Shown here piece by piece: positions 1 to 64,000 of a stretch of DNA of 64,000 nt (within the stretch, counting starts at the first letter, position 1; the number at the start of each line of letters is the position of its first letter). This DNA comes from Acidobacteriota bacterium (lineage in GTDB: Bacteria > Acidobacteriota > UBA6911 > RPQK01 > JADFOI01), in assembly GCA_963663035.1 (NCBI GenBank), contig OY760074.1, positions 3,530,684-3,594,683 of the forward strand. Reading direction: 5' to 3'. The position numbers were made by a program, and so were the translations under genes. The notes below the pieces were generated by a model. The model had not been told where the DNA came from and made no database searches. It saw nothing but the letters and a program-made list of their open reading frames with translations.

Positions 1-1
1 G

Positions 2-1246
2 ACCTATAACCGAGACCTGACAGGTCGTGACGGCCTACGGCGTGTGCTGGTGGACAGTCGTGGAAAGATTCTCCAGGATCTGGAGCAGATCGAGCCCATC
101 CGAGGAACGGATCTGACGCTGACCATTGATCTGGATATGCAGGCCATGGCAGAGACTCAACTGGGGGACAATGCGGGTGCAATCGTTGCCTTCCATGCGC
201 GCACTGGCGAGATCCTGGTGATGGCCAGCCGACCCGCCTTTGATCCCAACCAGTTTGCTACCCGCATTTCCACGGTAGAGTGGGAGCAACTGCTGGAGAA
301 TCCTGATCACCCACTTCAGAACCGGACGATCCAAAACAGTTTTTCCCCGGGATCGACTTTCAAGATAATTCTGGCAGTGGCTGGACTCGAGCTTGGGATT
401 ATCGATGCCGAGACTTCAGTTTTTTGTGATGGTGGCATAGATCTCTACGGGAACCGCTTTCATTGCTGGAAAGAAGGGGGGCACGGACACGTCAGTTTAC
501 GGGAAGCGATTCAGCATTCGTGCAACACCTACTTCTATGTTCTGGGACAAAAACTGGGCATCCAGGAGATTGCCAGCTTCAGTCGCCAATTGGGGCTGGG
601 CGCCCCCCTGGGAATTGATCTTCTGGGAGAGGCAGCTGGATTGGTTCCTTCAGAGGAGTGGAAAAGGCGGGTCACAGGAGAACCCTGGTATCCCGGTGAG
701 ACCATATCCTTGGCAATCGGTCAGGGTCCGATACTGGTGACGCCGGTTCAAATTGCTCGCGCCGTGGGTATCATCGCAACAGGAGAAAGCCCCAGACTCC
801 ATCTGTTGAAAGGGGAATCTCTCACCAGCTTGGCACCGGATCTGGGCTTTCAGCCCCCCGACTTGGCTCCGGAAAGCCTGCAAGCGGTCCGCGATGCGAT
901 GTGGAGTGTGGTCAATGAGGGAGGTACGGGTGCGGGTGCCCGGCTGGCCAATTTCCAGATCAGTGGAAAGACAGGAACTGCCCAAACGATCAGCCTTTCA
1001 ACGCGTGAAAGTTTGTCCGAGAGTGAAGCTGAGAGTTTTGAGTCCAATGCCTGGTTTGTCGGTTTTGCTCCCAGAGACAACCCCGAAATCGTTGTCGCGG
1101 TCATTGTGCAAAGAGGGGGTTCAGGAGGAAGCGGAGCTGCCCCTTTGGCCAGGGAGGTTTTCAGAGTCTACTACGAGAAGCATAAAACCCGTGGGCCTGC
1201 CGGCCTGGAAGTTGCTTCACAAGGCCAGCCGGAGGAAACCTTGTGA
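2..1246 (+). CDS. mrdA: Penicillin-binding protein 2, 5' end outside window
   Basis: Frame open from position 2; transpeptidase motifs STFK (PGSTFK), SCN and KTG; directly upstream of rodA. Confidence 0.93.
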   Translation, partial: TYNRDLTGRDGLRRVLVDSRGKILQDLEQIEPIRGTDLTLTIDLDMQAMAETQLGDNAGAIVAFHARTGEILVMASRPAFDPNQFATRISTVEWEQLLENPDHPLQNRTIQNSFSPGSTFKIILAVAGLELGIIDAETSVFCDGGIDLYGNRFHCWKEGGHGHVSLREAIQHSCNTYFYVLGQKLGIQEIASFSRQLGLGAPLGIDLLGEAAGLVPSEEWKRRVTGEPWYPGETISLAIGQGPILVTPVQIARAVGIIATGESPRLHLLKGESLTSLAPDLGFQPPDLAPESLQAVRDAMWSVVNEGGTGAGARLANFQISGKTGTAQTISLSTRESLSESEAESFESNAWFVGFAPRDNPEIVVAVIVQRGGSGGSGAAPLAREVFRVYYEKHKTRGPAGLEVASQGQPEETL

Positions 1247-2337
1247 AGTTTTCGGAACGAGGGATCCTCACACAATTCGATTACTCCCTCTTTTTGGGAG
1301 CCTTGCTTCTAACCCTGCTGGGAGCACTTGGAATCTATAATGCGAGTTCCGGAGGTGGGGACTACAGCATCTTCCTCCGCCACCTCTTGTGGATCGTCTT
1401 AGGAGTGAGAGTCTGTCTGTTTGTGATGTCCATCGATTATCACGTTCTGGCCGATCACGCCCTCCTTCTGTACGCTCTCTCGGCCTGCACCCTCATTGGA
1501 GTTCTCTTTTTCGGAACTGAGATCAACGGGAGTAAGAGTTGGATCACTCTTGGCGGAGTGAGTTTCCAACCGTCGGAGTTAGCCAAACTCACCGTCATCC
1601 TCCTCCTGGCGCGCTACCTGGGTGAACTCAATGAGAATCACCTGCGGCGCAAACATTTCCTCGTTCTCGCTGCCATCACTTTTCTGCCCATGATCCTGAT
1701 CACCACCCAGGGCGATCTGGGGACTGCTCTCATGTATCTTCCCATTCTCTTTGGAATGATGGTGGTGTCAGGTGTCAAGAGGCGACTTCTTGTCAGTGTT
1801 CTGATTGCCTCCCTGTGCATCGTTCCCTTGAGCTGGTTTCTGTTGCAGGATTACCAGAAACAACGCATTCTGGCGACCTTTGATCCGGGACTGGATCCCC
1901 AGGGGATCGGTTATCAATCCCGACAGTCTCAGATCGCCATCGGCTCGGGAGGCTTGTTTGGAAAGGGCCTTGGGCAGGGGTTGCAAAGCCAACTCGGATT
2001 TGTACCCGAGATCCATACCGATTTTATCTTTGCCATCCTGGCGGAAGAAATCGGCTTTGTCGGTGCCATCATCATTTTGATGCTCTACTTGCTGATTCTG
2101 ATGCGCTTGATTCGCATTGCTGAGACCGCCCGTGATCGCGTCGGCATCCTGCTGATTACGGGGGTTGCATGCCTCATGTTTTTTCATGTGGGGATCAATG
2201 TGGGAATGACTCTTGGAATCGTGCCTCCTATTGGTATTCCCCTTCCCCTGTTGAGTTATGGGGGATCCGCAACCGTCACCACCTTCGCTGCCCTGGGCCT
2301 GGCTCTGAGCGTCTATCAGCGGCGTTATTTCAATTAG
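1243..2337 (+). CDS. rodA: Rod shape-determining SEDS protein RodA
   Basis: Polytopic membrane protein with FQPSELAK, QGDLGTAL, PEIHTDFIF, GIPLPLLSYGGS motifs; GTG overlaps mrdA stop. Confidence 0.94.
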   Translation: MKFSERGILTQFDYSLFLGALLLTLLGALGIYNASSGGGDYSIFLRHLLWIVLGVRVCLFVMSIDYHVLADHALLLYALSACTLIGVLFFGTEINGSKSWITLGGVSFQPSELAKLTVILLLARYLGELNENHLRRKHFLVLAAITFLPMILITTQGDLGTALMYLPILFGMMVVSGVKRRLLVSVLIASLCIVPLSWFLLQDYQKQRILATFDPGLDPQGIGYQSRQSQIAIGSGGLFGKGLGQGLQSQLGFVPEIHTDFIFAILAEEIGFVGAIIILMLYLLILMRLIRIAETARDRVGILLITGVACLMFFHVGINVGMTLGIVPPIGIPLPLLSYGGSATVTTFAALGLALSVYQRRYFN

Positions 2338-2373
2338 GGGACGCCTACCACAATTCCCTTGTAACGGCTGCAC

Positions 2374-2403
2374 TTTACAGCATCTGGGCTCAATCGCTAT
2401 AAT
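2374..2403 (+). promoter_or_regulatory. Sigma70-like promoter upstream of rne
   Basis: TTTACA (2374-2379), 18 nt spacer, TATAAT (2398-2403), followed by an AT-rich tract. Confidence 0.55.
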
Positions 2404-2539
2404 AGTCCCTGTAATGATTAGTACCTTCAATACTTTTAGAAGTTTTATGTAAGGCTGTTTTTTAAGCTGTATTTTAAATAAAAGTTTTATTTTCAACGAT
2501 TTGGAGAAGCTTTTGGGACGGCAGGCCGACGCAAAAAGA

Positions 2540-2777
2540 CTAGCCTGCCTCGCTCACAAATGATCGATTACACTGGTGGAACCGTCTGCCGACAATGCGT
2601 TGCCCATGGGCGCTTGACAGCACGACTGCAGTGGCCTCGGGGTATCCGCTTGCGGGTCGCGCGCCTTGTCAGATAGCTGTTTCTGCCCGTGTCTATGGAA
2701 GAGAGTTTTCGTGTCAAGTAGTTTTCGATATCTATTGCCCGCCCTTTCGAGCTGCCAGCGGAAATGAGATGATCTAG
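2540..2777. mobile_element. Degenerate CTAG-bounded MITE-like element
   Basis: CTAG at both ends; contains GACTGC..GGGGTATCCGCTTGCGGGTCGC..GCCTTGTC core shared with elements at 24088, 31623 and 63247. Confidence 0.5.
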
Positions 2778-2878
2778 CCTCTTGAGGCCCATCTGCCGCT
2801 TGACGAAAAGGACTCTTCCTCCCTCCCAGCTTCTCCAGGTTGAACAGAAAGGCGAATGCGCAACACCTGGAAAGGACC

Positions 2879-4738
2879 ATGTCAAAAGAATTATTAATTA
2901 CATCGACGAGTGTAGAAACCAAGCTCGCCATCCTGGAAGACGATCAGGTCACTGAACTCTTCATTGAACGAGCTAAGAATAAGAGAATCCTGGGGAACAT
3001 TTATAAAGGAAAGGTGACCCGAGTGCTGCCGGGGATGCAGGCAGCCTTTGTAGATATCGGCCTGGGTCGGGACACTTTCCTCTATGTCTCGGATTTTTCC
3101 GAGGACTACGAGGAATATGAGGAGCTTTTCGAAGACGAAAAGGAAGACCTTAGGGGACCACGCCAGGACGGCTCCCCTAAAGCGTCAGCTGACTCCGACC
3201 TGGCCTCACCCCAACTCCCGGTTCCAGAGCCGGCAGCAGAAGTTGGACAGATCCTGCCACAGAATCTGGAGATCCCGGTGAGCTCCATCTCTCAGCAGAC
3301 AGCTGGGAGCAGCGGAGGTGACTGGCCGGCTCACAATGAGGAACAGGGTCCTCACATCATGCCCCGCTTCCTGCAGCCCATCGTGGAGCATCAGACCGGG
3401 GGTCTTCCTGAAGAGAGACCGTCCCCTCAAACAGCTCTCCTGGAAGAGAAAGCCGATCTGCCTCAGGTCGAGTCGTCTCGCAACTCCCGTAAACCCAGGC
3501 GGAAAAACTCCAATCACCGCAACGGGCAGGCGTTGATCGGTGACCTCCTGCAAAAAGGACAGGAAATATTGGTTCAGGTGGCTAAAGAGCCCATCGGTAA
3601 AAAAGGGGCTCGTATTACCTCTCATAGCGTCTTGCCCGGACGTTACCTGGTTTTTATGCCGACCGTTGAACACGTTGGGGTGTCCAGAAGAATTGTGCGT
3701 GACACAGAGCGTAAACGCCTCAGAGACATGATTGTCAAGCTGCGCGGCGATTCCGAAAAAGGGTTCATTGTGCGAACGGTGGGAGAAAATCATGCTGAAG
3801 CAGATTTTCGCAAAGACCTGCTCTATCTCACCAGGCTGTGGGAGGATATCCGTCGGAAGGCGGAGAAAAGCTCGGCTCCAGCCCTGGTCTATGCGGAACC
3901 CAGCTTGAGTCAACGGGTGGTGCGGGACCACTTCTCCAAAGATTACCGGGCCATTCGTGTGGACGATGAGGAGGAGTACACAAGGATTGTCGATTTTGTT
4001 AATCAATTCAATCCCGAGCTGGTTCAGCGAGTGCGCCTCTATAAGAAGAAGAAACCACTCTTTGATGCCTACCAGGTGACAACTGAGATTGAGAAGGCCT
4101 TGCGGCAAAAGGTCTGGCTCAAGAACGGCCGCTACATCGTCATCAATCAGACCGAGGCTCTGGTGGCGATTGATGTCAATACCGGTCGGTTCGTGGGAAA
4201 CACCAGTTCCCTGGAAGATACAATCACCAAAACGAATCTGGATGCAGTCAAAGAGATCGTTCGTCAGATTCGTCTTCGTGATCTGGGGGGGATCATTGTC
4301 ATCGATTTTATTGACATGGACGAGAAGAAGAATCGCCAGAAAGTCATGAGTGCGCTCCAGACGGAGTTGGATAAGGACAAATCACCTTCCAGGATGCTCG
4401 AAGTCAACGAGTTTGGATTGGTGGCAATCACCCGAAAGCGAGTCAAGCAGTCGCTGGAGAGACTGCTGTGCCAGCCCTGCACGACCTGCCAGGGAACCGG
4501 TATGACAAGATCAGTGCGGACGGTTTGCTACTCCATTCACGAGCAAGTTCAAAAGATGATCTCCGGTTTGGGGGACAGCCAGGAACTCATGATTCGCTGC
4601 CATCCAGATGTCGGTAAGGCACTCCGGGGCGGCGAAAAAGGAGTGATGAGGGAGATGGAAGAGATGACCGGCAAAGCCGTTTCCGTTCAACCCGATCCCC
4701 TGATGCACATCGAACACTTCGATGTCATCGAAATGTAA
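2879..4738 (+). CDS. rne: Rne/Rng family ribonuclease
   Basis: GNIYKGKVTRVLPGMQAAFVDIG S1 start, QVAKEPIGKKGAR, IDVNTG, GGIIVIDFIDM, CxxC Zn-link; ATG 2879 with GAAAGGA RBS. Confidence 0.92.
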   Translation: MSKELLITSTSVETKLAILEDDQVTELFIERAKNKRILGNIYKGKVTRVLPGMQAAFVDIGLGRDTFLYVSDFSEDYEEYEELFEDEKEDLRGPRQDGSPKASADSDLASPQLPVPEPAAEVGQILPQNLEIPVSSISQQTAGSSGGDWPAHNEEQGPHIMPRFLQPIVEHQTGGLPEERPSPQTALLEEKADLPQVESSRNSRKPRRKNSNHRNGQALIGDLLQKGQEILVQVAKEPIGKKGARITSHSVLPGRYLVFMPTVEHVGVSRRIVRDTERKRLRDMIVKLRGDSEKGFIVRTVGENHAEADFRKDLLYLTRLWEDIRRKAEKSSAPALVYAEPSLSQRVVRDHFSKDYRAIRVDDEEEYTRIVDFVNQFNPELVQRVRLYKKKKPLFDAYQVTTEIEKALRQKVWLKNGRYIVINQTEALVAIDVNTGRFVGNTSSLEDTITKTNLDAVKEIVRQIRLRDLGGIIVIDFIDMDEKKNRQKVMSALQTELDKDKSPSRMLEVNEFGLVAITRKRVKQSLERLLCQPCTTCQGTGMTRSVRTVCYSIHEQVQKMISGLGDSQELMIRCHPDVGKALRGGEKGVMREMEEMTGKAVSVQPDPLMHIEHFDVIEM

Positions 4739-4761
4739 AACAAGAGACTCTTCCTTCACCA

Positions 4762-5562
4762 TTGGGAAACTACTTTCAGAAACTACTGGACCTGATGGAT
4801 ACTCTGCGGGGACCGGAGGGTTGCCCCTGGGATCAGGAGCAGACCCGAGAGACACTGAAGCCCCTGCTGGTGGAAGAAGCTTTCGAAGTTCTGGAGGCTC
4901 TGGATGGATCGGACTCAGCTGAGTTATGTGAAGAATTGGGAGATCTGCTCTTCCAAGTGATTTTTCACAGCCGCATTGCCAAGGAGAAGGGAGAGTTTGA
5001 TATCCACGACGTGTGTCGCAGAAGCTACGAAAAGATGGTTCATCGCCACCCTCACGTTTTTGGAGAGGAGTCTTTCCGGGATTCTCGCGAACTGTTGAGA
5101 CAATGGGAGGATATCAAGACCGCTGAAAGGAAATCTGCCGGGCTGGAAACGACTCGGGAGTCCATACTGGATGGAATTCCAGAAAATATTCCAGCTCTGT
5201 ACGCCACTTATCAGATGTCTTCAAAGGCGGCTCGGGTTGGATTTGATTGGAACGGTATCGAGGAGATCCGCGATAAGGTCCTGGAGGAGTTTGAAGAGCT
5301 TCAGGATGCGCTCCAAGGGGGAGAGGAGAATGAGATCCGGGAAGAGGTAGGTGACCTGCTTTTCGCCGCTCTCAACATTGCTCGTTATCTTCAAATTGAT
5401 CCTGAAACGGCACTCACCCGGGCCAATCGAAAATTCTCAGCACGCTTTAAGACAATGGAAAAGCACTTTACCTCTCAGGGGAGAGCTCTCAAAGAGATTT
5501 CTGTGGAAGAAATGGAAGCCTTTTGGAAAAATCAAAAAAGAACAGGGGAAGAACATGGATGA
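4762..5562 (+). CDS. mazG: Nucleoside triphosphate pyrophosphohydrolase MazG
   Basis: GCPWDQEQT, EELGDLLFQVIFH, RHPHVFG, second EEVGDLLFA domain. Confidence 0.94.
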   Translation: MGNYFQKLLDLMDTLRGPEGCPWDQEQTRETLKPLLVEEAFEVLEALDGSDSAELCEELGDLLFQVIFHSRIAKEKGEFDIHDVCRRSYEKMVHRHPHVFGEESFRDSRELLRQWEDIKTAERKSAGLETTRESILDGIPENIPALYATYQMSSKAARVGFDWNGIEEIRDKVLEEFEELQDALQGGEENEIREEVGDLLFAALNIARYLQIDPETALTRANRKFSARFKTMEKHFTSQGRALKEISVEEMEAFWKNQKRTGEEHG

Positions 5563-6202
5563 CGAAAGAGAAGAACAGCAGCAGAGCGGATTCAAGGTGA
5601 CCGATCGTCGCCAGTTTACTTCCGAAGGGGAGACCCGCGAGGAGGATCCACAGCAGCCAGCTCCCCAGGAGCAAGAGCCTGCTCCCCAGGAGCAAGAGCC
5701 TGCTCCCCAGGAGCAAGAGCCTGCTCCCCAGGAGCAAGAGCCTGCTCCCCAGGAGCAAGAGCCTGCTCCCCAGGAGCAAGAGCCTGCTCCCCAAGAGCAA
5801 CAGCCTGCTCCCCAAGAGCAACAGCCTGCTCCCCAAGAGCAACAGCCTGCTCCCCAAGAGCAACAGCCTGCTCCCCAAGAGCAACAGCCTGCTGCGGAAG
5901 CCAGTCAGGAAGAGGAAGCCTCGCAAGCCTCCCCACAGGACTCGTCAAGGTCAGTGGATTTTGCCTCTTTTCTTCTCTCCCTTGCCACCACCGGGATGGT
6001 CCATCTGGGGGAGATCCCCGAACCCAGTACGGGACAGAAATCCGAAGACCTGGAAGGGGCGCGTCAGATGATCGAGATCCTGGACATCATGAAGGTAAAG
6101 ACAGAGGGAAACCTGTCAGGCGAGGAATCCAAGTTGCTGGAGAACTTGCTGTATGAACTGCGCATGAAGTTCCTGAGTAAATCCAAAGCCGTGGAGCTCT
6201 GA
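5555..6202 (+). CDS. DUF1844-family protein with Pro/Gln/Glu tandem-repeat linker
   Basis: N-terminal GFKVTDRRQF; C-terminal FASFLLSL..LG..P..ARQMIEIL..KTEGNL..LYELRMKF. Confidence 0.85.
   Translation: MDDEREEQQQSGFKVTDRRQFTSEGETREEDPQQPAPQEQEPAPQEQEPAPQEQEPAPQEQEPAPQEQEPAPQEQEPAPQEQQPAPQEQQPAPQEQQPAPQEQQPAPQEQQPAAEASQEEEASQASPQDSSRSVDFASFLLSLATTGMVHLGEIPEPSTGQKSEDLEGARQMIEILDIMKVKTEGNLSGEESKLLENLLYELRMKFLSKSKAVEL
5657..5893 (+). repeat. 21-bp coding tandem repeat, 11 units (PAPQEQE x6 then PAPQEQQ x5)
   Basis: CCTGCTCCCCAGGAGCAAGAG and CCTGCTCCCCAAGAGCAACAG units read directly. Confidence 0.97.
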
Positions 6203-6957
6203 TGCGGGTCATCTTCCTAGGGACTGGAACTTCACGTGGAATTCCGACCGTGGGCTGTGACTGTAGAGTCTGCACATCCTCCAATCCTAAGAACAAGCGG
6301 CTGCGCTCTTCGATTTTAATCGAAGGTGAGGCCAACGTGGTGATTGATACATCTGTAGACTTTCGTGCCCAGATGCTGCGACAGAATGTGAAGCATGTGG
6401 ATGCCGTCCTCTATACTCATTCCCACGCCGATCATATTCTGGGCCTGGATGATGTTTACCCCTTCAATCTGTGGTCCAAAAGAACCACCCGGCTCTATGC
6501 CAGCCCGGCAACCCTCAAGGAGGTGAAGATTACCTTCCGGCACCTGTTTAAGGGAGAGTTTCGATCGGGTGTCCCCTGTGTGGAATTGATTCCGATTGAG
6601 GGTCATTTTCGGATCGGGGATCTGGATTTTGAACCGGTGGAAGTCCTGCACGGTGATCTGCCGGTTCTGGGATTTCGGGTGGGCAGCTTCGCCTATGTGA
6701 CGGATGTCAGCTTTATCCCGGAGAAGAGCCTTGAGCAACTGAAGGGACTCGAATGCCTGGTGCTGGACGGCCTTCGCTACGACAGTCATCCCAAACATTT
6801 CAGCCTTTCTGAAGCAGCTGAAATGGCGCAGAGACTGGGTGCCGGGAAAACCTATTTAGTGCATATGAATCACGATGTCGACCATGACGAGGGAAATGCC
6901 TGTTTACCCGCATCGGTGAGGTTGGCTTACGACGGTCAGATACTGGAGATTGCCTAA
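6202..6957 (+). CDS. MBL-fold metallohydrolase (PhnP-like)
   Basis: LGTGTSRGIP..GCDCRVC, THSHADHILG, AYVTD, HFS motifs. Confidence 0.88.
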   Translation: MRVIFLGTGTSRGIPTVGCDCRVCTSSNPKNKRLRSSILIEGEANVVIDTSVDFRAQMLRQNVKHVDAVLYTHSHADHILGLDDVYPFNLWSKRTTRLYASPATLKEVKITFRHLFKGEFRSGVPCVELIPIEGHFRIGDLDFEPVEVLHGDLPVLGFRVGSFAYVTDVSFIPEKSLEQLKGLECLVLDGLRYDSHPKHFSLSEAAEMAQRLGAGKTYLVHMNHDVDHDEGNACLPASVRLAYDGQILEIA

Positions 6958-6963
6958 CCCGTC

Positions 6964-7929
6964 ATGCAAATCATCCATGATCTGACCCAGTTTCCTCGAT
7001 CTTTGAACTTTCCAATCATGACCATCGGTGTCTTCGATGGAGTTCATCGTGGACATCAGGTGATCCTCGAGCAGTTAGTGAAGCGAGCAGGAGAAAAGAA
7101 AGGGACGTCGATTCTACTGACCTTTTCCCCTCACCCCCAGAAGATCATTTCTCCCAACGACGCGCCTCCTCTTCTTCAAACAGAACTTCAGAAAGAAAAG
7201 ATGCTGGAAGAGTTCGAACTGGACTTGATCGTGTGCCTGCCCTTTACTCGAAAGCTTTCTCTTCACACTCCGGCAGACTTTGCGCGCCAGATCTTGCATA
7301 ATCACGGGATCCGCGAAATTCATGTTGGGAGCAATTTTCGCTTTGGCCACCGGCGCGCCGGAGACATAGAAACTCTCAGGTCCCTGGGAGAGGAGTTCCA
7401 GTTCGAGGTTCACGAGATCGAACCCGTTTACTTGCGTGGCACCCGCATCAGCAGCAGTTACATTCGGGATCTGCTGAGAAAGGGAAGAGTGGCTCTGGCC
7501 AAGCGTTTGCTCAAACGCCCCTACCAGATACAGGGTCTTGTGGTGCGCGGGTCAGGGAAGGGAGTGGAACTGGGATTTCCAACTGCCAATCTGGAACTGG
7601 AAAATGAACTTATTCCTGCCAACGGAGTTTATGCGACCCGGGTTCATCTCGATGGGCAGATCTACCCCAGTGTCACCAATGTGGGACATCGCCCCACCGT
7701 GCATGAGGGGACCAGCGGTGCTCCCGTCGTGGAACCTCATCTGCTGGACTTCCAGGAGGATATTTACGGTAGACAGATGAAGCTGGATTTCTGTTTTCGT
7801 CTCAGAGCGGAGAAGAAGTTTGAAAGTATCGGCAAGCTTCAAGAACAGATCGCCAGGGATGTAGCTGCAACCCGCAAGTATCTGAAGCGCATCAAAGACA
7901 GGGGTTTAGGAGGGAACAGTGCCCATTAG
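6964..7929 (+). CDS. ribF: Bifunctional riboflavin kinase/FAD synthetase
   Basis: GVFDGVHRGH, ISSSYIR, GFPTAN, NVGHRPT motifs. Confidence 0.95.
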   Translation: MQIIHDLTQFPRSLNFPIMTIGVFDGVHRGHQVILEQLVKRAGEKKGTSILLTFSPHPQKIISPNDAPPLLQTELQKEKMLEEFELDLIVCLPFTRKLSLHTPADFARQILHNHGIREIHVGSNFRFGHRRAGDIETLRSLGEEFQFEVHEIEPVYLRGTRISSSYIRDLLRKGRVALAKRLLKRPYQIQGLVVRGSGKGVELGFPTANLELENELIPANGVYATRVHLDGQIYPSVTNVGHRPTVHEGTSGAPVVEPHLLDFQEDIYGRQMKLDFCFRLRAEKKFESIGKLQEQIARDVAATRKYLKRIKDRGLGGNSAH

Positions 7930-8218
7930 CACCGCAGAAGTTGAGAAGATTGCCGAGCTGGCCAAATTGAAGTTCGATTCCCAGGAGTTGGAACGATTTG
8001 TCGACCAGTTCCAGGAGATCCTGGAGTACATTGCCAAGCTGGAGGCGGTGCCGACTGAGGAGGTGGAACCCACCTATCAAGCTCTTGGCCAGGAGGAGGA
8101 CCTGGCCACACCCACCCGAGAGGATGAGGTTAAGCCTTGCTTTCCCGTGGAGACGGCCCTGGCCAATGCGCCGGACTCCAGTGAAGACCATTTTCGCGTC
8201 CCTCCGGTGATTGAATAG
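7919..8218 (+). CDS. gatC: Asp/Glu-tRNA amidotransferase subunit C
   Basis: 99 aa, EVEKIAELAKL...RED...ALANAP...FRVPPVI; upstream of gatA. Confidence 0.93.
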   Translation: MPISTAEVEKIAELAKLKFDSQELERFVDQFQEILEYIAKLEAVPTEEVEPTYQALGQEEDLATPTREDEVKPCFPVETALANAPDSSEDHFRVPPVIE

Positions 8219-8382
8219 TGTCTCGTCCCATGAATAGCATGACGTTTGTGGCGAGCGCGACGGCATCGATTTCTTTGTCGCTCCTCCTCCACGATGTCAC
8301 AGACATCGCGTCGTCGTCGCTTCGCGAACTCGACGCCGTCGCGCTCGCCACAAACGTCATGCTATTCATGGGACGAGACACT
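8217..8382. mobile_element. Near-perfect palindromic MITE between gatC and gatA
   Basis: Long terminal inverted repeat AGTGTCTCGTCCCATGAATAGCATGACGTTTGTGGCGAGCGCGACGGC with exact complement at right end; inner hairpin CGATGTC-ACA-GACATCG. Confidence 0.9.
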
Positions 8383-8386
8383 TAAG

Positions 8387-9859
8387 ATGAGCGAGCTTTG
8401 CCAGCTTTCCATCCGAGAACTCCGCCAGCGAATCCAGGACGGGGATTCATCAGTCACAGAAATCACCCAGAGCTTTTTGGATCGGATCCAGCTGTGCGAC
8501 GAGAAGGTCAAGGCGTTCTTGACTCTCGAGCCGGAGTCGGTTCTCGCCCAGGCCGAAAAGCTGGATCAAGAGCTTGCTGAGGGGAAGTCCGGAAACGGAC
8601 TTCTCACGGGAATCCCCATTGCCATCAAGGACAATATGGTCACCCAGGGCGTTCGAACCACCTGCGCTTCCCGCATTCTGGAGAACTATATCCCTCCCTA
8701 TGATGCCACCGTGATTGGAAAGCTGACTCAAAATGGAGCTGTTCTGATAGGAAAGACCAATTGTGACGAATTTTCCATGGGCTCCAGTACGGAAAACTCC
8801 GCTTTTTTTCCGACCTGCAATCCATGGGATCTGGAACGGGTTCCCGGGGGATCAAGCGGAGGTTCAGCTGCAGCGGTGGCTGCCAGGGAAGTGCCAGGGG
8901 CGCTGGGCAGTGATACGGGAGGCTCGATCCGCCAGCCGGCGGCATTCTGCGGAATCGTGGGTCTCAAGCCCACCTATGGCCGGGTGTCTCGCTACGGTCT
9001 GGTTGCCTTTGCTTCCTCTCTTGACCAGATTGGTCCGCTGGGTAGCAGCGTCTATGATGTGGCCATCCTGCTTCAGGCAATCGCCGGAGCGGATCCCAAT
9101 GATTCCACTTCGGTTGCGCGTCCCGTGGAAAACTATCTGAGCGAGCTCGACCAGAACAAGGATGTCAAAGGTCTCAAGATAGGAGTCCCCAAGGAGTGGT
9201 TCGGATCCGCCCTGGATCCACAGATCGAGCAGAGCATTCAAGCGGCTCTCCAGAAGCTGGAAGGACTGGGGTGTCCAGTGGTCGAGGTCAGTATGCCCCA
9301 GACAGAGTACGCCATCAGCACCTATTACATCATCGCTCCCGCTGAGGCCAGTTCGAACCTGGCGCGCTATGATGGGGTCAAGTACGGGCACCGTAGTGCC
9401 GGTCAGGAAGACCTTGAGAGTATGTTCAAGTTTACCCGCAGTGAGGGGTTCGGTGAAGAGGTCAAGCGACGGATCATGATCGGGACTTACGTTCTGAGTT
9501 CCGGTTACTATGATGCTTATTTTTTAAAGGCCGGCAAGGTTCGAACTCTTTTGAAAAACGATTATCTGGAAGCCTTCAAGAAGGTGGATTTCCTGGTGGG
9601 ACCCACCACTCCTTCACTTCCTTTCAAGATGGGAGAGAAGAAGACCGATCCGCTGGAGATGTATCTGACCGACATCTACACCGTGACGGCCAATCTGGCT
9701 GGCATCCCGGGTCTGTCCATGCCCTGTGGCTTCAGCCAGGAGGGCCTTCCCATCGGCCTGCAAATCCAGGCTCCTCACTTTCAGGAAGCAAAGCTCCTGC
9801 GTCTGGCTCATGCCTTGGAAGAAGCACTGGACGTCCAAAAACCGGCTCTAGCAGTGTGA
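8387..9859 (+). CDS. gatA: Asp/Glu-tRNA amidotransferase subunit A
   Basis: [38 protein letters not shown]; ATG at 8387 (upstream ORF extension lies within the MITE). Confidence 0.96.
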
Positions 9860-9925
9860 GGGAAGTAAGGGCGGTCGGGAGAATGTGGGAGTGGCCTCAG
9901 GCCGCGAAGAGGTGTCGAACATCAC

Positions 9926-10753
9926 TTATCCTCTTTTGATCTGCGTTCCCTCTTTCCCTCTCACTCCCTCCAACAACGCATTCTCCTTCAACCCACTCAA
10001 GATCTGTACTGAACCCACTCCTCCCTCCAGGACCCTGAGTGCGGTCTGGACCTTGGGCACCATACCGTCAGTTAGACCTCCCTGGCTCAACAAATCCTTG
10101 GCCTCGGTGGCACTCAACTCAGAAATACAGCTGGAGGCATCGTGAATGTCCCGGTAGATTCCCTCCACGTCTGAAACGGAAATCAGTTGGCTCGCCTGCA
10201 GGCTGATGGCCAGTTCAGCAGCCAGCGTGTCGGCATTGATGTTGAGGATTTGGCCGTCTTTGTCGGCACCCAGGCAGCTCACCACGGGAAGGAAGCCGCT
10301 GTCCCAGAATTGCTGCAAAACAGACGTGTCAATACTGTCAATCTCTCCCACCAGCCCAAAATCAATCAGCTCGGCATGCTCATGGCCGGAGGAGTCGGTG
10401 GTCGTAATCGAGAGAGGCGGCCTTCTGTGGCAGCAAGTCAGCCTGGCATCGAAGGCTGAGATTCCTAAGGCCGACAAACCCAAGGCAACCAGATCCGCAA
10501 CCAGATTGCGATTCATGGCAGAGAAGACCATGGTGGCCAGCTCCAGCGTGGCCTTGTCGGTGACACGGCGCCCCTGATGCTGGACGATCGGTATCCCCAG
10601 ACGGTTGGACAGATTGGTCAGCTGTTTTCCTCCGCCGTGGACAACGATCAAACGGTGACCGTCTCGGTCCAACTGGACCAGCTGTCGGCACAGGTGGCCT
10701 CGCGGTTTGTCCTCCTCCAAGACCTTTCCACTCAGCTTGACCACCAGGATCAT
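9926..10753 (-). CDS. argB: Acetylglutamate kinase
   Basis: VVKLSG, VHGGG, GRRVTD, LNINAD, GMVPK motifs; operon with argC/argD. Confidence 0.9.
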   Translation of the reverse strand: MILVVKLSGKVLEEDKPRGHLCRQLVQLDRDGHRLIVVHGGGKQLTNLSNRLGIPIVQHQGRRVTDKATLELATMVFSAMNRNLVADLVALGLSALGISAFDARLTCCHRRPPLSITTTDSSGHEHAELIDFGLVGEIDSIDTSVLQQFWDSGFLPVVSCLGADKDGQILNINADTLAAELAISLQASQLISVSDVEGIYRDIHDASSCISELSATEAKDLLSQGGLTDGMVPKVQTALRVLEGGVGSVQILSGLKENALLEGVRGKEGTQIKRG

Positions 10754-11907
10754 ATGGTCTTGACGGCCTCCACAAAGAGATCGGCTTCACTTCGTTTCAG
10801 GACCAGAGGCGGCATCAGACGCAGGACCTGGGCATCCATTGAGGTCCCGGCCAGAATGTGCTTTTCGAGGAGCGCCCCCTGCAGTTCCTTGGCCGTCATT
10901 TTTTCACCCAATTTTAGACCCAACAGAAGTCCCCGGCCCCGCACTTCCTCAACGTGGTCAATGCCGGCAAGAGCTTCCTTCAGATAGACGCCCATCAGGC
11001 TAGCGTGTTTGGCCAGCTCTTCCCTTTCGATGACCTCCAGCGTGGCTTCCATGGCGGCGCACCCCAGGGGGCCACCCCCAAACGTGCTGCCCAGGTCGCC
11101 GCTTCTGACCGTTCTGGCCAGCTTTTCGGTCACAAGCAGAGCACCCGCGGGAAAACCCGAGGCGATCCCTTTGGCTAAAGTCACCATGTCAGGATGAATC
11201 TTGAGGTGTCCGGAGAAGAGAAAGGATCCGGTTCGTGCCACTCCTGTTTGCACCTCATCAAAGATCAGGAGTGCTCCATGGTCTTGGCAGACCTCCTGGA
11301 TCTGGCTCAGACAGTCCAGAGGGATCTCCTGCATTCCCCCCATGCTCTGAATCGGTTCGATCAGGACAGCTGCCGTTTTCTCAGAGACGGCAGCTGCCAC
11401 TCCTGCTGCGGGCAGGATCCGATGCATGGGCACCGGTGTGTTCAGGTAATCGAGATACTTGGGGATCCCGGTGCTGGAGAGACTGCCGTAGGTGCGACCA
11501 TGAAAGGAGCCGGAGAGGGAAATGACTTCGCGGCGTCCAGTGGTGGCTCGCGCCAGCTTGATGGCGTTCTCATTGGCCTCGCTGCCAGAGGTGACCAGGA
11601 ATGCCTGGTAGTAGGGTTCACCGGCCATCTCCAGCAACTTTTTCACCGCTCGCGCTCTAGCCCGGTTGTAGCTGACATTGGAGTAGAAAATCAGCTGGGC
11701 AGCCTGTTCTTGAATGGCTTGAACAACATGGGGATGGCAGTGACCTGTTGAGGCCACCGCATGAGCGCCGTAGAGATCAAGATATTGGGTTCCTTCCTGA
11801 TCATAAACGTAGCACCCCTCACCTTTCTCGATGAAGAGAGGAAACTTGGCGTAGGTTTGCAGCTGATACCGGTCCTCGTAGCTCTTCAGGTCATCTACTG
11901 TCGTCAT
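10750..11907 (-). CDS. argD: Acetylornithine aminotransferase (class III PLP)
   Basis: SGSEANENA, FHGRT, EPIQ, FDEVQTG, LAKG, STFGG; operon context. Confidence 0.88.
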   Translation of the reverse strand: MTTVDDLKSYEDRYQLQTYAKFPLFIEKGEGCYVYDQEGTQYLDLYGAHAVASTGHCHPHVVQAIQEQAAQLIFYSNVSYNRARARAVKKLLEMAGEPYYQAFLVTSGSEANENAIKLARATTGRREVISLSGSFHGRTYGSLSSTGIPKYLDYLNTPVPMHRILPAAGVAAAVSEKTAAVLIEPIQSMGGMQEIPLDCLSQIQEVCQDHGALLIFDEVQTGVARTGSFLFSGHLKIHPDMVTLAKGIASGFPAGALLVTEKLARTVRSGDLGSTFGGGPLGCAAMEATLEVIEREELAKHASLMGVYLKEALAGIDHVEEVRGRGLLLGLKLGEKMTAKELQGALLEKHILAGTSMDAQVLRLMPPLVLKRSEADLFVEAVKTI

Positions 11908-11956
11908 GGTTGGTCACCGCTTTGCTGGATTCGTGCTTTCCTGCATTCGTGCACCC

Positions 11957-12967
11957 CTAAGGGTGCACGGGGGCTGTCTCCAGGCCTGTCTCCTCAGGAA
12001 AGTCGCAAATCAGGTTCATATTTTGAACGGCCTGACCGGCGGCACCCTTTTGCAGATTATCCAACACCGACCAGACAATGAGAAAGCCATTTTGAGTTGC
12101 GGCGCCGATGTCTACGAAATTGGAGTGACGAACGAAGCTCACATTGGGAGATCCGGAGACCCAGCGAATAAAGAAATCTGAACCGTAGTAGGTTTCATAC
12201 AGGTTGGCCACTTCCTCGGTGGTCACCGACTTGGCCAACTCCATGTAGTGGCTGGCGAAGATTCCACGCACGAACGGAGCCGAGTAGGTCTGAAAGATCA
12301 ACGGGTAGTCGGGCTCACCCAGGAGCTGTGTAATCTCGGGAAGATGCTGGTGCGCAAAAGGCTTGTAGGCGAACAGGCTGTTGGTGCGCCAGGGATGATG
12401 GGTGGTGGCGCCCGGAGAGTTTCCAGCTCCCGAGGAACCCGTTTTGGTATCGACGTAGACGGGTCCCTGGATCCACTTCTCCTGAAAAAGCGGATAGAGT
12501 GCCAGGAGTGTGGCACTGGCAAAGCAGCCTGGATTGGCAATGCGCCGAGCCGAGCGGATTTCTTCCCGCTTCAGTTCCGTGAGTCCGTAAACGAAGGCCT
12601 TCTGCTCCTCGGGGCAGTGGGGCGGAAAGCTGTAGAATTTCTCAAACACTTCGGGGTCTGCCAGCCGAAAATCACCGCTCAGATCGATGACCACCAGCTC
12701 GCCGGGCAGTTCCGGCACCAGCTTCATCGCTTCCCCGTGGGGCAAAGCCAGAAACAGGACATCCAGCTGTGAAGCGGGCAGCTCCTCCAAAGGCGAGAAA
12801 CGGAGCTTCAGCACCCCGCGCAAGTGTGGATAGACGCTTGCGACTTCTTTTCCGGCATGTTGTTGGGAGGAGATCCAAGCGATCGTGACATCGGGGTGAC
12901 GCAGGAGAATTTGAATGAGCTCAATGCCTCCGTAGCCCGAACCGCCGGCTATTCCGATTTGAGCCAT
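11957..12967 (-). CDS. argC: N-acetyl-gamma-glutamyl-phosphate reductase
   Basis: GGSGYGG, LALPHG, IDLSGDFR, IANPGC, DNLQKGAAGQAVQNMN. Confidence 0.94.
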   Translation of the reverse strand: MAQIGIAGGSGYGGIELIQILLRHPDVTIAWISSQQHAGKEVASVYPHLRGVLKLRFSPLEELPASQLDVLFLALPHGEAMKLVPELPGELVVIDLSGDFRLADPEVFEKFYSFPPHCPEEQKAFVYGLTELKREEIRSARRIANPGCFASATLLALYPLFQEKWIQGPVYVDTKTGSSGAGNSPGATTHHPWRTNSLFAYKPFAHQHLPEITQLLGEPDYPLIFQTYSAPFVRGIFASHYMELAKSVTTEEVANLYETYYGSDFFIRWVSGSPNVSFVRHSNFVDIGAATQNGFLIVWSVLDNLQKGAAGQAVQNMNLICDFPEETGLETAPVHP

Positions 12968-14034
12968 GGCATCAGAGTCTCTAGAACGAAAGTGCAGATC
13001 GTGCCCGTGCCTTCCCGAGAATTGCCTGCCGGAAGGTCCCAGTGTTCCTCAATGTAACGTATGCCTTCCCCACTGTCCGTGACAGGTCCTGAAATGAGAA
13101 TCGGATACTTCCTGGGACCTTGCTTGGACAACCACTCCATAGCTCCCCACACACCCATCAAGTCATTGGCGCACACGATCATCGATACGCAGCAGCTCAT
13201 GAATTGTTCATCTTCAAAGAGGGAGGCAACCTGATAGCCTCCCAGGACTCCGTCACCCATCTCCAGAACAATGAAGTCAGGGTGGGACTCGGACAGATAG
13301 TGCACCATGGAGCGGGCGATGGGGACAACGGTTTCCAGATGGGCCGTGGAAGGTATGCCGAAGTCCTGAAAGCTCAGAATTTTTTGAGCGCCGTTTTCCT
13401 TCATGGCCAGAGGGTCTTTCAAGCAACCTACCCCGGCAACTTTTCCAGCGTTGATGGAAAACCCCTTATCAGTGAACATCTTCAGGAGTTGTTGGCAAAC
13501 GGCGGTTTTCCCGGCGTTCATGCAGGTCCCCACAACCATGACTACCGGAACCTCCAGGATGGGCTTATCGACTAGAGCGAGAGCGAAGTCTTTCAGATTA
13601 GCAGCTCGGCCGTTCCAGGAAACGGTGCCCAGGTACTCCAGTTGGGTGGGCCATCCTAAATCGCGATGGAAATCCGTGCATTCTCCTATGACACCACCCC
13701 GATTGAGCAGGTGAAGCTCCATGCCTGCCTTGAGCTCAGAGGGAGGATCGCCTGAAAATCCTTGCAGGGCTTTGCGGCTTCCCAAGGCTCCAATGATCAA
13801 TTCTCCTCCACTCAGAGTCTCCTCCTCCCCATCCAGTGTTTCCAGCTTCGAATAGTCGGTATTGACCTTCTTGACTTTTACCAGGACCAGGTCCCCGTGA
13901 TGGGCGGTCTTCTCCTCTGTCACCCTGAGAAGTCCGGCAAGGGGAACTCGACTGGTCACGGAGGCGATCAGATCAGGTCTGACTCCTTCAGGCTTTGAGG
14001 CAGATGTGGGATCGACTAAGACTTTAACTTGCAT
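12949..14034 (-). CDS. DUF1611/DgcN-like P-loop protein, first gene of arg operon
   Basis: GTCMNAGKT P-loop, GKVAGVG..D, DFG.PST, LEMGDG; ATG 14034 with GAGG RBS; overlaps argC start by 19 nt; family assignment by motif recall. Confidence 0.7.
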   Translation of the reverse strand: MQVKVLVDPTSASKPEGVRPDLIASVTSRVPLAGLLRVTEEKTAHHGDLVLVKVKKVNTDYSKLETLDGEEETLSGGELIIGALGSRKALQGFSGDPPSELKAGMELHLLNRGGVIGECTDFHRDLGWPTQLEYLGTVSWNGRAANLKDFALALVDKPILEVPVVMVVGTCMNAGKTAVCQQLLKMFTDKGFSINAGKVAGVGCLKDPLAMKENGAQKILSFQDFGIPSTAHLETVVPIARSMVHYLSESHPDFIVLEMGDGVLGGYQVASLFEDEQFMSCCVSMIVCANDLMGVWGAMEWLSKQGPRKYPILISGPVTDSGEGIRYIEEHWDLPAGNSREGTGTICTFVLETLMPWLKSE

Positions 14035-14062
14035 GGTTGACCTCGCTGAACGTTTCTTCCAG

Positions 14063-14098
14063 AGTGCATAATTATACATAGTTTAGTGAATATGTCAA
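14063..14098 (-). promoter_or_regulatory. Consensus sigma70 promoter with overlapping ARG box (ArgR operator)
   Basis: Minus strand TTGACA (14093-14098)-16 nt-TATAAT (14071-14076); TATGTATAATTATGCACT (14063-14080) matches WNTGNATWWWWATNCANW at every position. Confidence 0.8.
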
Positions 14099-14127
14099 GG
14101 ATAAAGGTGTATAATCGCCTGAAATAT

Positions 14128-14976
14128 TCAGTGCGGGCGCCGCGACTTCAAGCGGACCACGCTGCCGTAGATCTCGCGCTTGGAGAGAGGGAGTTCTCGG
14201 GCGGCTCGCTGGATGGCTTCTTTTTGAGTGAGTCCTTCTACCTCCATCAGTCCTAAAACGTAGGCCGCTCCATCGACCTGAGGCGAAACCTCATTCTGTT
14301 GGGAGGTGCAACCTTCAAGAACCAGGGTATATTCACCCCGAGGACGTTCTTGCTCCAGAGTCTTGCGGACATCTTGGAGGAGACCGAAGTAGTGAGTTTC
14401 ATGCAGCTTGGTCATTTCTCGGACCAGGAAAGATCTCCGATCACCCAGGATTTCCACAATCCTTTTGACGGTGGGAAGAAGACCATGCGGAGAGAGGTAA
14501 ATCAGGAGGGTGGACTCCTCTCGGGAGAGTGTTTGCAGCAGTTCCCGTTGTGGGCCGGTTCGGCGGGGAAGGAAACCGACGAAGAGAAAGCGATGAGTCG
14601 GCAGACCCGAAATGGAGAGTGCGGCCGTGGCTGCCGAGGGGCCGGGAACGGAGTAGACGGCAATCTCCTTTTCTCGGCAGGAGACCACCAGGCGATGACC
14701 GGGATCGGAGAGAAGTGGAGTTCCGGCGTCCGAGACCAGCGCGAGGGCATGTCCCTGCTCGAGCTGGGTGATCAGAGCAGGGGTCTTGGCTGCTTCATTG
14801 TGCTCGTGGTAGCTGGTGGTTGCTGTGTGAATGGCGAAGTGGTTGAGAAGCTTGCGGGTGTGCCGGGTATCCTCACAGGCTATGAGGTCCACCTCGCCCA
14901 GGATCCGTACCGCACGCGGACTCAGATCCTCCAGATTTCCCAGCGGCGTGGCCACCACATATAGAATTCCCGACAT
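14128..14976 (-). CDS. rsmI: 16S rRNA (C1402) 2'-O-methyltransferase
   Basis: LYVVATPLGNLED, ACEDTR, SDAGTP, PGPSA, REMTKLHE. Confidence 0.95.
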   Translation of the reverse strand: MSGILYVVATPLGNLEDLSPRAVRILGEVDLIACEDTRHTRKLLNHFAIHTATTSYHEHNEAAKTPALITQLEQGHALALVSDAGTPLLSDPGHRLVVSCREKEIAVYSVPGPSAATAALSISGLPTHRFLFVGFLPRRTGPQRELLQTLSREESTLLIYLSPHGLLPTVKRIVEILGDRRSFLVREMTKLHETHYFGLLQDVRKTLEQERPRGEYTLVLEGCTSQQNEVSPQVDGAAYVLGLMEVEGLTQKEAIQRAARELPLSKREIYGSVVRLKSRRPH

Positions 14977-15002
14977 ATCTCACCTCGAAGCGGAATTCCG
15001 GG

Positions 15003-15761
15003 TTAGTTCGATTGATCTTGTGTGGTCCGTGGGGTCATCGCCTCCAACATTTCCCGAACGGCCCTTTCCATTCCCACCAGTGCGGCCCTGGCTACAATAT
15101 TGTGGCCGATGTTCAGTTCGGTAATTTGAGGAATATCCGAGACGGGACCAACGTTGCGGTAGGTGAGACCGTGACCGGCTAAAACGCGCAGCCCGAGAGA
15201 TTCGGCCAACTGTGCCGCCGCCACGATTTTGTCCAGCTCGCTCTGGAACCCCTCATCGCTTTCCTTGAGTCCCTTGGGAACCGCCTCGGAATAAGCAGCT
15301 GTGTTGATCTCGATCATGGTGACCCGGGTGATGGCGGCATGCTCGATTTGATTGCGTTCGGGATCGATGAAGAGGGAAACTTCCAATCCGCCTTCCTGCA
15401 ATCTTTGCACTGCCCCCATGATCTCCCTCTCGTTTTTGACCACGTCCAGGCCCCCCTCCGTGGTGACTTCTTCCTCCCGCTCCGGAACCAGAGTCGCGCT
15501 GTCAGGAGCCACTTCCAGGGCCAGGCTGACCATCTCCTCTGTGACCGCCATTTCCAGGTTGAGTCGGGTCGTGATCACCTCGCGCAGAAGTCTCACGTCT
15601 CGATCACTGATGTGGCGACGATCTGAACGCAGGTGAACGGTGATTCCGTGTGCCCCAGCCAGTTCAGCCAGAACAGCCGCCGCCACCGGATCCGGTTCAG
15701 GCGCTTGACGTGCCTGACGAATGGTGGCGATGTGATCGACATTGACACCGAGCGTAGTCAT
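15003..15761 (-). CDS. pdxJ: Pyridoxine 5'-phosphate synthase
   Basis: [40 protein letters not shown]. Confidence 0.95.
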
Positions 15762-15768
15762 GAAAGAG

Positions 15769-15800
15769 AGAATACAGAATCCAGAATCCAGAATCCAGAA
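15769..15800. repeat. Heptamer tandem repeat (AGAATCC)n
   Basis: agaatac-agaatcc-agaatcc-agaatcc-agaa. Confidence 0.8.
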
Positions 15801-15806
15801 GGGGAA

Positions 15807-15911
15807 GGCCCGCAGGCTAAAGCCTGTGGCTCTGACGGAGCTGACGAGGCTCAAACAGAGCCGTGGGCTTTAGCTCCCGGAAACAGAGCCGTGGGCTTTA
15901 GCCCACGGGCC
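15807..15911. repeat. Cluster of three REP-like palindromes
   Basis: GGCCCGCAGGCTAAAGCCTGTGGCTCTG and two AAACAGAGCCGTGGGCTTTAGC(CCACGG) units; same family at 24177-24209 and 31719-31773. Confidence 0.85.
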
Positions 15912-15916
15912 AGTTG

Positions 15917-16675
15917 TCAGCTGTCAGCGGTCTGCTGTCCGTACCTCCCCCGGAAATCTTTCCATCTGATCCCCACAAGATCCCACGCCATCCTACCGGC
16001 ATCGGGAGCGAATCGCACACTGCTGCCCGGGACGTGCCGCCACACTACCGGGACCTCTTTGAGAGTGAGTCCCCACTTATGGGCCATATAGAGGATTTCC
16101 ACATCAAACCCGAAGCCATCGATGGTTTGCTTTCGAAAGAGGTCCTGGCAGCGGCCCATGTTGAAAAGCTTGAAGCCACACTGGGTGTCAGCGTAGGGAA
16201 GGCCGGTAGAGAGCCGCACCAGCCGGTTGAAAATCTTTCCGCTGGTTTCTCGAAACCAGGTTTGGCGCACTTCGATCTGGGATTCTTCCATGTCACGAGA
16301 TCCGAAAGCGATATGGCAGCTCCCATCGATAACTTCCCTCTCGAGTTTGGAGATCTCCTCGATCGGAGAACTCAAGTCGGCATCGGTCAACAGCGAGTAG
16401 GCGCCCTGAGCTTCCAGCATTCCACGTCGCACGCTGTAACCCTTGCCCCGGTTCCGGTCGTTGCGAAGGAGGCGCACCGTTCCCTCTGGATCATCCCTTG
16501 TGCCCAGCTCTTGGGTAATTTCACCGGTCCGATCCTGGGAGCCGTCGTCCACCACCAGGATCTCGAAAGAACGGCTGCGCGATCTCAGGTACACGGAAAT
16601 CCGTTCCAAGGTGGAGCCAATGCGCTGCTCTTCGTTGTAGGCGGGGATGACGACGGACAGGGACGGATGATTCAT
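15917..16675 (-). CDS. GT2 glycosyltransferase (dolichyl-phosphate glucosyltransferase-like)
   Basis: VIPAYNE, VVDDGS.D, NRGKG, DADL, DTQCGFK, FGFDVEIL. Confidence 0.9.
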   Translation of the reverse strand: MNHPSLSVVIPAYNEEQRIGSTLERISVYLRSRSRSFEILVVDDGSQDRTGEITQELGTRDDPEGTVRLLRNDRNRGKGYSVRRGMLEAQGAYSLLTDADLSSPIEEISKLEREVIDGSCHIAFGSRDMEESQIEVRQTWFRETSGKIFNRLVRLSTGLPYADTQCGFKLFNMGRCQDLFRKQTIDGFGFDVEILYMAHKWGLTLKEVPVVWRHVPGSSVRFAPDAGRMAWDLVGIRWKDFRGRYGQQTADS

Positions 16676-18123
16676 TGGAGAATGGTGAGGACCTTGCGCA
16701 GGCGCTGAAGAGTTCTGTCCTTTCCCAGGGTGACGATCACATCAAAGATTCCCGGGGCCGCTGTTTTTCCTGTTAAGGCAACCCGAATGGCACCAATAAA
16801 TTTCCCTGCCTTGATTTCATGCCGTTCTCCCACTTCTCGCAGGACTTTTTCCGTTGCTTCCAGACTGAACTCTCCCAGGGCCTGATAAGCCTCGGAGAGT
16901 TCCTGAATTGCGCCGACCAGGGTCAAGCGCTGCGCTGGTTCCTCAAAAGAAAGGAATTTTTCTATCGCCTGTTGCTCATATTCAAAGTCATCAGAAAAGA
17001 AGGGCCTTCCCAGATCGGCGAACTCGGTGAGCTTTTTAGCGCGGGACTTCAAGAGCTCGATTGTGCTCAGGAATTGGTCCCGACCTTCACTCTCCCAAGC
17101 CCGATCCCACAGCTTCTCCTCCTGAAGGAGGGACTTCACCTCTGGTTCCAGCTCCTGAGGTGTCGCCCGTGAGATGTACTGTCCGTTCATCCATTCCAGT
17201 TTTTGGGGATCAAACAGGGCATCGGCCTTATTAATGCGGCGGATGTCAAAGCGTTCGATCAGCTCCTCTTGGGTGAAGATCTCTTCATCCCCGCTGGGTG
17301 ACCATCCCAGGCGAACCAGATAATTCTTGAGGGCGGCCGGCAGGAACCCCTGCTTTTTATATTCTAGAACCGAAGTGGCGCCATGGCGTTTGCTGAGACG
17401 CTTCTTATCCGGGCCCAGGATGAGGGGAAGATGCACATAAGAGGGCTTCGGCTGCGCGAAAGCCTGGTAGAGCAAAACGTGTTTGCTGGTATTGGAAAGG
17501 TGGTCAGCGCCTCGCACCACATGTGAGATCTTCATTTCGCTGTCATCCGCCACCACGCAAAGATGGTAGGTCGGTGTGCCGTCGGAGCGAAGAAGGACGA
17601 AGTCTTCAATATTTTCGGTCTCCACTTCGATGGGACCATAGACAAGATCTTCGAAGTTAACCTTCTGCTGGTCGGGAACCTTGAATCTCACGGCAAAAGG
17701 CTCCCCGGCCGTCAGGCGTCCCTGGACCTTCTCTCTGGAGAGCTTGCGGCAGGTGCGGTCATACCGCCACTCCTGTCCCCCAACCCGGGCTGCCTGTTTT
17801 TTGCTCTCCAGCAGTTCGGGAGAGCAAAAGCAGCGGTAGGCGCCTTCTGACTCCAGCAGTTGCTGGCTGAGGGCACGATAACTTTCAAACCGCTGGGACT
17901 GATAGAAAGGTCCTTCGTCCCAATCAAGTCCCAGCCAGCCCAAGCCCTCCAGGATCCCCTCCACCATCTCGGCACTGGAACGCTTCACATCGGTATCTTC
18001 AATGCGCAGGGCAAAGGTGCCGCCCTTTTGACGGGCCAGCAGCCAGTTGAACAGAGCGGTGCGGGCCCCGCCAATGTGCAGGTAACCGGTCGGACTGGGT
18101 GCAAATCTGACTCTTACGCTCAT
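16672..18123 (-). CDS. gltX: Glutamate--tRNA ligase
   Basis: RFAPSPTGYLHIGG, LRIEDTD, RGADH, RLSKRHG. Confidence 0.96.
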   Translation of the reverse strand: MSVRVRFAPSPTGYLHIGGARTALFNWLLARQKGGTFALRIEDTDVKRSSAEMVEGILEGLGWLGLDWDEGPFYQSQRFESYRALSQQLLESEGAYRCFCSPELLESKKQAARVGGQEWRYDRTCRKLSREKVQGRLTAGEPFAVRFKVPDQQKVNFEDLVYGPIEVETENIEDFVLLRSDGTPTYHLCVVADDSEMKISHVVRGADHLSNTSKHVLLYQAFAQPKPSYVHLPLILGPDKKRLSKRHGATSVLEYKKQGFLPAALKNYLVRLGWSPSGDEEIFTQEELIERFDIRRINKADALFDPQKLEWMNGQYISRATPQELEPEVKSLLQEEKLWDRAWESEGRDQFLSTIELLKSRAKKLTEFADLGRPFFSDDFEYEQQAIEKFLSFEEPAQRLTLVGAIQELSEAYQALGEFSLEATEKVLREVGERHEIKAGKFIGAIRVALTGKTAAPGIFDVIVTLGKDRTLQRLRKVLTILQ

Positions 18124-18215
18124 GCCATGCCCAGAAAAGGGAAGCTCGATTATAACGGCTTAGGAAATATGGGGACAGCTGAACAGCCCATGATAGAATT
18201 GGCTCCGCCTGCTGG

Positions 18216-18300
18216 GCCCGGGTGGCGGAATTGGCAGACGCACAGGACTTAAAATCCTGTGAGGGTTTCCCTCGTGAGGGTTCGAGTCCCTCCCCGGGCA
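18216..18300 (+). tRNA. tRNA-Leu(TAA)
   Basis: Acceptor GCCCGGG/CCCGGGC-A, anticodon arm CAGGA-CTTAAAA-TCCTG, long variable arm, GGTTCGAGTCC T-arm; no encoded CCA. Confidence 0.95.
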
Positions 18301-18457
18301 CGCTTCTGACGCGGGTTTCAGCCAAGTTGAGTCTCCCTGACTCACCCTCCAAAACCCCAAATTGTGCCTGAATTGTGCCCGCGGCAAACTCACTCCAACT
18401 CACTCAAACCAAAATAGAGGCCATTTTTCATTGCTTTCAGGACACCTCAAGACTTAG

Positions 18458-19990
18458 CCGCAATTATTCATAAGTTTGGGGTGAGTGTCGATTTTCTGCG
18501 GAAGTTCAGGGCTGAGAGTGTGTTCAGGTGCGATTACAAGGCGTCCAAGCTTGTTGAGCCGAATAGAGATGAAGCGAGAGCCCCTTCCGGAAACAGCTCG
18601 GCCCGCAGGGGGCTGTATATCTGTGTTGGCGCAGGGAGTCAGGGGACCGTCAGGTGGGACACAGACGGTGCATCAGTAATGCGAAGAGCTTTTGTTCGGG
18701 ATAAGACGATGCCAGGTGCACCCAGATGCGACGAGAAGTTTCCCGAACCCGGGCACCGATTTTGAACAGGCGGCGGCGGAGCGTCTCAATCTCCAGGTTG
18801 TGCCAGGGAGTCCCGCACAGGTAATCCCGCAGGCGCAGGATTAAGACATAGGCCAGGGCGTGGATGAAGAGTCGGAACTGGTTGGCCAGGAAACGGTGGC
18901 AGCTCAAGCGATCCATGGCCAGATCTTTTTTGAAAGCTTTCACGAAGTTCTCGCACTGGCCCCGTCCGATGTAGTGGTCATACAGCTGCCCGGCCGTGAG
19001 ATCCTGGCGGTTGGTGACCACAAAGCGACGGTTGAACCCGCGCTCGCTCACTTCCACCTTGGCCACCATGCGCCGCTCCCGGTCCCAACTGTCGGCCTGA
19101 TAGACGAGCTCGGTGAACTGGCGTTGCTTTTCTCCTGAGTCGTCATAGTCTGCTTGCACCTGCTCAACCAAGGGCTCGACGGTGGCCGCCAGCCGGGAGT
19201 TGCGGGCAAAGCCCACCACATACTGCAGTTTTTCCTCCTCACAGAACTCGTACAGTGCCGGCGTCGCAAAGCCACTGTCGGCTCGCACTTCGATCGGAAC
19301 ATCGGATCCCAGAACCTGGCGCATCCGGGCCACCACCCGTTTGAGAACCGCCACCGCGTGGACGGCCGCCCCCTGGTTGCCGGGCCGCAGTAGCGCACAT
19401 ACCAGATCGCCCGTCTCGCCATCGAATAGCAACAGCGGATGATACATGTGCTCGCGATAATAGCCGTGGTAAAAGCTGAACTCCTGCTGCCCATGCGTGA
19501 CGTCATCCGTGCTGTCGATGTCCAGGATGATCTTCTCGGGCCGGCTCTTCTTGCGGTGCTTCAAGTAGGTCTCCAGCAGCCACTGTCCCAGGCGAGTGAG
19601 ATCCTTCGAGTCCACCGAGTTCTCCAGTCGCGACAGCGTGGGTTGAGAAGCCAGATCCGGATCGCTTTCCGGCAGCCGATCACACACGGTCTTGAAGATG
19701 GGATCCGAGCGCAAGCTGTCGGCATCGTTGCAGTCCTCATAGCCGGCCACGATCTGAAAGCTGCGCTGGGTGAGCAGTTCGCGAATCTGGTGGCGGACGT
19801 AGCGGCTATCTCGAGCGTCCTTCAGGCAGGAGGCAAAGCCAGCCGTCAGTCCGTGCTGTTGATCCAGGGCGTACAGACACAGCAGCCCGGCATCGGAGGA
19901 GAGCCGGCCTCCATCGAATCGAGCCACCACTTTTCTGTCAGGGTGAGATGGCAAGTTGATCTGGCAGACTGATGCATCGCTGGGTCGTGT
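18458..19990 (-). mobile_element. IS1380-family insertion sequence, left end missing
   Basis: Terminal CCGCAATTATTCAT at 18458 downstream of the transposase; no matching repeat upstream, where the sequence joins pyk directly. Confidence 0.8.
18650..19954 (-). CDS. IS1380-family DDE transposase (start codon apparently lost)
   Basis: FDGGRLSSDAG, ASQPTLSRLEN, ILDIDST, VRADSGF, RGQCEN..K, RRRLFKIG; frame open to 19996 without an ATG. Confidence 0.9.
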   Translation of the reverse strand: MPSHPDRKVVARFDGGRLSSDAGLLCLYALDQQHGLTAGFASCLKDARDSRYVRHQIRELLTQRSFQIVAGYEDCNDADSLRSDPIFKTVCDRLPESDPDLASQPTLSRLENSVDSKDLTRLGQWLLETYLKHRKKSRPEKIILDIDSTDDVTHGQQEFSFYHGYYREHMYHPLLLFDGETGDLVCALLRPGNQGAAVHAVAVLKRVVARMRQVLGSDVPIEVRADSGFATPALYEFCEEEKLQYVVGFARNSRLAATVEPLVEQVQADYDDSGEKQRQFTELVYQADSWDRERRMVAKVEVSERGFNRRFVVTNRQDLTAGQLYDHYIGRGQCENFVKAFKKDLAMDRLSCHRFLANQFRLFIHALAYVLILRLRDYLCGTPWHNLEIETLRRRLFKIGARVRETSRRIWVHLASSYPEQKLFALLMHRLCPT

Positions 19991-21392
19991 GCAGCTTCAT
20001 CAAACTGGTGTGCCCCTTTTCCACAATCGGAGCTCCGGTCAGGATGATCAGGTTGTCGCCTTCTTCCACCTGATTCCGTTCCAGCAGAAGCTTTTCGAGC
20101 GCATCAATCAACTCGTCCACGTTGCTGATTGCCTGCATGCGTGAGGGCTGAACTCCCCAGTAAAGGGCCATTCGGTTCACGATTTCAGGGCTTGGCGTGA
20201 GGCCCAGAATCTCAGTTGAAGGTCGATATTTGGAGATCAAGCGAGCCGTGGAGCCGCTTTGGGTAAAGGCGACGATGGCACGGGCCTGAATAGATTTGGA
20301 GGCGTGATAGGCGGCATCACAAACGGCTTCCGGAAAGGAGAGCGTCCGGGGTTTCCCAAGTCGCTCCGAATGTGCTCCAGCATCCATCTTCTCAACCTCT
20401 TTGATGATATTGGCCATCATGGCCACGGACTCCACCGGGTACTGGCCCACAGCGGTTTCACCAGAAAGCATGACTGCGTCGGTTCCATCCAGGACGGCGT
20501 TGGCCACGTCCGAGGCCTCGGCCCGTGTGGGGCGGGGATTATGAATCATGGAATCCAGCATTTGGGTGGCGGTGATGACTAATTTCCCTTTCTTGTTGGC
20601 TTCCTTAATGATGTGCTTTTGAATGACAGGCACCTTTTCTGGTGCCATTTCCACCCCAAGGTCACCGCGAGCGACCATAACCCCTTCACAAACGTTCATG
20701 ATGGCATCCAGGTTCTCTATGGCCATCGGCTTTTCCAGTTTGGCAATCACCGGCGCGTCCCAGTTTTTTCCTGCTAGCCGCTCCTTAAACTTGAGGATGT
20801 CCTGGGGCTTTCGAATGAAAGACAGGGCCAGGTAATCGATCTCTTGCTCTGCTCCAAATTCCAGGTCTAGCAAGTCTTTTTCAGTCAGGGAGTCAGCAGA
20901 GATGTCTACCTTGGGCAGGTTGATGCCCTGGTTCTGGGCCAGTGTGCCGCCGGCCACAACCTCACACTCCACACTGTTGCTGGTGGTCGTGAGCACCCGT
21001 AGCTCGATCAGACCATCAGAGAGGAGAACCCGATCCCCCGGTTGAAGGTCTTGAGGAAGAGCCAGGTACGAAGTCGAGACACCTTCCTTGTTGCCCGCAA
21101 CAGAGTCGGTTGTGAGGACAAACTTTTGGCCTGCAGTAAGCTCGACAGGTGTTCCATTTTCCAGCTGACCCGTCCGGATCTTCAGCCCCTGAAGATCTTG
21201 GAGGATAGCAACGGGCTTCTCCATCGCCGTGGAGAGCATGCGGATGTTGGCAATCGTCTGGCGATGGGAGTCGTGATCACCGTGAGAGAAGTTGAGCCGC
21301 GCCACATCCATGCCTGCCTGGATGAGCTTCTGAAGTATTTCCGGGGACTCACTGGCCGGACCAAGAGTGGCAACAATTTTTGCTCTTCGCAT
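19938..21392 (-). CDS. pyk: Pyruvate kinase
   Basis: KIVATLGPAS, RLNFSHG, DLQG, MVARGDLG, ATQMLDSM, MLSGETA; final ~15 aa run into IS sequence. Confidence 0.95.
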   Translation of the reverse strand: MRRAKIVATLGPASESPEILQKLIQAGMDVARLNFSHGDHDSHRQTIANIRMLSTAMEKPVAILQDLQGLKIRTGQLENGTPVELTAGQKFVLTTDSVAGNKEGVSTSYLALPQDLQPGDRVLLSDGLIELRVLTTTSNSVECEVVAGGTLAQNQGINLPKVDISADSLTEKDLLDLEFGAEQEIDYLALSFIRKPQDILKFKERLAGKNWDAPVIAKLEKPMAIENLDAIMNVCEGVMVARGDLGVEMAPEKVPVIQKHIIKEANKKGKLVITATQMLDSMIHNPRPTRAEASDVANAVLDGTDAVMLSGETAVGQYPVESVAMMANIIKEVEKMDAGAHSERLGKPRTLSFPEAVCDAAYHASKSIQARAIVAFTQSGSTARLISKYRPSTEILGLTPSPEIVNRMALYWGVQPSRMQAISNVDELIDALEKLLLERNQVEEGDNLIILTGAPIVEKGHTSLMKLHTTQRCISLPDQLAISP

Positions 21393-21457
21393 AAGAAGAG
21401 GGTTTAGGTTACCATAGAGCGCTGATTAGACTGATTTCCTCTGGAGCCTTTGCCCGA

Positions 21458-22039
21458 ATGAAAGTGGCCCGCCAAGATGCGCAAGAACTGCTGAACCAAT
21501 ACACCAAGGGTGAAAGTCTGATCAGGCACGCCCTGGCCGTGGAAGCAGCAATGCAGGCCTACGCCCGCAAGTTTGGTGAGGATGAAGAAAGGTGGGGGGT
21601 GGCTGGCCTTCTTCATGATTTTGACTATGAACAAAACCCTGACCCCAAAGACCATCCGCGAGTGGGTGGCGTTATTCTTAAGGATCGAGGCTATCCGGAG
21701 GACATCATCCATGCCATTCAGGCACATGCCGAGCATATGCACGTGCCCAGAGAAAGCTTGATGGATAAAGCCCTGTTTGCAGTGGATGAGTTATGCGGCT
21801 TTCTTACAGCCACTACTCTGGTGCGGCCAGGGAAAAAGATTGCCGAGGTGCCCGTGAAGTCGGTAAAAAAGAAATTGAAAGACAAACATTTTGCCCGAGG
21901 GGTCAATCGAGAGGAGATTCGACAGGGTGCGGCAGAATTGAACATTGAGCTGGATGAGCATATCGCGTTTGTTCGAGATGCCATGGCCCAGGTGGCTGAG
22001 GATCTTGGACTGGCCGGGCCGGGCGAAGAGAAAGGGTAA
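21458..22039 (+). CDS. HD-domain (HDIG) hydrolase
   Basis: H..AV, GLLHDFDYE, HP, AIQAH, AVDEL, FARGVNRE. Confidence 0.88.
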   Translation: MKVARQDAQELLNQYTKGESLIRHALAVEAAMQAYARKFGEDEERWGVAGLLHDFDYEQNPDPKDHPRVGGVILKDRGYPEDIIHAIQAHAEHMHVPRESLMDKALFAVDELCGFLTATTLVRPGKKIAEVPVKSVKKKLKDKHFARGVNREEIRQGAAELNIELDEHIAFVRDAMAQVAEDLGLAGPGEEKG

Positions 22040-22048
22040 GGGGATGTT

Positions 22049-24088
22049 ATGAGTGAAAAAGACTCAGTGGAAGTCAGCGAAGCGGAAATTGCGGTTCACT
22101 GGCAGGAAGAGAAGTTAATTCACCCTTCAGAAGAATTTATCGCTCAGGCCAACATGACGGATCCGGGTATTTATGAGCGGTTTAGTTTGGATCATTTCCC
22201 GGAATGCTACAGGGAATATGCTGACCTTTTGAGTTGGTATGAATCTTGGCAGACAACACTTGATACCAGTGACGCTCCCTGCTGGAAGTGGTTTGTGGGG
22301 GGCCAGATCAATGCTTGTTACAACTGCGTCGATAGACATCTGAAACAGTACAAGAACAAGGCTGCTTTCATTTATGTGCCGGAGCCGGAGGCTGAACCTC
22401 ATGTGACCTTAACTTTTCAGGAGCTGTATGTGAGGGTCAATGAGCTGGCAGTGCTGCTCAGAGACTTTGCCGGGCTCAAGGCCGGTGATCGTGTGACGCT
22501 GCATATGCCGATGGTGCCAGAGCTTCCCATCACCATGCTGGCCTGTGCCAGACTGGGTGTGATCCACTCTGAGGTCTATGGAGGATTCAGTGGAAAAGCC
22601 TGTGGGGAAAGGATCGCAGACTCTGGAAGTCGTGTCTTGATCACCATTGATGGGTACTATCGCTCGGGTCGGCTGCTGGACCACAAGAAGAACGCCGATA
22701 TTGCCGTGAAGGTGTCACAGGAAGAAGGCCAAGAGGTCGACAAGGTCCTGGTGTGGAGACGCTATCCTGAGAAGTCTGTCTCTGAGGCCCCCATGGTGGC
22801 CGGGCGTGATTTCTTTGTGGACGAAGTGTTGAAGGATTTTTCTGGCAGCAGAGTGGATCCCGTCCCCATGCCCGCGGAAGACCCTCTCTTCATTATGTAC
22901 ACCAGCGGGACAACAGGTAAACCAAAGGGCTGTCAACACGGTATAGGAGGCTATCTGGCCTATGTGACCGGTACTTCCAAGTATGTTCAGGACATCCATC
23001 CGGAAGATGTGTATTGGTGTATGGCGGACATTGGTTGGATTACAGGCCATTCCTACATCGTTTACGGGCCGCTTGCCCTTGCTACCACCGGCGTCTTGTA
23101 CGAAGGGGTCCCCAACTATCCCGATGCCGGGCGCGCCTGGAGAATAGCCGAGCAGCTGGATGTCAATATCTTCCACACCGCGCCGACGACAATACGAATG
23201 TTGCGAAAAGCTGGCCCTGATGAGCCACGGAAGTATAACTACCGCTTTAAACATATGACGACGGTGGGAGAGCCAATAGAACCGGAGGTATGGAAGTGGT
23301 ATCACAAGTCGGTTGGTAAGGGCCAAGCGGTTATCGTCGATACCTGGTGGCAGACGGAAACAGGAGGCTTTCTCTGCAGCACAATGCCGGCTCTTCAGCC
23401 TATGAAGCCTGGAAGCGCCGGTCCCAGCGTGCCCGGTATCCACCCGGTCATCTATGACGAGGAGGGAAATGAGGTTGAAGCGGGATCTGGTGTGGCGGGA
23501 AATATTTGCATCAGGAACCCATGGCCTGGGGCATTTCAGACCATATGGGGAGATCGTGAGCGGTACGTGTCAACCTATTATGCCAAGTATTGCAAAAATG
23601 CCGACAGTAAGGACTGGCAGGACTGGCCCTATTTCACCGGGGATGCTGCAACCCAGGCTGCAGATGGCTATTTCCGAATATTAGGCAGAATAGATGATGT
23701 GATTAATGTCGCTGGCCACCGGTTGGGCACAAAAGAACTAGAATCCGCTTGTCTGACTGTCCCGGCAGTTGCCGAAGCCTCGGTCGTCCCCCTGGCCGAT
23801 GAAGTCAAAGGCCGAGTACCCGATATCTATGTGTCCCTCAAGCCGGAGCACGAGCCCAGCGAAGAGATAGAAAAGGCAGTGACAAAGGCTATTGAGACCA
23901 CAATTGGCAAAATCGCCAGGCCCAAACACGTCTATATCGTTCCCGATATGCCCAAGACCCGCTCTGGAAAGATTATGCGCCGAGTGCTGGCGGCTATTTC
24001 CAACGGAACTGACGTGGGTGATGTCACTACACTAGCGAACCCTGACATCGTCGAAGGAATTCGCAAACTGGTTCAGGGGAGTGAGTAG
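22049..24088 (+). CDS. acs: Acetyl-CoA synthetase
   Basis: YTSGTTGKPKG, ADIGWITGHSY, DTWWQTETG, GRIDDVINVAGHR, PKTRSGKIMRR. Confidence 0.95.
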   Translation: MSEKDSVEVSEAEIAVHWQEEKLIHPSEEFIAQANMTDPGIYERFSLDHFPECYREYADLLSWYESWQTTLDTSDAPCWKWFVGGQINACYNCVDRHLKQYKNKAAFIYVPEPEAEPHVTLTFQELYVRVNELAVLLRDFAGLKAGDRVTLHMPMVPELPITMLACARLGVIHSEVYGGFSGKACGERIADSGSRVLITIDGYYRSGRLLDHKKNADIAVKVSQEEGQEVDKVLVWRRYPEKSVSEAPMVAGRDFFVDEVLKDFSGSRVDPVPMPAEDPLFIMYTSGTTGKPKGCQHGIGGYLAYVTGTSKYVQDIHPEDVYWCMADIGWITGHSYIVYGPLALATTGVLYEGVPNYPDAGRAWRIAEQLDVNIFHTAPTTIRMLRKAGPDEPRKYNYRFKHMTTVGEPIEPEVWKWYHKSVGKGQAVIVDTWWQTETGGFLCSTMPALQPMKPGSAGPSVPGIHPVIYDEEGNEVEAGSGVAGNICIRNPWPGAFQTIWGDRERYVSTYYAKYCKNADSKDWQDWPYFTGDAATQAADGYFRILGRIDDVINVAGHRLGTKELESACLTVPAVAEASVVPLADEVKGRVPDIYVSLKPEHEPSEEIEKAVTKAIETTIGKIARPKHVYIVPDMPKTRSGKIMRRVLAAISNGTDVGDVTTLANPDIVEGIRKLVQGSE

Positions 24089-24254
24089 CGGGCACTTCTC
24101 ACACCCGCTCTACTGCATCGGCGCAATGATCCGACCTGACTGAGTTGCACGACCCGCAAGCGGGTACCCCTCGTGCGCCCGTGGGCTTTAGCCCACGGCT
24201 CTGTTTTCCGACCCTTCCGCCGCTTCGCTACGACCTGGTGTGAGAAATGCGGGC
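24088..24254. mobile_element. MITE at acs stop codon, carrying one REP palindrome
   Basis: Ends GCACTTCTCACACC / GGTGTGAGAAATGCGGGC; near-identical to 31623-31819. Confidence 0.85.
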
Positions 24255-24270
24255 TGGCCCGCTTGCACCT

Positions 24271-25440
24271 TCATTCAAAGGCCGCAATTCCTGTGATGCT
24301 TTGGCCCAGAATCAGGGTGTGAATGTCGTGCGTTCCCTCGTAAGTGGAAACCGTCTCCAGGTTGGCCAGGTGGCGAAAGACGGGATAGTCGCTCAGAATC
24401 CCGTTTGCTCCCAAGATGTCCCGGGCCACACGAGCCACCTTTAGAGCCATGGCCACGTTATTGCGCTTGGCCATCGAGATTTGGTCGTGGCGGACTTTCC
24501 CCGCATCTTTGAGCTGCCCCAGACGGAAGGCCAGTAGTTGAGCCTTGGTAATCTCCGTGAGCATGTTGACCAGCTTGTTTTGGACCAATTGGTGAGAGGC
24601 AATGGGCTTGCCGCCAAATTGCTTGCGTTCCAGCGACCAGCGTCTTGCCGTCTCGTAACAGGTCATGGCGCTGCCCACAGCTCCCCAGGCAATTCCGTAG
24701 CGGGCCTGGTTCAGACACTTGAGAGCATCTCTCAGGCCTTCAGTCTGAGGGAGAAGATTGGACTGAGGAATCCGGCAGTTGTCAAAGACTAGTTCCGAGG
24801 TGACGGATGCCCTCAGGGAGTGCTTGTTGTGGTAGTCCTTGGTTGCAAAGCCGGCCCTCCCTTTCTCTACCAGAAAGCCGCGTATGCGCTTGTCAGGGCA
24901 GCGAGCCCAGACAAGCGCAATATCTGCAATACTTCCGTTGGTGATCCAGGCCTTGGTACCGTTCAGGATGTAGTCGTTGCCCTCTTTGCGAGCGCTGGTT
25001 CGCATCCCGGCTGGATTGGAGCCGAAGTCTGGTTCGGTGAGTCCAAAGCAACCGATTGCTGTCCCCGATTGAAGTCGGGGCAGCCATTTCTCCTTCTGCT
25101 CGTCGCTCCCAAAAGTAAAGAGAGGAAACATGACCAGAGCACTCTGAACAGATCCGAAGCTGCGCACTCCACTATCGCCCCGCTCCAACTCCTGCATAAT
25201 CAGCCCATAAGCAATGCTGTTCAATCCTGCGCATCCGTAGCCCTGCAGATTGGCTCCAAAGTAACCCAGTTCAGCCATTGGCTTGACCAGTTCCACGGGA
25301 AAAGTTCCCTTGATGTAGTGATCTGCGATGATCGGAATGACCTGATCTTCCACGAAGGAGCGGCCGCTGTCGCGGACGAGTATCTCCTCATCGCTGAGGA
25401 GATCTTCAATACCCATGAAGTCCACACCCTCGAAGGCCAT
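24271..25440 (-). CDS. gcdH: Acyl-CoA dehydrogenase, glutaryl-CoA dehydrogenase-like
   Basis: ELERGDSGVRS, GCFGLTEPDFGSNP, SLRASVT, ARYGIAWG, TYEGTHDIH. Confidence 0.85.
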   Translation of the reverse strand: MAFEGVDFMGIEDLLSDEEILVRDSGRSFVEDQVIPIIADHYIKGTFPVELVKPMAELGYFGANLQGYGCAGLNSIAYGLIMQELERGDSGVRSFGSVQSALVMFPLFTFGSDEQKEKWLPRLQSGTAIGCFGLTEPDFGSNPAGMRTSARKEGNDYILNGTKAWITNGSIADIALVWARCPDKRIRGFLVEKGRAGFATKDYHNKHSLRASVTSELVFDNCRIPQSNLLPQTEGLRDALKCLNQARYGIAWGAVGSAMTCYETARRWSLERKQFGGKPIASHQLVQNKLVNMLTEITKAQLLAFRLGQLKDAGKVRHDQISMAKRNNVAMALKVARVARDILGANGILSDYPVFRHLANLETVSTYEGTHDIHTLILGQSITGIAAFE

Positions 25441-25504
25441 GGCAAGGAAATATAACATACAAGGGGATGGCCAGTATTTTCAGCGAATGTGTTATAAAGG
25501 AGCG

Positions 25505-26506
25505 ATGCTCATTGGCTTAACGGGTCCCAACGCTGCTGGCAAGGGGGAGGTCGTTAACTTCCTCAAAAACAAGGGGTTTTACCCGTACTCCCTATCTGAC
25601 GTCATTCGCGACGAAGTCAGTAAAAGAGGATTGGAGATCACACGCGAGAGATTGATTGAGGTGGGGAAAGAATTGCGTGGTGAGAACGGGAACGGTGTTC
25701 TGGCTGATCGGATTCTCGACGGAATCGAGGAGGATAAGAATTATGTCGTCGACTCCTTTCGGCACCCCGATGAAGTGAAGGTATTTCAGGCTCGTCCCGA
25801 GTTCTCACTTCTCTTGATTCAAGCCAAGCCCGAAGTACGTTTCGCGAGGATTCGCGAACGGAAACGGGAGAGTGACCCGGCAACCCTCGAAGAGTTTTTG
25901 GATCTGGAGGAACGGGAAGCAGCCAGTAAGGATTGGCAAGGCCAACAACTTGCGGCCTGTGCAGCGATGGCTGAGTTTGAGATTGCCAACAACGGATCCC
26001 TGGAGGAGCTCACCCAGCAGCTTTCTGATCTGTTACAGCGCCTGATGGGCAATCTTGCCCGGCCGGATTGGGATGAGTATTTCATGAAATTGGCCAAGGT
26101 CGCGTCGCTGAGAAGTAATTGTGTAAAGCGAAAAGTCGCTGCTGTAATTGTTCGAGATAAGAGGGTTATTTCCACGGGTTATAACGGAACTCCTCGCGGA
26201 ACAAAAAATTGCTATGAAGGCGGTTGCCCACGCTGTAATAACCTCGCCGACAGCGGCACTCTCCTGGAAGAATGTCTCTGTTCGCATGGTGAGGAGAACG
26301 CCATCACCCAGGCCGCCTACCATGGGATGAGTGTCAAGGGAGGAGTGTTGTACACGACCTTTGCTCCCTGTCTGACCTGCACCAAGATGATCATCAATGC
26401 GGGCATTCAAGAGGTCGTTTACAATCTGGATTACCCACTGAACGAAACCTCTTTTAGGTTGCTCAAGGAAGCCGATGTGATATTCCGCCAACATCGGGTG
26501 GAGTAA
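25505..26506 (+). CDS. P-loop nucleoside kinase-like domain fused to dCMP deaminase
   Basis: IGLTGPNAAGKG N-terminal P-loop; RPDWDEYFM, GYNGTPRG, CSHGEENA, PCLTC Zn-deaminase motifs. Confidence 0.88.
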   Translation: MLIGLTGPNAAGKGEVVNFLKNKGFYPYSLSDVIRDEVSKRGLEITRERLIEVGKELRGENGNGVLADRILDGIEEDKNYVVDSFRHPDEVKVFQARPEFSLLLIQAKPEVRFARIRERKRESDPATLEEFLDLEEREAASKDWQGQQLAACAAMAEFEIANNGSLEELTQQLSDLLQRLMGNLARPDWDEYFMKLAKVASLRSNCVKRKVAAVIVRDKRVISTGYNGTPRGTKNCYEGGCPRCNNLADSGTLLEECLCSHGEENAITQAAYHGMSVKGGVLYTTFAPCLTCTKMIINAGIQEVVYNLDYPLNETSFRLLKEADVIFRQHRVE

Positions 26507-26518
26507 ATGGGAAGGTTG

Positions 26519-26547
26519 CTAGCCGGGATTTTGCATAATTCCGGCTA
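26519..26547. repeat. Short palindrome equal to the fused ends of the 63247 MITE
   Basis: CTAGCCGGGATTTTGCATAATTCCGGCTA versus TIR CTAGCCGGGATTATGCATA. Confidence 0.75.
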
Positions 26548-26561
26548 TGGGAGTGACTTCC

Positions 26562-26810
26562 ATGCTGGATCTTGTTTCGCTTTTCTTTTTCACCATGGCG
26601 ACTGGGGGATTCATCCTTTTCATGGTGAAGTACCCACACGGTTCAGAGATTCGACTGTGGGGGATTCGGTTGAGCTATGTGCTGGGCTTTGTCGGCGTAC
26701 TGGCCATGAGGCTCTACCGGGGCTCTTTCAGTGAGCTCTCACTCCTGATCGTCTCTTCTCTGGTGGTTTCCCTGGTAGCCTTCGAACTCTCAGTCAAATA
26801 CCTGGACTAG
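26562..26810 (+). CDS. Small membrane protein, unknown function
   Basis: Three hydrophobic segments; start ambiguous (26547 or 26562). Confidence 0.6.
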   Translation: MLDLVSLFFFTMATGGFILFMVKYPHGSEIRLWGIRLSYVLGFVGVLAMRLYRGSFSELSLLIVSSLVVSLVAFELSVKYLD

Positions 26811-26812
26811 CC

Positions 26813-28189
26813 CTAAAGACCAGCACGGGATAGTTCATCGAGAAAGTAAGCGGCGCTTCTGACCCCAGCGAAGAAATTATCCAGGTCCAGCTTCTCGTTC
26901 GGTGCGTGGGCGTTCTCATCCGGTAGGCCGATTCCCATGAGAACGGTGGGGATGTTCAGCAGTTCGGCAAAGGTTGCCACCACCGGAATAGACCCCCCCT
27001 CGCGCTGAAAGACCGGCTCCTTGCCAAATGCTTTTTCGAGAGCTTTTGCAGCTGCCACCAAAGCGGGATGATCCAGCGATGCAGCCCAGGGCTTTCCTCC
27101 GTGCATGCGGGTCATTTTCAGGTGCACCGATGGGGGAGCGAGTGAATGCACGTAATTCTCAAACAGATCTGCGATGGTGTCCGGATCTTGATCGGGAACC
27201 AGCCGCATGCTCACCTTCGCCATGGCTTGAGCGGGTAAGACCGTCTTAGCCCCTTCCCCGGTAAAGCCGCACTCCAGACCATTGATTTCGAAGGTGGGTC
27301 GCACCCAGAGCCGCTCCAGGGGCGTGTAGCCATCTTCGCCCGACAGTTGCGTTAGGCCAAACACTTGCTTGAAGTTTGCCTCGTCAAAAGGCAAGCGGGC
27401 ATACTCCTGCCGCTCTCTGTCTGTGACTTCCCGCACTGCATCATAAAAGTGAGGGATCATGACCCGGCCGTTTTCATTCTTCATTGCAGTTAAGATCTTG
27501 GAGAGCTCAAATCCCGGGTTCACAACCGTTCCTCCAAAGGATCCCGAGTGGAGGTCGGTATTGGCTCCCTGCAAATCAAGTTGGAAATAAACCAGGCCTC
27601 GCAGCCCGTAACAGAGTGAAGGAACCCCACGGGCAAACATTGCAGTATCGGAAATCATGCCGACATCAGACTTGAGCAGGTCTTGGTGGGTCTCAATGAA
27701 CTGATCTAAATGAGGACTGCCGATTTCCTCTTCACCTTCAATGAGGAACTTGATATTCACCGGAAGTTGTTGGCGAGTGTTCATGAATGCTTCAGCACTC
27801 TTGAAGTGGATGAACACCTGGCCCTTATCGTCAGCTGCCCCCCGTGCATAGAGCTCCCCCTGGCGAATGGTGGGTTCAAAGGGAGGCGTTTCCCAAAGCT
27901 CAATCGGGTCGACCGGCTGGACATCGTAATGCCCGTAGATCAAGAGGGTTGGTTTCGCTTCCTCCATAACCCGCTCGGCATAGACAATGGGATGCCCCTC
28001 GGTGGAAAAGATCTCCACCTTCTCCATGCCTGCCTCCTTCAGCTGATCCTTGACGAATTCTGCAGCTTTTCTGACGTCTTGTGTGTTGGAGGGATCAGTA
28101 CTGACACTGGGAATTCTCAAGAATTCTTTCAGTTCCTCCAGGTAGCGGTCCTGGTTTTTTTCAATGTAGTCGATGATCGCCTTCATCAC
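26813..28189 (-). CDS. M20-family dipeptidase
   Basis: YGHYDVQP, RGAADDKGQ, EGEEEIGS, DLHSG, EGGSIP, HAPNE. Confidence 0.92.
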   Translation of the reverse strand: MMKAIIDYIEKNQDRYLEELKEFLRIPSVSTDPSNTQDVRKAAEFVKDQLKEAGMEKVEIFSTEGHPIVYAERVMEEAKPTLLIYGHYDVQPVDPIELWETPPFEPTIRQGELYARGAADDKGQVFIHFKSAEAFMNTRQQLPVNIKFLIEGEEEIGSPHLDQFIETHQDLLKSDVGMISDTAMFARGVPSLCYGLRGLVYFQLDLQGANTDLHSGSFGGTVVNPGFELSKILTAMKNENGRVMIPHFYDAVREVTDRERQEYARLPFDEANFKQVFGLTQLSGEDGYTPLERLWVRPTFEINGLECGFTGEGAKTVLPAQAMAKVSMRLVPDQDPDTIADLFENYVHSLAPPSVHLKMTRMHGGKPWAASLDHPALVAAAKALEKAFGKEPVFQREGGSIPVVATFAELLNIPTVLMGIGLPDENAHAPNEKLDLDNFFAGVRSAAYFLDELSRAGL

Positions 28190-29481
28190 GATCCAAAGAC
28201 ACGCTCGAAGATGGTGTCGACGTATTTGAGGGTGTTTTCAATGTTAAAGACCTGCTGCACTTCTTCTTGAGTAAGGTGGGTTTTAATGTCTGGGTCGCTC
28301 AAGACCAAGGTTTCGAAGTCGGCATCTTCATCCCACACTCGCATGGCGTTTCGTTGGATCCATTCGTAGGCTCGTTCCCGCAAGACGCCTTTCCGGACCA
28401 GCTCAAGCAGGAGTGTTCCAGAGAAGATCAGACCCTTTGTGAGATGGAGGTTGGCCTCCATCTTGGCTTCGTCAACTCCCAGATTGTGCAGGACGTTCCT
28501 GAGCTGGATGCTGAGGTAGTGGACCAGGATGGTACTGTCGGGAAGAATGATCCTTTCTACAGATGAGTTTGAAATATCTCGCTCGTGCCACAAAGGAATA
28601 TTCTCGAGGGAGGCCATGGCGTTGCTGCGCAGCAAACGAGACAAACCACTGATCTGCTCGCAGGTAATGGGATTCCGCTTGTGAGGCATGGCCGAACTAC
28701 CCTTTTGCCCGGAAAGAAACGGTTCGCTGGCCTCCTGGACTTCAGTTCTCATGAGGTGGCGGATTTCCGTGGCCATCTTGTCATAGGTAGAACCCAGGAT
28801 CGCTAGAGTGCACAGGTATTCGGCGTGCCGGTCTCGTTGTAAGGTCTGTGTTGAGACGCGGGCGAAGTCAAGACCCAGCTTCACACACACCTCTTCTTCC
28901 ACTTGGGGAGAAAGATGGGAGAAAGAGCCAACCGGGCCACTGATCTTCCCAACTTCCAGGTTTTCTCGGGCCCGCCGAAAGCGTTGCAGGTTCCGCTCCA
29001 TCTCTGAATGCCACACCGCCAGCTTGAGCCCGAAAGTAATGGGTTCAGCGTGGATGCCGTGAGTGCGACCGACCATAGGCACATTCTTATATTGAAAGGC
29101 TTGGGCTTTTAGGGTGGACAGAAGCTCTAACACTTCCTCTTCAATCAAGTTGGAAGCTTCTTGAATCTGCAGGGCCTGGGCCGTGTCCACCACATCCGTT
29201 GAAGTCAATCCGAAATGGATAAAGCGAGAGGCTGGCCCCACCTTCTCTGCCACAGCCGTGGTGAAGGCGATCACGTCATGGCGGGTCGTTTCCTCGATTT
29301 CTTTGATCCGCTCGACGGAAAAATCAGCTTTCTCTTGGATCTCAGCCAGCTCTTTTGGAGGGATCTCTCCCATCTCGGCCAGAACTTCGCAGACAGCGAT
29401 CTCAACCTGAAGCCATTTCCGGAACTTGTTTTCCTCAGACCAGACCTGTCCCATTGCGGGCAAGGTGTATCGAGGGATCAT
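28186..29481 (-). CDS. purB: Adenylosuccinate lyase
   Basis: RHDVIAF, HFGLTSTD, GRTHG, GSSAMPHKRNP, HERDIS. Confidence 0.96.
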   Translation of the reverse strand: MIPRYTLPAMGQVWSEENKFRKWLQVEIAVCEVLAEMGEIPPKELAEIQEKADFSVERIKEIEETTRHDVIAFTTAVAEKVGPASRFIHFGLTSTDVVDTAQALQIQEASNLIEEEVLELLSTLKAQAFQYKNVPMVGRTHGIHAEPITFGLKLAVWHSEMERNLQRFRRARENLEVGKISGPVGSFSHLSPQVEEEVCVKLGLDFARVSTQTLQRDRHAEYLCTLAILGSTYDKMATEIRHLMRTEVQEASEPFLSGQKGSSAMPHKRNPITCEQISGLSRLLRSNAMASLENIPLWHERDISNSSVERIILPDSTILVHYLSIQLRNVLHNLGVDEAKMEANLHLTKGLIFSGTLLLELVRKGVLRERAYEWIQRNAMRVWDEDADFETLVLSDPDIKTHLTQEEVQQVFNIENTLKYVDTIFERVFGS

Positions 29482-30257
29482 AAGTCCAAGACTATGGAGG
29501 GTTTGCTTTGGTGAGTCAAGTGCAGCTGGCAGGATTTGGAGTAGAGAGGAAACGGTTTTGAAAGGGCCTCGGAAGCCTGCTCCAGTGCGATTTTGGGGTG
29601 ATTATTATGGCGACTGAGATGAGCCAGAAAGATGTGGGTGGCCTGTCGGTCAAAGGAGTGGGTGAGGAAGGCCGACAGATCCTGATTGGATAGATGCCCG
29701 ACTCGGCTCAGTACACGCTGCTTGACACTCCAGGGATAGGGCCCAATTCTCAACATCTGCTCATCATGATTGGATTCCAGAACTAACCAGTCACATCCTG
29801 ACAGGCTTTCAATGACCGAGGCAGTCAGTTCGCCCACATCGGTGACCAGGGCTCCGGAAATGCCTTGTCCTGAGAAGCGAAAACCGACAGGCTCCGCGGC
29901 GTCATGAGGGACAGCAAAGGCTTCAACCTGAAGATCACCGACAGAAAAAGGAGAGTCGGAACCAAAGCTTTCCCATCCGTCAACGTTCTGAAGCTCAGAC
30001 ACTTCCTCTCGGGTTCCTTTATTCATGAAAATCGGTACCTGGTTGCGGGACAAAAAAGACGGTATTCCGCTGACATGGTCACAGTGTCCGTGGGTGAGAA
30101 GAATCGCATCAACTTTTGTGTTCTCCAGCTCAGCTTCCTGAAGCCGCCGTTTCAGACTCCGAGGACCAAAGCCCAAGTCGACTAAGATACAGGTGTTTTC
30201 TGTGGCGATTAAAGTGCAGTTTCCACTGCTTCCACTTCCCAGGACGGATACTTTCAC
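29478..30257 (-). CDS. MBL-fold hydrolase (YycJ/WalJ-like)
   Basis: LGSGSSGN, THGHCDH, HDAAEP, LESNHD, GHLSN, AHLS..N; GTG start 30257. Confidence 0.88.
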   Translation of the reverse strand: MKVSVLGSGSSGNCTLIATENTCILVDLGFGPRSLKRRLQEAELENTKVDAILLTHGHCDHVSGIPSFLSRNQVPIFMNKGTREEVSELQNVDGWESFGSDSPFSVGDLQVEAFAVPHDAAEPVGFRFSGQGISGALVTDVGELTASVIESLSGCDWLVLESNHDEQMLRIGPYPWSVKQRVLSRVGHLSNQDLSAFLTHSFDRQATHIFLAHLSRHNNHPKIALEQASEALSKPFPLYSKSCQLHLTHQSKPSIVLDL

Positions 30258-30308
30258 AGTGAGGTAGAATGTATCAGTTAAGTGTGAAAAAGACGAAGCG
30301 AGTGGCCA

Positions 30309-31664
30309 ATGGCTAAGAAATTTTACATTGCGACCCTCGGTTGCCGAACCAACCAGGCAGACAGTGCGGGCATGCGGGAGGAGTTTCTGTCTCGCGAGTA
30401 TGAGGAAACCCAACAATGCCGGAAAGCCGACTTGATTGTGGTGAACTCATGTACGGTGACGCATCGTGCTGACCAGCAAGTGCGCCAGTTAACTCGCAAA
30501 TTGCGCCGCCAGAACCCGGCTGCATGCCTTGTCGTGGCAGGCTGTTACGCCCAGCGAGCACCTCACACTTTGGCCCGTCTCGGCAGTGTTGACCTGGTGG
30601 TTGGAAACAGTCACAAGAGAGATCTTGTTCAGATTGCCACCGCTTTCGACTCGGGAGAGATGGGTCTTCCAACTCATCGGGAGATCGCAGCAATCTACCA
30701 GGACGATTTTCGCAATGTTCCGGTCCTGGGAGTGACGCCGGCGACGCAGACAGCCGGAAGAACACGGCCCTTCGTCAAGATTCAGGATGGTTGTGATGCC
30801 AAATGTACCTACTGCATTATTCCTCAGGTTCGTGGTCCGAGTCGCAGCGTGCCTCCCCAGATGGTGCTCGAGCATATCCGAAGACTGGTGGAGGAAGGAT
30901 TCAAAGAAATCGTCCTGACAGGCATTCACATGGGGAGCTACGGAATGCATTTGAAACCCCGTTTCTCGCTGGATCGCCTATTGAATGAGATCGTTGCTGT
31001 AGCGGGCCTCGAGCGGGTTAGACTCAGTTCACTAGAGCCCATGCAGCTGTCCCGCCGCTTTATTTCCCTGGCAGCAAGTTGTGAGAAAATTGCTGCCCAT
31101 TTCCATATCTGCCTTCAAAGTGGAAGCGACCGGATCCTGAAAAAGATGCTCAGGCCCTACACGACAAGCCGATTTGCCAGTCTTGTGGAGGAAATCCATC
31201 AGCGTCTCCCCGATGCCGCGATCGGAACGGATGTGATTGTAGGTTTCCCGGGAGAATCGGAGGAGGACCACCGTCAGACTGTAGACTTTATGGGGCGGAT
31301 GCCTTTCACCTATCTCCACGTTTTCCCCTACAGTGATCGCACCGGCACCGCCGCTTTTCAGATAGCAGGCAAGGTGGAGTCCCGAGCGATAAAGTACCGC
31401 AGCGCGGAGTTACGGCAGATCTCAGAGGAGAAAAACCGGAACTTTCGTCGTCGTTTCCTGGGGCAGCTGCTTTCCGTATTAACCCTCAGCGAAAAGAAGG
31501 ATGGGATGCGCACGGCCCTTTCCGGAAACTACCTGAAGGCCAAGATTGACCCAGAGGTGCCCAGCAACAGAATCGTGGAAGCCAAGGTGGTGGCAGAAGA
31601 TCGAGATGGATACCAGCTGTTAGCCCGCACTTCTCACACCCGCTCTACTGCATCGGCGCAATGA
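30309..31664 (+). CDS. mtaB: tRNA t6A37 methylthiotransferase (radical SAM)
   Basis: TLGCRTN, NSCTVT, GCYAQ, KIQDGCDAKCTYCIIP, LHVFPYS.R.GT. Confidence 0.92.
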   Translation: MAKKFYIATLGCRTNQADSAGMREEFLSREYEETQQCRKADLIVVNSCTVTHRADQQVRQLTRKLRRQNPAACLVVAGCYAQRAPHTLARLGSVDLVVGNSHKRDLVQIATAFDSGEMGLPTHREIAAIYQDDFRNVPVLGVTPATQTAGRTRPFVKIQDGCDAKCTYCIIPQVRGPSRSVPPQMVLEHIRRLVEEGFKEIVLTGIHMGSYGMHLKPRFSLDRLLNEIVAVAGLERVRLSSLEPMQLSRRFISLAASCEKIAAHFHICLQSGSDRILKKMLRPYTTSRFASLVEEIHQRLPDAAIGTDVIVGFPGESEEDHRQTVDFMGRMPFTYLHVFPYSDRTGTAAFQIAGKVESRAIKYRSAELRQISEEKNRNFRRRFLGQLLSVLTLSEKKDGMRTALSGNYLKAKIDPEVPSNRIVEAKVVAEDRDGYQLLARTSHTRSTASAQ

Positions 31665-31819
31665 TCCGACCTGACTGCGTTGCACGACCCGTGGCGGGTA
31701 CCCCTCGCGCGCCAGTCGGGCCCGCAGGCTTTAGCCTGCGGGCCCGTGGGCTAAAGCCCACGGCTCTGTTTTCCGGCCCTTCCTCCGCTTCGCGACGACC
31801 TGGTGTGAGAAATGCGGGC
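31623..31819. mobile_element. MITE with TTA target duplication, carrying two REP palindromes
   Basis: TIRs GCCCGCACTTCTCACACC / GGTGTGAGAAATGCGGGC; TTA at 31620-31622 and 31820-31822. Confidence 0.9.
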
Positions 31820-31832
31820 TTAGCCCGTTTGA

Positions 31833-32207
31833 CTACTTCTCAAGCACTACCACCGCCACCGCCTGTTCAGAGGAGTGGGTAATGGAAATCCAGGTGGTTT
31901 GAGCCCCCAAGCTCGCAAAGACTTTCTGGGCCTTGGCGTGGAAGGTCAGTATAGGTTTCCCCCGATCGCCGTTGGTGATCTCTACATCTTGCCAGCTAAT
32001 TCCCTCGCTCCACCCCGTGCCGAGTGCTTTTAAGGCCGCCTCCTTGGCGGCAAACCGTCCGCCGAAATGCTGATACTTGTTCTTTCGGCTGGTACAGAAA
32101 CGAATTTCTTCGGGTGTAAAAACTTTCTGCTCCATAGTGTGAGTCCTCTTCAGAGCCGTTTGCAGGCGCTCAATGGATACGATGTCGATGCCAATGCCAA
32201 TGATCAT
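31833..32207 (-). CDS. acpS: Holo-ACP synthase
   Basis: IIGIGIDIV, GRFAAKEA, GKP, SITHS. Confidence 0.95.
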   Translation of the reverse strand: MIIGIGIDIVSIERLQTALKRTHTMEQKVFTPEEIRFCTSRKNKYQHFGGRFAAKEAALKALGTGWSEGISWQDVEITNGDRGKPILTFHAKAQKVFASLGAQTTWISITHSSEQAVAVVVLEK

Positions 32208-32232
32208 GGAGTTGTGTTAGCCTTTCCTCTCG

Positions 32233-32985
32233 ATGTTCCGCGAAAAGAACCTGGGCCCTACTTCCTTTTTTGTGTTCCAGGAATTGGAAGAGATTCCGGG
32301 CTTTGTTCACGCCTTCACTTCGCGGCGAACCGATTCTTCAATGAAAAGTGCTAATCGGTCCGGGGAACTCGCTCTCGACAAAGGACAATTTCTGCAAGCT
32401 ATGGGCCTTCGGCTCAATGAGCTTGTTTTCTTGGATCAGGTGCACTCGAGCCGAGTCGTCACGGTGAAGAGGCCGCCTTCGGAGTGTCCAGAATCCACTT
32501 CAATGGGTCCCGCAGATGGTGTCATCACGGTTCGTCCAGCCCAATTTCCTATCATTCAAACGGCTGATTGCCTTCCAATTGTTGTTCTCCTGGCAGAGAA
32601 AAAGCAAGTCTGTGTTTTGCACACGGGTTGGCGCGGCACCCGCGATCAGATCACCGCCAAGGGGGTCGTTCAGTTCCTGCAAGAAACACAAGCATCTCCC
32701 AACCAGCTGATCGCTGCCCTCGGACCTTGCATCCAGAAGTGCTGCTACCAAGTGGGACCGGAGGTGCGAACTCAGTATGCGGAGGCAGGACATGATGTGA
32801 ATCGCTGCTTCTCCGGCAGTCACCTCGATCTGGTGGAAGCCAATTCAGCCCAGCTCCAGGCACTCGGAGTGACGCAGATCCTGGATTCGAAAATGTGTAC
32901 AGCTTGTCGGACTGACCTGTTTTATTCCTATCGCAAAGAGGGGAAAACGGGGCGCATGTGGCTACTGGCAGGTTTTCAGCTCTGA
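32233..32985 (+). CDS. pgeF: YfiH/PgeF-family purine nucleoside phosphorylase / peptidoglycan editing factor
   Basis: QVHS, TADCLP, HTGWRG, GPCI..CCYQVG, FYSYR. Confidence 0.88.
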   Translation: MFREKNLGPTSFFVFQELEEIPGFVHAFTSRRTDSSMKSANRSGELALDKGQFLQAMGLRLNELVFLDQVHSSRVVTVKRPPSECPESTSMGPADGVITVRPAQFPIIQTADCLPIVVLLAEKKQVCVLHTGWRGTRDQITAKGVVQFLQETQASPNQLIAALGPCIQKCCYQVGPEVRTQYAEAGHDVNRCFSGSHLDLVEANSAQLQALGVTQILDSKMCTACRTDLFYSYRKEGKTGRMWLLAGFQL

Positions 32986-33440
32986 CCCATCTTCTCTCGG
33001 CGTTCTTTCAGCTTTTGGGCAAGAGCGGGCTCACTGAGACTCAGGATCTGGATGGCAAAAAGAGCTGAGTTGATGGCACCCGCCTTGCCAATGCTCATGC
33101 ATGCAACAGGGATTCCCTTGGGCATCTGTACGGTGGAGAGTAGAGAGTCCCATCCCTTGAGAGAAGAGGAGTCCAGGGGCACCCCAATGATGGGAAGAGT
33201 ACTGTGAGCGGCCAGACTACCCGCCAGGTGAGCTGCGAAACCCGCCCCCGCGATCAGCACTTGAATACCACGACTTTCAGCCGCCTGGGCATAGGCGGAT
33301 GTCCTTTGGGGATCACGGTGGGCGGAAAGGACCTTTATCTCATAGGGAACTTCGAACTCTTCCAGAATTTTGGCGGCTTCACCCATGACCTCAGCGTCGC
33401 TCTTGCTGCCCATGAGGATTCCGATTTTTGGGGCTGTCAT
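32976..33440 (-). CDS. purE: N5-CAIR mutase
   Basis: MGSKSD, SAHR, AGAGFAAHLAG, VQMPKGIPVA. Confidence 0.95.
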   Translation of the reverse strand: MTAPKIGILMGSKSDAEVMGEAAKILEEFEVPYEIKVLSAHRDPQRTSAYAQAAESRGIQVLIAGAGFAAHLAGSLAAHSTLPIIGVPLDSSSLKGWDSLLSTVQMPKGIPVACMSIGKAGAINSALFAIQILSLSEPALAQKLKERREKMGQS

Positions 33441-34720
33441 GTTGAGTCCTTTCTTCCCTTCGAGGCTATGTCTCTACGGCAGTACATCCCCTCAAAATTG
33501 ATTTTGTTGACACCTTCGTAGGCGCCAATGATCGCTGCCTCGAGCGTGGGAGCCACGGAGGTAACCCCAATAACACGACCTCCATTGGTGAGGGCTTTCC
33601 CATCTTTCAAAGCAGTTCCGGCATGGAAGGCGATAGTGTTTTCATCCTCACTCACCATCTCCAGTCCAGAAATCTCCTGACCCTTTTCATAGGAACCTGG
33701 GTACCCTTTAGCCGCAATCACAACACTGACCGCCGCATTCTGGTTCCAGCTGATCTTCACATCTTTTAAGCTGCCCGAAGCCATTGCCTCTAAGATGGCG
33801 AGAAGGTCACTCTCCAGGCGAGGTAAAATGACTTGGGTTTCCGGGTCTCCAAATCGGACATTGAATTCGAGAACCTTCGGTCCCTCGCGGTTGATCATGA
33901 GCCCAGCGTATAAAATGCCCCGGTAGGGACTTCCCTCCTCACTCATACCCCTTATGGTTGGATAGATGATCTCATCCAGGATCCTTCCCCGCAGCTCCTC
34001 CGAGAGGATAGCATCAGTGGAGTAGGCTCCCATACCTCCCGTGTTGGGGCCTCGATCTCCTTCGTAGATGGCCTTGTGATCTTGAGAGGGAACCATTGGC
34101 AAGATATTGATTCCGTCCGAGAAGACCATGAAAGAGACTTCCTCCCCGTCGAGAAATTCTTCGATGACAAGTCGATCTCCCGAGGCCCCGAATCTTCTTT
34201 CCTCCATGATCCAGCTCAGTGCCTGAAGGCTGAAATCACAGTCGGGGCAAATAAAGACTCCTTTCCCCGCCGCCAAGCCATCTGCTTTCAGGACCACCGG
34301 AAATTGAAAACGGTCGCTCTTGAGAGCCGCTTCCGCCAGCTCCAGCTGGTCGAAGATTTCATAACCTGCAGTGGGAATGGCGTGCCGCTTCATGAAGTCC
34401 TTGGCAAAAGCCTTGCTGCTTTCCAATTGGGCTGCTGCTCGGGAAGGTCCGGCAATCGACAAGCCAGCTTGCTGGAATCGATCGACGATCCCAGCTGCCA
34501 GAGGTGCCTCAGGGCCCACCACCGTCAAATCAACTTGCTGGGAAACGGCAAAATCAAGAAGGCCCTCGATGTCATCAGCACCAATGGGGACATTTTGGGC
34601 GAGCTGTGCCGTTCCGGCGTTTCCTGGCGCACAGAAAAGCTTTTCTAGCTGGGGGTCTTGCTTGATCTTCCAGACGATGGCATGTTCCCTGCCACCGGCA
34701 CCGACGACGAGTACTTTCAT
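33437..34720 (-). CDS. purD: Phosphoribosylamine--glycine ligase
   Basis: GAGGREHA, PGNAG, KADGLAAGKGV, GPNTGGMGAY, EFNVRFGDPE. Confidence 0.96.
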   Translation of the reverse strand: MKVLVVGAGGREHAIVWKIKQDPQLEKLFCAPGNAGTAQLAQNVPIGADDIEGLLDFAVSQQVDLTVVGPEAPLAAGIVDRFQQAGLSIAGPSRAAAQLESSKAFAKDFMKRHAIPTAGYEIFDQLELAEAALKSDRFQFPVVLKADGLAAGKGVFICPDCDFSLQALSWIMEERRFGASGDRLVIEEFLDGEEVSFMVFSDGINILPMVPSQDHKAIYEGDRGPNTGGMGAYSTDAILSEELRGRILDEIIYPTIRGMSEEGSPYRGILYAGLMINREGPKVLEFNVRFGDPETQVILPRLESDLLAILEAMASGSLKDVKISWNQNAAVSVVIAAKGYPGSYEKGQEISGLEMVSEDENTIAFHAGTALKDGKALTNGGRVIGVTSVAPTLEAAIIGAYEGVNKINFEGMYCRRDIASKGRKDST

Positions 34721-34744
34721 AGAGTGCTAGGCATCGGTGGCTCT

Positions 34745-35056
34745 TTAACTTTTAGAGTCACTCTTCCCAGTTCCGGAAGCGCTCTTTGAGTCTGAGGCAC
34801 TCGTTGCTTTCTTTTTCACAGTCTTGGCAGAGGATTCCTTAAGCGAGGATTTCTCTTTTGAGGAGTCCTTGCCGCCACTTTTTGGGTAGTCGTTAACGTA
34901 CCAGCCAGACCCTTTGAACTGGATGGTGGGAGCAGAGAGGAGACGTTCCAACGGTCCTCCACAGGCTTTACAGAGGTCGACTGGTGGATCGGAGAACTTC
35001 TGAATGATTTCAATCGTTTCTCCGCAGTCTTCACAGCGGTACTCATAAAGAGGCAT
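34745..35056 (-). CDS. FmdB-family zinc-ribbon protein
   Basis: MPLYEYRCEDCG...CKACGG...FKGSGWYVNDY. Confidence 0.9.
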   Translation of the reverse strand: MPLYEYRCEDCGETIEIIQKFSDPPVDLCKACGGPLERLLSAPTIQFKGSGWYVNDYPKSGGKDSSKEKSSLKESSAKTVKKKATSASDSKSASGTGKSDSKS

Positions 35057-35215
35057 CTGCTCTCCTGCCGGGTGAAATAGGTGATCGCGACCCCAGATTA
35101 ACCAAGTTTGTTTTGTGCCTCTTTATTGTACTGAAAAGGCGAGACACTTAACAGCTCCCGGCTGCCTTTCCTCGGCATTCCTTGCGTGCTATCATCCGCT
35201 CAACCAGGGAGAAAG

Positions 35216-36097
35216 GTGACTGTGAGAAGTGTTCGAAAGGCAGTAATTCCAGTAGCCGGGATGGGTCTGCGGTTCCTTCCGGCCACCAAAGCTATTCCCA
35301 AGGAAATGCTGCCCATTATAGACAAGCCCACCATCCAGTATGTCGTGGAAGAGGCGGTGCAATCAGGACTTGAAGACATTATATTCGTCACCAGCCGGAG
35401 CAAAAGTGAGATTGAGGATCACTTCGACTACGACTACAGGCTGGAGCACACACTCAGGGAGCAGGGGAAGCATGACCTTTTGAAGGTTGTGCAGGACATC
35501 TCGCAGATGATCACCATAACGTCAATCCGTCAGAAGCAGCCACTCGGTCTGGGGCATGCCATCCTGATTACCCAGCCATCTATTGGAGAGGAACCTTTTG
35601 GTGTTTTTGTGGGCGACGAGATTACTGCCGATGAAGTCCCTTGCATGAAGCAGTTGATCGATGTCTACGAAAAGCACCGGGCCAGCGTCGTGGCCGTACA
35701 GGAGGTCCCCCAGGAAGCCATTTCCCAATATGGAATAGTCGCTGTGGAGCCGGGTGAGGGTGAGGATGACCGCGTTCTTTTAATGAAAGACGTGGTAGAA
35801 AAGCCTCCTCCCGAGAAAGCACCTTCCAATTTGGCCGTGATCGGGCGGTACATTCTCACTCCCACCATCTTTCAGTGCCTGGAAAAGACGAAACCGGCCG
35901 CGGGAGGAGAAATTCAACTCACCGACGCTCTCCGCAGCTTAATCGAAGAGGAGCCTGTTTACGCCTATCGCTACCAGGGTCCCCGATACGATGCTGGAAA
36001 TAAACTGGCATATTTGATTGCAACAGTTGAATTTGCTCTGCGCCGCGAGGATTTGGGAGAGGAATTTCGAACGTACTTGAAGAACCTCAAACTGTGA
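35216..36097 (+). CDS. galU: UTP--glucose-1-phosphate uridylyltransferase
   Basis: KAVIPVAGMGLRFLPATKAIPKEMLP, LGLGHA, VEKP, GEIQLTD; GTG start after AGGGAG. Confidence 0.94.
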   Translation: MTVRSVRKAVIPVAGMGLRFLPATKAIPKEMLPIIDKPTIQYVVEEAVQSGLEDIIFVTSRSKSEIEDHFDYDYRLEHTLREQGKHDLLKVVQDISQMITITSIRQKQPLGLGHAILITQPSIGEEPFGVFVGDEITADEVPCMKQLIDVYEKHRASVVAVQEVPQEAISQYGIVAVEPGEGEDDRVLLMKDVVEKPPPEKAPSNLAVIGRYILTPTIFQCLEKTKPAAGGEIQLTDALRSLIEEEPVYAYRYQGPRYDAGNKLAYLIATVEFALRREDLGEEFRTYLKNLKL

Positions 36098-36103
36098 GAC
36101 GCA

Positions 36104-37396
36104 ATGTTAGACAGAGCCTTGATCCGAGAAAACCTTGATCAGGTTGAGGAGCGGCTGAAAACAAAGAGTTTTGAGCTGGATCGGGAAGAGTTTTTAGGCC
36201 TGGATCAAGAGGAGCGCTCGGTCCGTCAAGAGTGGGAAGAGCTGCGAGCCCTGCGCAATTCCACCAGTGAGGAAATCGCCGAGCTGAAAAAGAAAGGCCA
36301 GGCAGCGGACCAGAAGATTAAGCAGATGAAGCAGGTCTCGGCTGGCATCAAGAAATTGGATGAGCGGTTCAAAATACTGAACACCCGCATGGGTGAGCTT
36401 CTGGCTCTGATCCCAAATCTTCCCCATGACAGCGTGCCTGTTGGTCCCGATGAATCCTCCAACACGCTGGTGCGGACAGTCGGCGAGCCACCCCAGTTCG
36501 ATTTTCCGGTCAAGGATCATGTTGAGCTGGGTGTGAATCTAGGAATCCTTGATCTGGAGCGAGCCAGCAAGATTGCCGGGGCTCGATTCGCCAACTATTA
36601 CGGGGCTGGAGCGTTGCTGGAACGAGCTCTCATGAACTTCATGCTGCATGTACACACCCGTGACCACTCGTATTTGGAGATCCTTCCACCTTTTATGGCC
36701 AACCGCAACAGCTTTTTTGGAACCGGGAATCTACCGAAATTCGAAGCGGAGCTATTCCATGTGGAAGGGACAGATTATTTTCTGGTTCCCACCGCTGAGG
36801 TTCCCGTGACCAATGTCTTTGCAGGTGAAACCTTAGCGGATGAGGATCTCCCGCTGAATTTCGTTTCTCATACCCCCTGCTTCCGTAGCGAAGCAGGCTC
36901 TTATGGTCAGGATACCAAGGGGTTGATTCGGCAGCACCAGTTCAATAAGGTGGAGCTTGTCAAGTTTTGCAGACCCGACGATTCCTATCAGCAACTGGAA
37001 GAGTTGACCTCCCACGCGGAAGAAATCCTGAGCCGGCTGGAGCTTCCTTACCGGGTGGTCACCCTCTCCACCGGCGATATGAGCTTCAGCGCCGCCAAGA
37101 CCTATGACCTGGAAGTGTGGATGCCCAGTCAGAACAAGTACCGAGAGATTTCATCGTGCAGTAATTTCGAGGACTTTCAAGCCCGCCGAGCCAACATCCG
37201 CTGCAAGGCGAGTGGCAGCAAGCGAACCCGCTTTGTCCATACCCTGAACGGTTCAGGATTGGCTGTGGGAAGAACCTGGGTAGCCCTCATGGAGAACTTT
37301 CAGGAGGCAGCGGGGACGGTGCGGATTCCTGAAGTGCTGCGGCCCTGGATGTATGGGATGGAACAGCTAACCGAAGAGCCTTTTATGCTACCCTAA
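36104..37396 (+). CDS. serS: Serine--tRNA ligase
   Basis: [41 protein letters not shown]. Confidence 0.97.
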
Positions 37397-37446
37397 CATG
37401 ACGGAATCCTGTAACTTGCCGGGCTCTGGTGAACCCTGATTGAAGA

Positions 37447-38403
37447 ATGATCAAATTTAATCTTGACAAGGAAGTAGCCTTAACTTTTTACGATCAAATT
37501 AAAGGGCAGCTTCTTTCCGCCATCTATTGCGGCAAGATCAAGGAAGGGGACCGGCTGCCCTCCATCCGAGAGCTGGCGGAGGCCCTCGATGTCAACTACA
37601 AGACAGCCCGCAAGGTCTATCTTCGCCTGGCTGAAGAAAACTACATAGAGATTGTTAAGGGCAGCGGGGCCTTTCTGCAAAAGGGAAGCGGAGAAAAGAG
37701 TTACGAGCAAATGCGTCGGCAGGCGATCTTCAAGTTGCTGGGGGAAGTCGCCGAAAGAGCTCAAAACCTGGGGTTGTCTTCGGGGAGATTTCTCCGGCTT
37801 CTGGAGGGCTATTTCTCAGGTACGAACCTGAAGAAACTTCACCTTGTGGTCATTGACCATGAAGAGGAGGCCTTTATTTTTTCACGCGAGCTGAAACTGC
37901 GTTTGGGGGTCGATGCTTCATCCGTTTCCTTGAACCAAATCCAGACCAACGGGGCAAACGACTTATTTACCAACGGTGATTACTTTTTAACCACCAGCTG
38001 GCACATGGAAGAGGTGCATCGCTTAGCCGAGAAATACAAAAAGCAAGTGATGGAAATCAAGCCCAGTCACGAAATCTATACAGAGATCTTGAATGCGGCT
38101 CGTGATCGAAAGGTGGCCATTGTTATCCAGGACGAAGAGACGATGCACGCTTCCTGGGAAATCTTCATGAACATCTATCATCCTTCAACTGAGAAGCAGT
38201 TTTGGATTGCACCGATCAACCGGGAGGATATAATCGAGAAGATCATCCAGGAAGCAGAGCTTATCTTTGTTTCCCCTATGTGCTGGGATGAAATGAGAAG
38301 GCGCACCCCAGCAGAAATAGAATTGAAAACCTACGAGAACTTTATTTCTCAAGAGACAATCGATTCTCTTAAGGAGCTTCAACTACTTGGGGTCCGGCCC
38401 TGA
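37447..38403 (+). CDS. GntR-family regulator with extended C-terminal domain
   Basis: YDQIK..I..G..KEGDRLPSIRELA..L.VN..T..K.Y..L..E......KGSG winged HTH. Confidence 0.85.
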   Translation: MIKFNLDKEVALTFYDQIKGQLLSAIYCGKIKEGDRLPSIRELAEALDVNYKTARKVYLRLAEENYIEIVKGSGAFLQKGSGEKSYEQMRRQAIFKLLGEVAERAQNLGLSSGRFLRLLEGYFSGTNLKKLHLVVIDHEEEAFIFSRELKLRLGVDASSVSLNQIQTNGANDLFTNGDYFLTTSWHMEEVHRLAEKYKKQVMEIKPSHEIYTEILNAARDRKVAIVIQDEETMHASWEIFMNIYHPSTEKQFWIAPINREDIIEKIIQEAELIFVSPMCWDEMRRRTPAEIELKTYENFISQETIDSLKELQLLGVRP

Positions 38404-39445
38404 AACTGTAACTTTTCGAGGGTCTGACCCTTCTGAGTACCTACGGCGTCTTCCCAAGGCGGAATTGCACCTCCACCTGGAAGGATCGGTAACGCCCTCG
38501 AGCCTCCTCGAGTTCAGCCAGAAGTATCAGACGGAATACCGCTCGCTCAGTGAGGAAGAACTCGACCAACAGCTTTTCCAGTACCAGGATTTCTATGCCT
38601 TTCTCGAGACCTATCGAATTGTCTGCGAGCATCTTCGAGAAGCGGACGACTATGTGCAGGTGCTCGACTGGCTGGGAGAATATTTCAGGGAGGAAAACAT
38701 TGGTTATGCTGAGATCATTTACACTCCTTCTATTCCCTGGAAGTTTGAAAGAGACGGAAAAGAGGTTCTCATTGCTCTTCTGGAGAAGAGCCGCGAGCTC
38801 GAGTCAAACCAGGGAACTATTATTCGCTGGATTCTGGATTGCGTGCGTCAGTTTGGGCCCGAGCCAGCCCGGCGAACCGCTGAGCTGGCAGAGGAGTTTC
38901 AGGACCAGGGCGTCGTAGGAATAGGACTTGGCGGTGATGAGAACTCTCTTGAGATGGAGGTGTATAGGGAGATCTTTGCCTGGGCCAAGGCCCATCGGCT
39001 ATTCCTTCATGTCCACGCCGGCGAAGTTGGCGACGCACAACAGGTGTGGGACGCTCTGCTCATCCTGGGAGCCAATCGTATTGGACACGGTATTCAGGCC
39101 GCCCGGGATGCAAAGCTGGTGGAATATCTGCGCCAGCACACGGTTGGCCTTGATGTCTGCCTGACCAGTAACCTCATGACGGGAGCCTGGACTCCCATCT
39201 CGGAGAATCCCTTTGGAATGCTTTTCCAGCGAGGGGTGCCGGTCTCCTTGAATACCGACGACCCAGGGCTCTTCCAAACCTCTTTGACCGAAGAGTTCGA
39301 GAAGGCTGTCCGTTTCTTTCACCTAAATCAGGAAGAAGTTCACCGCATCGTCCTGCAGGGAGTTCACTCATCCTTCCTCCCGCACAAGGAAAAAATGGTC
39401 CTCATGAAGCGGTTTCAGGAAGAGATCCACCGCCTCTCGGCTTGA
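38387..39445 (+). CDS. add: Adenosine/adenine deaminase
   Basis: PKAELHLHLEG, HAGE, RIGHG, SN, NTDDP. Confidence 0.88.
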   Translation: MGSGPETVTFRGSDPSEYLRRLPKAELHLHLEGSVTPSSLLEFSQKYQTEYRSLSEEELDQQLFQYQDFYAFLETYRIVCEHLREADDYVQVLDWLGEYFREENIGYAEIIYTPSIPWKFERDGKEVLIALLEKSRELESNQGTIIRWILDCVRQFGPEPARRTAELAEEFQDQGVVGIGLGGDENSLEMEVYREIFAWAKAHRLFLHVHAGEVGDAQQVWDALLILGANRIGHGIQAARDAKLVEYLRQHTVGLDVCLTSNLMTGAWTPISENPFGMLFQRGVPVSLNTDDPGLFQTSLTEEFEKAVRFFHLNQEEVHRIVLQGVHSSFLPHKEKMVLMKRFQEEIHRLSA

Positions 39446-40595
39446 GGCGGACATGGGTTGCCATGGCCAGAACCTTTCGCCGCAGGGCCTGACTACGGGA
39501 GAGAGCTTTGATCGTCTGGCGGCCTAAAAAAGGATATTGGATGGCAGCAAGCAGCAGCTGGGCCAGTTTAAAGGAGGGCCGAAAGTAGCTCTCGCGCAAC
39601 TGAGTGTATTCACAGAGATCTTGCTCAGAAAGCCTGTCGTTAGCCAGTCGTTCCTTCACTACCAGGCAGGCCAGTTCTGCGTCCTTTAAGGCCAAGGTCA
39701 TACCCTGTCCCGTCACTGGATCGACTGCTCCGGCGGCGTCTCCCACCAGAAGCAGGCGCTGTCCATGACAGCGTGAAATCTCAAGGCTCACAGCACCAGT
39801 GCTTTCCACTGTCCTTTGGGGATAGGGAGTCCTCAGCCGCTCACAGAGTTCCGGGAAGAGCGTCAAATTCTCGAAATAGAGATCCGCTAGTTGAGTCCCC
39901 GGTGAGCGGCGGACTGATCCATAGAGGAGAAGGGTGATCCGAGCCGACCCATTGCCCATGGGGGCAACGTAGGCTTCTCCTTTCTTGCAGCAGTGGACCT
40001 CCACCACGCCTTGTGTGCCTTCCAGTTGGTCGTACAGAGTACGCAGAGCGAATCTTCGAGCGCGCCGCTTTCGGCGGTGAATTCCAAAGCCGTTGTGAAA
40101 TCGCGAGCGGATGCCATCGGCCCCTATGAGCAGCCTTGCAGTGTGGGTCTGTAACTGACCTTGAGAGAGGCCGGTCACCTCCACCTGCTGGGCTCCGGTT
40201 CGAACCGATAGCACGTTGAAGCCTTCACGCAGTTGGACTCCCGGTTCTTGTGCCGCGAATCGAGCCAGTCGTGCATCCAGAATCAGCCGGGGGAGAACCC
40301 AGCCTCGAGCTGTATTGGAAAGTTCACGAAAATTCAGATTCAGGCAGCGGTTCTGGGAAAAGTGGAAGTGGATACCAGAGAAGGCTTGCCCTCCTTCGCC
40401 CTGCAATTCGGAGAGTATTCCCAGCTTGTGCAGGATGTCTGCCCCGGCCGGCATGAGACCCTCTCCACATATCTTTTCTCGGGGGAAGGTGGCCCGTTCA
40501 ACCAGAAGAACATCAGAACCCTGTTGAGCCAGCAAGGCTGCGGTCGTGGAACCGGCCACACCGGCCCCCGCAACGATCACATCAAAATGGGCCAT
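39402..40595 (-). CDS. FAD-dependent oxidoreductase (geranylgeranyl reductase-like)
   Basis: GAGVAG, FPREKICGEG, IGADG, VGDAAGAVDPVTGQG. Confidence 0.87.
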   Translation of the reverse strand: MAHFDVIVAGAGVAGSTTAALLAQQGSDVLLVERATFPREKICGEGLMPAGADILHKLGILSELQGEGGQAFSGIHFHFSQNRCLNLNFRELSNTARGWVLPRLILDARLARFAAQEPGVQLREGFNVLSVRTGAQQVEVTGLSQGQLQTHTARLLIGADGIRSRFHNGFGIHRRKRRARRFALRTLYDQLEGTQGVVEVHCCKKGEAYVAPMGNGSARITLLLYGSVRRSPGTQLADLYFENLTLFPELCERLRTPYPQRTVESTGAVSLEISRCHGQRLLLVGDAAGAVDPVTGQGMTLALKDAELACLVVKERLANDRLSEQDLCEYTQLRESYFRPSFKLAQLLLAAIQYPFLGRQTIKALSRSQALRRKVLAMATHVRLKPRGGGSLPETAS

Positions 40596-40706
40596 GTTGC
40601 CTCTCTTTGTCTGCCAGGGAGGATAGCATGCAGGAAAAATTGCCGCCCTGCACTTTTGAACAACGCGGATGCGTCTAGTAAAGTGAGAGAGAAGAGGAAG
40701 CTCAGC

Positions 40707-40796
40707 GGAGGAGTGGCCGAGTGGTTGAAGGCGGCGGTCTTGAAAACCGCTGTACTCGTAAGGGTACCGTGGGTTCGAATCCTACCTCCTCCGCCA
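40707..40796 (+). tRNA. tRNA-Ser(TGA)
   Basis: GGAGGAG acceptor, anticodon arm GCGGT-CTTGAAA-ACCGC, long variable arm, GGTTCGAATCC, ends GCCA. Confidence 0.96.
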
Positions 40797-40866
40797 AAAC
40801 CCGTTTAGATTCAACCCCTCCGCGCCGATCTCAATTCGCTTTGGAAAATCCAGTCTTCTGCGCTGC

Positions 40867-41161
40867 TCAAGGTAGAGAGGCGATGATGTTCTTGTATTCC
40901 TCTTCTTTGAAAGCCCGAAGGGTTTCGACCTGTACGTTGCCCAAAGACCTGAGAGAGAGTGAGATGTTGGCACCGCTTTCGTCATCGGGTACTTCGATGA
41001 CAGTCACCATGTCATAAGCTCCCAGCGTCATGTGAAAGCTTTTCACCTCACCCTCAGCTGGCCTCCACGGTCTCCTTGAAATTCTGGAGTCGAGAGGGAC
41101 TCTCCCCGAGGTGCTCAATACCTTTATCTGTCCACTTTGGCAGTATGACGAAAGTTGCCAT
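40867..41161 (-). pseudogene. GYD-domain protein with one frameshift
   Basis: MATFVILPKWTDKG...ETVEA in one frame and EGEVKSFHMTLGAYDMV...ETLRAF in another; one extra base near 41061. Confidence 0.8.
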
Positions 41162-41226
41162 GCCATAGCCTCCTTTAAACCGTTCTTGTTTTAGATAACT
41201 GAAGGATCGATCTGGATGGGGAGCTT

Positions 41227-41243
41227 AGCAAAGCCGTTGCCAA
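41227..41243 (-). promoter_or_regulatory. Sigma54 (-24/-12) promoter
   Basis: Minus strand TTGGCAACGGCTTTGCT = GG-N10-GC, about 65 nt upstream of the GYD gene. Confidence 0.55.
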
Positions 41244-41293
41244 TCTGCCACCTTGCGCTGAAAGTTTTCCAATAGACTTTTTGCAAGCGGCGG

Positions 41294-42092
41294 GAGCGTC
41301 TGAGCCTCCACTGGTAATCGGGGAGGCTATCAGCCTATTAACCTCGGTGCCTTTCTTAATGCAGCTCTTGGTGTGGCTATGGGAGGCATTCTGACAGCCT
41401 GGCCTTTAGAGCAAAGCAAGTTTATCATTGGTGCAGAGGCAATGCATCCAATCTCTTCAATAGGAGGTGTCTTATGCCAGCCAGAATGATTATCGCCATG
41501 TTGGCGGCACTGCTAATTCCAATCTCTGCTTACCCTCAGGACGTTAATTCACAGTTGATTGAAGCGGCGAAGAGAGGTGACACGGTCAGTATAAAGGCCC
41601 TGCTCGAGGCGGGAGCCGACGTGAACGCTGAAGATGGCGACGGCGCGACAGCCTTGATATTGGCGGCACAAAAAGGTCACGCTGAACCCGCTCAGGCCCT
41701 GCTTACTGCCGGGGCCGACGTGAGCGCGTGGGATAGGTTGTACGAAACGACGGCTTTAGGGTGGGCGGCAGAAGGAGGTCACAGGGAAACCGTTCAGGCC
41801 TTGCTCGATGCCGGGGCCGACGTGAACGCGAAGGATGGCTACGGAGAGACGGGCTTGATGTCGGCGGCACGAAACAATCACAGGGAAACCGTTCAGGCCC
41901 TGCTCAATGCCGGGGCCGTCGTGAACGCGAAGGGTGAGGACGGCAAAACGGCGTTGATGACTGTCGAGGAGTTGGGTCACGCCGAAATCGTCGAGATGCT
42001 CAAGAAGGCGGGGGCGAAGGAATAGCCTCCGTGACGACCCTCGGACCTGCTGCTGCGGATGAACTTGGAGCCGTGAGCGTCTGAGCCTCCAC
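41294..42092. repeat. 18-bp direct repeat flanking the ankyrin gene
   Basis: GAGCGTCTGAGCCTCCAC at 41294-41311 and 42075-42092. Confidence 0.85.
41474..42025 (+). CDS. Secreted ankyrin-repeat protein
   Basis: Signal peptide; repeated G.TAL..AA..GH.E.VQALL.AGADVN; GGAGG RBS. Confidence 0.93.
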   Translation: MPARMIIAMLAALLIPISAYPQDVNSQLIEAAKRGDTVSIKALLEAGADVNAEDGDGATALILAAQKGHAEPAQALLTAGADVSAWDRLYETTALGWAAEGGHRETVQALLDAGADVNAKDGYGETGLMSAARNNHRETVQALLNAGAVVNAKGEDGKTALMTVEELGHAEIVEMLKKAGAKE

Positions 42093-42162
42093 CTACGTCA
42101 GGCATTGTTTTTTGCCCTCCAGCACTGTAATATCTCTGGCAAATCACTCTGGTAGGGACAAG

Positions 42163-42303
42163 ATGAACTTTTTGGTGGCAATAGGTCTAGTTCTAAGCCT
42201 CATCGTTGTGGGCTTTCTCAATTCCGGTGGCCTGGATTATCTCCTGGTCAAATGGAACTCGCCGAAGACAACAGAAGAGGATGATCCACGTGAGGAAGAC
42301 TAG
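42163..42303 (+). CDS. Small single-TM hypothetical protein
   Basis: 46 aa, hydrophobic N-terminus, acidic tail, AGGGA upstream. Confidence 0.4.
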   Translation: MNFLVAIGLVLSLIVVGFLNSGGLDYLLVKWNSPKTTEEDDPREED

Positions 42304-42397
42304 GTGAGCAGCCGGTAAGGGCCTGTTGGGCTAATCGGGGTCGGTTCGCGTCCCGCTCGGGGAGACAATACCGGCGGGTTCATGACCCAACGGCTTG

Positions 42398-42832
42398 TTA
42401 TGGTTTTGAAAGTTCACACGCTGTTGAGACGGATAATGTCTCAGAAATTGTAGTAACACAACTATATTTCTCTCCCTTCGTCTGAAAGGAGTGGTGCAAC
42501 TCGCTGTCTTTCCACAACAGAAAACCAATTTCACCGCACCATGATTCTGCCGGGTCTGGACAAACCTTCAGACCACCTTCAATATCAATTCGCTGGCGAA
42601 GGAGTAGGACCTGGCTCCCCGCACCTTTAGTGAAGTCTATGACTTCAACCTCCAGGTGCGGCCAAGTTTTTCCCCAAGACAGGACAGCTCTCCGGAACAT
42701 ATTATGACGACCTGGGATACTGTTGGAGACAACTGTTTGAATACCCCAGCCGACGGCTGGTTCCTCCTCGCCTCGTGCAGGCCCAGCGAACCAAAGTGCG
42801 AGAGCTATTGAAATAAGTAGTGTCCCCACCAT
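42398..42832 (-). CDS. Exported hypothetical protein
   Basis: Signal peptide MVGTLLISIALALWFAGPARG; Cys pairs. Confidence 0.65.
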   Translation of the reverse strand: MVGTLLISIALALWFAGPARGEEEPAVGWGIQTVVSNSIPGRHNMFRRAVLSWGKTWPHLEVEVIDFTKGAGSQVLLLRQRIDIEGGLKVCPDPAESWCGEIGFLLWKDSELHHSFQTKGEKYSCVTTISETLSVSTACELSKP

Positions 42833-42978
42833 ACCACCTGCCCTTCATGAACCATGAAAAGGTTTATTCGGACCAGCATAGTATCCTCCGCATATGACGC
42901 AAGAAGAACCTGCCCCACAGCCTGAATATTTTTCAAAAGTTATTGTGGGCGGCAGGAGTCACAGGCGAACCTCTTCGT

Positions 42979-43196
42979 TCAAAGTTCAATCCAATACAAC
43001 TGTACCATCACCCCTCTATTCCGACCCCTTTCGAGTAATCATTCAGCTTCGCGAGCAACTCGTCGAAGTCGTCATACTGGTAGCTAAGCGGGAAAGGGAC
43101 TTAAGGCTCATTGTTCGCAACAAACTCCTCTACGCAATCAATGCATGTCTCTCTGAGGTCTGAACGCGGTAGGACTAGAGATACTTTGTTCTTCAT
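42979..43196 (-). pseudogene. Internally deleted GNAT acetyltransferase remnant (COG3981-like)
   Basis: MKNKVSLVLP...EEF...*VPFPL...DFDELLAKL..YSKGVGIEG, then in another frame VQLYWIEL*. Confidence 0.6.
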
Positions 43197-43381
43197 GTTG
43201 TGGCTTGATGATGATACTGCTTGGCATCGCCTGCAAGTTGCTTTGCCTGCAGGTTAGCCTGCCCTGAGAAGGCTTCAAAAGTTTTGCGTGCAGCATGCGG
43301 CACCTGATGTTGGCGCTGGAGGAGTTCGACGCGCTCGGCTCATTCTCGCCCCACGCCTACCTTGCATCCAGCAATTAATCG

Positions 43382-44020
43382 TCATTGAGAAGCAAGAATG
43401 GTGGGGAGTTCCTGTACCGAGTCTAATACTTTCCAGGCCTTTGAAAAGTCTTGTGATGATGTGAGGCGATTCTTGACAATGATGCAGTCTAGTCCAGCAG
43501 CATGGGCCGCCTGAAGACCTCTCGCAGAATCTTCGATAGCGATTGCCTGAGCAGGGTCAGCATCGAATCGCCGTAGTGCCTCTAGATAGGGGTCTGGATG
43601 AGGTTTGGAATTGGCGTAATCTTCTCTCGTAATGGTGAACTCGATGTAATCAAGCATCTTTCTTGATTGGTGTATGAGATCAAAATCCTCTCGTCTGGCA
43701 GTTGTGACAATCGCCATTCTGTATGTGCGTCCGAGCTCTATGAGTACATCCAGGACCCCATCGATTTCTAAACTCTCAGTCTGAAGATACTCTTGATACT
43801 GGAGGTTCCTTTGCGTTTTCTGGGAGGAAATTTCTTGCTCGGAGGTGCCCTTGTTGCGCGCCAGATCCCAGCATGGGCGACCTTCCGCCATAAACTCAAG
43901 ATATGTCATTTCGTTGAGGCTGACACCGAGCGGAGCCAGTGCTTCGCGTGTAGCGGCGAAATACCACTTCTCAGTGTCTACCAGCACACCATCGTTATCC
44001 CAGAGGACGAATGTTCGCAT
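43382..44020 (-). CDS. HAD-family phosphatase (beta-PGM/CbbY-like)
   Basis: WDNDGVLVDTE, IVTT, KPHPDPY, IEDSARG. Confidence 0.9.
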   Translation of the reverse strand: MRTFVLWDNDGVLVDTEKWYFAATREALAPLGVSLNEMTYLEFMAEGRPCWDLARNKGTSEQEISSQKTQRNLQYQEYLQTESLEIDGVLDVLIELGRTYRMAIVTTARREDFDLIHQSRKMLDYIEFTITREDYANSKPHPDPYLEALRRFDADPAQAIAIEDSARGLQAAHAAGLDCIIVKNRLTSSQDFSKAWKVLDSVQELPTILASQ

Positions 44021-44126
44021 CCTTTTCAAGCCTACATTTTGAACACACAGTCTAACAGCTTGAACTTCGCGAATCATGAGCCATAGCCTTATGCCTCTTC
44101 CACTCTTCGTTCTGGCTACAAGTGTC

Positions 44127-44154
44127 TTGACACAAGTGTGGCGCGTGCTATTCT
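44127..44154 (+). promoter_or_regulatory. Sigma70 promoter with extended -10
   Basis: TTGACA (44127-44132), 16 nt, TGc-TATTCT (44146-44154). Confidence 0.65.
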
Positions 44155-44162
44155 AGGGAGTC

Positions 44163-44237
44163 ATGAAGATCACGGCCCACCACTACAGTTGGATTGTTAC
44201 TCTTCTAAAGCAGACAGGAGAATGCCCAGGGCCTTAG
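44163..44237 (+). CDS. Putative 24-aa leader peptide MKITAHHYSWIVTLLKQTGECPGP
   Basis: ATG at the predicted transcription start; stop codon lies in a segment complementary to the terminator stem. Confidence 0.55.
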   Translation: MKITAHHYSWIVTLLKQTGECPGP

Positions 44238-44261
44238 TCACGCTGCTTGCATAGCTAACCT

Positions 44262-44293
44262 AAAAAGGCCCGATTATTCGGGCCTTTTTTTTT
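44262..44293 (+). terminator. Rho-independent terminator in a 5' leader (attenuator)
   Basis: AAAAAGGCCCGA-TTAT-TCGGGCC followed by T9, 32 nt before the methyltransferase ATG. Confidence 0.88.
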
Positions 44294-44325
44294 GCCCAAA
44301 CAACAAAGAGGTAAGGGTAAACGCC

Positions 44326-45012
44326 ATGGAAAAAGTCAAAGAGCACTTCGAAGATGAAGCCCACAAATTTGATCAGATTATTCGACAACTCACTCCCTAC
44401 TACGATGAAATGCTGGATGCTCTCATTCTTGCTCTTTCCTTTAGTGTGTCCGGGGCAACTCAGGTGATTGATCTCGGTTGTGGCACAGGCACGGTGGCGA
44501 GACGAATCAAAGAGACTTTCCCAAACGCAAGTTTCACCTGTGTTGATATAGCTGAAAACATGCTCGCAATGGCGAAGAGAAAGCTAGGAACTAACGCTCG
44601 ATATCAGCTTGCTGACTTTAGAAGCTATGAGTTCGATGGGACTTACGATCTCGTTGTGTCGTCTCTGGCTCTGCATCATCTGGAAACAGATAAAGAGAAG
44701 AAGATCTTCTATGGAAAAATCTTCAATAGCTTAGCTCCGGGAGGCGCTTTCTTTAACGCTGATGTCATTCTAGCTTCAAGCAGTCGTGTTCAGGAAGGAT
44801 ACATGAAGAAGTGGAAGGACTTCATGCGCAAGCGGGTGTCGGATGATGAAATTGAGAGTAAGTGGATTCCGATTCATCACGAGGAAGACCGACCAGCAAG
44901 ACTTACAGCACAGCTGTCCTGGCTCTGCGACATTGGTTTTACTGAAGTCGATGTCGTCTGGAAGTATTACAACTTTGCAGTTTACGGAGGCAGAAAGGGA
45001 TTAGGAAAATGA
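44326..45012 (+). CDS. Class I SAM-dependent methyltransferase (CmoA-like)
   Basis: IDLGCGTG, VDIAENML, SSLALHHL, PGG.F.NAD, VDVVWKYYNFAVYGG. Confidence 0.9.
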   Translation: MEKVKEHFEDEAHKFDQIIRQLTPYYDEMLDALILALSFSVSGATQVIDLGCGTGTVARRIKETFPNASFTCVDIAENMLAMAKRKLGTNARYQLADFRSYEFDGTYDLVVSSLALHHLETDKEKKIFYGKIFNSLAPGGAFFNADVILASSSRVQEGYMKKWKDFMRKRVSDDEIESKWIPIHHEEDRPARLTAQLSWLCDIGFTEVDVVWKYYNFAVYGGRKGLGK

Positions 45013-45566
45013 ACTCAATTAGGCACTTGAATTTAGACCAACTGAATGAGGGGTTGTCTGAGATTCGCCAATCACCTAAAGACGATGGTGTCCTGAAGGC
45101 CATTGTTTTTCGCCCAGAGGAGAACCAGCGAAGCTCCCCGACTCAATGCCAGCTCAGCCCGGAGCTTGGACTAGCGGGGGATCGCTGGGCAAAGGGTTGT
45201 TGGCTCTCATTGCCAGATGGAAGCCCACATCCTGAAGTCCAGGTCACGATCATGAATGTACGGTCAATTGCTTTAATTGCCCAGCAGGCAGGCCGCTGGT
45301 CCCTTGCTGGGGATAACCTCTACGTCGATTTGGATCTCAGTGATGAGAACCTTCCCTGCGGTCAACGCCTGTCCGTTGGTTCAGTTGTCCTGGAGGTTAC
45401 TGAGAGGCCTCACACTGGGTGCAGCAAGTTTGCCCAGCGGTTTGGAAAAGCCGCCATGAAGTTCGTTAATTCTGCAGAAGGAATCAGACTGCATCTTAGG
45501 GGGATCTACGCCAGGATTGTTCAGGCCGGCACTGTCAGCATTGGTGACAAGGTCAGAAAGATCTGA
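45009..45566 (+). CDS. MOSC-domain protein
   Basis: GLAGDRW, QVTIMN, GDNLYVD, PHTGCSKF..RFG, RGIYAR...G...GD. Confidence 0.88.
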   Translation: MNSIRHLNLDQLNEGLSEIRQSPKDDGVLKAIVFRPEENQRSSPTQCQLSPELGLAGDRWAKGCWLSLPDGSPHPEVQVTIMNVRSIALIAQQAGRWSLAGDNLYVDLDLSDENLPCGQRLSVGSVVLEVTERPHTGCSKFAQRFGKAAMKFVNSAEGIRLHLRGIYARIVQAGTVSIGDKVRKI

Positions 45567-45655
45567 TGTAGAGAAGCTTGTCACTGGTTCTTCTTAAGTG
45601 CACACCAATAGTTTAGTGAGTGAGCTGGAAAATCTAAGAGGCAAGAAAGAGAGAC

Positions 45656-46594
45656 ATGTACTCCAATATAGGCAAGGTGTATCTCTTCCGCTTTTTCAAG
45701 GAAATTCACTTCTTCGGGGCGGTAGGCGTACCCTTCTTTCTGGACTGGCTGCAGGTAAGTTATACGCAGATATTTCTGCTGCAAGCGTGGTTTTCCGGCT
45801 GGGTCTTTCTGCTGGAGATTCCTACCGGGGTTGTGGCAGACAAGCATGGGCGAAAGATATCCCTTCTTCTCGGCGTCTTGAGTATGTTCTCCGCCTGGTT
45901 GCTCTTTGGATTAGTGAGGAACTATTATGCGCTGTATTTCGCTGAGTTCGTAGCTGCAGCAGGGTTCGCCCTCGTTTCCGGAGCGGACAGGGCACTGCTA
46001 TATGACTCCCTGCTAGAAGAGGACAAGAAGGACAAGAAGCTGTATCTCTCCCGGTATGAGGCAGCAGCTACCTTGGCGACGTTGGTCGGGTTTCCCGTTG
46101 GCTCAGCTATCGCGAATTCTTCAATTCTCGAGTATCCTGCCACACTCCCTCTAACTTTTCTTCTTACCGCAGCGACAGCTTTGGTTGCAGCCGTTATTAC
46201 CTGTACTTTGAGAGAGCCGAAACGAAAGACACTTCAAGAGAAGCCGTTACAAGCAGGCATTGAAGGGTTCAAGTTTATCTTCAGAGAGCAACGCTTGCGT
46301 CCGTTTGCACTGAACTCCGTTATTATCGGTGCACTGACTTTCTTTATCTTCTGGTTTTATCAACCGATTCTGGGAGAAGCCAAGGTGTCACTGCGATATT
46401 ATGGACTGGTGGCCGCAGGTTTCAATCTGCTTGGATTTCTCTTACTCCTTAACCTCAGGAGAGTCGAAAACTACTTCTCGATGGAGAGCATCTTGCTCTA
46501 TACCGCTCTCATCCCAGGGATACTGCTGGTTGGAATGGCTGTATTCAACAATGCTCTGTTTGTCATTTTTGCCATTATCGGAGCTGGCGGGTGA
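45656..46594 (+). pseudogene. MFS transporter truncated by IS3
   Basis: LEIPTG.VADK.GRK, SGADRALLYDSL; only about 9 TM segments; stop TGA is the first bases of the IS. Confidence 0.85.
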
Positions 46595-46620
46595 CCTGCC
46601 CCCACGAACGAGTCCACCCT

Positions 46621-47490
46621 CTATGCTAGACCCGGGACCATTTGAAGTCCACTCCAAGGGATTGGATCCAGTGCCTGCGACCTAGGTAGTTTGGCCTCTG
46701 GCGCCGGCGGCCGATAGGCCAAGGCGCTGTGAGGCCGGATCTGATTGTAATCCCTCCGCCAGCGTTCTACCAACACCTTGGCTTCCCCCAGCGTGTCGAA
46801 GATCTCCATGTTCAGCAGCTCATCCCGTAGTTTCCCGTTGAAACTCTCAATGTACCCATTCTCCCAGGGGCTGCCCGGCTCGATGTACAAGGTCCTTACC
46901 CCAACAGCCTGCAGCCAGTCCCGGACCGCCTGTGCCGTAAACTCCGATCCGTTATCGGACCGGATAAACTCAGGCACTCCCCGATCAACGAATAACTCCG
47001 CCAGCCGGTCCAACACGTCTTGGTGATTCATCTGCCGTTTCACATCAATGGCGAGGCACTCTCTGGTGTACTCATCCAGGATCGTCAATAGCCGAAAGGC
47101 TCGCCCATCATGGGTCCGTTCATGCACGAAATCATAGCTCCAGACGTGGTTCTTGCGAGCCGCTCGTAACCGAACACAGGAACCGTCATTAAGCCACAGC
47201 CTCCTTCGTTTCGGCTGTCTGGACGGGACTTTCAGCCCTTCTTGTCTCCACAGCCTCTCCACCCGCTTAGGATTCACCTTCCACCCTTCCCCATGAAGTA
47301 TCGCCGTGACCCGCCGGTAGCCATAACGCCCGTATTGCGTAGCCAACTCCACCATCCGGGCCACCAATCGGGCCTCATCATCGGGAATTTGCCTTTCCCT
47401 TCGCTGGGTCGATCGAACCTGTCCCAGCACTTGGCAGGCCCGACGTTCGGAGACTCGCTCTGCTCCTAATCGCTCTCGTACCCACATCAC
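46621..47490 (-). CDS. IS3 OrfB integrase-core transposase
   Basis: [35 protein letters not shown]. Confidence 0.93.
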
Positions 47491-47513
47491 CGCTCGTCTC
47501 CTGTTCGCCGGGC

Positions 47514-47792
47514 CTAGAAGTTTCCCGAGGACACTTCCTTCAGGATCTGCTTATCCAAAGACAGATCCGCCACCAGCTTCTTCAACCGGGTATTCTCCTT
47601 CTCCAACACCTTCAACCTCTTGGCCTGGTCCAACCGGAGCCCTCCGTACTCTTTGCGCCACCGGTAGTAGGTCTGCTCGCTCACCCCCATCTGCTTCGAC
47701 ACCTGTCCCACCCTCTGTCCTTGGGCCAGACCCACCTCTGCCTCACGCAGCTTCATGATGATCTGTTCTGCCCTAAACCGCTTCCCTGCCAT
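47514..47792 (-). CDS. IS3 OrfA HTH
   Basis: QIIMKLRE...[16 protein letters not shown]...[11 protein letters not shown]. Confidence 0.93.
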
Positions 47793-48011
47793 CCTTGCCT
47801 CCTTCCTAAACCGGAAATCCTAACATTCAAACTGGACTCGTTTTAGGGGGCAAGGTCACAGCTGGTGTTGACCATAAGTTTGTTGACTTTACGGATGATT
47901 TCTCAACCTGGGTATTTTTTTATGGACCTGAGGGAGGAGAGAAGGAACAGTGATGGTCTCTTCCATAGCCCTTGATCGCCTGACCAGGCTGTTAGGCACT
48001 GTCCTTACCAA

Positions 48012-48692
48012 ATGAAACGACTGGTCGTCTTCGATGTGGATGGAACGCTGACGCTCTCCAGGGAGTCTGACGAGAGACTGTTCGCTCAGTCTATTAGAGA
48101 GGTTCTTGGCATAAAAAGTGTCGATACCGAGTGGACCACTTATCGCAATGTGACTGACGTCGGGGTGATAGCGGAACTCATTGAAAGACACGGTCTGGAG
48201 CGGACAGTCCAATCGGTGCATGACCGTTTCATTGCTCTTCTTCGGTCAGAATCGGCTGTGACTCCAAACGCATGTTGCGAGGTCCCAGGGGCGGCAGGGA
48301 TGCTTTCAGTTCTTCGCGAGCATCCAGATTTCGAGTGTGCGGTCGCAACAGGAGCCTGGTGCGACTCAGCCCTAATGAAGCTAGAGGCCGCGGGGTTAGA
48401 GATCGGCGGTCTGCCATTAGCTACATGTGACGATTCTCCTCAACGCGAGGAGATTGTCCAGCAGGATATTGAACGCTCTCGCGCTCAATATCATTTGCCC
48501 ACAGACACACCAGTCACCCTGGGTGGAGATGCTCCGTGGGATGTTCTGGTAGCGACCAACTTGCAGTTCCAGTTTGTAGGGATTGGCAGCGGTCAGCAGG
48601 CTGAACGTCTAGTGGAGTGCGGTGCCAGGCATGGAAAGGAAAACTTCAACGACGTGGACCGCTTTCTGGAATTGGTCGCTCACGTTGAATAG
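48012..48692 (+). CDS. HAD-family hydrolase
   Basis: FDVDGTLT, VATG, GDAPWD. Confidence 0.85.
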   Translation: MKRLVVFDVDGTLTLSRESDERLFAQSIREVLGIKSVDTEWTTYRNVTDVGVIAELIERHGLERTVQSVHDRFIALLRSESAVTPNACCEVPGAAGMLSVLREHPDFECAVATGAWCDSALMKLEAAGLEIGGLPLATCDDSPQREEIVQQDIERSRAQYHLPTDTPVTLGGDAPWDVLVATNLQFQFVGIGSGQQAERLVECGARHGKENFNDVDRFLELVAHVE

Positions 48693-48712
48693 ATGAGCAC
48701 CAACATCCGCGT

Positions 48713-49159
48713 TCATTGGGAAACAATATCTGAGTGCAAGCCGATATGTGCCTCTGCTGCCTCTCTTGGGAGAAGCCTGCCGACTGTGATCTCCTTTCCT
48801 GGAATGTGGTCAAAAACATGCAGGGTAAACTCTTGGAATGTATCCATCATGGCCTGGTCTATCTCTGGAGCTTCTCCTGGTAGAGCAGCCAGGACGTTGT
48901 GGTCTTCGTCGCCGTCTTCAATCTGTTCAAGCAGCGCTATTGGTTCACATTCGACGAGCGTTCCAGTCTTGAGAGACTGTTCCGTGATCACGTAGCAGTC
49001 CAAATTGTCACCGTCCTCACTCGTGGTGTCCAGAATGAAGCCGTAGGGAAAGGGATAGGGTCGAGAGACAGTAATCGTACGCTTGTATTCCAGGGTCTTC
49101 TCGTCATGGAAGTGCTTCTGATCTGATCCAGCTTCGTTCTGAATGAAGACCTTAATCAT
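48713..49159 (-). CDS. ppa: Soluble inorganic pyrophosphatase (family I-like)
   Basis: YPFPYGFILDT.SEDGDNLD, D..D; start 49159 or 49165. Confidence 0.8.
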   Translation of the reverse strand: MIKVFIQNEAGSDQKHFHDEKTLEYKRTITVSRPYPFPYGFILDTTSEDGDNLDCYVITEQSLKTGTLVECEPIALLEQIEDGDEDHNVLAALPGEAPEIDQAMMDTFQEFTLHVFDHIPGKEITVGRLLPREAAEAHIGLHSDIVSQ

Positions 49160-49248
49160 CACCATGTCTCCAAACCGCAATATAGCACGTGAGGTTGAGT
49201 CTAGCCCCTCCCCAGTTGGCTCGCCCGAGTGTTAATATTGCTAAAGCG

Positions 49249-49764
49249 ATGTCGACGGTCCATTTGATCACGGGGCTTCCCTGTGCTGGGAAGACGACTT
49301 ACTCGGAGAGTCTCAAGGCGGAAACTGCTGGTGTCCACCTGTCCTTGGACTATTGGTTAATCACCTCATTTGGACAATATTCCATTGATGAAGTTGGCCA
49401 TGAGAAACATCTTGATCGGGTTATGGCGTGTCGGAAGTTGATTTGGGATGTGGCAACTGAATTACTCAACAGAGACATAGACGTGATCCTGGACGATGGC
49501 TTCTTTCTACGCGAAACTCGTGTGCAGTACTCGGAATTCGCGATCTCACTGGGTGTGGGGAGTAGGACTCATTTTCTGGACACGCCCAAGCACATAATTC
49601 GTTCAAGAGTGTCTGAGCGGAACTTGGCTTTGCCTCGGTTCAATTTTAAGATTCGTTTGGCTTTGCTGGATTGGTTTTTCGAGACTTTTGAGAAACCCTC
49701 AGCAACCGAAGGCCCTGAGTTAGTGGTTATGGCGGAGGACGTGCAAAAGCCGACCGTAAGATAG
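49249..49764 (+). CDS. AAA_33-type P-loop kinase-like protein
   Basis: GLPCAGKTT, DVILDDGF..R..R, R..RN, FEKP. Confidence 0.83.
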   Translation: MSTVHLITGLPCAGKTTYSESLKAETAGVHLSLDYWLITSFGQYSIDEVGHEKHLDRVMACRKLIWDVATELLNRDIDVILDDGFFLRETRVQYSEFAISLGVGSRTHFLDTPKHIIRSRVSERNLALPRFNFKIRLALLDWFFETFEKPSATEGPELVVMAEDVQKPTVR

Positions 49765-49769
49765 ACACC

Positions 49770-50237
49770 TCAGCATCCATCCTCGATTTTCAGATGCACT
49801 ATGAGAATGCCTCTTTGTTGAATCTCATGATCTAGCAGCAACAACAGAGTGGTTCCGAAGTCTTGCTCGATGGTTCCGGCCATTCTATCGCAAGTGATTC
49901 TTCTGTTGAGCTTGTCATCATCTAGGGAAATTATGAAGTCCTGCCTCACTTTCTTCAGCCTTTCCAGTTCCCTGATCAACTGGTCATATTCCTCACGGTC
50001 TTTGACGATTCGACAACCACTACGGCCCAGGTTCTTCCCCAGAAGCCCTGTCTCGAGGGCAGACATGTATGCCTGATCAGAATCGATGAGATGCTGGGCG
50101 ATATCCGCAAAGCTCATCGTTGCATCTGTGCGCTTCCAGTTTTCCTTTCCCTGAGGAACAGATCTTAAGCGTTTCAGCGGGGACTCCCTGATCGAAGATG
50201 AGAAGCCTGCCAATCGCCTGAGGGCATCTTGGTCCAT
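49770..50237 (-). CDS. DinB/YfiT-family protein
   Basis: W......SFADIAQHL ... HEIQQRG pattern. Confidence 0.75.
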   Translation of the reverse strand: MDQDALRRLAGFSSSIRESPLKRLRSVPQGKENWKRTDATMSFADIAQHLIDSDQAYMSALETGLLGKNLGRSGCRIVKDREEYDQLIRELERLKKVRQDFIISLDDDKLNRRITCDRMAGTIEQDFGTTLLLLLDHEIQQRGILIVHLKIEDGC

Positions 50238-50260
50238 AAGCTCGTTGTTATGATGACATG

Positions 50261-50908
50261 CTAGATGAATGCGGTCTTCAGATCGGCCGGGGTTTCCATA
50301 GTCAATTCCGGCCCAGCCTGCACAATCTCATTGTGATCGCCAAAACCCCAAAGCACACCCGCAGAGTCGAGATGGTTCAGCCGGGCCGCTTCGATATCTA
50401 TGGATCGATCTCCGATCATGATCGACCGGTGCTCTATGACGTTACGCTTTAGTAAGCCACCCAGTTGGTCCGACTTACTAATGCCAATATCCCCGCCGTC
50501 GATGAACTTGAATAGTTCCAATAGATGAAAGAGGTCTAGTATCTTCTCGGCGAAGTCCGCTCGTTTGGAGGTGCATAGTCCCAACCTAAAACCATTCGAC
50601 TTTAGTGTTTTTAGTGCATCGACAATCCCGTCATAAAGCCTGTTTTCTGAGTAGCCGACGTCGTGATATCGCTTGCGGTAGTCGGAAACCAGGAGTACAA
50701 CTTTAGCTTCGTCGGCATCGGGAGCTAAAGTGCGGAAAGTCCAATCTATCGGTGGCCCGATGAATTGTGAGACAGTGTCTTCGTTGATCTTGTCGTAGCC
50801 CTGCGACGCTAGGGCAAAGTTGATGCTTCTGCTAATCCCTTTGCTAGGGTTACTAATCGTTCCGTCTAAATCAAAAATGAGTGTGTGATATTCCACTGTA
50901 GGCTTCAT
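50261..50908 (-). CDS. HAD-family phosphatase (Gph/5'-nucleotidase-like)
   Basis: FDLDGTI, FIGPP, CTSK, MIGDR..D, GVLWGFG. Confidence 0.9.
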   Translation of the reverse strand: MKPTVEYHTLIFDLDGTISNPSKGISRSINFALASQGYDKINEDTVSQFIGPPIDWTFRTLAPDADEAKVVLLVSDYRKRYHDVGYSENRLYDGIVDALKTLKSNGFRLGLCTSKRADFAEKILDLFHLLELFKFIDGGDIGISKSDQLGGLLKRNVIEHRSIMIGDRSIDIEAARLNHLDSAGVLWGFGDHNEIVQAGPELTMETPADLKTAFI

Positions 50909-50971
50909 AACCGAAAGGTCTCAGCACGTTCCAGTTAACAGACTTTGTGGCAGCCAGCTCGAGCAGCACTT

Positions 50972-51421
50972 CTAGCTCGATTTCCACTTTCTGCGCTTTG
51001 GTTCTCCGCCTTCATAGATCGTTGAGATGACTTCTTCGACACTCAGTCCGAACAACACGTAACGCTCCCTAGGATTAAATTCGATCTTTCTGGCTTGCGC
51101 AAAGGCCTTTTCCCGGACGTCGCTATCCTCAACTACTCGAGCTTGTCCGCGGACGAGAAATTCCCCCTGGCCACCAGCGCTATCTTCAGCCGCACAGTGC
51201 ATTGCGTACCATGGATTCCTACGCAGATCCTGACCTTTCGGAGAGCTCGGTTCCATGTACACATACAGATCGCCATATGAGATGAAAGGAGATACCGGAT
51301 GGACTCGGGGCGTTCCGTCACGACGTGACGTGCCCAAGTATGCAATCCTTGAATGAAGTCGCTTCCTGCCGTAAGAGGCTAGATCAGGCGCAGACGTTTC
51401 GAATTCTTCCCAAGTTGCCAA
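50972..51421 (-). CDS. Pyridoxamine 5'-phosphate oxidase-like split-barrel protein
   Basis: AYLGT.R.DGTPRVHPV.P, SPK..DL.RNP. Confidence 0.85.
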   Translation of the reverse strand: MATWEEFETSAPDLASYGRKRLHSRIAYLGTSRRDGTPRVHPVSPFISYGDLYVYMEPSSPKGQDLRRNPWYAMHCAAEDSAGGQGEFLVRGQARVVEDSDVREKAFAQARKIEFNPRERYVLFGLSVEEVISTIYEGGEPKRRKWKSS

Positions 51422-51454
51422 AAGAAAACCTTCCTACGTGCTTTGGACGGACGG

Positions 51455-52102
51455 CTATTGATCGTTCAGGCAAAGTGGCAGAATCTCTGCCAGCCTGTGT
51501 ACCGTCGGCACATTGTCCGTCGTCAGTGTCCAGTAGGGGACGAATCTCCATACGGCGACCAGACCAGCTCTCTTGGCGCCCGCCACGTCCACCTCTGGAT
51601 GATCCCCAACAAACAGTGCTTCGCCTTGCTCGACACCGCATCGCTCGAGAGCCCGGTGAAATATCTCCGATTCTGGCTTTCTCACACCCTCGGATCCAGA
51701 TATGAGGACCGTGTCAAACACCGATGATATCCTCAAGAACTCGAGCTTCTTCCGGTGCTCCTGCAACGTCTCCAACGTGGTCCGTGTGTCATCGGGCAGG
51801 CGAGGTTTTGGCGTTGCGGGATCAACCTTGCAACGGCCATCGTAGTCTGACCAGAAATGCTCAAGAAGCCGGGCAGCCAGTTCCGGGCCGGCCCCCCATT
51901 CTTCGGCCGCCTGTCTATACGCCTTCAACTTACTACCGTAGCCATGATTCTCCAGCTCGAGGAGTCGCTGTACAAACTGGTCCTTGCCTACGCCGTCGAG
52001 CTCAGCCCGAAAGACCTCAAACTGATAGGAAAAGAGGTCCGCAACAAAGGCATCGCGATCGTACAGGGTGCCATCTAGGTCGAAAAACACAGCCTTTATC
52101 AT
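51455..52102 (-). CDS. HAD-family hydrolase, probably degenerate
   Basis: FDLDGTL, RKPESEIF, VGDHPEVDVAGA; motif II segment (xxTNG) absent. Confidence 0.75.
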   Translation of the reverse strand: MIKAVFFDLDGTLYDRDAFVADLFSYQFEVFRAELDGVGKDQFVQRLLELENHGYGSKLKAYRQAAEEWGAGPELAARLLEHFWSDYDGRCKVDPATPKPRLPDDTRTTLETLQEHRKKLEFLRISSVFDTVLISGSEGVRKPESEIFHRALERCGVEQGEALFVGDHPEVDVAGAKRAGLVAVWRFVPYWTLTTDNVPTVHRLAEILPLCLNDQ

Positions 52103-52648
52103 TCACGCTGGCAAGAGGGGACCAATCAGTCCAGGCGTCACCTATTGAACTGCGAATCTGCGGTCTTCAGACCTCCACCTACTCCTTTCTGCTAATTTGT
52201 CTACGACATTTCTACCACAGAGTGGCCCGAAGCAGAGGAAAAACAGGGTGAAGCGGTCCAGTGTGGGACCGGAAGACGCTGGGATGTTGGATTACGACAC
52301 GGAAAGGGAGAATCGGGGGGAGCAGGTCACAGCAACTAGCTGTGCACGGTTTCATGCCTCACATGGTGAGAAGGACACAGCCCAGGCCCTACTGCTGCGG
52401 ATCAATCGAGAGCCTTAGCGGCTAGCAATTAACCCCAGTCTTCTCTTGCTGCTATCCAGGCGGTGAGTGTGGTGACGGCTACAATTGACATCATGAAGAT
52501 CATGTTCTTTTTATACCCTAAAGGGCTGGGAGACGCTGTGACCCAGGTCACTAAACTCTTTGGGCGAGCAGATCTGCGCGGAGAGAATGAAGGTTCGTAG
52601 TGACATTTCGAAATTCGAAGCGTTAATATCTAGTACAGTTTGTAGCTC

Positions 52649-53197
52649 ATGCATTCTAGCCCACCCAACTCCAGAGGCAAGTTCACAGGTTCCCGGAGTT
52701 ACGAGACGTGGGTTTTCTTGCTCATTAATCTGGTTGCCGCTTACTTTTTTACGCAGCTGCGATTTGAGTTAGGCCGCGAGTACCCAAGGGCCTCTTACAC
52801 GGCTCTTGCGGATTTCACTGCTCCTCTGCCATTCCAAGCCCGAGTTCTTATCCCAGCCTTAATTCGATCTACTGGTTCATTGCTGGGCGGAGAGGTTGCG
52901 CCCATGCTGTTGGCCTGGATTTTCGATTTCTTCGCCATTGTGTTGGCAGTCATTGGCTTTAGGAGATACCTCAGGGCGTGGCTTTCACCTTACAGCTGCT
53001 CCTTCGCCGCGATACTACTTTACCTCCTTCTTCCCTTTCACTTTCTTTTCCTTGGTCAACGTAACCTCTACCCCTATGACTTACCCGCTCTTGCCTTTAT
53101 CGCATGGGGGCTTGTGTTGGGGCGAGAGCGAAATTGGAAGTTCTATTACCCCCTCTTCTTCTTTGCCTGGAGCTACCCTCAAAAGGTGTGTAAATAG
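52649..53197 (+). pseudogene. Membrane protein fragment truncated by IS256
   Basis: Hydrophobic segments, PFQARVL.P, YPYDLP; last codons lie in the IS end. Confidence 0.6.
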
Positions 53198-54548
53198 CAC
53201 AGGCGGTGATTATCCTTCCGGGTGAAAATAAAAACCCGGGCGGAAGAGCCCGAAAGGAAGGAGTCACACCGCCATGAGCAAGAAGAACATTGATCACAGT
53301 GTGGAGTCAAGAGTCTGCTTTGAACAGCTGGAAGAGTGGGTGCGAGAGCAGATCCAGTTTTACGTACAGGAACTGCTGGAGGATGAAGTGACACAGCTGC
53401 TGGGACGAAGAAAGAATGAGCGTCGCCGAGAAGTGGACGCCTCCGGTGGCTATCGCAACGGCTACGGCAAGGAGCGGCGACTGACGATGAGTTGCGGAAC
53501 GATCAAGCTGCGGCGTCCCCGAGTGCGGGATCTGGAAGAGCGTTTTGAGAGCCGGGTCTTGCCGCTGTTTGCCAAGCGAACGCGAGAGGTACGAGACTTG
53601 ATTCCAGAACTCTATTTACATGGTCTGGCCGAGGGGGATTTCGATCTGGCCTTGAGAGGGCTTTTAGGGGAAGAAGCGCCGCTGTCCCCCAGCACCGTAG
53701 CCCGGTTGAAACAGAAGTGGCAGGGAGAAATGGAGGCCTGGCAGAGCCGTCGGCTGGATGATCTGGAAGTCGTGTATTTGTGGGCGGACGGCGTGTACAT
53801 CAAAGCAGGGCTGGAGAAGGAGAAGGCCGTGATTCTGGTAGTGATCGCCGCTTTAAGTGATGGCACTAAAGTGGTGGTGTCCGTCAGTAGTGGTTATCGA
53901 GAATCGACCCAGAGCTGGTCCGCAGTGCTGCGGGATCTCAAAGAGCGGGGGATGAACCCACCCCGTCTGGTGATCGCTGACGGGCATCTGGGGATCTGGG
54001 GAGCGTTGCGCAACGTGTTCCCAGAAGCCGACGAGCAGAGATGCTGGAATCATCGCATCGTCAACTTGCTGGCCAAGATCCCCAAGAGTCGGCACAAAGC
54101 GGCCTTGTTGATGTTGCGGCAGATCCCTTATGCAGAAACACGGCAGGAAGCCGAGCGAGTCAAAGGACGATTCCAACATTGGTGTAGCAAGAGAGGCCTG
54201 GAGGCAGCGGCTGATCTGATCGACCAGGACTGGGAGCGGATGGTGACGTTTTACAACTATCCCAAACAGCAGTGGCAACATCTGCGGACTACCAACCCAG
54301 TGGAGTCTCCCTTCTCTGCTCTGCGACTGCGAACCGATGCTGCTCGAAGGTTCAAGAAAGTGGCCAACGCACGGGCTGTCATCTGGAAGATGCTGCTGGT
54401 CGCTGAGAAGAGATTTCGCCGTTTGAAGGCTCCCCACTTGATGAAGGATGTCTACCAAGGAGCCCAATATGTCAATGGAGTTCCAGTCAACCCAGTCACC
54501 CAGGAGAAAGCCGCCTGATGTCTATTTACACACTTATTGACGGAACCT
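53171..54548 (+). mobile_element. IS256-family insertion sequence
   Basis: Imperfect IRs AGCTACCCTCAAAAGGTGTGTAAATAG / CTATTTACACACTTATTGACGGAACCT; no target duplication visible. Confidence 0.9.
53274..54518 (+). CDS. IS256 (Mutator-type) transposase
   Basis: YRNGY, WADG, RES..SW, IADG.LG, QRCWNH, RTTNPVES. Confidence 0.94.
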   Translation: MSKKNIDHSVESRVCFEQLEEWVREQIQFYVQELLEDEVTQLLGRRKNERRREVDASGGYRNGYGKERRLTMSCGTIKLRRPRVRDLEERFESRVLPLFAKRTREVRDLIPELYLHGLAEGDFDLALRGLLGEEAPLSPSTVARLKQKWQGEMEAWQSRRLDDLEVVYLWADGVYIKAGLEKEKAVILVVIAALSDGTKVVVSVSSGYRESTQSWSAVLRDLKERGMNPPRLVIADGHLGIWGALRNVFPEADEQRCWNHRIVNLLAKIPKSRHKAALLMLRQIPYAETRQEAERVKGRFQHWCSKRGLEAAADLIDQDWERMVTFYNYPKQQWQHLRTTNPVESPFSALRLRTDAARRFKKVANARAVIWKMLLVAEKRFRRLKAPHLMKDVYQGAQYVNGVPVNPVTQEKAA

Positions 54549-54775
54549 GCAGTTTGTTTGTCAACATGCAGGTCCACTTTAGTAACGAAGTCATGACCTA
54601 CTCTATGAACTCCATCGAGATCCTTGCACCCGAGATTCCAGTGGACACGCGTCTACGCTTGCGACTGGACTTCTTCTGCATTAGAGATGCCGAAGACTTT
54701 TACCAGCTGAATGAGAAGCTTCACAGGCTATCAGAGGATACCGGCACGGTACTACCGGCCTTTGATCCGGTGTAG
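54549..54775 (+). pseudogene. 3' fragment of an unknown gene beyond the IS256 right end
   Basis: Open, protein-like frame beginning at the IS boundary. Confidence 0.4.
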
Positions 54776-54884
54776 CCGGAATAAGGCATAATCCCGCCTA
54801 GCCACTCTCCTGTCCCCACGTTTCCCTTCCGACTGATTCATTGTAGAATCAAAATCCTCATCGACGGCACTACAGCTGTGAAAA

Positions 54885-56822
54885 ATGCTTGAAGCCATCG
54901 TCACAGGAACACTCACCATTTTTCAGCCGGATATCCTGGTGCTCATTGTCATCGGGGTGGTCATCGGCCTCCTGTTTGGAATTCTCCCGGGTCTCAGCGG
55001 GATTGTGGCCCTGGCCATTCTCACCCCTCTGATTTATGACATGGAGCGCGTCCATGCTCTGACCTTCCTGCTGGCGGTTCACTCGGTCGTCTACTCGGGG
55101 GGAGCCGTGACCGCCATCCTCCTCAATATTCCAGGGGCTTCACCCAATGCAGCCACCCTCATTGATGGCTTTCCCTTAACGAAAAAAGGAAAGTCCGGCC
55201 AGGCCCTGGGTGCAGCCTTCGTCGCCTCCATGCTGGGAGGATGCTTCGGGGCTTTCGTGCTGGCTGCCCTGATTCCAGTGGTCTCCAGCGTGGTGATGGT
55301 CTTTGGCTCACCCGAAACATTTTTTTTCGGGATCCTTGCCCTCTCTTTCATCGCCATCATCTCCAGGGAATCTACTGTGAAAGGGCTGGTCTCCGGAGGA
55401 GTGGGTATCTTGTTTTCTTTCGTGGGCTATCAGGGACTGACCGGGGTGCCGCGATTTACTTTTGGCAGCCTCTACCTTTACGACGGCATCAAACTGATTC
55501 CGCTGGTTCTGGGGCTCTTCGCAATTCCGACCCTCTTGGATTTGGCCACAAAAGGCAAAGCGCTGGCCCAGGTTGAGAGGCCTGGCACGGCTATCAAGGC
55601 GGATCTAGTGGAGGGAATCCGAAGCGCTTTGAGCCACTGGTGGCTGGTCCTGCGCTGTTCTGCGATTGGATGTGTGGTGGGAATCATTCCAGGCGTGGGC
55701 GGCGAGACGGCGCCTTTTGTTGCCTATGGTTATGCGAAACAAACTTCAAAGCATTCCCAGGAATTCGGCTCCGGCCATATCGAAGGAGTCATCGCACCCG
55801 AAAGCGCCAACAATGCCAAGGAAGGTGGTGCCCTCTTGCCTACCTTGGCCTTTGGAATTCCTGGAAGTGCCTCGATGGCGATCTTGTTGGGAGCCTTCTT
55901 AATTGTGGGTCTGACACCTGGGCCCGCTCTGTTGACCGATCATGCCGATATCGTCTTCTCGCTGATTGCGACCCTGGTTTTAGCCAATGTACTGGCCTGT
56001 ATCCTGATTCTGCTCCTCACAAACAGCTTGGCAAAAGTTGCCTTCGTGCGGGCTCCTATCCTGTTTCCCGTGATCCTTATCCTGATCACGGTGGGAGCCT
56101 TCAGTACCGAGACAAACATTTCAGATCTCTTCATGATGCTGCTTCTGGGAGCCTTCGGCTGGGCCATGAAAGCCCTTGGCTACAATCTCCCGGCACTGCT
56201 TCTGGGCTTTATCCTGGGCCAGATCGTGGAGACCAATCTGTACATCTCCTTAGGCGCCTATGGAAGCACCTTCTTCCTGAGACCGGTGTCGATGGTTCTG
56301 ATCGCTTTGACCCTGGCCGGACTCGTTTATACTCACAGGACTAGGCAACGTGTGGCGCCCGCTTCTTCAGACTCCACTTCGGTGTTTGGCTTCGCCTTCA
56401 CCTTCCTGCTCTTCGCCATTTCTCTGTCCGGGCTGGCCCTTTCTCTTCAATACTCTCCGCGGGCGATGTTGGGACCGTGGGTCATTGGAATTCCCATGAT
56501 CGGCCTTCTCTCCACAGAACTTTATTCCCAAACCAGGCATTTGAGGTGGGCACAATTCCTATCGGACCTCCGTCCTGGTCAATATGGCTCTTCCATCCGG
56601 GCTTCCCTATCGATCCTTTGCTTCGTGTTGGGAATTTACCTGGTAGGATTTACTTTTGTGCTTCCGGTCTTTACCGTTGTTTACTTGCGGATACACAAGG
56701 AGAGTTGGTTGTTGTCTCTGAGCCTTGCGCTCGTCCTTTCTCTCACAATACATCTCTTGTTTGTTCAACTCCTCTCGGTACCCCTCTATCCGGGAATCCT
56801 TCTAGGTGGGTCCCCAACCTGA
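54885..56822 (+). CDS. tctA: Tripartite tricarboxylate transporter TctA fused to a TctB-like C-terminal domain
   Basis: G.LPGL, AILLNIPG.....AT..DG, GVIAPESANNAKEGG..LP.L.FGIPG; about 150 extra C-terminal aa with 4-5 TM ending F..LLSVPLY.G. Confidence 0.88.
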   Translation: MLEAIVTGTLTIFQPDILVLIVIGVVIGLLFGILPGLSGIVALAILTPLIYDMERVHALTFLLAVHSVVYSGGAVTAILLNIPGASPNAATLIDGFPLTKKGKSGQALGAAFVASMLGGCFGAFVLAALIPVVSSVVMVFGSPETFFFGILALSFIAIISRESTVKGLVSGGVGILFSFVGYQGLTGVPRFTFGSLYLYDGIKLIPLVLGLFAIPTLLDLATKGKALAQVERPGTAIKADLVEGIRSALSHWWLVLRCSAIGCVVGIIPGVGGETAPFVAYGYAKQTSKHSQEFGSGHIEGVIAPESANNAKEGGALLPTLAFGIPGSASMAILLGAFLIVGLTPGPALLTDHADIVFSLIATLVLANVLACILILLLTNSLAKVAFVRAPILFPVILILITVGAFSTETNISDLFMMLLLGAFGWAMKALGYNLPALLLGFILGQIVETNLYISLGAYGSTFFLRPVSMVLIALTLAGLVYTHRTRQRVAPASSDSTSVFGFAFTFLLFAISLSGLALSLQYSPRAMLGPWVIGIPMIGLLSTELYSQTRHLRWAQFLSDLRPGQYGSSIRASLSILCFVLGIYLVGFTFVLPVFTVVYLRIHKESWLLSLSLALVLSLTIHLLFVQLLSVPLYPGILLGGSPT

Positions 56823-56838
56823 TTGAACTGGAGCATTG

Positions 56839-57861
56839 ATGCGATTTTCTCCATGGGCCGCGTTGGTTATTGTGCTGCTGCAAGTGGGTTGCCAACAGGA
56901 CTCGACTGCCCTGGCGCCAGAGGATTTTTACAGGGGGAGGGTACTGGAGATCATCGTTCCGACTTCCCCGGGGGGCGGCTACGATGCCTGGGCCCGCATG
57001 ATGGCTCCCGAGCTCTCAAAACACACTGGAGCCACCGTCATCGTGAGAAACATGCCGGGAGCAGGAGGACTCCTTTCTCTCAATTATCTTTACAATTCGG
57101 CCCGAAAGGATGGGTTAACCATCGGAATCGCCACTGCCGTAGGACCCTACGTGAATCAAATCCTGGAAAGTGAATCCGCCCGCTATGACCTTCGTCAATT
57201 TAACTGGCTGGGCCGCTTCAGTTACGACTCCTGGGCTCTAGCGGTGGGAGGCACCTTTGAAGACCCATCGCTTGAGACCTTCAAGACACTTCCGGCTTTC
57301 AAACTGGGCACCATGAGCAAATACGACATGTACTCCATTCGCACCGTCTTGCTCACGGAAGCTCTACAAATTGAAAATGTCCGCCTGGTAGCGGGGTATC
57401 GTGGGAAATCCGACGTAGAGCTGGCCATCATGCGCAACGAGGTCCATGCCTTTTGCGTTTCAGTCCTCCCGGCATTGGATTCTTTCCAGGCCGGGCTCTT
57501 CACTCCACTGGTGGTGGTCAACAACGTTCGTGTGGAGGAAATCCCAGATGTGCCCACAATATTCGAGTTCCCCGATATTACTGAAGAGGCACGAAAATGG
57601 CTGGAGTGGGAACTGGCCTTGGAGAAAATTGGGCGCGCCGTGATCAGCCCTCCGGGAGTCCCCAGCCAACGAGTTGAGTTCTTGCACACCTCCCTTCAAA
57701 AGAGCCTGGAGAGTGAGGATTTCATTGCTTCTACGGCCCGGCGGAACCTCTACGTTCATTATTTACCGGGAGAGGAGATCCAGGGCATGGTCGAGGGCGT
57801 CCTTGAAATGGACGCCCGGGAGCAGCAAGATCTCACGCAGATGATCGATAAATATTTTTAG
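56839..57861 (+). CDS. tctC: TTT substrate-binding protein (Bug/TctC), probable lipoprotein
   Basis: FY.G....IVPTSPGGGYD..AR, NMPGAGG, DG.TI, PDVPT, PPGVP; lipobox-like LQVGC. Confidence 0.9.
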   Translation: MRFSPWAALVIVLLQVGCQQDSTALAPEDFYRGRVLEIIVPTSPGGGYDAWARMMAPELSKHTGATVIVRNMPGAGGLLSLNYLYNSARKDGLTIGIATAVGPYVNQILESESARYDLRQFNWLGRFSYDSWALAVGGTFEDPSLETFKTLPAFKLGTMSKYDMYSIRTVLLTEALQIENVRLVAGYRGKSDVELAIMRNEVHAFCVSVLPALDSFQAGLFTPLVVVNNVRVEEIPDVPTIFEFPDITEEARKWLEWELALEKIGRAVISPPGVPSQRVEFLHTSLQKSLESEDFIASTARRNLYVHYLPGEEIQGMVEGVLEMDAREQQDLTQMIDKYF

Positions 57862-57865
57862 CGAT

Positions 57866-58651
57866 ATGCCCACGATTGAGGCCAACGGCGAAGTCTTGTT
57901 CTACATACGGGAAGGGAAAGGCCCGGCAACCGTGTTGGTCCACAACCTGGCTGCGAGTGGCCAAGTCTGGCGTAGCCTGATCGATGAGCTGGGTGACCGG
58001 TTTGATGCTGTGGCTTTCGATTGCCGCTGTCACGGTCAGTCCTCGGGCAACGGTCCCTTCTCTATTGAGAACGCTGCAGATGATCTCAAGGCCGGTCTGG
58101 ATGTCCTGGGCATCGAGTCCGCTCACATGATTGGGCTCTCCATGGGCGGATCCATTTGCCTGACCTTCCACGCTCGCTGGCCCCAGCGTGTCCGCTCCCT
58201 GGTACTGGCCGACAGCACTGCCCAGGTTGATCCCGCTCTGGCATCAGACCGCCTCTACGCAATCCAGGAAGCGCTGCACTACCTGACCATGAAAGACTTT
58301 GGAAAGCAGGCCGCGGGAGAAATTCTTCGCCCCTCGACGGCGCGGGAGACACGCCAGGAATTGGCCGGGATGATAGCGCTGCTCGACAAAAAGAGCTACC
58401 TCGAAGTGCTCAAGGCGGTCCTGACAACCGACGTCAATCCACTGCTGGGACTGGTGAGTGTCCCCACGCTGGTGGTGGTGGGTGAGCAGGACGACCGGAC
58501 ACCCCTCTCCCACGCTCAACACCTGGCCGATAGCATCGCCGGTGCAAAACTGGAGGTCATTCCCGAGGCTGGGCACCTGTCCAACCTCGACAATCCGGAA
58601 GCCTTCAACGCCGCCGTGGCTGGCTTCCTGGACGGCTCCACCGCGCGCTGA
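57866..58651 (+). CDS. Alpha/beta hydrolase (enol-lactone hydrolase PcaD-like)
   Basis: D.R.HG.S, GLSMGG, PTLVVVGEQD..TP, AGHLSNLDNP. Confidence 0.88.
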   Translation: MPTIEANGEVLFYIREGKGPATVLVHNLAASGQVWRSLIDELGDRFDAVAFDCRCHGQSSGNGPFSIENAADDLKAGLDVLGIESAHMIGLSMGGSICLTFHARWPQRVRSLVLADSTAQVDPALASDRLYAIQEALHYLTMKDFGKQAAGEILRPSTARETRQELAGMIALLDKKSYLEVLKAVLTTDVNPLLGLVSVPTLVVVGEQDDRTPLSHAQHLADSIAGAKLEVIPEAGHLSNLDNPEAFNAAVAGFLDGSTAR

Positions 58652-58690
58652 GTAGGGTGTCGCAAAAGTCGGCTGACCCAGCTTTCTTGT

Positions 58691-58766
58691 GTAGGGGCGC
58701 ACAGCCGTGCGCCCTATAACCCGTTGACAAACAGAGGTTTCTGGGAGCACGGCTGTGCGCCCCTAC
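58691..58766. repeat. Inverted pair of GTAG-type REPs (REPIN-like) between convergent genes
   Basis: GTAGGGGCGCACAGCCGTGCGCCCT ... GGGAGCACGGCTGTGCGCCCCTAC. Confidence 0.85.
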
Positions 58767-58781
58767 CTGCCTTAGTCAAGC

Positions 58782-60317
58782 TTAACCCCACGGGCTCAGG
58801 GCGGCGGCCTCGCGGCCCGCAATGCGCCCGGTGACGAAGCATTCGGTGATGTTGCCGCCCGAGAGATACAGGTAACCGAAAGCGCTGCCCAGCTCTCCGG
58901 CTGAGTAAAGCCGGGGGATCGGCTCAGCGTAGACAGACATGATCTGTTGCTTTGTATTGTGCACGGGCCCTCCCTGGGTGTTCGAGACCACGGGCCACAG
59001 CTGGCCCGTGTAGAAGGGCGGCGTGCTCACAGACATCATGGTGCCAGGCGGGCGGCCATAGTCCTGGTCCTGGCCGCGCTGGCACAGTTCGTTCCAGCGG
59101 ACGAGGGTCGCTTCCAGCAGGGCAGGCTCCGCCTTGATGATCTGGGCCAGTTCCTGCACCGAATCCGCACGTTTCAGGATCCCTATTTCCACTTCCCTGA
59201 GATTGTCCTCGCTCCAGGAGAATTCGATGCCCAGCTCGTTGTAGGTGGGAGCACCTATCTGGTAGAGGTCACGACCTTCTTCATCGAAGATCATGTGGGA
59301 AGGAATGCGCGGGAAGCTCTGTGTCACCGTGTCAAAGAACTCCATCCGGCGGTGGGCGGTGTCATGGGTATACGGTGTGCATTCGTTCATATACCTTTTC
59401 CCGTACTGGTCCACCAGGATCCAGACCATCTTGACGCCGGCCGTAGCCTCGCGGCCCGGCATCCAGTCGGGCAGCCGCTTGACCCTGATCGCCACCGGGT
59501 AGTCGGGGTCAGGATGCTTGAACCCGTAAGCTCCGTGGTAATGCCACATGTGCCAGAGCTCGGCACCGAGATCCTGGGCCATGCGGATGCCGTCTCCCGT
59601 GTTGGCTCTCGAGGTGGCGGTGAGCACCGGCCCCTTCTCCCAATACTGTCGCTTCATCTCCTCATTGGCCTCGAAGCCACCGCAGGCCAGGATAACTCCC
59701 CGCCGCGCCTTGACATGTCGTGGGCCGTCCCTGGTCTCGAAGGTCACGCCCAGCGCTTCCTTCTTTCCGTTGGAGATCAGCCTCTTGGCCGGCATTTCCA
59801 GCCGAACCTGGATATTCTTGTGGCGGGCGACGTTGTCCTCCAGAACCTTGAAGAGGCGCCAGCCGTTTGCTGATGGCCGAGCGCAGACATGCGGGTAGTA
59901 GCTCTCGTCCAGGCCCGGCAGATCGTCGATGTTGGTGTGGTAAAAAGTGTTGACCCCCGGAAAGGGATAGTTACCTCCCTTCTCGCGGGTGCTGATGACT
60001 GCACCCGTGCCCTCGGCAAGCAGGCGAACATAGTCCTCGGCAGCCGCGAAACCGTCGGCCAGAACGCGCAGCACATCGTCAGGGGTACGCCCTCCGCAGG
60101 TGGCCTTGAGGTAAGCAAAGGCCTCATTGGCATCGTGCGCGCTGCGCACGGCTCCGCCTGAACAAATCGAGATGCCGCCGGGGGTTGGCATCTTCTCGGT
60201 GAGCAGGACCTGGGCTCCGGCCTTGGCCGCTTCGATGGCCGTGATGGCCCCGGCATAGCCGTAGCCGACCACGATGACGTCAAAATCCTCGTCAAAGGTA
60301 AGAGAACTTCCAGCAAT
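58782..60317 (-). CDS. FAD-binding dehydrogenase (fumarate reductase flavoprotein / ketosteroid dehydrogenase superfamily)
   Basis: FDEDFDVIVVGYGYAG, GVILACGGFE, NTGDG, TQGG, IPRLYSAGE, SGGN; start uncertain (ATT 60317). Confidence 0.87.
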   Translation of the reverse strand: MAGSSLTFDEDFDVIVVGYGYAGAITAIEAAKAGAQVLLTEKMPTPGGISICSGGAVRSAHDANEAFAYLKATCGGRTPDDVLRVLADGFAAAEDYVRLLAEGTGAVISTREKGGNYPFPGVNTFYHTNIDDLPGLDESYYPHVCARPSANGWRLFKVLEDNVARHKNIQVRLEMPAKRLISNGKKEALGVTFETRDGPRHVKARRGVILACGGFEANEEMKRQYWEKGPVLTATSRANTGDGIRMAQDLGAELWHMWHYHGAYGFKHPDPDYPVAIRVKRLPDWMPGREATAGVKMVWILVDQYGKRYMNECTPYTHDTAHRRMEFFDTVTQSFPRIPSHMIFDEEGRDLYQIGAPTYNELGIEFSWSEDNLREVEIGILKRADSVQELAQIIKAEPALLEATLVRWNELCQRGQDQDYGRPPGTMMSVSTPPFYTGQLWPVVSNTQGGPVHNTKQQIMSVYAEPIPRLYSAGELGSAFGYLYLSGGNITECFVTGRIAGREAAALSPWG

Positions 60318-60443
60318 AATTCCTCAGAGTATACCCTGAGACTCACTTCGCTCGTAGAGAGAATGAGATTTCCCTTCTCAATCGCAACTCTCTACAATAA
60401 GAGGAGCGTACGAAGTCGATCATTTCCCTGGGAGGTTTGACAA

Positions 60444-61436
60444 ATGAAGAAGCTGGCTACAGTTTTTCTGGTGAGCTTGGTTTGGGTTGCAGGAGTTGCG
60501 GATCTCAGCGCGAAGGAGATAGAGATCCTCGAGTGGGAGGTTCCATGGGAAGACAGCCGGCCCCGTGATCCATTCGTCGACAGCCAGGGTCGGGTCTGGT
60601 TTGTGGGACAACGATCACACTATGTAGCGAATTTTGATGTCAGCACCGGGGAATTCACCAAATTTGACCTGACACCCGGCACCGGCCCGCACAATGTGAT
60701 TGTGGATAAGGAAGGCGATGTTTGGTACTCGGGAAACCGAGCCGCCCACATTGGCAGGCTGGATCCTGAGACCGGGGAAATTGCCAAATACCCAATGCCC
60801 GATCCTGAGGCCAAGGATCCTCACACCATGGTGTTTGATGGCAACGGCGACATTTGGTTTACCGTCCAGGGAGGGAATTTCATCGGCAAGCGGACCACTG
60901 CCACAGGTGAGATTCAGCTCATTCGGGTCACAACTCCCAGTGCCCGTCCCTATGGGATCGTCATCGATTCCAAAAACCAGCCCTGGATTGCCGAAGTGGG
61001 AACCAACAAGATCGGCACCGTCGATCCGCAAACCATGAAGCTGAGAGAGTACACCTTGCCCAATGAAGATGCCCGCCCTCGCCGTTTACAGGTAACCTCC
61101 GATGACCAGGTCTGGTATGTCGATTATGCTCGAGGCTCCCTGGGCCATCTGGACCCCACCACTGGGGAGGCGGAAGAATGGGTCTCGCCGGGAGGATCTG
61201 ATTCCAGACCCTACGGAATGGCGGTGGACTCGAGCGACCGACTCTGGTTCGTTGAAACCGGTCCTGATCCCAACCAGTTCGTGGGCTTTGATCCGACGAC
61301 ACGAGAGTTTTTCAGCGTCACCAAGATTGCAAGTGGTGGTGGCGCCGTGCGCCATATGATGTTTGACAGCTCCTCTGGAGAAATCTGGTTCGGGACCGAT
61401 AAAAACACGCTTGGCCGAGCCAAAGTTCTTCCATAA
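60444..61436 (+). CDS. Secreted virginiamycin B lyase (Vgb)-like beta-propeller
   Basis: Signal peptide; repeated P(H/Y)...D..G.(V/I)W....N.IG.LDP.TG blades. Confidence 0.87.
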   Translation: MKKLATVFLVSLVWVAGVADLSAKEIEILEWEVPWEDSRPRDPFVDSQGRVWFVGQRSHYVANFDVSTGEFTKFDLTPGTGPHNVIVDKEGDVWYSGNRAAHIGRLDPETGEIAKYPMPDPEAKDPHTMVFDGNGDIWFTVQGGNFIGKRTTATGEIQLIRVTTPSARPYGIVIDSKNQPWIAEVGTNKIGTVDPQTMKLREYTLPNEDARPRRLQVTSDDQVWYVDYARGSLGHLDPTTGEAEEWVSPGGSDSRPYGMAVDSSDRLWFVETGPDPNQFVGFDPTTREFFSVTKIASGGGAVRHMMFDSSSGEIWFGTDKNTLGRAKVLP

Positions 61437-61471
61437 CTCGCTTCGTCTGCGAACGCAGTGAGTTCTAAGGC

Positions 61472-63175
61472 TTACCGTCCTCGACGGAAGGTCCTGCCGG
61501 CGTCGCGATCCGGCTCCAGATAAATCGCGTACTCTTGCGAGACTGCTATACACCAGCCTTCCTCGTCATTGCAGGCAAAATAACGCACGGCCAATTGCAA
61601 CGGATCCTGGGAATCCCCGGTCTTCTTGATATCTATTAAGAACTCACGCGGATCGATATCCGATGCTTCCTCCACCTTGGGACCTTCACCCGCTGCCGGC
61701 GACACGGTGACTCCATCAGGTGTGGTGATTTGATACTTCACCGGATCCACCAAATTATTCCAGTGCACATGGTAGAGGGGATCCGGATGAAAGCCAACAT
61801 ACAGAGTCCCTTCACCGTCCCGCAGAAACTGCTGATCCACTTCAGCTCGCAGCTTCATGTAATAGGGCTGTGAACTCGGCTTCGGCTCGATCCTGACCGT
61901 CAACATCCTGCCGGGAACCCTCACTCGTGGCACCACGCCCGAGGCCGCCACCTTTGGGGGAGCCTCGACTTTCAGGTTGAGATCGGACACCCTGGTGGGA
62001 TTTTCCACCGGCCCCACAAGCTGCTCCAGATCTTTACGCAGCTCGTCGGGTCGACTCCAGGCGCGCAAACGCACTATCTTGCCCGCCGGATCGACCACAA
62101 ACTCTGAGTTGGGCGAATCACCCAAGGCGTGCCTCAAATCATTGGACATGGAATCACTGATCCAGGTGATCTCGCTCCCCAGTGTCCGCTGGGCTTCCTT
62201 AACGTGCATCAGCCGCTCCTCGAGCGTAAACGGCTCGATGTAGCCGTCCAGCTCAGGATGAGCAAGAGTTTTATAGATATAGTAAAAGTTGACACCTTGA
62301 GGTGCGTAATCGCGGTAGATAGTCTCCAAACTGGAGACGTTTCGTAAGAAGGGCGGTCAGGTGAGGCAGCCGAAAACCAAAACCGAATAGTTCCCCTTCA
62401 GGCTGCTCAACTGGAATTCCCTGCCCTGGGCGTCATAGACTCGGAGGTCGGGCAAAGATTGACCGACCGCGGGTCCTGATCCCTGGAAAGGTTGGCCGGA
62501 GACTTCATCCTCGGTGACCATGCCGTCCCCATCGCGGTCAAAGCGCTCCAGGAACTGCTCCATCCTGTCGGGTACTTCTTCCTTGGTCACCCGTCCGTCG
62601 CCATTGCTGTCCAACTCCTCGAACATCCTTTCAGCTCGTTCTCCCGGGCCACCGGGAGCCATACCTGGGGGCTGTCCAAAGCGGCCACCGGGAGGGCCTT
62701 GAGAGATCTCCTCCCTGGTAATCACGCCGTCACCATCGCGGTCCATCTGCAGAATCCTCTGCGCCTGCTCGGGCACTTCGTCTGCCGTGATTGTGCCATC
62801 CCCGTTGCTGTCGAGCTGCTCGAATATCTCTTCGGGAGCCCTGCCCTGCCTCCTCATGGGGCGAGGTTGACCGCCGCCCCGTCCCCGTTGAGACCTGCCG
62901 CCGAACTGGGGACGTCCGCTTGCATCGCTCAGGCTGGCGGTGAATTCTTCCTGGGTGAGCCGACCGTCCTGGTCGATGTCTCCTCTTTGCAGCATCAGAT
63001 CGAAAAATTCCTGGCGCTGCTCGGGAAGCTCGTCCTGTGTCAAGACCCCATCCCTGTTCTGGTCCAGTCGCTCGAACATTGCATTAGGATCGGGTTGCCG
63101 CTGGGCAAGCCCGGACTGAGACAACAACAGCCCCATCAAGGTAGCCAAAAGTCCAACCGATAACTTCATTTTCAT
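61472..63175 (-). CDS. Candidate selenoprotein: signal peptide + six EF-hands + deiodinase-like thioredoxin domain (CxxU) + DsbD-N-like domain
   Basis: ORFs 62357-63175 and 61472-62329 are in one frame, separated only by TGA (62357-62359); reads FGCLT-U-PPFLRNVSSLETIY...AHPE. Confidence 0.85.
62322..62338 (-). promoter_or_regulatory. Putative bacterial SECIS hairpin
   Basis: GTCTCCA-GTT-TGGAGAC begins 18 nt after the in-frame UGA; G first in the apical loop. Confidence 0.7.
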
Positions 63176-63246
63176 ATTGTATAGTACGAACCCCAGGCTT
63201 AGATGTGTAGCAGGAGTTTGTAAGTTTTTGTAAAGCTCAGGATGGA

Positions 63247-63400
63247 CTAGCCGGGATTATGCATAGGTTTTCGTGACGAAGTGCCGCAGGCGCCGCGATG
63301 ACAAGGCGTGCGAAGGGGTACCCGCTTGCGGGTCGCACAACGCAGTCAGCGTGGATGATTGCGGCACTGCAGTAGAAAATTTATGCATAATCCCGGCTAG
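63247..63400. mobile_element. CTAG-bounded MITE
   Basis: Perfect 19-bp TIR CTAGCCGGGATTATGCATA; interior homologous to the 24088/31623 elements; right end overlaps the TAG stop of the adjacent gene. Confidence 0.9.
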
Positions 63401-63999
63401 AGGCCAATGACGTAGGTCACCTTGGCAATGAGTGCTCGTTCCGCTACGTCTCCCGTTGAAGATCTCCGCTCGTTGTAGACCAGGAAAAAGTCGCTCAGTG
63501 GCTTGTGAATCAAATTGAAACGAATATTGCTGCGGAGCTCCTTCCGATCGCTGTTGTACTGGATCAGGGCATTGAGAAACATGCTGGGGTTGAAGCTATA
63601 GTTCAGACGAGTGGTGACCAGCTCGGTGTCAAAATCCCCTGAGGGCAGCCTGACATCGTCGTGGCTCCAGGTGATCTCTGATCGAAATTGGGGCATGGGT
63701 TGAAAGCGAAAGCTGAAACGATAGGAGTCCTTCTCACCGTCCCAGAAATCTCCCGTGACCGCTCTGAAGCTCCCACTGAACATACGGCTAGCATTACTTT
63801 GGAGCGAAAGTGTGTACTCATTGAACTGATAGCCTCCTGCGGGAATCATCTGATCGCTCCGGATGTCGAAGTCTTCAGTCAAGAGCTCAAACCGCGACTG
63901 GGCAGCAAACCAGATCAGTTCCTCATTTTGAAACCTGACTGAGAAGCGACCGTTGATGGTTCGCGTCTGCAGGACGTTTTCCTGGTCGGTAAGATAGGT
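63397..63999 (-). CDS. Outer-membrane beta-barrel protein C-terminus (DUF5916-like), 5' end outside window
   Basis: Amphipathic strands; ALIQYN, NIRFNLIHKPLSDFFLVYNE, K.TY ending. Confidence 0.8.
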   Translation of the reverse strand, partial: TYLTDQENVLQTRTINGRFSVRFQNEELIWFAAQSRFELLTEDFDIRSDQMIPAGGYQFNEYTLSLQSNASRMFSGSFRAVTGDFWDGEKDSYRFSFRFQPMPQFRSEITWSHDDVRLPSGDFDTELVTTRLNYSFNPSMFLNALIQYNSDRKELRSNIRFNLIHKPLSDFFLVYNERRSSTGDVAERALIAKVTYVIGL

Positions 64000-64000
64000 C

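What the first reader, a model, noticed from the sequence alone, without database searches (positions are those of the whole stretch)
9926..14098. DUF1611/DgcN-like protein heads an argC-argD-argB operon lacking argA/argJ: candidate new N-acetylglutamate synthase
Seen: a 361-aa P-loop protein (GTCMNAGKT) is the first gene behind a consensus promoter with an exact ARG box, overlaps argC, and is followed by steps 2-4 of acetylated ornithine synthesis; no argA, argJ or argE is in the operon. Known: ArgB needs N-acetyl-L-glutamate, and the characterised DUF1611-family enzyme DgcN is an acetyl-CoA-dependent D-glutamate N-acetyltransferase. Inference: this protein may be a non-GNAT L-glutamate acetyltransferase (or an ATP-dependent acylating enzyme) filling the first step of arginine synthesis. 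The family call is from motif recall only.
Basis: partly seen in the sequence, partly recalled or inferred. Interest (0 to 1): 0.85.

Follow-up and report, generated by a model that had tools for sequence, protein, structure and literature searches.

The report
Likely missing first arginine-synthesis enzyme
An uncharacterised two-domain P-loop protein at the head of this arginine operon most likely makes the N-acylated glutamate that starts arginine synthesis in bacteria lacking the usual enzymes, a role that a recent preprint already predicts for what seems to be the same family but that nobody has tested.

Summary
A 361-aa protein ("X", 12949-14034, minus strand) sits behind a perfect sigma-70 promoter and an ARG box, overlaps argC by 19 nt, and is followed by argD and argB. 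The complete 3.59-Mb genome shows no ArgJ, ArgA or LysW. The ARG-box pattern occurs only twice in it: before argR-argG-argH-argF and before X.

X has no Pfam or NCBIfam family. Its relatives are all named "hypothetical". In 69 of 72 informative loci from several phyla argC lies directly downstream of X. None of 101 carrier genomes has ArgJ. One metagenomic protein is an X-ArgB fusion.

The C-terminal half is a BioD/DUF1611-like P-loop domain, with DgcN tied with dethiobiotin synthetase and CTP synthase. The N-terminal beta domain matches no solved structure (best Z 3.5).

The carbamoyltransferases encoded beside X in relatives all carry the N-succinylornithine-type signature. The product is therefore more likely N-succinyl- than N-acetyl-glutamate.

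The idea is not new. The GapMind 2026 preprint predicts, without a test, a Steroidobacter protein with the same context as an alternative N-succinylglutamate synthase. I could not fetch that sequence to confirm identity.

Verdict: sound finding, interpretation partly right, probably a new member of an already predicted family, with the acyl donor (acyl-CoA or acid plus ATP) unknown.

The parts
14071..14098 (-). sigma-70-type promoter, TTGACA (14098-14093), 16-nt spacer, TATAAT (14076-14071)
   Evidence: 12 of 12 consensus positions. Only 2 promoter-like sites in 9700-14300, against a mean of 1.2 in shuffles, so the count alone is not significant.
14063..14080 (-). ARG-box-like palindrome TATGTATAATTATGCACT overlapping the -10 hexamer
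   Evidence: the only match in the window, and 0 of 100 shuffles gave one; one of two matches in the 3.59-Mb genome, the other being upstream of argR. An argR gene is present (114.2 bits, below the 130.45 cut-off).
12949..14034 (-). X: 361-aa candidate N-acyl-L-glutamate synthase (stop codon included)
   Evidence: No Pfam or NCBIfam family at E <= 0.01. AlphaFold2 model with pLDDT 90.7.
13600..13986 (-). X N-terminal all-beta domain (about residues 17-145), with invariant S25, E65, R87, N111 and Gly-rich loops
   Evidence: pLDDT 92.1. No PDB match: Foldseek best E 0.37; VIA-align best Z 3.5 among 48,161 chains.
12952..13557 (-). X C-terminal BioD/DUF1611-like SIMIBI P-loop domain (about residues 160-361)
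   Evidence: Z 15.9 for 2g0t, 15.7 for BioD 3of5, 15.3 for 2obn, 15.0 for CTP synthase, 14.9 for DgcN 7xrj (all tied); hhalign to DUF1611 gives 72%, E 3.3e-5, 187 columns.
13504..13530 (-). Walker A / P-loop G169-T-C-M-N-A-G-K176-T177
   Evidence: G169, M172, G175 and K176 are invariant and T170 and T177 are at least 90% conserved in 40 sequences. Further invariant residues are K198, D207, E258-x-G260-D261-G262, D291 and T319-D320.
11957..12967 (-). [quoted passage not shown]
   Evidence: TIGR01850 366.1 bits (cut-off 233.6).
10750..11907 (-). argD, N-acylornithine aminotransferase
   Evidence: PF00202 327.8 bits. TIGR00707 347.7 bits (cut-off 410.05, not reached).
9926..10753 (-). argB, N-acylglutamate kinase
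   Evidence: TIGR00761 203.3 bits (cut-off 151.3).

Best explanation
X is the enzyme for step 1 of arginine synthesis in this organism. It is an N-acyl-L-glutamate synthase that stands in for ArgA/ArgJ and feeds ArgB, ArgC and ArgD, which are encoded just downstream in the same ArgR-controlled operon.

Proposed mechanism (inferred):
- The product is most likely N-succinyl-L-glutamate.
- The novel N-terminal beta domain, with invariant R87, N111, E65 and S25, holds the glutamate.
- The C-terminal BioD/DUF1611-like P-loop domain holds the nucleotide part of the acyl donor. By analogy with the DUF1611 enzyme DgcN, the donor is taken to be an acyl-CoA (succinyl-CoA).

Downstream steps in this genome (inferred):
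- The acyl group must be removed from N-acylornithine by a deacylase encoded elsewhere, with an M20 enzyme as the candidate.
- The canonical OTC (argF) then acts.
- In most relatives an N-succinylornithine-type ArgF' acts first, and the acyl group is removed from acylcitrulline.

Shown here: gene order, the regulatory motif, the phyletic pattern, the fold, the fusion to ArgB, and the ArgF' signatures.
Inferred: the catalytic activity, the acyl group and the donor.
For: The gap in this genome:
- It is one contig, 96.6% complete, with no ArgJ.
- TIGR01890 finds only ArgB itself.
- There is no LysW, and the only ATP-grasp hit is RimK-like (140.5 bits against 275.6).
- The four clear GNAT genes are RimI, a RimL-like protein and two unassigned ones. 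None lies near arg genes and none approaches a NAGS cut-off.

The regulon:
- The ARG-box pattern occurs twice in the genome, before argR-argG-argH-argF and before X-argC-argD-argB.
- X is the only unassigned gene of the eight.

Gene context:
- 72 of 80 loci from genome contigs have at least 1300 bp downstream of X. In 69 of these 72, argC starts within 600 bp on the same strand.
- The commonest order is argR-argG-X-argC-argD-argF'-argB.

Phyletic pattern:
- Among 201 sampled genomes of the phylum, 51 have X (E < 1e-100) and 52 have ArgJ, with no overlap.
- Families f9 and f27 hold both kinds, in different genomes.
- Only 1 of the 201 has a classical ArgA.
- In 50 further carriers from several phyla, ArgJ is found in 0 of 50 and ArgA over its cut-off in 0 of 50.

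Fusion: P0301 is an in-frame fusion of X to an ArgB-type kinase domain, seen on 4 contigs.

Fold: the C-terminal domain is of the BioD/DUF1611 type, and DgcN (7xrj) is among the tied top matches.

Acyl group:
- ArgF' beside X has T/A/S, P and I/V/E at X. campestris AOTCase positions 92, 185 and 302 in 54 of 54 loci, and A/S/P, P and V in 5 of 5 genomes of the window's own order.
- The review PMC4581275 (section 10 read) gives E, N, K for acetyl-type enzymes and A/S/P/V/Q, P, V/I/E for succinyl-type enzymes.
- G104, an ArgF' genome without X, has E/N/K.

Independent prediction: the GapMind 2026 preprint makes the same prediction for a protein with the same context.
Against: - There is no biochemical or genetic evidence anywhere, and the preprint itself calls its protein a prediction.
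- Context arguments have failed for this very step. The same preprint (section 10 passage) reports that 'ArgA3', proposed from gene context as a NAGS, is an N-acetylornithine deacetylase.
- The window's genome has no ArgF', so the succinyl inference is carried over from relatives.
- The similarity to DgcN is remote and no better than the similarity to ATP-using BioD or CTP synthase, so acyl-CoA use is only an analogy.
- Two small unassigned GNATs exist in the genome.
- I had no model or sequence of the Bacteroides ArgA2/BT3761-type GNAT to search with.
- In 3 of 72 loci argC is not next to X.
- Of the 44 ArgF' genomes of the phylum sample, 3 with succinyl-type residues at positions 92 and 185 show no intact X. 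In G174 the contig starts within argC. In G171 argG ends at a contig end and argC on another contig has no X upstream. In G052 the region is degraded and position 302 is K.
- Acetyl-CoA dependence of DgcN rests on its EC class 2.3.1.312 (passage in PMC11747546) and on my recollection. The primary paper was not in the library.
Confidence: 0.55

Rival explanations
1. X catalyses the same step by different chemistry. It is an ATP-dependent ligase of the kind found in the BioD, CTP-synthase and CobQ group. It phosphorylates the carboxylate of free succinate (or acetate), and the amino group of L-glutamate then attacks the acyl phosphate. The products are N-acylglutamate, ADP and phosphate. The acid released later by the deacylase would be reused without CoA.
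For: - The complete NTPase set is invariant in 40 of 40 sequences (T177 in at least 90%): Walker A GTxxxxGK176T, and E258 in an E-x-G-D-G motif.
- Invariant K198 (AGKxAG) aligns with the lysine of the K-P motif of dethiobiotin synthetase. E258-x-G-x-G aligns with its E-G-x-G-G.
- The DUF1611 profile leaves the K198 segment unaligned.
- By fold, ATP-using BioD (Z 15.7) and CTP synthase (Z 15.0) tie with the DUF1611 proteins (Z 15.9, 15.3, 14.9).
- That these enzymes act through phosphorylated oxygen intermediates is established knowledge that I recall; no call shows it.
Against: - Profile comparison places X slightly nearer to DUF1611 (72%, score 45.5; with 6 sequences 61%, score 42.3) than to BioD (28%, score 34.9).
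- The one characterised two-domain relative, DgcN, is classed as an acetyltransferase (EC 2.3.1.312).
- An invariant lysine can serve other roles.
- No ligase that N-acylates glutamate is known to me.
Confidence: 0.22
2. One reading: X here makes N-acetyl-L-glutamate. The pathway is the ordinary linear acetyl route (ArgB, ArgC, ArgD, an ArgE-like deacetylase, then OTC).
For: - The window's genome and 10 other X carriers of the sample (nine in its own order, one in its class) have no ArgF'. The window's genome has a canonical OTC (NF001986 385.1 bits, cut-off 306).
- An ArgE/DapE-family M20 protein is present (below all cut-offs).
- DgcN transfers acetyl.
Against: - The five ArgF'-bearing genomes of the same order have succinyl-type ArgF' together with X.
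- All 40 invariant residues of the family are kept in the window's X, so nothing suggests a change of substrate.
- The one sampled acetyl-type ArgF' genome (G104) lacks X.
Confidence: 0.15
3. X does not make N-acylglutamate. It is an accessory NTPase of the pathway, for example a metal-inserting or regulatory SIMIBI protein serving the deacylase. Alternatively it replaces another ArgJ function, the recycling of the acyl group.
For: - G3E metallochaperones (HypB, UreG, MeaB) are among the fold matches at Z 13.8-15.1.
- The anti-correlation with ArgJ would also fit a replacement of ArgJ's transferase function.
- Context-based assignment of this step has been wrong before.
Against: - Step 1 would then still have no candidate in any of 101 carriers.
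- The ArgF' route needs no acyl recycling at ornithine.
- The P-loop begins GT, as in BioD and DUF1611.
- X is fused to ArgB, the enzyme of step 2.
Confidence: 0.08

Closest known systems
[quoted passage not shown]
   Same: - A hypothetical protein inside arg operons with argB, argC, argD, argF', argG, argH and argR.
- Never found together with ArgA.
- Weak Foldseek similarity to DgcN 7XRJ (theirs E 1.4e-7, rmsd 5.6 A; mine E 1.3e-5, rmsd 6.2 A).
- The neighbouring ArgF' lacks Glu at position 92.
   Different: - Sequence identity with X could not be tested, because no tool gave me that protein. That the two are the same family is my inference, at about 0.9.
- Their example has ArgF'; the window's lineage has a canonical OTC.
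- The sections I read compare only with ArgA and report neither a domain analysis nor a fusion. Here ArgJ is compared as well, the N-terminal domain is shown to have no known fold, and an X-ArgB fusion is reported.
DgcN, D-glutamate N-acetyltransferase (EC 2.3.1.312; PDB 7XRJ), a DUF1611 family protein (PF07755)
   Same: - About 340-360 aa, with a C-terminal BioD-like P-loop domain whose Walker A begins GT.
- Acts on glutamate to give an N-acyl-glutamate, if the prediction for X holds.
   Different: - X fails the PF07755 cut-off (12.3 bits against 25). 6 of 40 family members give E <= 0.01, the best 1.8e-4.
- hhalign covers only the C-terminal domain.
- X's N-terminal domain is all-beta and matched no PDB chain, 7XRJ included.
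- DgcN works in D-glutamate catabolism; X is linked to arginine synthesis.
Dethiobiotin synthetase BioD and the amidoligase domain of CTP synthase
   Same: - Same P-loop fold at tied Z scores (15.7 and 15.0).
- GTxxxxGKT, a second lysine, and an E-x-G-x-G motif align.
   Different: - BioD is a single domain of about 225 aa. The genome has its own bioD (TIGR00347 119.8 bits).
- X has an extra N-terminal domain and a different gene context.
- hhalign gives only 28% over 101 columns.
ArgA2/BT3761-type GNAT, N-succinylglutamate synthase of Bacteroidota (passages of PMC7311316 and PMC9026213 read)
   Same: Same proposed reaction and the same kind of operon, together with an N-succinylornithine carbamoyltransferase. 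A non-orthologous replacement of ArgA.
   Different: It has a GNAT fold; X has a P-loop fold and no GNAT domain. BT3761 has genetic support in B. thetaiotaomicron; X has none.
Classical ArgA, ArgJ and short GNAT NAGS
   Same: The step they serve.
   Different: No sequence or fold relation. These are not found in X carriers.

Membership tests
DUF1611 / DgcN (PF07755) | Match to PF07755 above its gathering score | tested here: not met
   12.3 bits against 25, E 0.11, residues 176-208 of the 376-aa frame only; 6 of 40 family members reach E <= 0.01, the best 1.8e-4.
DUF1611 / DgcN (PF07755) | C-terminal BioD-like P-loop domain | tested here: met
   2g0t Z 15.9 (rmsd 2.9, 175 aligned), 2obn Z 15.3, 7xrj Z 14.9, but tied with BioD and CTP synthase; hhalign 72%, E 3.3e-5.
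DUF1611 / DgcN (PF07755) | N-terminal domain of the DUF1611 type (Rossmann-like, as I recall it) | tested here: inconclusive
   X's N-terminal domain is all-beta by DSSP. No PDB chain reached Z 5 or Foldseek E 0.001. hhalign did not align the N-terminal halves.
DUF1611 / DgcN (PF07755) | Acyl-CoA-dependent N-acylation of glutamate | not testable with these tools
   Needs an enzyme assay.
Predicted alternative N-succinylglutamate synthase (ACG33_RS14135 family) | [quoted passage not shown] | not testable with these tools
   The reference sequence was not obtainable. Searches for named members did not list it. Atlas neighbours at score 0.98 are hypothetical proteins, commonest in Pseudomonadota; this is a lead only.
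Predicted alternative N-succinylglutamate synthase (ACG33_RS14135 family) | Encoded in arginine-synthesis operons | tested here: met
   argC lies directly downstream in 69 of 72 informative loci.
Predicted alternative N-succinylglutamate synthase (ACG33_RS14135 family) | Not found in the same genome as ArgA | tested here: met
   no ArgA over its cut-off in the window's genome or in 0 of 50 further carriers; the only classical ArgA among 201 sampled genomes is in G058, which has no X.
Predicted alternative N-succinylglutamate synthase (ACG33_RS14135 family) | Neighbouring ArgF' of the succinyl type (no Glu at position 92) | tested here: inconclusive
   Met in relatives: 54 of 54 loci and 5 of 5 genomes of the same order. 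The window's genome has no ArgF', only a canonical OTC.
Dethiobiotin synthetase (BioD, TIGR00347) | Single-domain protein of about 225 aa matching TIGR00347 | tested here: not met
   No NCBIfam match for X at E <= 0.01. The genome's bioD lies elsewhere. X has an added 145-aa domain.
GNAT-type or ArgJ-type N-acetylglutamate synthases | GNAT or ArgJ domain | tested here: not met
   no such match in X.

The most novel reading that the evidence does not exclude
X founds a new enzyme class for the first step of arginine synthesis. It would be a CoA-independent, ATP-dependent succinate (or acetate):L-glutamate ligase, built from a beta domain of unknown fold and a BioD-like phosphoryl-transfer domain. 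Thousands of bacteria in Acidobacteriota, Planctomycetota, Chloroflexota and other phyla would then protect glutamate with a free acid plus ATP rather than with an acyl-CoA.
Probability: 0.2. Interest if true: 0.8.

Novelty: new member of a known kind. Interest (0 to 1): 0.5.

Why it matters
N-acylglutamate formation is the committed and usually regulated step of arginine synthesis. Its apparent absence makes genome-based tools call many Acidobacteriota and other uncultured bacteria arginine auxotrophs; a passage of PMC11561045 notes missing N-acetylglutamate synthase in some Holophagaceae.

The family is large. It has 605 clusters at 50% identity at E <= 1e-30 and at least 6837 clusters at 90% identity at E <= 1e-20, a count that may include paralogues. 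All that carry a name are called 'hypothetical'.

Proof of activity would have four effects:
- It would close a recurrent gap in metabolic reconstruction.
- It would add a non-GNAT solution to a textbook step.
- It would define the function of a new beta domain.
- It would settle whether BioD-like P-loop domains can serve as acyl-CoA transferases or whether these proteins act as ligases.

The present work adds the following to the preprint's prediction:
- The exclusion with ArgJ.
- The ArgR-box regulon in a complete genome.
- A lineage that pairs X with a canonical OTC.
- The X-ArgB fusion.
- The domain analysis.

Tried and rejected
LysW/LysX carrier route: rejected. There is no LysW, and the only ATP-grasp hit is a RimK-like protein far from the arg genes.

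Hidden GNAT synthase:
- The GNAT half of TIGR01890 finds nothing in the window's genome.
- The four PF00583 genes are RimI, a RimL-like protein and two unassigned GNATs, none near arg genes.
- This is not fully excluded. I had no model of the Bacteroides ArgA2 type.

Fused forms: none of 633-2000 aa, which the tool itself rates as weak evidence. One fusion of 626 aa turned up later.

Sequence search of the PDB with X or with its profile reached only P-loop segments, the best being BioD at E 0.028.

N-terminal domain:
- No Pfam family.
- Atlas neighbours are short unnamed fragments.
- Foldseek and VIA-align found no convincing fold.

DgcN literature:
- Searches for 'DUF1611', 'DgcN', and 'DgcN' plus 'D-glutamate' plus 'N-acetyltransferase' did not find the primary paper.
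- A search for 'N-acetyl-D-glutamate' found only PMC11747546, of which I read two passages.

Naming the family: cluster look-ups and a third homologue search listed no Steroidobacter protein. The identity of X with the preprint's family therefore stays an inference.

Paralogues of X were examined as a possible bridge to function. They lie beside peptidases, an ATP-grasp gene and an ABC exporter, not arg genes.

Not used or not seen:
- Supplementary files and figures of the preprint, including Figure S2 with the taxa, could not be seen. They may already list Acidobacteriota.

Full report
**What is there.**
On the minus strand the window holds four tightly packed genes:
- X, 12949-14034, 361 aa.
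- argC, 11957-12967.
- argD, 10750-11907.
- argB, 9926-10753.

X overlaps argC by 19 nt, and argD overlaps argB by 4 nt. The three arg genes are identified by family models:
- argC: TIGR01850, 366.1 bits against a cut-off of 233.6.
- argB: TIGR00761, 203.3 bits against 151.3.
- argD: PF00202, 327.8 bits. Its NCBIfam subfamily score of 347.7 is below the 410 cut-off.

Upstream lies a 12-of-12 sigma-70 promoter, TTGACA-16-TATAAT, at 14098..14071. An ARG-box-like palindrome at 14063-14080 overlaps the -10 hexamer. The longer frame that starts at 14079 begins inside this promoter. The ATG at 14034, with GAGG 8 nt upstream, is therefore the likely start.

**The regulatory link is specific.**
The relaxed ARG-box pattern is unique in the window, and 0 of 100 shuffles gave a match. 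It occurs only twice in the 3,594,683-base genome. One copy precedes X. The other lies just upstream of argR, which heads argR-argG-argH-argF at 1,807,387-1,803,398. These two operons hold eight genes, and seven of them are known arginine genes. X is the eighth. The consensus from which I derived the pattern is recalled, not taken from a call.

**The gap.**
The genome is a single contig rated 96.6% complete.
- ArgJ (PF01960) is not found. The same search rings in 10 of 14 control genomes.
- The ArgA model finds only ArgB itself.
- LysW is not found. The only LysX-like hit is a RimK-like ATP-grasp protein below the cut-off.
- Four clear GNAT genes exist: RimI, a RimL-like protein and two unassigned ones. 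None is near arg genes and none approaches any NAGS model cut-off.
- The carbamoyltransferase is a canonical OTC (385.1 bits against 306), not an acylornithine type.
- M20 deacylase candidates exist elsewhere in the genome.

**X has no named family but many relatives.**
- X has no Pfam or NCBIfam family at E <= 0.01.
- At E <= 10 only P-loop fragments appear: MobB 0.068 and DUF1611 0.11.
- Of 40 aligned family members, 12 touch MobB, 6 touch DUF1611, 5 touch CbiA and 1 touches AAA_26 at E <= 0.01.
- The first homologue search gave 146 clusters. A profile of distant members gave at least 6837 clusters at E <= 1e-20 among the 8000 scored. Every named one is 'hypothetical protein'.
- A full HMMER scan of 1.84 billion representatives gave 2025, 1357 and 605 proteins at E <= 1e-3, 1e-10 and 1e-30.
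- Record titles name Acidobacteriota (many Pyrinomonadaceae, Blastocatellia, Thermoanaerobaculia and Chloracidobacterium), Planctomycetota, Chloroflexota, Sumerlaeota, Wallbacteria and some Clostridia-labelled genomes recovered from metagenomes.

**Context in relatives.**
- Of the 80 best loci, 72 have at least 1300 bp downstream of X. In 69 of these 72, argC starts within 600 bp on the same strand.
- The exceptions are L036, L048 and L060.
- The commonest architecture is argH(reverse)-argR-argG-X-argC-argD-argF'-argB (24 loci), followed by the same without argH (13 loci).
- Four loci have the window's X-argC-argD-argB form.
- Family scans confirm argR, argG and an ArgF' of the NF003384 type at 438-456 bits against a cut-off of 288.
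- An M20 deacylase and argH close the cluster in a few loci.
- In these operons every step is encoded except the first. X is the one conserved gene without an assignment.

**Phyletic pattern.**
I sampled 201 genomes of the phylum, each at least 90% complete.
- 51 have X at E < 1e-100 and 52 have ArgJ. No genome has both.
- Two families (f9 and f27) contain X genomes and ArgJ genomes side by side, so the exchange happened more than once.
- Related genomes are not independent, so I give no test statistic.
- Only 1 of the 201 (G058) has a classical ArgA.
- Many ArgJ genomes carry a short GNAT next to argJ.
- 56 of the 201 give no ArgB-type match at all.
- In 50 further X carriers reached through their loci (50 of the 80; selection described under Tried and rejected), ArgJ is found in 0 of 50 and ArgA over its cut-off in 0 of 50. 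Only 3 of the 50 show weak GNAT-half matches.
- These genomes carry no completeness figures, so absence in any single one is not shown.

**A fusion.**
Among the representatives, P0301 is 626 aa, cut at its N-terminus, named 'acetylglutamate kinase' by its source and seen on 4 contigs. It joins an X-like region (residues 4-312) in frame to an ArgB-type amino-acid-kinase domain. That domain scores PF00696 115.2 bits and TIGR00761 127.1 bits, the latter below its 151.3 cut-off. It is a single case. It links X to the enzyme that would use its product, as the kinase domain does in classical ArgA.

**Structure.**
The AlphaFold2 model is confident (pLDDT 90.7).

C-terminal domain, residues about 160-361:
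- It is a SIMIBI-class P-loop domain.
- By VIA-align the top rows are tied: TM0796/DUF1611 2g0t Z 15.9, BioD 3of5 Z 15.7, DUF1611 2obn Z 15.3, CTP synthase Z 15.0, DgcN 7xrj Z 14.9.
- Foldseek ranks 7xrj twelfth, at E 1.3e-5.
- Profile-profile comparison gives X-DUF1611 72% (score 45.5, 187 columns, C-terminal domain only). With six DUF1611 sequences it gives 61% (score 42.3). X-BioD gives 28% (score 34.9, 101 columns). DUF1611-BioD gives 86% (score 49.8).
- X is therefore a third branch of the BioD-like group. It is a little nearer to DUF1611 but is not a member of it.

N-terminal domain, about residues 17-145, modelled alone at pLDDT 92.1:
- It is all-beta.
- It finds nothing in the PDB. The Foldseek best is E 0.37. 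VIA-align against 48,161 chains gives a best Z of 3.5 and none at 5 or above.
- A missing match does not prove a new fold. It does show that this domain does not resemble the N-terminal domain of the solved DUF1611 proteins.

**Which acyl group.**
- The review PMC4581275 (section 10 read) states that Glu92, Asn185 and Lys302 of X. campestris N-acetylornithine transcarbamylase distinguish it from N-succinylornithine transcarbamylases. The latter have A/S/P/V/Q, P and V/I/E at these positions.
- I placed these positions by aligning one ArgF' to the PDB chains of that enzyme and its E92 and K302 mutants.
- All 54 ArgF' proteins encoded beside X have T (49), A (3) or S (2) at the first position, P (54) at the second, and I (43), V (9) or E (2) at the third.
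- Thr is not in the review's list. The preprint treats it as similar.
- The five ArgF'-bearing genomes of the window's own order have A/S/P, P and V.
- Of the 44 ArgF' genomes in the phylum sample, 40 have X.
- Of the other four, G104 has the acetyl-type E/N/K and a different operon.
- In G174 the contig starts within argC. In G171 argG ends at a contig end and argC, on another contig, has no X upstream. G052 has a degraded region.
- The pathway linked to X therefore looks succinyl-based.
- For the window's own lineage this is an extrapolation. Eleven of the 51 carriers lack ArgF'; the window's genome has a canonical OTC.

**Prior work.**
- Its grounds are conserved location in arg operons, absence of ArgA homologues from the same genomes, weak Foldseek similarity to 7XRJ, and non-Glu residues at ArgF' position 92.
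- The preprint gives no experiment for this protein.
- Every property it lists holds for X. Atlas neighbours of X at score 0.98 are hypothetical proteins commonest in Pseudomonadota.
- I could not obtain the Steroidobacter sequence, so that the two are one family is an inference, at about 0.9.
- My searches with 'N-succinylglutamate synthase' and with 'N-acetylglutamate synthase', 'argJ', 'missing' and 'Acidobacteria' turned up no other paper on such a protein.
- The same preprint warns that a context-based 'ArgA3' turned out to be a deacetylase.

**Mechanism.**
Shown here: X belongs to the arginine regulon and operon, replaces ArgJ/ArgA phyletically, can be fused to ArgB, and has a nucleotide-binding BioD-like domain with an intact Walker A, K198, D207, E258-x-GDG, D291 and T319-D320.

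Inferred: X N-acylates L-glutamate.

Two donor chemistries remain open:
- By analogy with DgcN (EC 2.3.1.312, passage in PMC11747546), an acyl-CoA whose nucleotide part sits on the P-loop.
- By analogy with BioD, CTP synthase and CobQ-type enzymes, ATP-dependent activation of the free acid. In favour of this, K198 and the E-x-G-x-G motif align with the corresponding BioD residues.

I rate the acyl-CoA version somewhat higher, because the only characterised two-domain relative works that way.

**Verdict.**
- The idea is already in print as an untested prediction.
- The window adds a complete-genome case with a clean ArgR regulon, a lineage that combines X with a canonical OTC, the exclusion with ArgJ, a fusion to ArgB, and the finding that the N-terminal domain has no known fold.
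- Supplementary files and figures of the papers were not seen.

Noticed in passing
P0301 (metagenomic protein, 626 aa): In-frame fusion of an X-like region (residues 4-312) with an ArgB-type amino-acid-kinase domain (363-597). It is seen on 4 contigs, and its N-terminus is cut by a contig end.
   Followed up: partly
L092 5083-6141, L094 5740-6972, L095 5756-7024, L097 4994-6118: Paralogues of X (E about 1e-48 to 1e-58 against the family profile) lie beside M20 and M28/TFR-dimer peptidases, a YheC/D ATP-grasp gene and an ABC exporter, not arg genes. One passes the DUF1611 cut-off (31.5 bits) on its P-loop only. They may act on other N-acyl amino acids or peptides.
   Followed up: partly
genome G000:C1:1807392-1807409 (outside the window): The second and only other ARG-box match in the genome lies directly upstream of argR, which heads argR-argG-argH-argF.
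   Followed up: yes
L114 2140-3153 (G104): An Acidobacteriota genome whose ArgF' carries the acetyl-type E/N/K signature. It has a different operon order (argF'-argG-M20-argB-argD) and no X.
   Followed up: partly
phylum sample, (e.g. G014:C63:7671-8075 beside argJ at 6340-7503): ArgJ-carrying Acidobacteriota often have a GNAT of about 130 aa, matching the acetyltransferase half of the ArgA model, next to argJ. G150 and G169 have such a GNAT near argB without ArgJ or X.
   Followed up: no
window 26873-28135, minus strand: An M20-family peptidase or deacylase gene (two matches to TIGR01910 in one 474-aa frame). It is a possible N-acylornithine deacylase candidate but lies 13 kb from the operon and has no ARG box.
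   Followed up: no
window 14128-18123 and L002 3415-6605: The genes upstream of the operon read, by my recollection of their N-terminal motifs and not by any search, as rsmI, pdxJ, a glycosyltransferase and gltX. They stand in the same order in the related locus L002.
   Followed up: no

What the first reader, a model, noticed from the sequence alone, without database searches (positions are those of the whole stretch)
61472..63175. Hidden exported selenoprotein: EF-hand x6 + deiodinase-like CxxU domain + DsbD-N-like domain
Seen: two ORFs are one 567-aa frame interrupted only by TGA at codon 273, in FGCLT-U-PPF. A 7-bp hairpin with a G-led loop starts 18 nt downstream. The protein has a signal peptide, six canonical EF loops (e.g. 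DSNGDGTITADE) in three pairs, a thioredoxin-like domain with YIYKTLAHPE, and a C-terminal beta-rich domain with ACNDEEGWC. Known: iodothyronine deiodinases have FGSxT-U-P(P/S)F and a downstream EAH motif; bacterial SECIS elements lie just 3' of the UGA; DsbD N-domains use a short Cys pair. Inference: a Ca2+-responsive periplasmic reductive dehalogenase or thiol-redox enzyme carrying its own resolving/relay domain, which standard gene callers split in two.
Basis: partly seen in the sequence, partly recalled or inferred. Interest (0 to 1): 0.9.

Follow-up and report, generated by a model that had tools for sequence, protein, structure and literature searches.

The report
Exported deiodinase-like selenoprotein, split by gene callers
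This is a real, secreted selenium-containing redox enzyme whose selenocysteine codon makes gene finders cut it in two; it belongs to a widespread bacterial family, related to thyroid-hormone deiodinases, whose parts have been noted in print before.

Summary
Window 63175..61472 (- strand) is one 567-codon frame with a single in-frame TGA at codon 273, in FGCLT-U-PPF.

It is a genuine selenocysteine codon:
- The genome has selA, selB, selD and tRNA-Sec.
- TGA is otherwise the commonest stop in this genome.
- 80 of 80 genome relatives and 69 of 80 metagenome relatives carry TGA at this column. The other 11 carry Cys.
- The hairpin 18 nt downstream is kept by compensating changes at synonymous codon positions. 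It is missing in the Cys forms.

The conserved core is a thioredoxin-fold CxxU domain plus a C-terminal domain with a second Cys pair. The CxxU domain matches the AhpC/TSA and ResA type and, more weakly, iodothyronine deiodinase. The C-terminal domain resembles the DsbD N-terminal domain only around its Cys pair. The EF-hands are a variable add-on.

Most likely it is a cell-envelope selenol/thiol reductase with a built-in electron relay. Its substrate is unknown. Dehalogenase activity and Ca2+ regulation are not supported.

It is not new in kind. Bacterial deiodinase-like selenoproteins, their EF-hand fusion and a Prx-like fusion to PF11412 are published, and NCBI names one relative 'deiodinase family protein'. 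The structure tools were off.

The parts
61472..63175 (-). Whole coding frame: 567 codons plus TAA stop, with TGA-273 read as selenocysteine
   Evidence: Continuous, conserved translation across the TGA in 80 of 80 genome loci.
63104..63175 (-). Signal peptide, residues 1-24 (MKMK, hydrophobic core, SGLA|Q)
   Evidence: Read by eye; no predictor was run. Cys-form relatives also begin with signal or lipoprotein-like leaders.
62504..63064 (-). Six EF-hand loops in three pairs (residues 38-224), separated by Gly/Pro/Arg-rich linkers
   Evidence: Pfam EF-hand_1 86.4 bits with 6 stretches. Loop coordinates.
62051..62467 (-). Thioredoxin-fold domain (residues 237-375) of AhpC/TSA-Redoxin type, deiodinase-like
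   Evidence: PF00578 31.8 bits, over its 26-bit cut-off. PDB profile hits: ResA 4nmu E 1.8e-6 and Dio3 4tr3 E 6.8e-6.
62357..62368 (-). Redox motif C270-L-T-U273
   Evidence: C45 and C48 (=U) are invariant in the 53-row alignment A3.
62357..62359 (-). TGA codon 273 = selenocysteine
   Evidence: TGA in 80 of 80 genome loci and 69 of 80 metagenome loci; Cys codons in the other 11.
62321..62339 (-). SECIS-like hairpin. The stem is 7 bp in the window (62322..62338) and 8 bp in the family consensus. The loop is G-N-N with an invariant first G.
   Evidence: Covariation at pairs 21-39 and 24-36; hairpin lost in the Cys forms.
62252..62281 (-). YIYKTLAHPE motif. Tyr and His align with Tyr197 and His202 of Dio3.
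   Evidence: Y76 and H81 are invariant in A3.
61496..61993 (-). C-terminal domain (about residues 395-560) with GFH, HVHWNN and DPREF motifs
   Evidence: Pfam DsbD_N 19.4 bits at residues 449-549, below the 25-bit cut-off. 22 of 53 relatives hit it at E<=0.01. hhalign against real DsbD_N domains: 64% probability over 33 columns.
61550..61573 (-). Second Cys pair, C535-x6-C542 (FACNDEEGWC)
   Evidence: C310 and C317 are invariant in A3. The pair aligns with the active-site pair of the genome's own DsbD N-domain.

Best explanation
The gene encodes one exported 567-residue selenoprotein. SelB and tRNA-Sec read UGA-273 as selenocysteine, directed by a hairpin that starts 18 nt downstream inside the coding sequence.

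The conserved core is two domains. The first is a thioredoxin-fold domain of the AhpC/TSA, TlpA/ResA and deiodinase kind. Its Sec273 sits where the catalytic Sec of deiodinases sits. By recalled knowledge that is also the position of the peroxidatic Cys of peroxiredoxins. Cys270 lies three residues before it (CxxU). The second is a C-terminal domain with a Cys pair (C535/C542) that resembles the active-site hairpin of the DsbD N-terminal domain.

Inferred mechanism, not shown: the selenolate attacks an oxidised substrate in the cell envelope, such as a peroxide, a disulfide or sulfenic acid, or less likely an aryl halide. Cys270 resolves the adduct to a selenenylsulfide. The C-terminal dithiol reduces that bond. 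A membrane electron hub such as the genome's own DsbD then re-reduces the C-terminal disulfide.

The six EF-hands are an accessory Ca2+-binding module, structural or anchoring, and not part of the conserved core.
For: SHOWN, selenoprotein:
- Single in-frame TGA.
- selA, selB, selD and tRNA-Sec with anticodon TCA are in the genome.
- TGA ends 511 of 1091 long open frames, so it is a normal stop in this genome.
- TGA sits at the same column in 14 of 14 loci from relatives' genomes, 80 of 80 genome-contig loci and 69 of 80 metagenome loci. The other 11 have TGT or TGC.
- Cys-form homologs are single ORFs with GCLTCP.

SHOWN, hairpin, 76 distinct sequences:
- 89% of cells are paired.
- Pair 21-39: CG 36, GC 14, UA 6, AU 1, UG 1, unpaired 18.
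- Pair 24-36: CG 70, UA 4, UG 2, none unpaired.
- All four of these columns are third codon positions.
- 0 of 500 shuffles reach the covariation score.
- The first loop base is G in all 76.
- Mean pairs kept: 6.90 of 8 in 69 Sec forms against 3.27 of 8 in 11 Cys forms.

SHOWN, domains:
- PF00578 over its cut-off.
- PDB profile hits to ResA and Dio3.
- Only four Cys/Sec residues in the protein, all invariant in the family.

SUPPORTING the relay idea:
- The Cys-pair stretch aligns with real DsbD_N domains at E 6.6e-5.
- The same kind of C-terminal domain (HWNN ... C-x-D-x-D-G-x-C) follows a different exported Sec domain (TlpA-like, WASW-U-AGC) in two relatives.
- The genome encodes a full DsbD.
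- No conserved neighbour gene exists that could serve as a partner.
Against: - No structure could be predicted, so neither fold is confirmed.
- The DsbD_N likeness is weak. The window's protein scores 19.4-20.7 bits against a 25-bit cut-off. hhalign gives only 64% probability over 33 columns. There was no DsbD N-domain hit in the PDB at E<=1. 31 of 53 relatives give no PF11412 hit at E<=0.01.
- A C-x6-C pair in an oxidising compartment could simply be a structural disulfide.
- The substrate is unknown, and nothing measures electron flow.
- The core is fused to many unrelated secreted enzymes. That fits a general redox role but does not prove one.
- The hairpin lies in coding sequence. In the window itself pair 21-39 is unpaired, and in 44 of 76 relatives pair 25-35 is a C.A mismatch.
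Confidence: 0.6

Rival explanations
1. It is a reductive dehalogenase of halogenated phenols, working as iodothyronine deiodinases do: the selenolate abstracts the halogen as X+, and the thiols then regenerate the enzyme.
For: - The family profile hits mouse Dio3 (4tr3, E 6.8e-6) and Dio2 (9h48, E 0.0036), with T-U-PPF, Y....AHP and DTM.N aligned.
- 45 of 53 relatives hit PF00837 at E<=0.01.
- Three long relatives (P0149, P0297, P0299) carry an arylsulfotransferase domain, an enzyme that acts on phenols.
Against: - PF00837 is below its cut-off: 21-22 bits against 27.
- In the alignment, Dio3 Ser167 is Cys here and Glu200 is an invariant Leu. The loop after AHP is shorter, with 6- and 2-residue gaps. 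Both residues are named as relay members in PMC11592359 (passages read).
- ResA, a plain thiol-disulfide reductase, scores better than Dio3.
- Most fusion partners have nothing to do with phenols.
- The authors of PMC1088965 themselves expected a redox role rather than deiodination.
Confidence: 0.15
2. The selenoprotein call is right, but the C-terminal domain is not a redox relay. It is a binding or scaffold domain whose Cys pair is a structural disulfide. The CxxU domain is reduced directly by an outside partner, as CcmG, ResA and TlpA are.
For: - The DsbD_N likeness is weak and local.
- The Cys spacing is x6 here against x4 in the genome's own DsbD.
- The compartment is oxidising.
Against: - Both Cys residues are invariant in 53 of 53 rows.
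- The matched stretch is exactly the DsbD active-site hairpin.
- The same domain follows a second, unrelated Sec-containing thioredoxin-fold domain.
- Some relatives have the x4 spacing of DsbD_N (FACSEKWC in L072, FACDEKMC in L098).
Confidence: 0.22
3. TGA-273 is a true stop, a nonsense mutation or an assembly error, and the locus is two genes or a pseudogene.
For: Table 11 gives two ORFs. The second can start at TTG 62329.
Against: - TGA is conserved at one column in 80 of 80 and 69 of 80 loci, across several phyla.
- The peptide UPPFLRNV is conserved across the supposed gap.
- Cys forms are single ORFs.
- The Sec machinery is present.
- Contigs from three other studies carry identical sequence.
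Confidence: 0.02

Closest known systems
Bacterial deiodinase-like selenoproteins (Zhang et al. 2005, PMC1088965; listed as 'Deiodinase-like protein, PF00837, UxxC' in the 2026 review PMC13188914)
   Same: - Thioredoxin fold.
- Sec in T-U-P at the deiodinase position.
- AHP motif.
- SECIS hairpin just after the UGA, with a G in the loop.
- Sec and Cys forms both exist.
- This genome also holds two ordinary members, FGSLTUPFC and FGAITUPPY.
   Different: - The window's protein has CxxU, with the Cys before the Sec, not UxxC.
- It carries a roughly 170-residue C-terminal domain with a second Cys pair.
- It shares only 27-28% identity with the genome's two ordinary paralogs.
Domain fusions reported from ocean metagenomes (Xu et al. 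2021, PMC9402790, Fig. 2B and 2D; passages read)
   Same: [quoted passage not shown] Pfam11412'. It also notes extra conserved Cys residues of unknown role. These are the same building blocks as here.
   Different: - The text reports them as two separate fusions. Here all three parts sit in one chain, with CxxU.
- I could not see the figures or supplements, so I cannot say whether their Fig. 2B protein is this very family.
NCBIfam NF038285 'deiodinase_rel' (deiodinase family protein)
   Same: Model positions 41-136 match the EF-hand region and 174-321 the CxxU domain. NCBI names one relative (P0295, 51% identity) 'deiodinase family protein, partial [Gemmata sp.]'.
   Different: The score is 101.9 bits against a 250-bit cut-off. 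The 347-position model has no C-terminal domain.
Iodothyronine deiodinases Dio1-3 (mouse Dio3 4tr3, Dio2 9h48)
   Same: FG..T-U-PPF, Tyr197, His202 and DTM.N are aligned and conserved.
   Different: - It has a signal peptide and no membrane anchor.
- Ser167 is Cys and Glu200 is Leu.
- The loop after AHP is shorter.
- The Pfam cut-off is not reached.
DsbD and ScsB electron hubs with their periplasmic clients (CcmG, TlpA, the envelope peroxiredoxin PprX; Cho et al. 2012, PMC3322552, title and start of abstract seen)
   Same: The logic is the same: a Cys-pair N-domain passes electrons to thioredoxin-fold reductases and a peroxiredoxin in the envelope.
   Different: - Here the DsbD_N-like domain is fused to the client and there is no membrane domain.
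- The client uses Sec.
- That nDsbD docks on the first Cys of its clients' CxxC is recalled, not tested here.

Membership tests
Bacterial selenoprotein (SelB/SECIS-dependent) | In-frame UGA aligned with Cys in homologs | tested here: met
   TGA in 80 of 80 and 69 of 80 loci; TGT or TGC in the other 11. Cys-form proteins P0008, P0024, P0046, P0108, P0118 and P0119.
Bacterial selenoprotein (SelB/SECIS-dependent) | Stem-loop just 3' of the UGA with a small apical loop containing G | tested here: met
   The hairpin starts 18 nt after the UGA. The first loop base is G in 76 of 76. There is covariation at two pairs, and the hairpin is lost in Cys forms. bSECISearch itself was not available.
Bacterial selenoprotein (SelB/SECIS-dependent) | selA, selB, selD and tRNA-Sec in the genome | tested here: met
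Bacterial selenoprotein (SelB/SECIS-dependent) | Selenium actually incorporated | not testable with these tools
   Needs 75Se labelling or mass spectrometry.
AhpC/TSA-Redoxin thioredoxin-fold reductases (TlpA/ResA/CcmG type) | Pfam PF00578 over its gathering score | tested here: met
   31.8 bits (33.2 for the core alone) against 26. 51 of 53 relatives hit at E<=0.01. The best PDB hit is ResA 4nmu, E 1.8e-6.
AhpC/TSA-Redoxin thioredoxin-fold reductases (TlpA/ResA/CcmG type) | CxxC-type redox pair | tested here: met
   C270-L-T-U273. Both positions are invariant in A3.
Iodothyronine deiodinase (PF00837) | Pfam gathering score | tested here: not met
   21.0-22.2 bits against 27. 45 of 53 relatives have sub-threshold hits.
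Iodothyronine deiodinase (PF00837) | Catalytic Sec in the T-U-P-P-F context | tested here: met
   Aligned with FGSCT-C(U)-PPF of 4tr3.
Iodothyronine deiodinase (PF00837) | Proton-relay residues Ser167, Thr169, Tyr197, Glu200, His202 and a second His (as listed in PMC11592359) | tested here: not met
   Thr, Tyr and His202 are kept. Ser167 is Cys and Glu200 is an invariant Leu. The second His is not aligned (read by eye).
Iodothyronine deiodinase (PF00837) | Dio-specific insertion (loop-D) | tested here: inconclusive
   The HMM alignment needs 6- and 2-residue gaps here. There is no structure to compare.
Iodothyronine deiodinase (PF00837) | Reductive dehalogenation activity | not testable with these tools
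   Needs an enzyme assay.
NCBIfam NF038285 deiodinase_rel | Curated cut-off of 250 bits | tested here: not met
   101.9 bits.
DsbD N-terminal domain (PF11412) | Pfam gathering score of 25 bits | tested here: not met
   19.4 and 20.7 bits. 22 of 53 relatives hit at E<=0.01, best 2e-6. The whole-genome PF11412 scan did not list the locus.
DsbD N-terminal domain (PF11412) | Active-site Cys pair in the C-terminal hairpin (Y-x-A-C-x-D-...-C) | tested here: met
   VRYFACNDEEGWC aligns with FRYQACNDQ--VC of the genome's own DsbD and with a 19-row DsbD_N profile at E 6.6e-5 and 64% probability. The spacing is x6 against x4.
DsbD N-terminal domain (PF11412) | Immunoglobulin-like fold (recalled feature) | not testable with these tools
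There was no PDB sequence hit at E<=1.
EF-hand | Canonical 12-residue loops; Pfam scores over cut-off | tested here: met
   Six loops. PF00036 86.4, PF13202 85.4 and PF13499 66.6 bits.

The most novel reading that the evidence does not exclude
The CxxU domain and the HWNN/Cys-pair domain together form a portable, self-regenerating selenium redox cassette of the cell envelope. On this reading the DsbD-alpha-like domain has been cut loose from the membrane hub and hard-wired to Sec enzymes. This has happened at least twice: here, and in the TlpA-like WASW-U-AGC family. Bacteria then bolt the cassette onto secreted enzymes such as arylsulfotransferase, PQQ propellers, beta-helix proteins, MBL hydrolases and esterases. 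In the arylsulfotransferase fusions it may act on sulfated or halogenated phenols. That would echo the link between sulfation and deiodination of thyroid hormones, a link I recall and did not check.
Probability: 0.2. Interest if true: 0.7.

Novelty: new member of a known kind. Interest (0 to 1): 0.4.

Why it matters
Annotation. In this window and in most database relatives the gene is cut at the Sec codon, and the pieces are named 'EF-hand domain-containing protein' or 'hypothetical protein'. The family has 386 confirmed loci among one-per-species genomes. It spans Acidobacteriota, Planctomycetota, Verrucomicrobiota, Latescibacterota and other phyla. Selenoproteome counts for these phyla are therefore too low.

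Biology. It is a clear example of an exported selenoenzyme that seems to carry its own electron-relay domain. It gives a testable handle on how reducing power reaches Sec enzymes outside the cytoplasm. It also bears on what the bacterial relatives of thyroid-hormone deiodinases do.

Where to test. Cys forms occur in cultured Polaribacter sp. KT25b and Mariniflexile fucanivorans (names as given by the sources), so genetics is possible.

It does not open a new category. The family's parts have been noted in print.

Tried and rejected
Structure.
- Complex prediction, asked whether the two core domains of a Cys form dock, was unreachable four times. There is no result.
I stopped that step.

Rfam. 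Nothing relevant at E<=10 on 61400..63400. The two chance hits are on the other strand.

Neighbours. Clustering the ORFs around 81 loci found no conserved partner. The largest non-self cluster (35 loci) is an antisense ORF over the gene. The next largest reach 10 loci (gyrA, an unknown protein) or fewer (sulfatase, epimerase, histidine kinase). In this genome the neighbours are a DUF5916/CBM9-like protein upstream and a convergent Vgb-lyase-like propeller.

PDB. No DsbD N-domain chain at E<=1.

Effector look-alike. NCBIfam XopAW, a calcium-binding type III effector family, scored 83.5 bits against a 120-bit cut-off. I read this as EF-hand likeness only and rejected it. Lanmodulin (48.8 against 135) was rejected for the same reason.

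Expression. The one clear RNA run (X19) gave only five short contigs at 90-95% likeness, so from relatives. One of them (62331..62371) crosses the TGA. An RNA library can hold DNA, so I count this as no evidence of expression. The small word shares (0.06) of the RNA-labelled runs are no evidence of habitat.

Tree. The careful tree did not finish, so the result is from the quick tree. I used every second locus of L037-L116 (40 of 80) and all of L156-L235. Six loci were dropped as too short around the Sec column, two of them Cys forms.

Supplements and figures of the cited papers could not be seen. They may show that this exact architecture is already drawn in Fig. 2B or 2D of PMC9402790.

Claim of not in print. 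I found no paper that describes the three-part CxxU architecture. This rests, and on reading passages of PMC1088965, PMC13188914 (Table 1, part 1 of 3, plus term finds), PMC9312934 and PMC9402790.

Unpublished genome. G017 is unpublished. It is counted in the tallies.
Full report
THE OBSERVATION

On the - strand, window 63175..61472 is one frame of 567 codons. It is interrupted only by TGA at codon 273 (62359..62357), in VLVFGCLT-U-PPFLRNV. Under table 11 it falls into two ORFs of 272 and 285 residues. A 7-bp hairpin, GTCTCCA-GTT-TGGAGAC, begins 18 nt after the TGA. Alone it is not striking: z is -1.93, and 10 of 200 shuffles fold as well.

The leader MKMKLSVGLLATLMGLLLSQSGLA|Q looks like a signal peptide, by eye. 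The protein has exactly four Cys/Sec residues: C270, U273, C535 and C542.

IS THE TGA A SELENOCYSTEINE CODON? YES.

1. Machinery. The genome is one contig of 3.59 Mb, and the window is its last 64 kb. It encodes SelA (458.7 bits), SelB and SelD, which itself has an in-frame TGA. It also encodes a tRNA-Sec with anticodon TCA (66.1 bits against a gathering score of 47).

2. Genetic code. TGA is the commonest terminator of long open frames here, 511 of 1091. The genome does not read TGA as sense in general.

3. Homologs.
   - In 41 related genomes every strong full-length match contains TGA. I placed it at the same column in all 14 loci fetched.
   - In one-genome-per-species contigs, 386 of 418 candidate stretches encode a relative. 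The best 80 all carry TGA in GCL[T/S/I]-U-PP[F/Y] (73, the other 7).
   - In metagenome contigs searched with Cys forms, 69 of the best 80 have TGA, 8 have TGT and 3 have TGC.
   - No other residue was seen at this column.
   - Cys-form proteins (P0008, P0024, P0046, P0108, P0118, P0119) are single uninterrupted ORFs.

4. Sec and Cys exchange. A quick tree of 120 rows puts 12 of 14 Cys forms on one side of a well-supported branch. The other two sit inside the Sec forms, so Sec and Cys were exchanged at least three times (the careful search did not finish).

5. Independent assemblies. Contigs from three other studies cover 62314..62955 with 0, 0 and 1 differences.

THE HAIRPIN

The hairpin is under selection as RNA. 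In an ungapped alignment of 76 distinct 57-nt segments that start at the TGA, I counted the eight pairs of columns 21-28 with 32-39.

- 89% of cells are paired.
- The outer pair 21-39 is CG 36, GC 14, UA 6, AU 1, UG 1, unpaired 18.
- Pair 24-36 is CG 70, UA 4, UG 2, never unpaired.
- All four columns are third codon positions (Asn/Lys, Thr/Ala, Val, Glu), so protein selection does not explain the coupling.
- No shuffle of 500 reaches the covariation score. Sliding the partners drops pairing to 28-52%.
- The first loop base is G in all 76. A small apical loop with a guanosine is the feature that PMC1088965 names for bacterial SECIS elements (passages read).
- Against the structure: pair 25-35 is a C.A mismatch in 44 of 76, and in the window itself pair 21-39 is unpaired.

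As a control, the 69 Sec forms from metagenomes keep 6.90 of 8 pairs on average. The 11 Cys forms keep 3.27, and none keeps more than 5. The Cys forms also have a different peptide here (CPVFLRTYPGVEAVY against UPPFLRNVPSLETIY). So the Sec forms' sequence in this stretch is shaped by the RNA element.

WHAT THE PROTEIN IS MADE OF

The conserved core is residues 226-567. Alignment A3 has 53 rows at 52-86% identity to the window's protein.

The first core domain.
- It passes Pfam AhpC/TSA (31.8 bits against 26) and nearly passes Redoxin.
- A profile of the family finds ResA (4nmu, E 1.8e-6), then mouse deiodinase 3 (4tr3, E 6.8e-6) and deiodinase 2 (9h48, E 0.0036).
- The Dio3 alignment goes beyond a generic thioredoxin fold. 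FGSCT-C(U)-PPF pairs with FGCLT-U-PPF, IIYIEEAHPS with YIYKxLAHPE, and DTMAN with D(S/T)M.N.
- The deiodinase proton relay is only partly there. PMC11592359 lists it as Ser, Thr, Tyr, Glu, His and His (passages read). Here Thr, Tyr and the first His are invariant. The Ser is the CxxU cysteine, the Glu is an invariant Leu, and the loop after AHP is shorter.
- Pfam T4_deiodinase stays under its cut-off (21-22 bits against 27), although 45 of 53 relatives give sub-threshold hits.
- My reading: it is a relative of the deiodinase clade, but with a dithiol-type CxxU centre like TlpA, ResA and CcmG.

The second core domain (about residues 395-560).
- Its invariant features are GFH, HWNN, DPREF and the pair C535/C542.
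- Pfam DsbD_N scores 19.4-20.7 bits, under its 25-bit cut-off. 22 of 53 relatives hit it at E<=0.01, best 2e-6.
- I built a profile of 19 real DsbD N-domains from related genomes. It aligns only over 33 columns around the Cys pair, at E 6.6e-5 and 64% probability.
- The genome's own DsbD reads FRYQACNDQ--VCLAPVSQ against VRYFACNDEEGWC-IAVSQ here.
- No DsbD chain in the PDB was hit.
- The likeness is real but local, and the fold is untested.

The EF-hands. They are not part of the core. By a strict loop pattern, 16 of 80 loci have loops before the core, 42 have loops after it, and 30 have none.

THE SAME C-TERMINAL DOMAIN ELSEWHERE

Weak matches to residues 217-331 alone led to proteins of about 395 residues in related genomes. 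Read through their TGA, two of them (G018, G010) have this layout:
- a signal peptide;
- a TlpA-like domain with WASW-U-AGC;
- a TPR-like middle;
- a C-terminal domain with AHWNN and Y-V-C-E-D-x-D-G-T-C.

So the domain follows exported Sec-containing thioredoxin folds in two different families. That is what one expects of a dedicated redox partner.

FUSIONS AND CONTEXT

No neighbour gene is conserved. Among 42 long relatives (600 residues or more, E<=1e-20) and 10 scanned representatives, the core is:
- duplicated in tandem;
- joined to arylsulfotransferase (3 proteins);
- joined to PQQ-type propellers (10 proteins);
- joined to beta-helix/PMP repeats;
- joined to DUF3179;
- joined to YHYH;
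- joined to an AhpD/CMD domain;
- joined to an esterase;
- joined to a beta-lactamase-like domain;
- joined to Lcl_C;
- joined to MBL hydrolases, including two cultured flavobacteria.

The partners are diverse enzyme and repeat domains. This fits a general redox service better than one dedicated substrate. The genome has a full DsbD, a possible electron source.

MECHANISM

Shown: Sec insertion at 273, and two invariant redox pairs on two domains. Export is read by eye from the leader.

Inferred:
- Sec273 is the attacking selenolate.
- Cys270 resolves the adduct to a selenenylsulfide.
- C535/C542 reduce that bond.
- A DsbD-type hub recharges C535/C542.

I commit to a cell-envelope selenol/thiol reductase, either a peroxidase or a disulfide/sulfenate reductase. 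My odds are about 0.97 for the selenoprotein call and about 0.5-0.6 for the relay mechanism. Dehalogenation stands at about 0.15. A purely structural C-terminal disulfide stands at about 0.22.

WHAT IS ALREADY KNOWN

- Bacterial deiodinase-like selenoproteins were described in 2005, and a redox role was suggested (PMC1088965; passages read).
- Reviews list the family as PF00837 with UxxC (PMC9312934; PMC13188914). This genome's paralog FGSLTUPFC is of that type.
- Xu et al. 2021 report a deiodinase-like protein fused to EF-hands, and a Prx-like U/CxxC protein fused to Pfam11412, with extra conserved Cys of unknown role (PMC9402790; passages read).
- NCBIfam NF038285 models EF-hand plus deiodinase-like domain. 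The window's protein scores 101.9 bits against its 250-bit cut-off. NCBI names one relative 'deiodinase family protein'.
- I found no text that describes the three-part CxxU protein as such, or the relay idea. I could not see the figures or supplements.

I therefore file it as a new member of a known kind. The family is mid-sized: 444 representatives at E<=0.001, 337 at 1e-10 and 190 at 1e-30, out of 1.84 billion cluster representatives.

VERDICT

The identity claim is right. The functional colour (Ca2+-responsive, dehalogenase) is not supported, and novelty is modest. Interest 0.4.

Noticed in passing
window 54730-64000 (= G000:C1:257832-267102, reversed): The last 9,271 bases of the window, which is also the end of the contig, are a 100% identical inverted copy of another place in the genome. 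The copy is bordered by an IS. The selenoprotein gene is therefore present twice in the assembly. It may be a real IS-mediated duplication or an assembly artefact at the contig end.
   Followed up: partly
window 18455-19988, 46592-47858, 53170-54548: Three insertion-sequence-like repeats of about 1.53, 1.27 and 1.38 kb, each present at 99-100% identity in about 20 to about 50 further copies across the genome. The genome is unusually rich in IS elements.
   Followed up: no
window 63240-63401: A repeat of about 160 nt with terminal inverted repeats, MITE-like, lies just upstream of the selenoprotein gene. It gives 266 BLAST hits in the genome, many at 93-98% identity.
   Followed up: partly
window 38538-44652: 98% identical, on the same strand, to the first 6,168 bases of the contig. 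The two contig ends share sequence, so the assembly around the ends may not be settled.
   Followed up: no
G000:C1:3280259-3280969 (+) and 1373832-1374575 (-): Two more deiodinase-like selenoprotein genes in the same genome, each with one in-frame TGA: FGAIT-U-PPY and FGSLT-U-PFC. The second is the UxxC type listed in the literature.
   Followed up: partly
L236 1220-2701 (-) and L237 1176-2666 (-): A second split selenoprotein family in related genomes. It has a signal peptide, a TlpA-like WASW-U-AGC domain, a TPR-like region, and the same kind of HWNN/Cys-pair C-terminal domain. It was not found in the window's own genome with this query.
   Followed up: partly
G000:C1:3111136-3112059 (-): selD itself carries one in-frame TGA, so it is probably a selenoprotein form of SelD.
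   Followed up: no
G000:C1:640842-642023 (+) and 644003-644122 (-): The genome's DsbD (N-domain plus membrane domain, in a 613-codon frame) lies about 2 kb from selB.
   Followed up: no
window 62322-62374: The stretch holding the Sec codon and hairpin attracts many extra contigs from other organisms in the laid runs. Depth peaks there and several short pieces differ by 2-5 letters. This shows how strongly the stretch is conserved at the DNA level across relatives.
   Followed up: no
window 60444-61436 (+) and 58782-60272 (-): The neighbours are a secreted Vgb-lyase-like beta-propeller (145.7 bits) convergent on the gene, and an FAD_binding_2 oxidoreductase (119.2 bits). Neither is conserved next to relatives.
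   Followed up: partly
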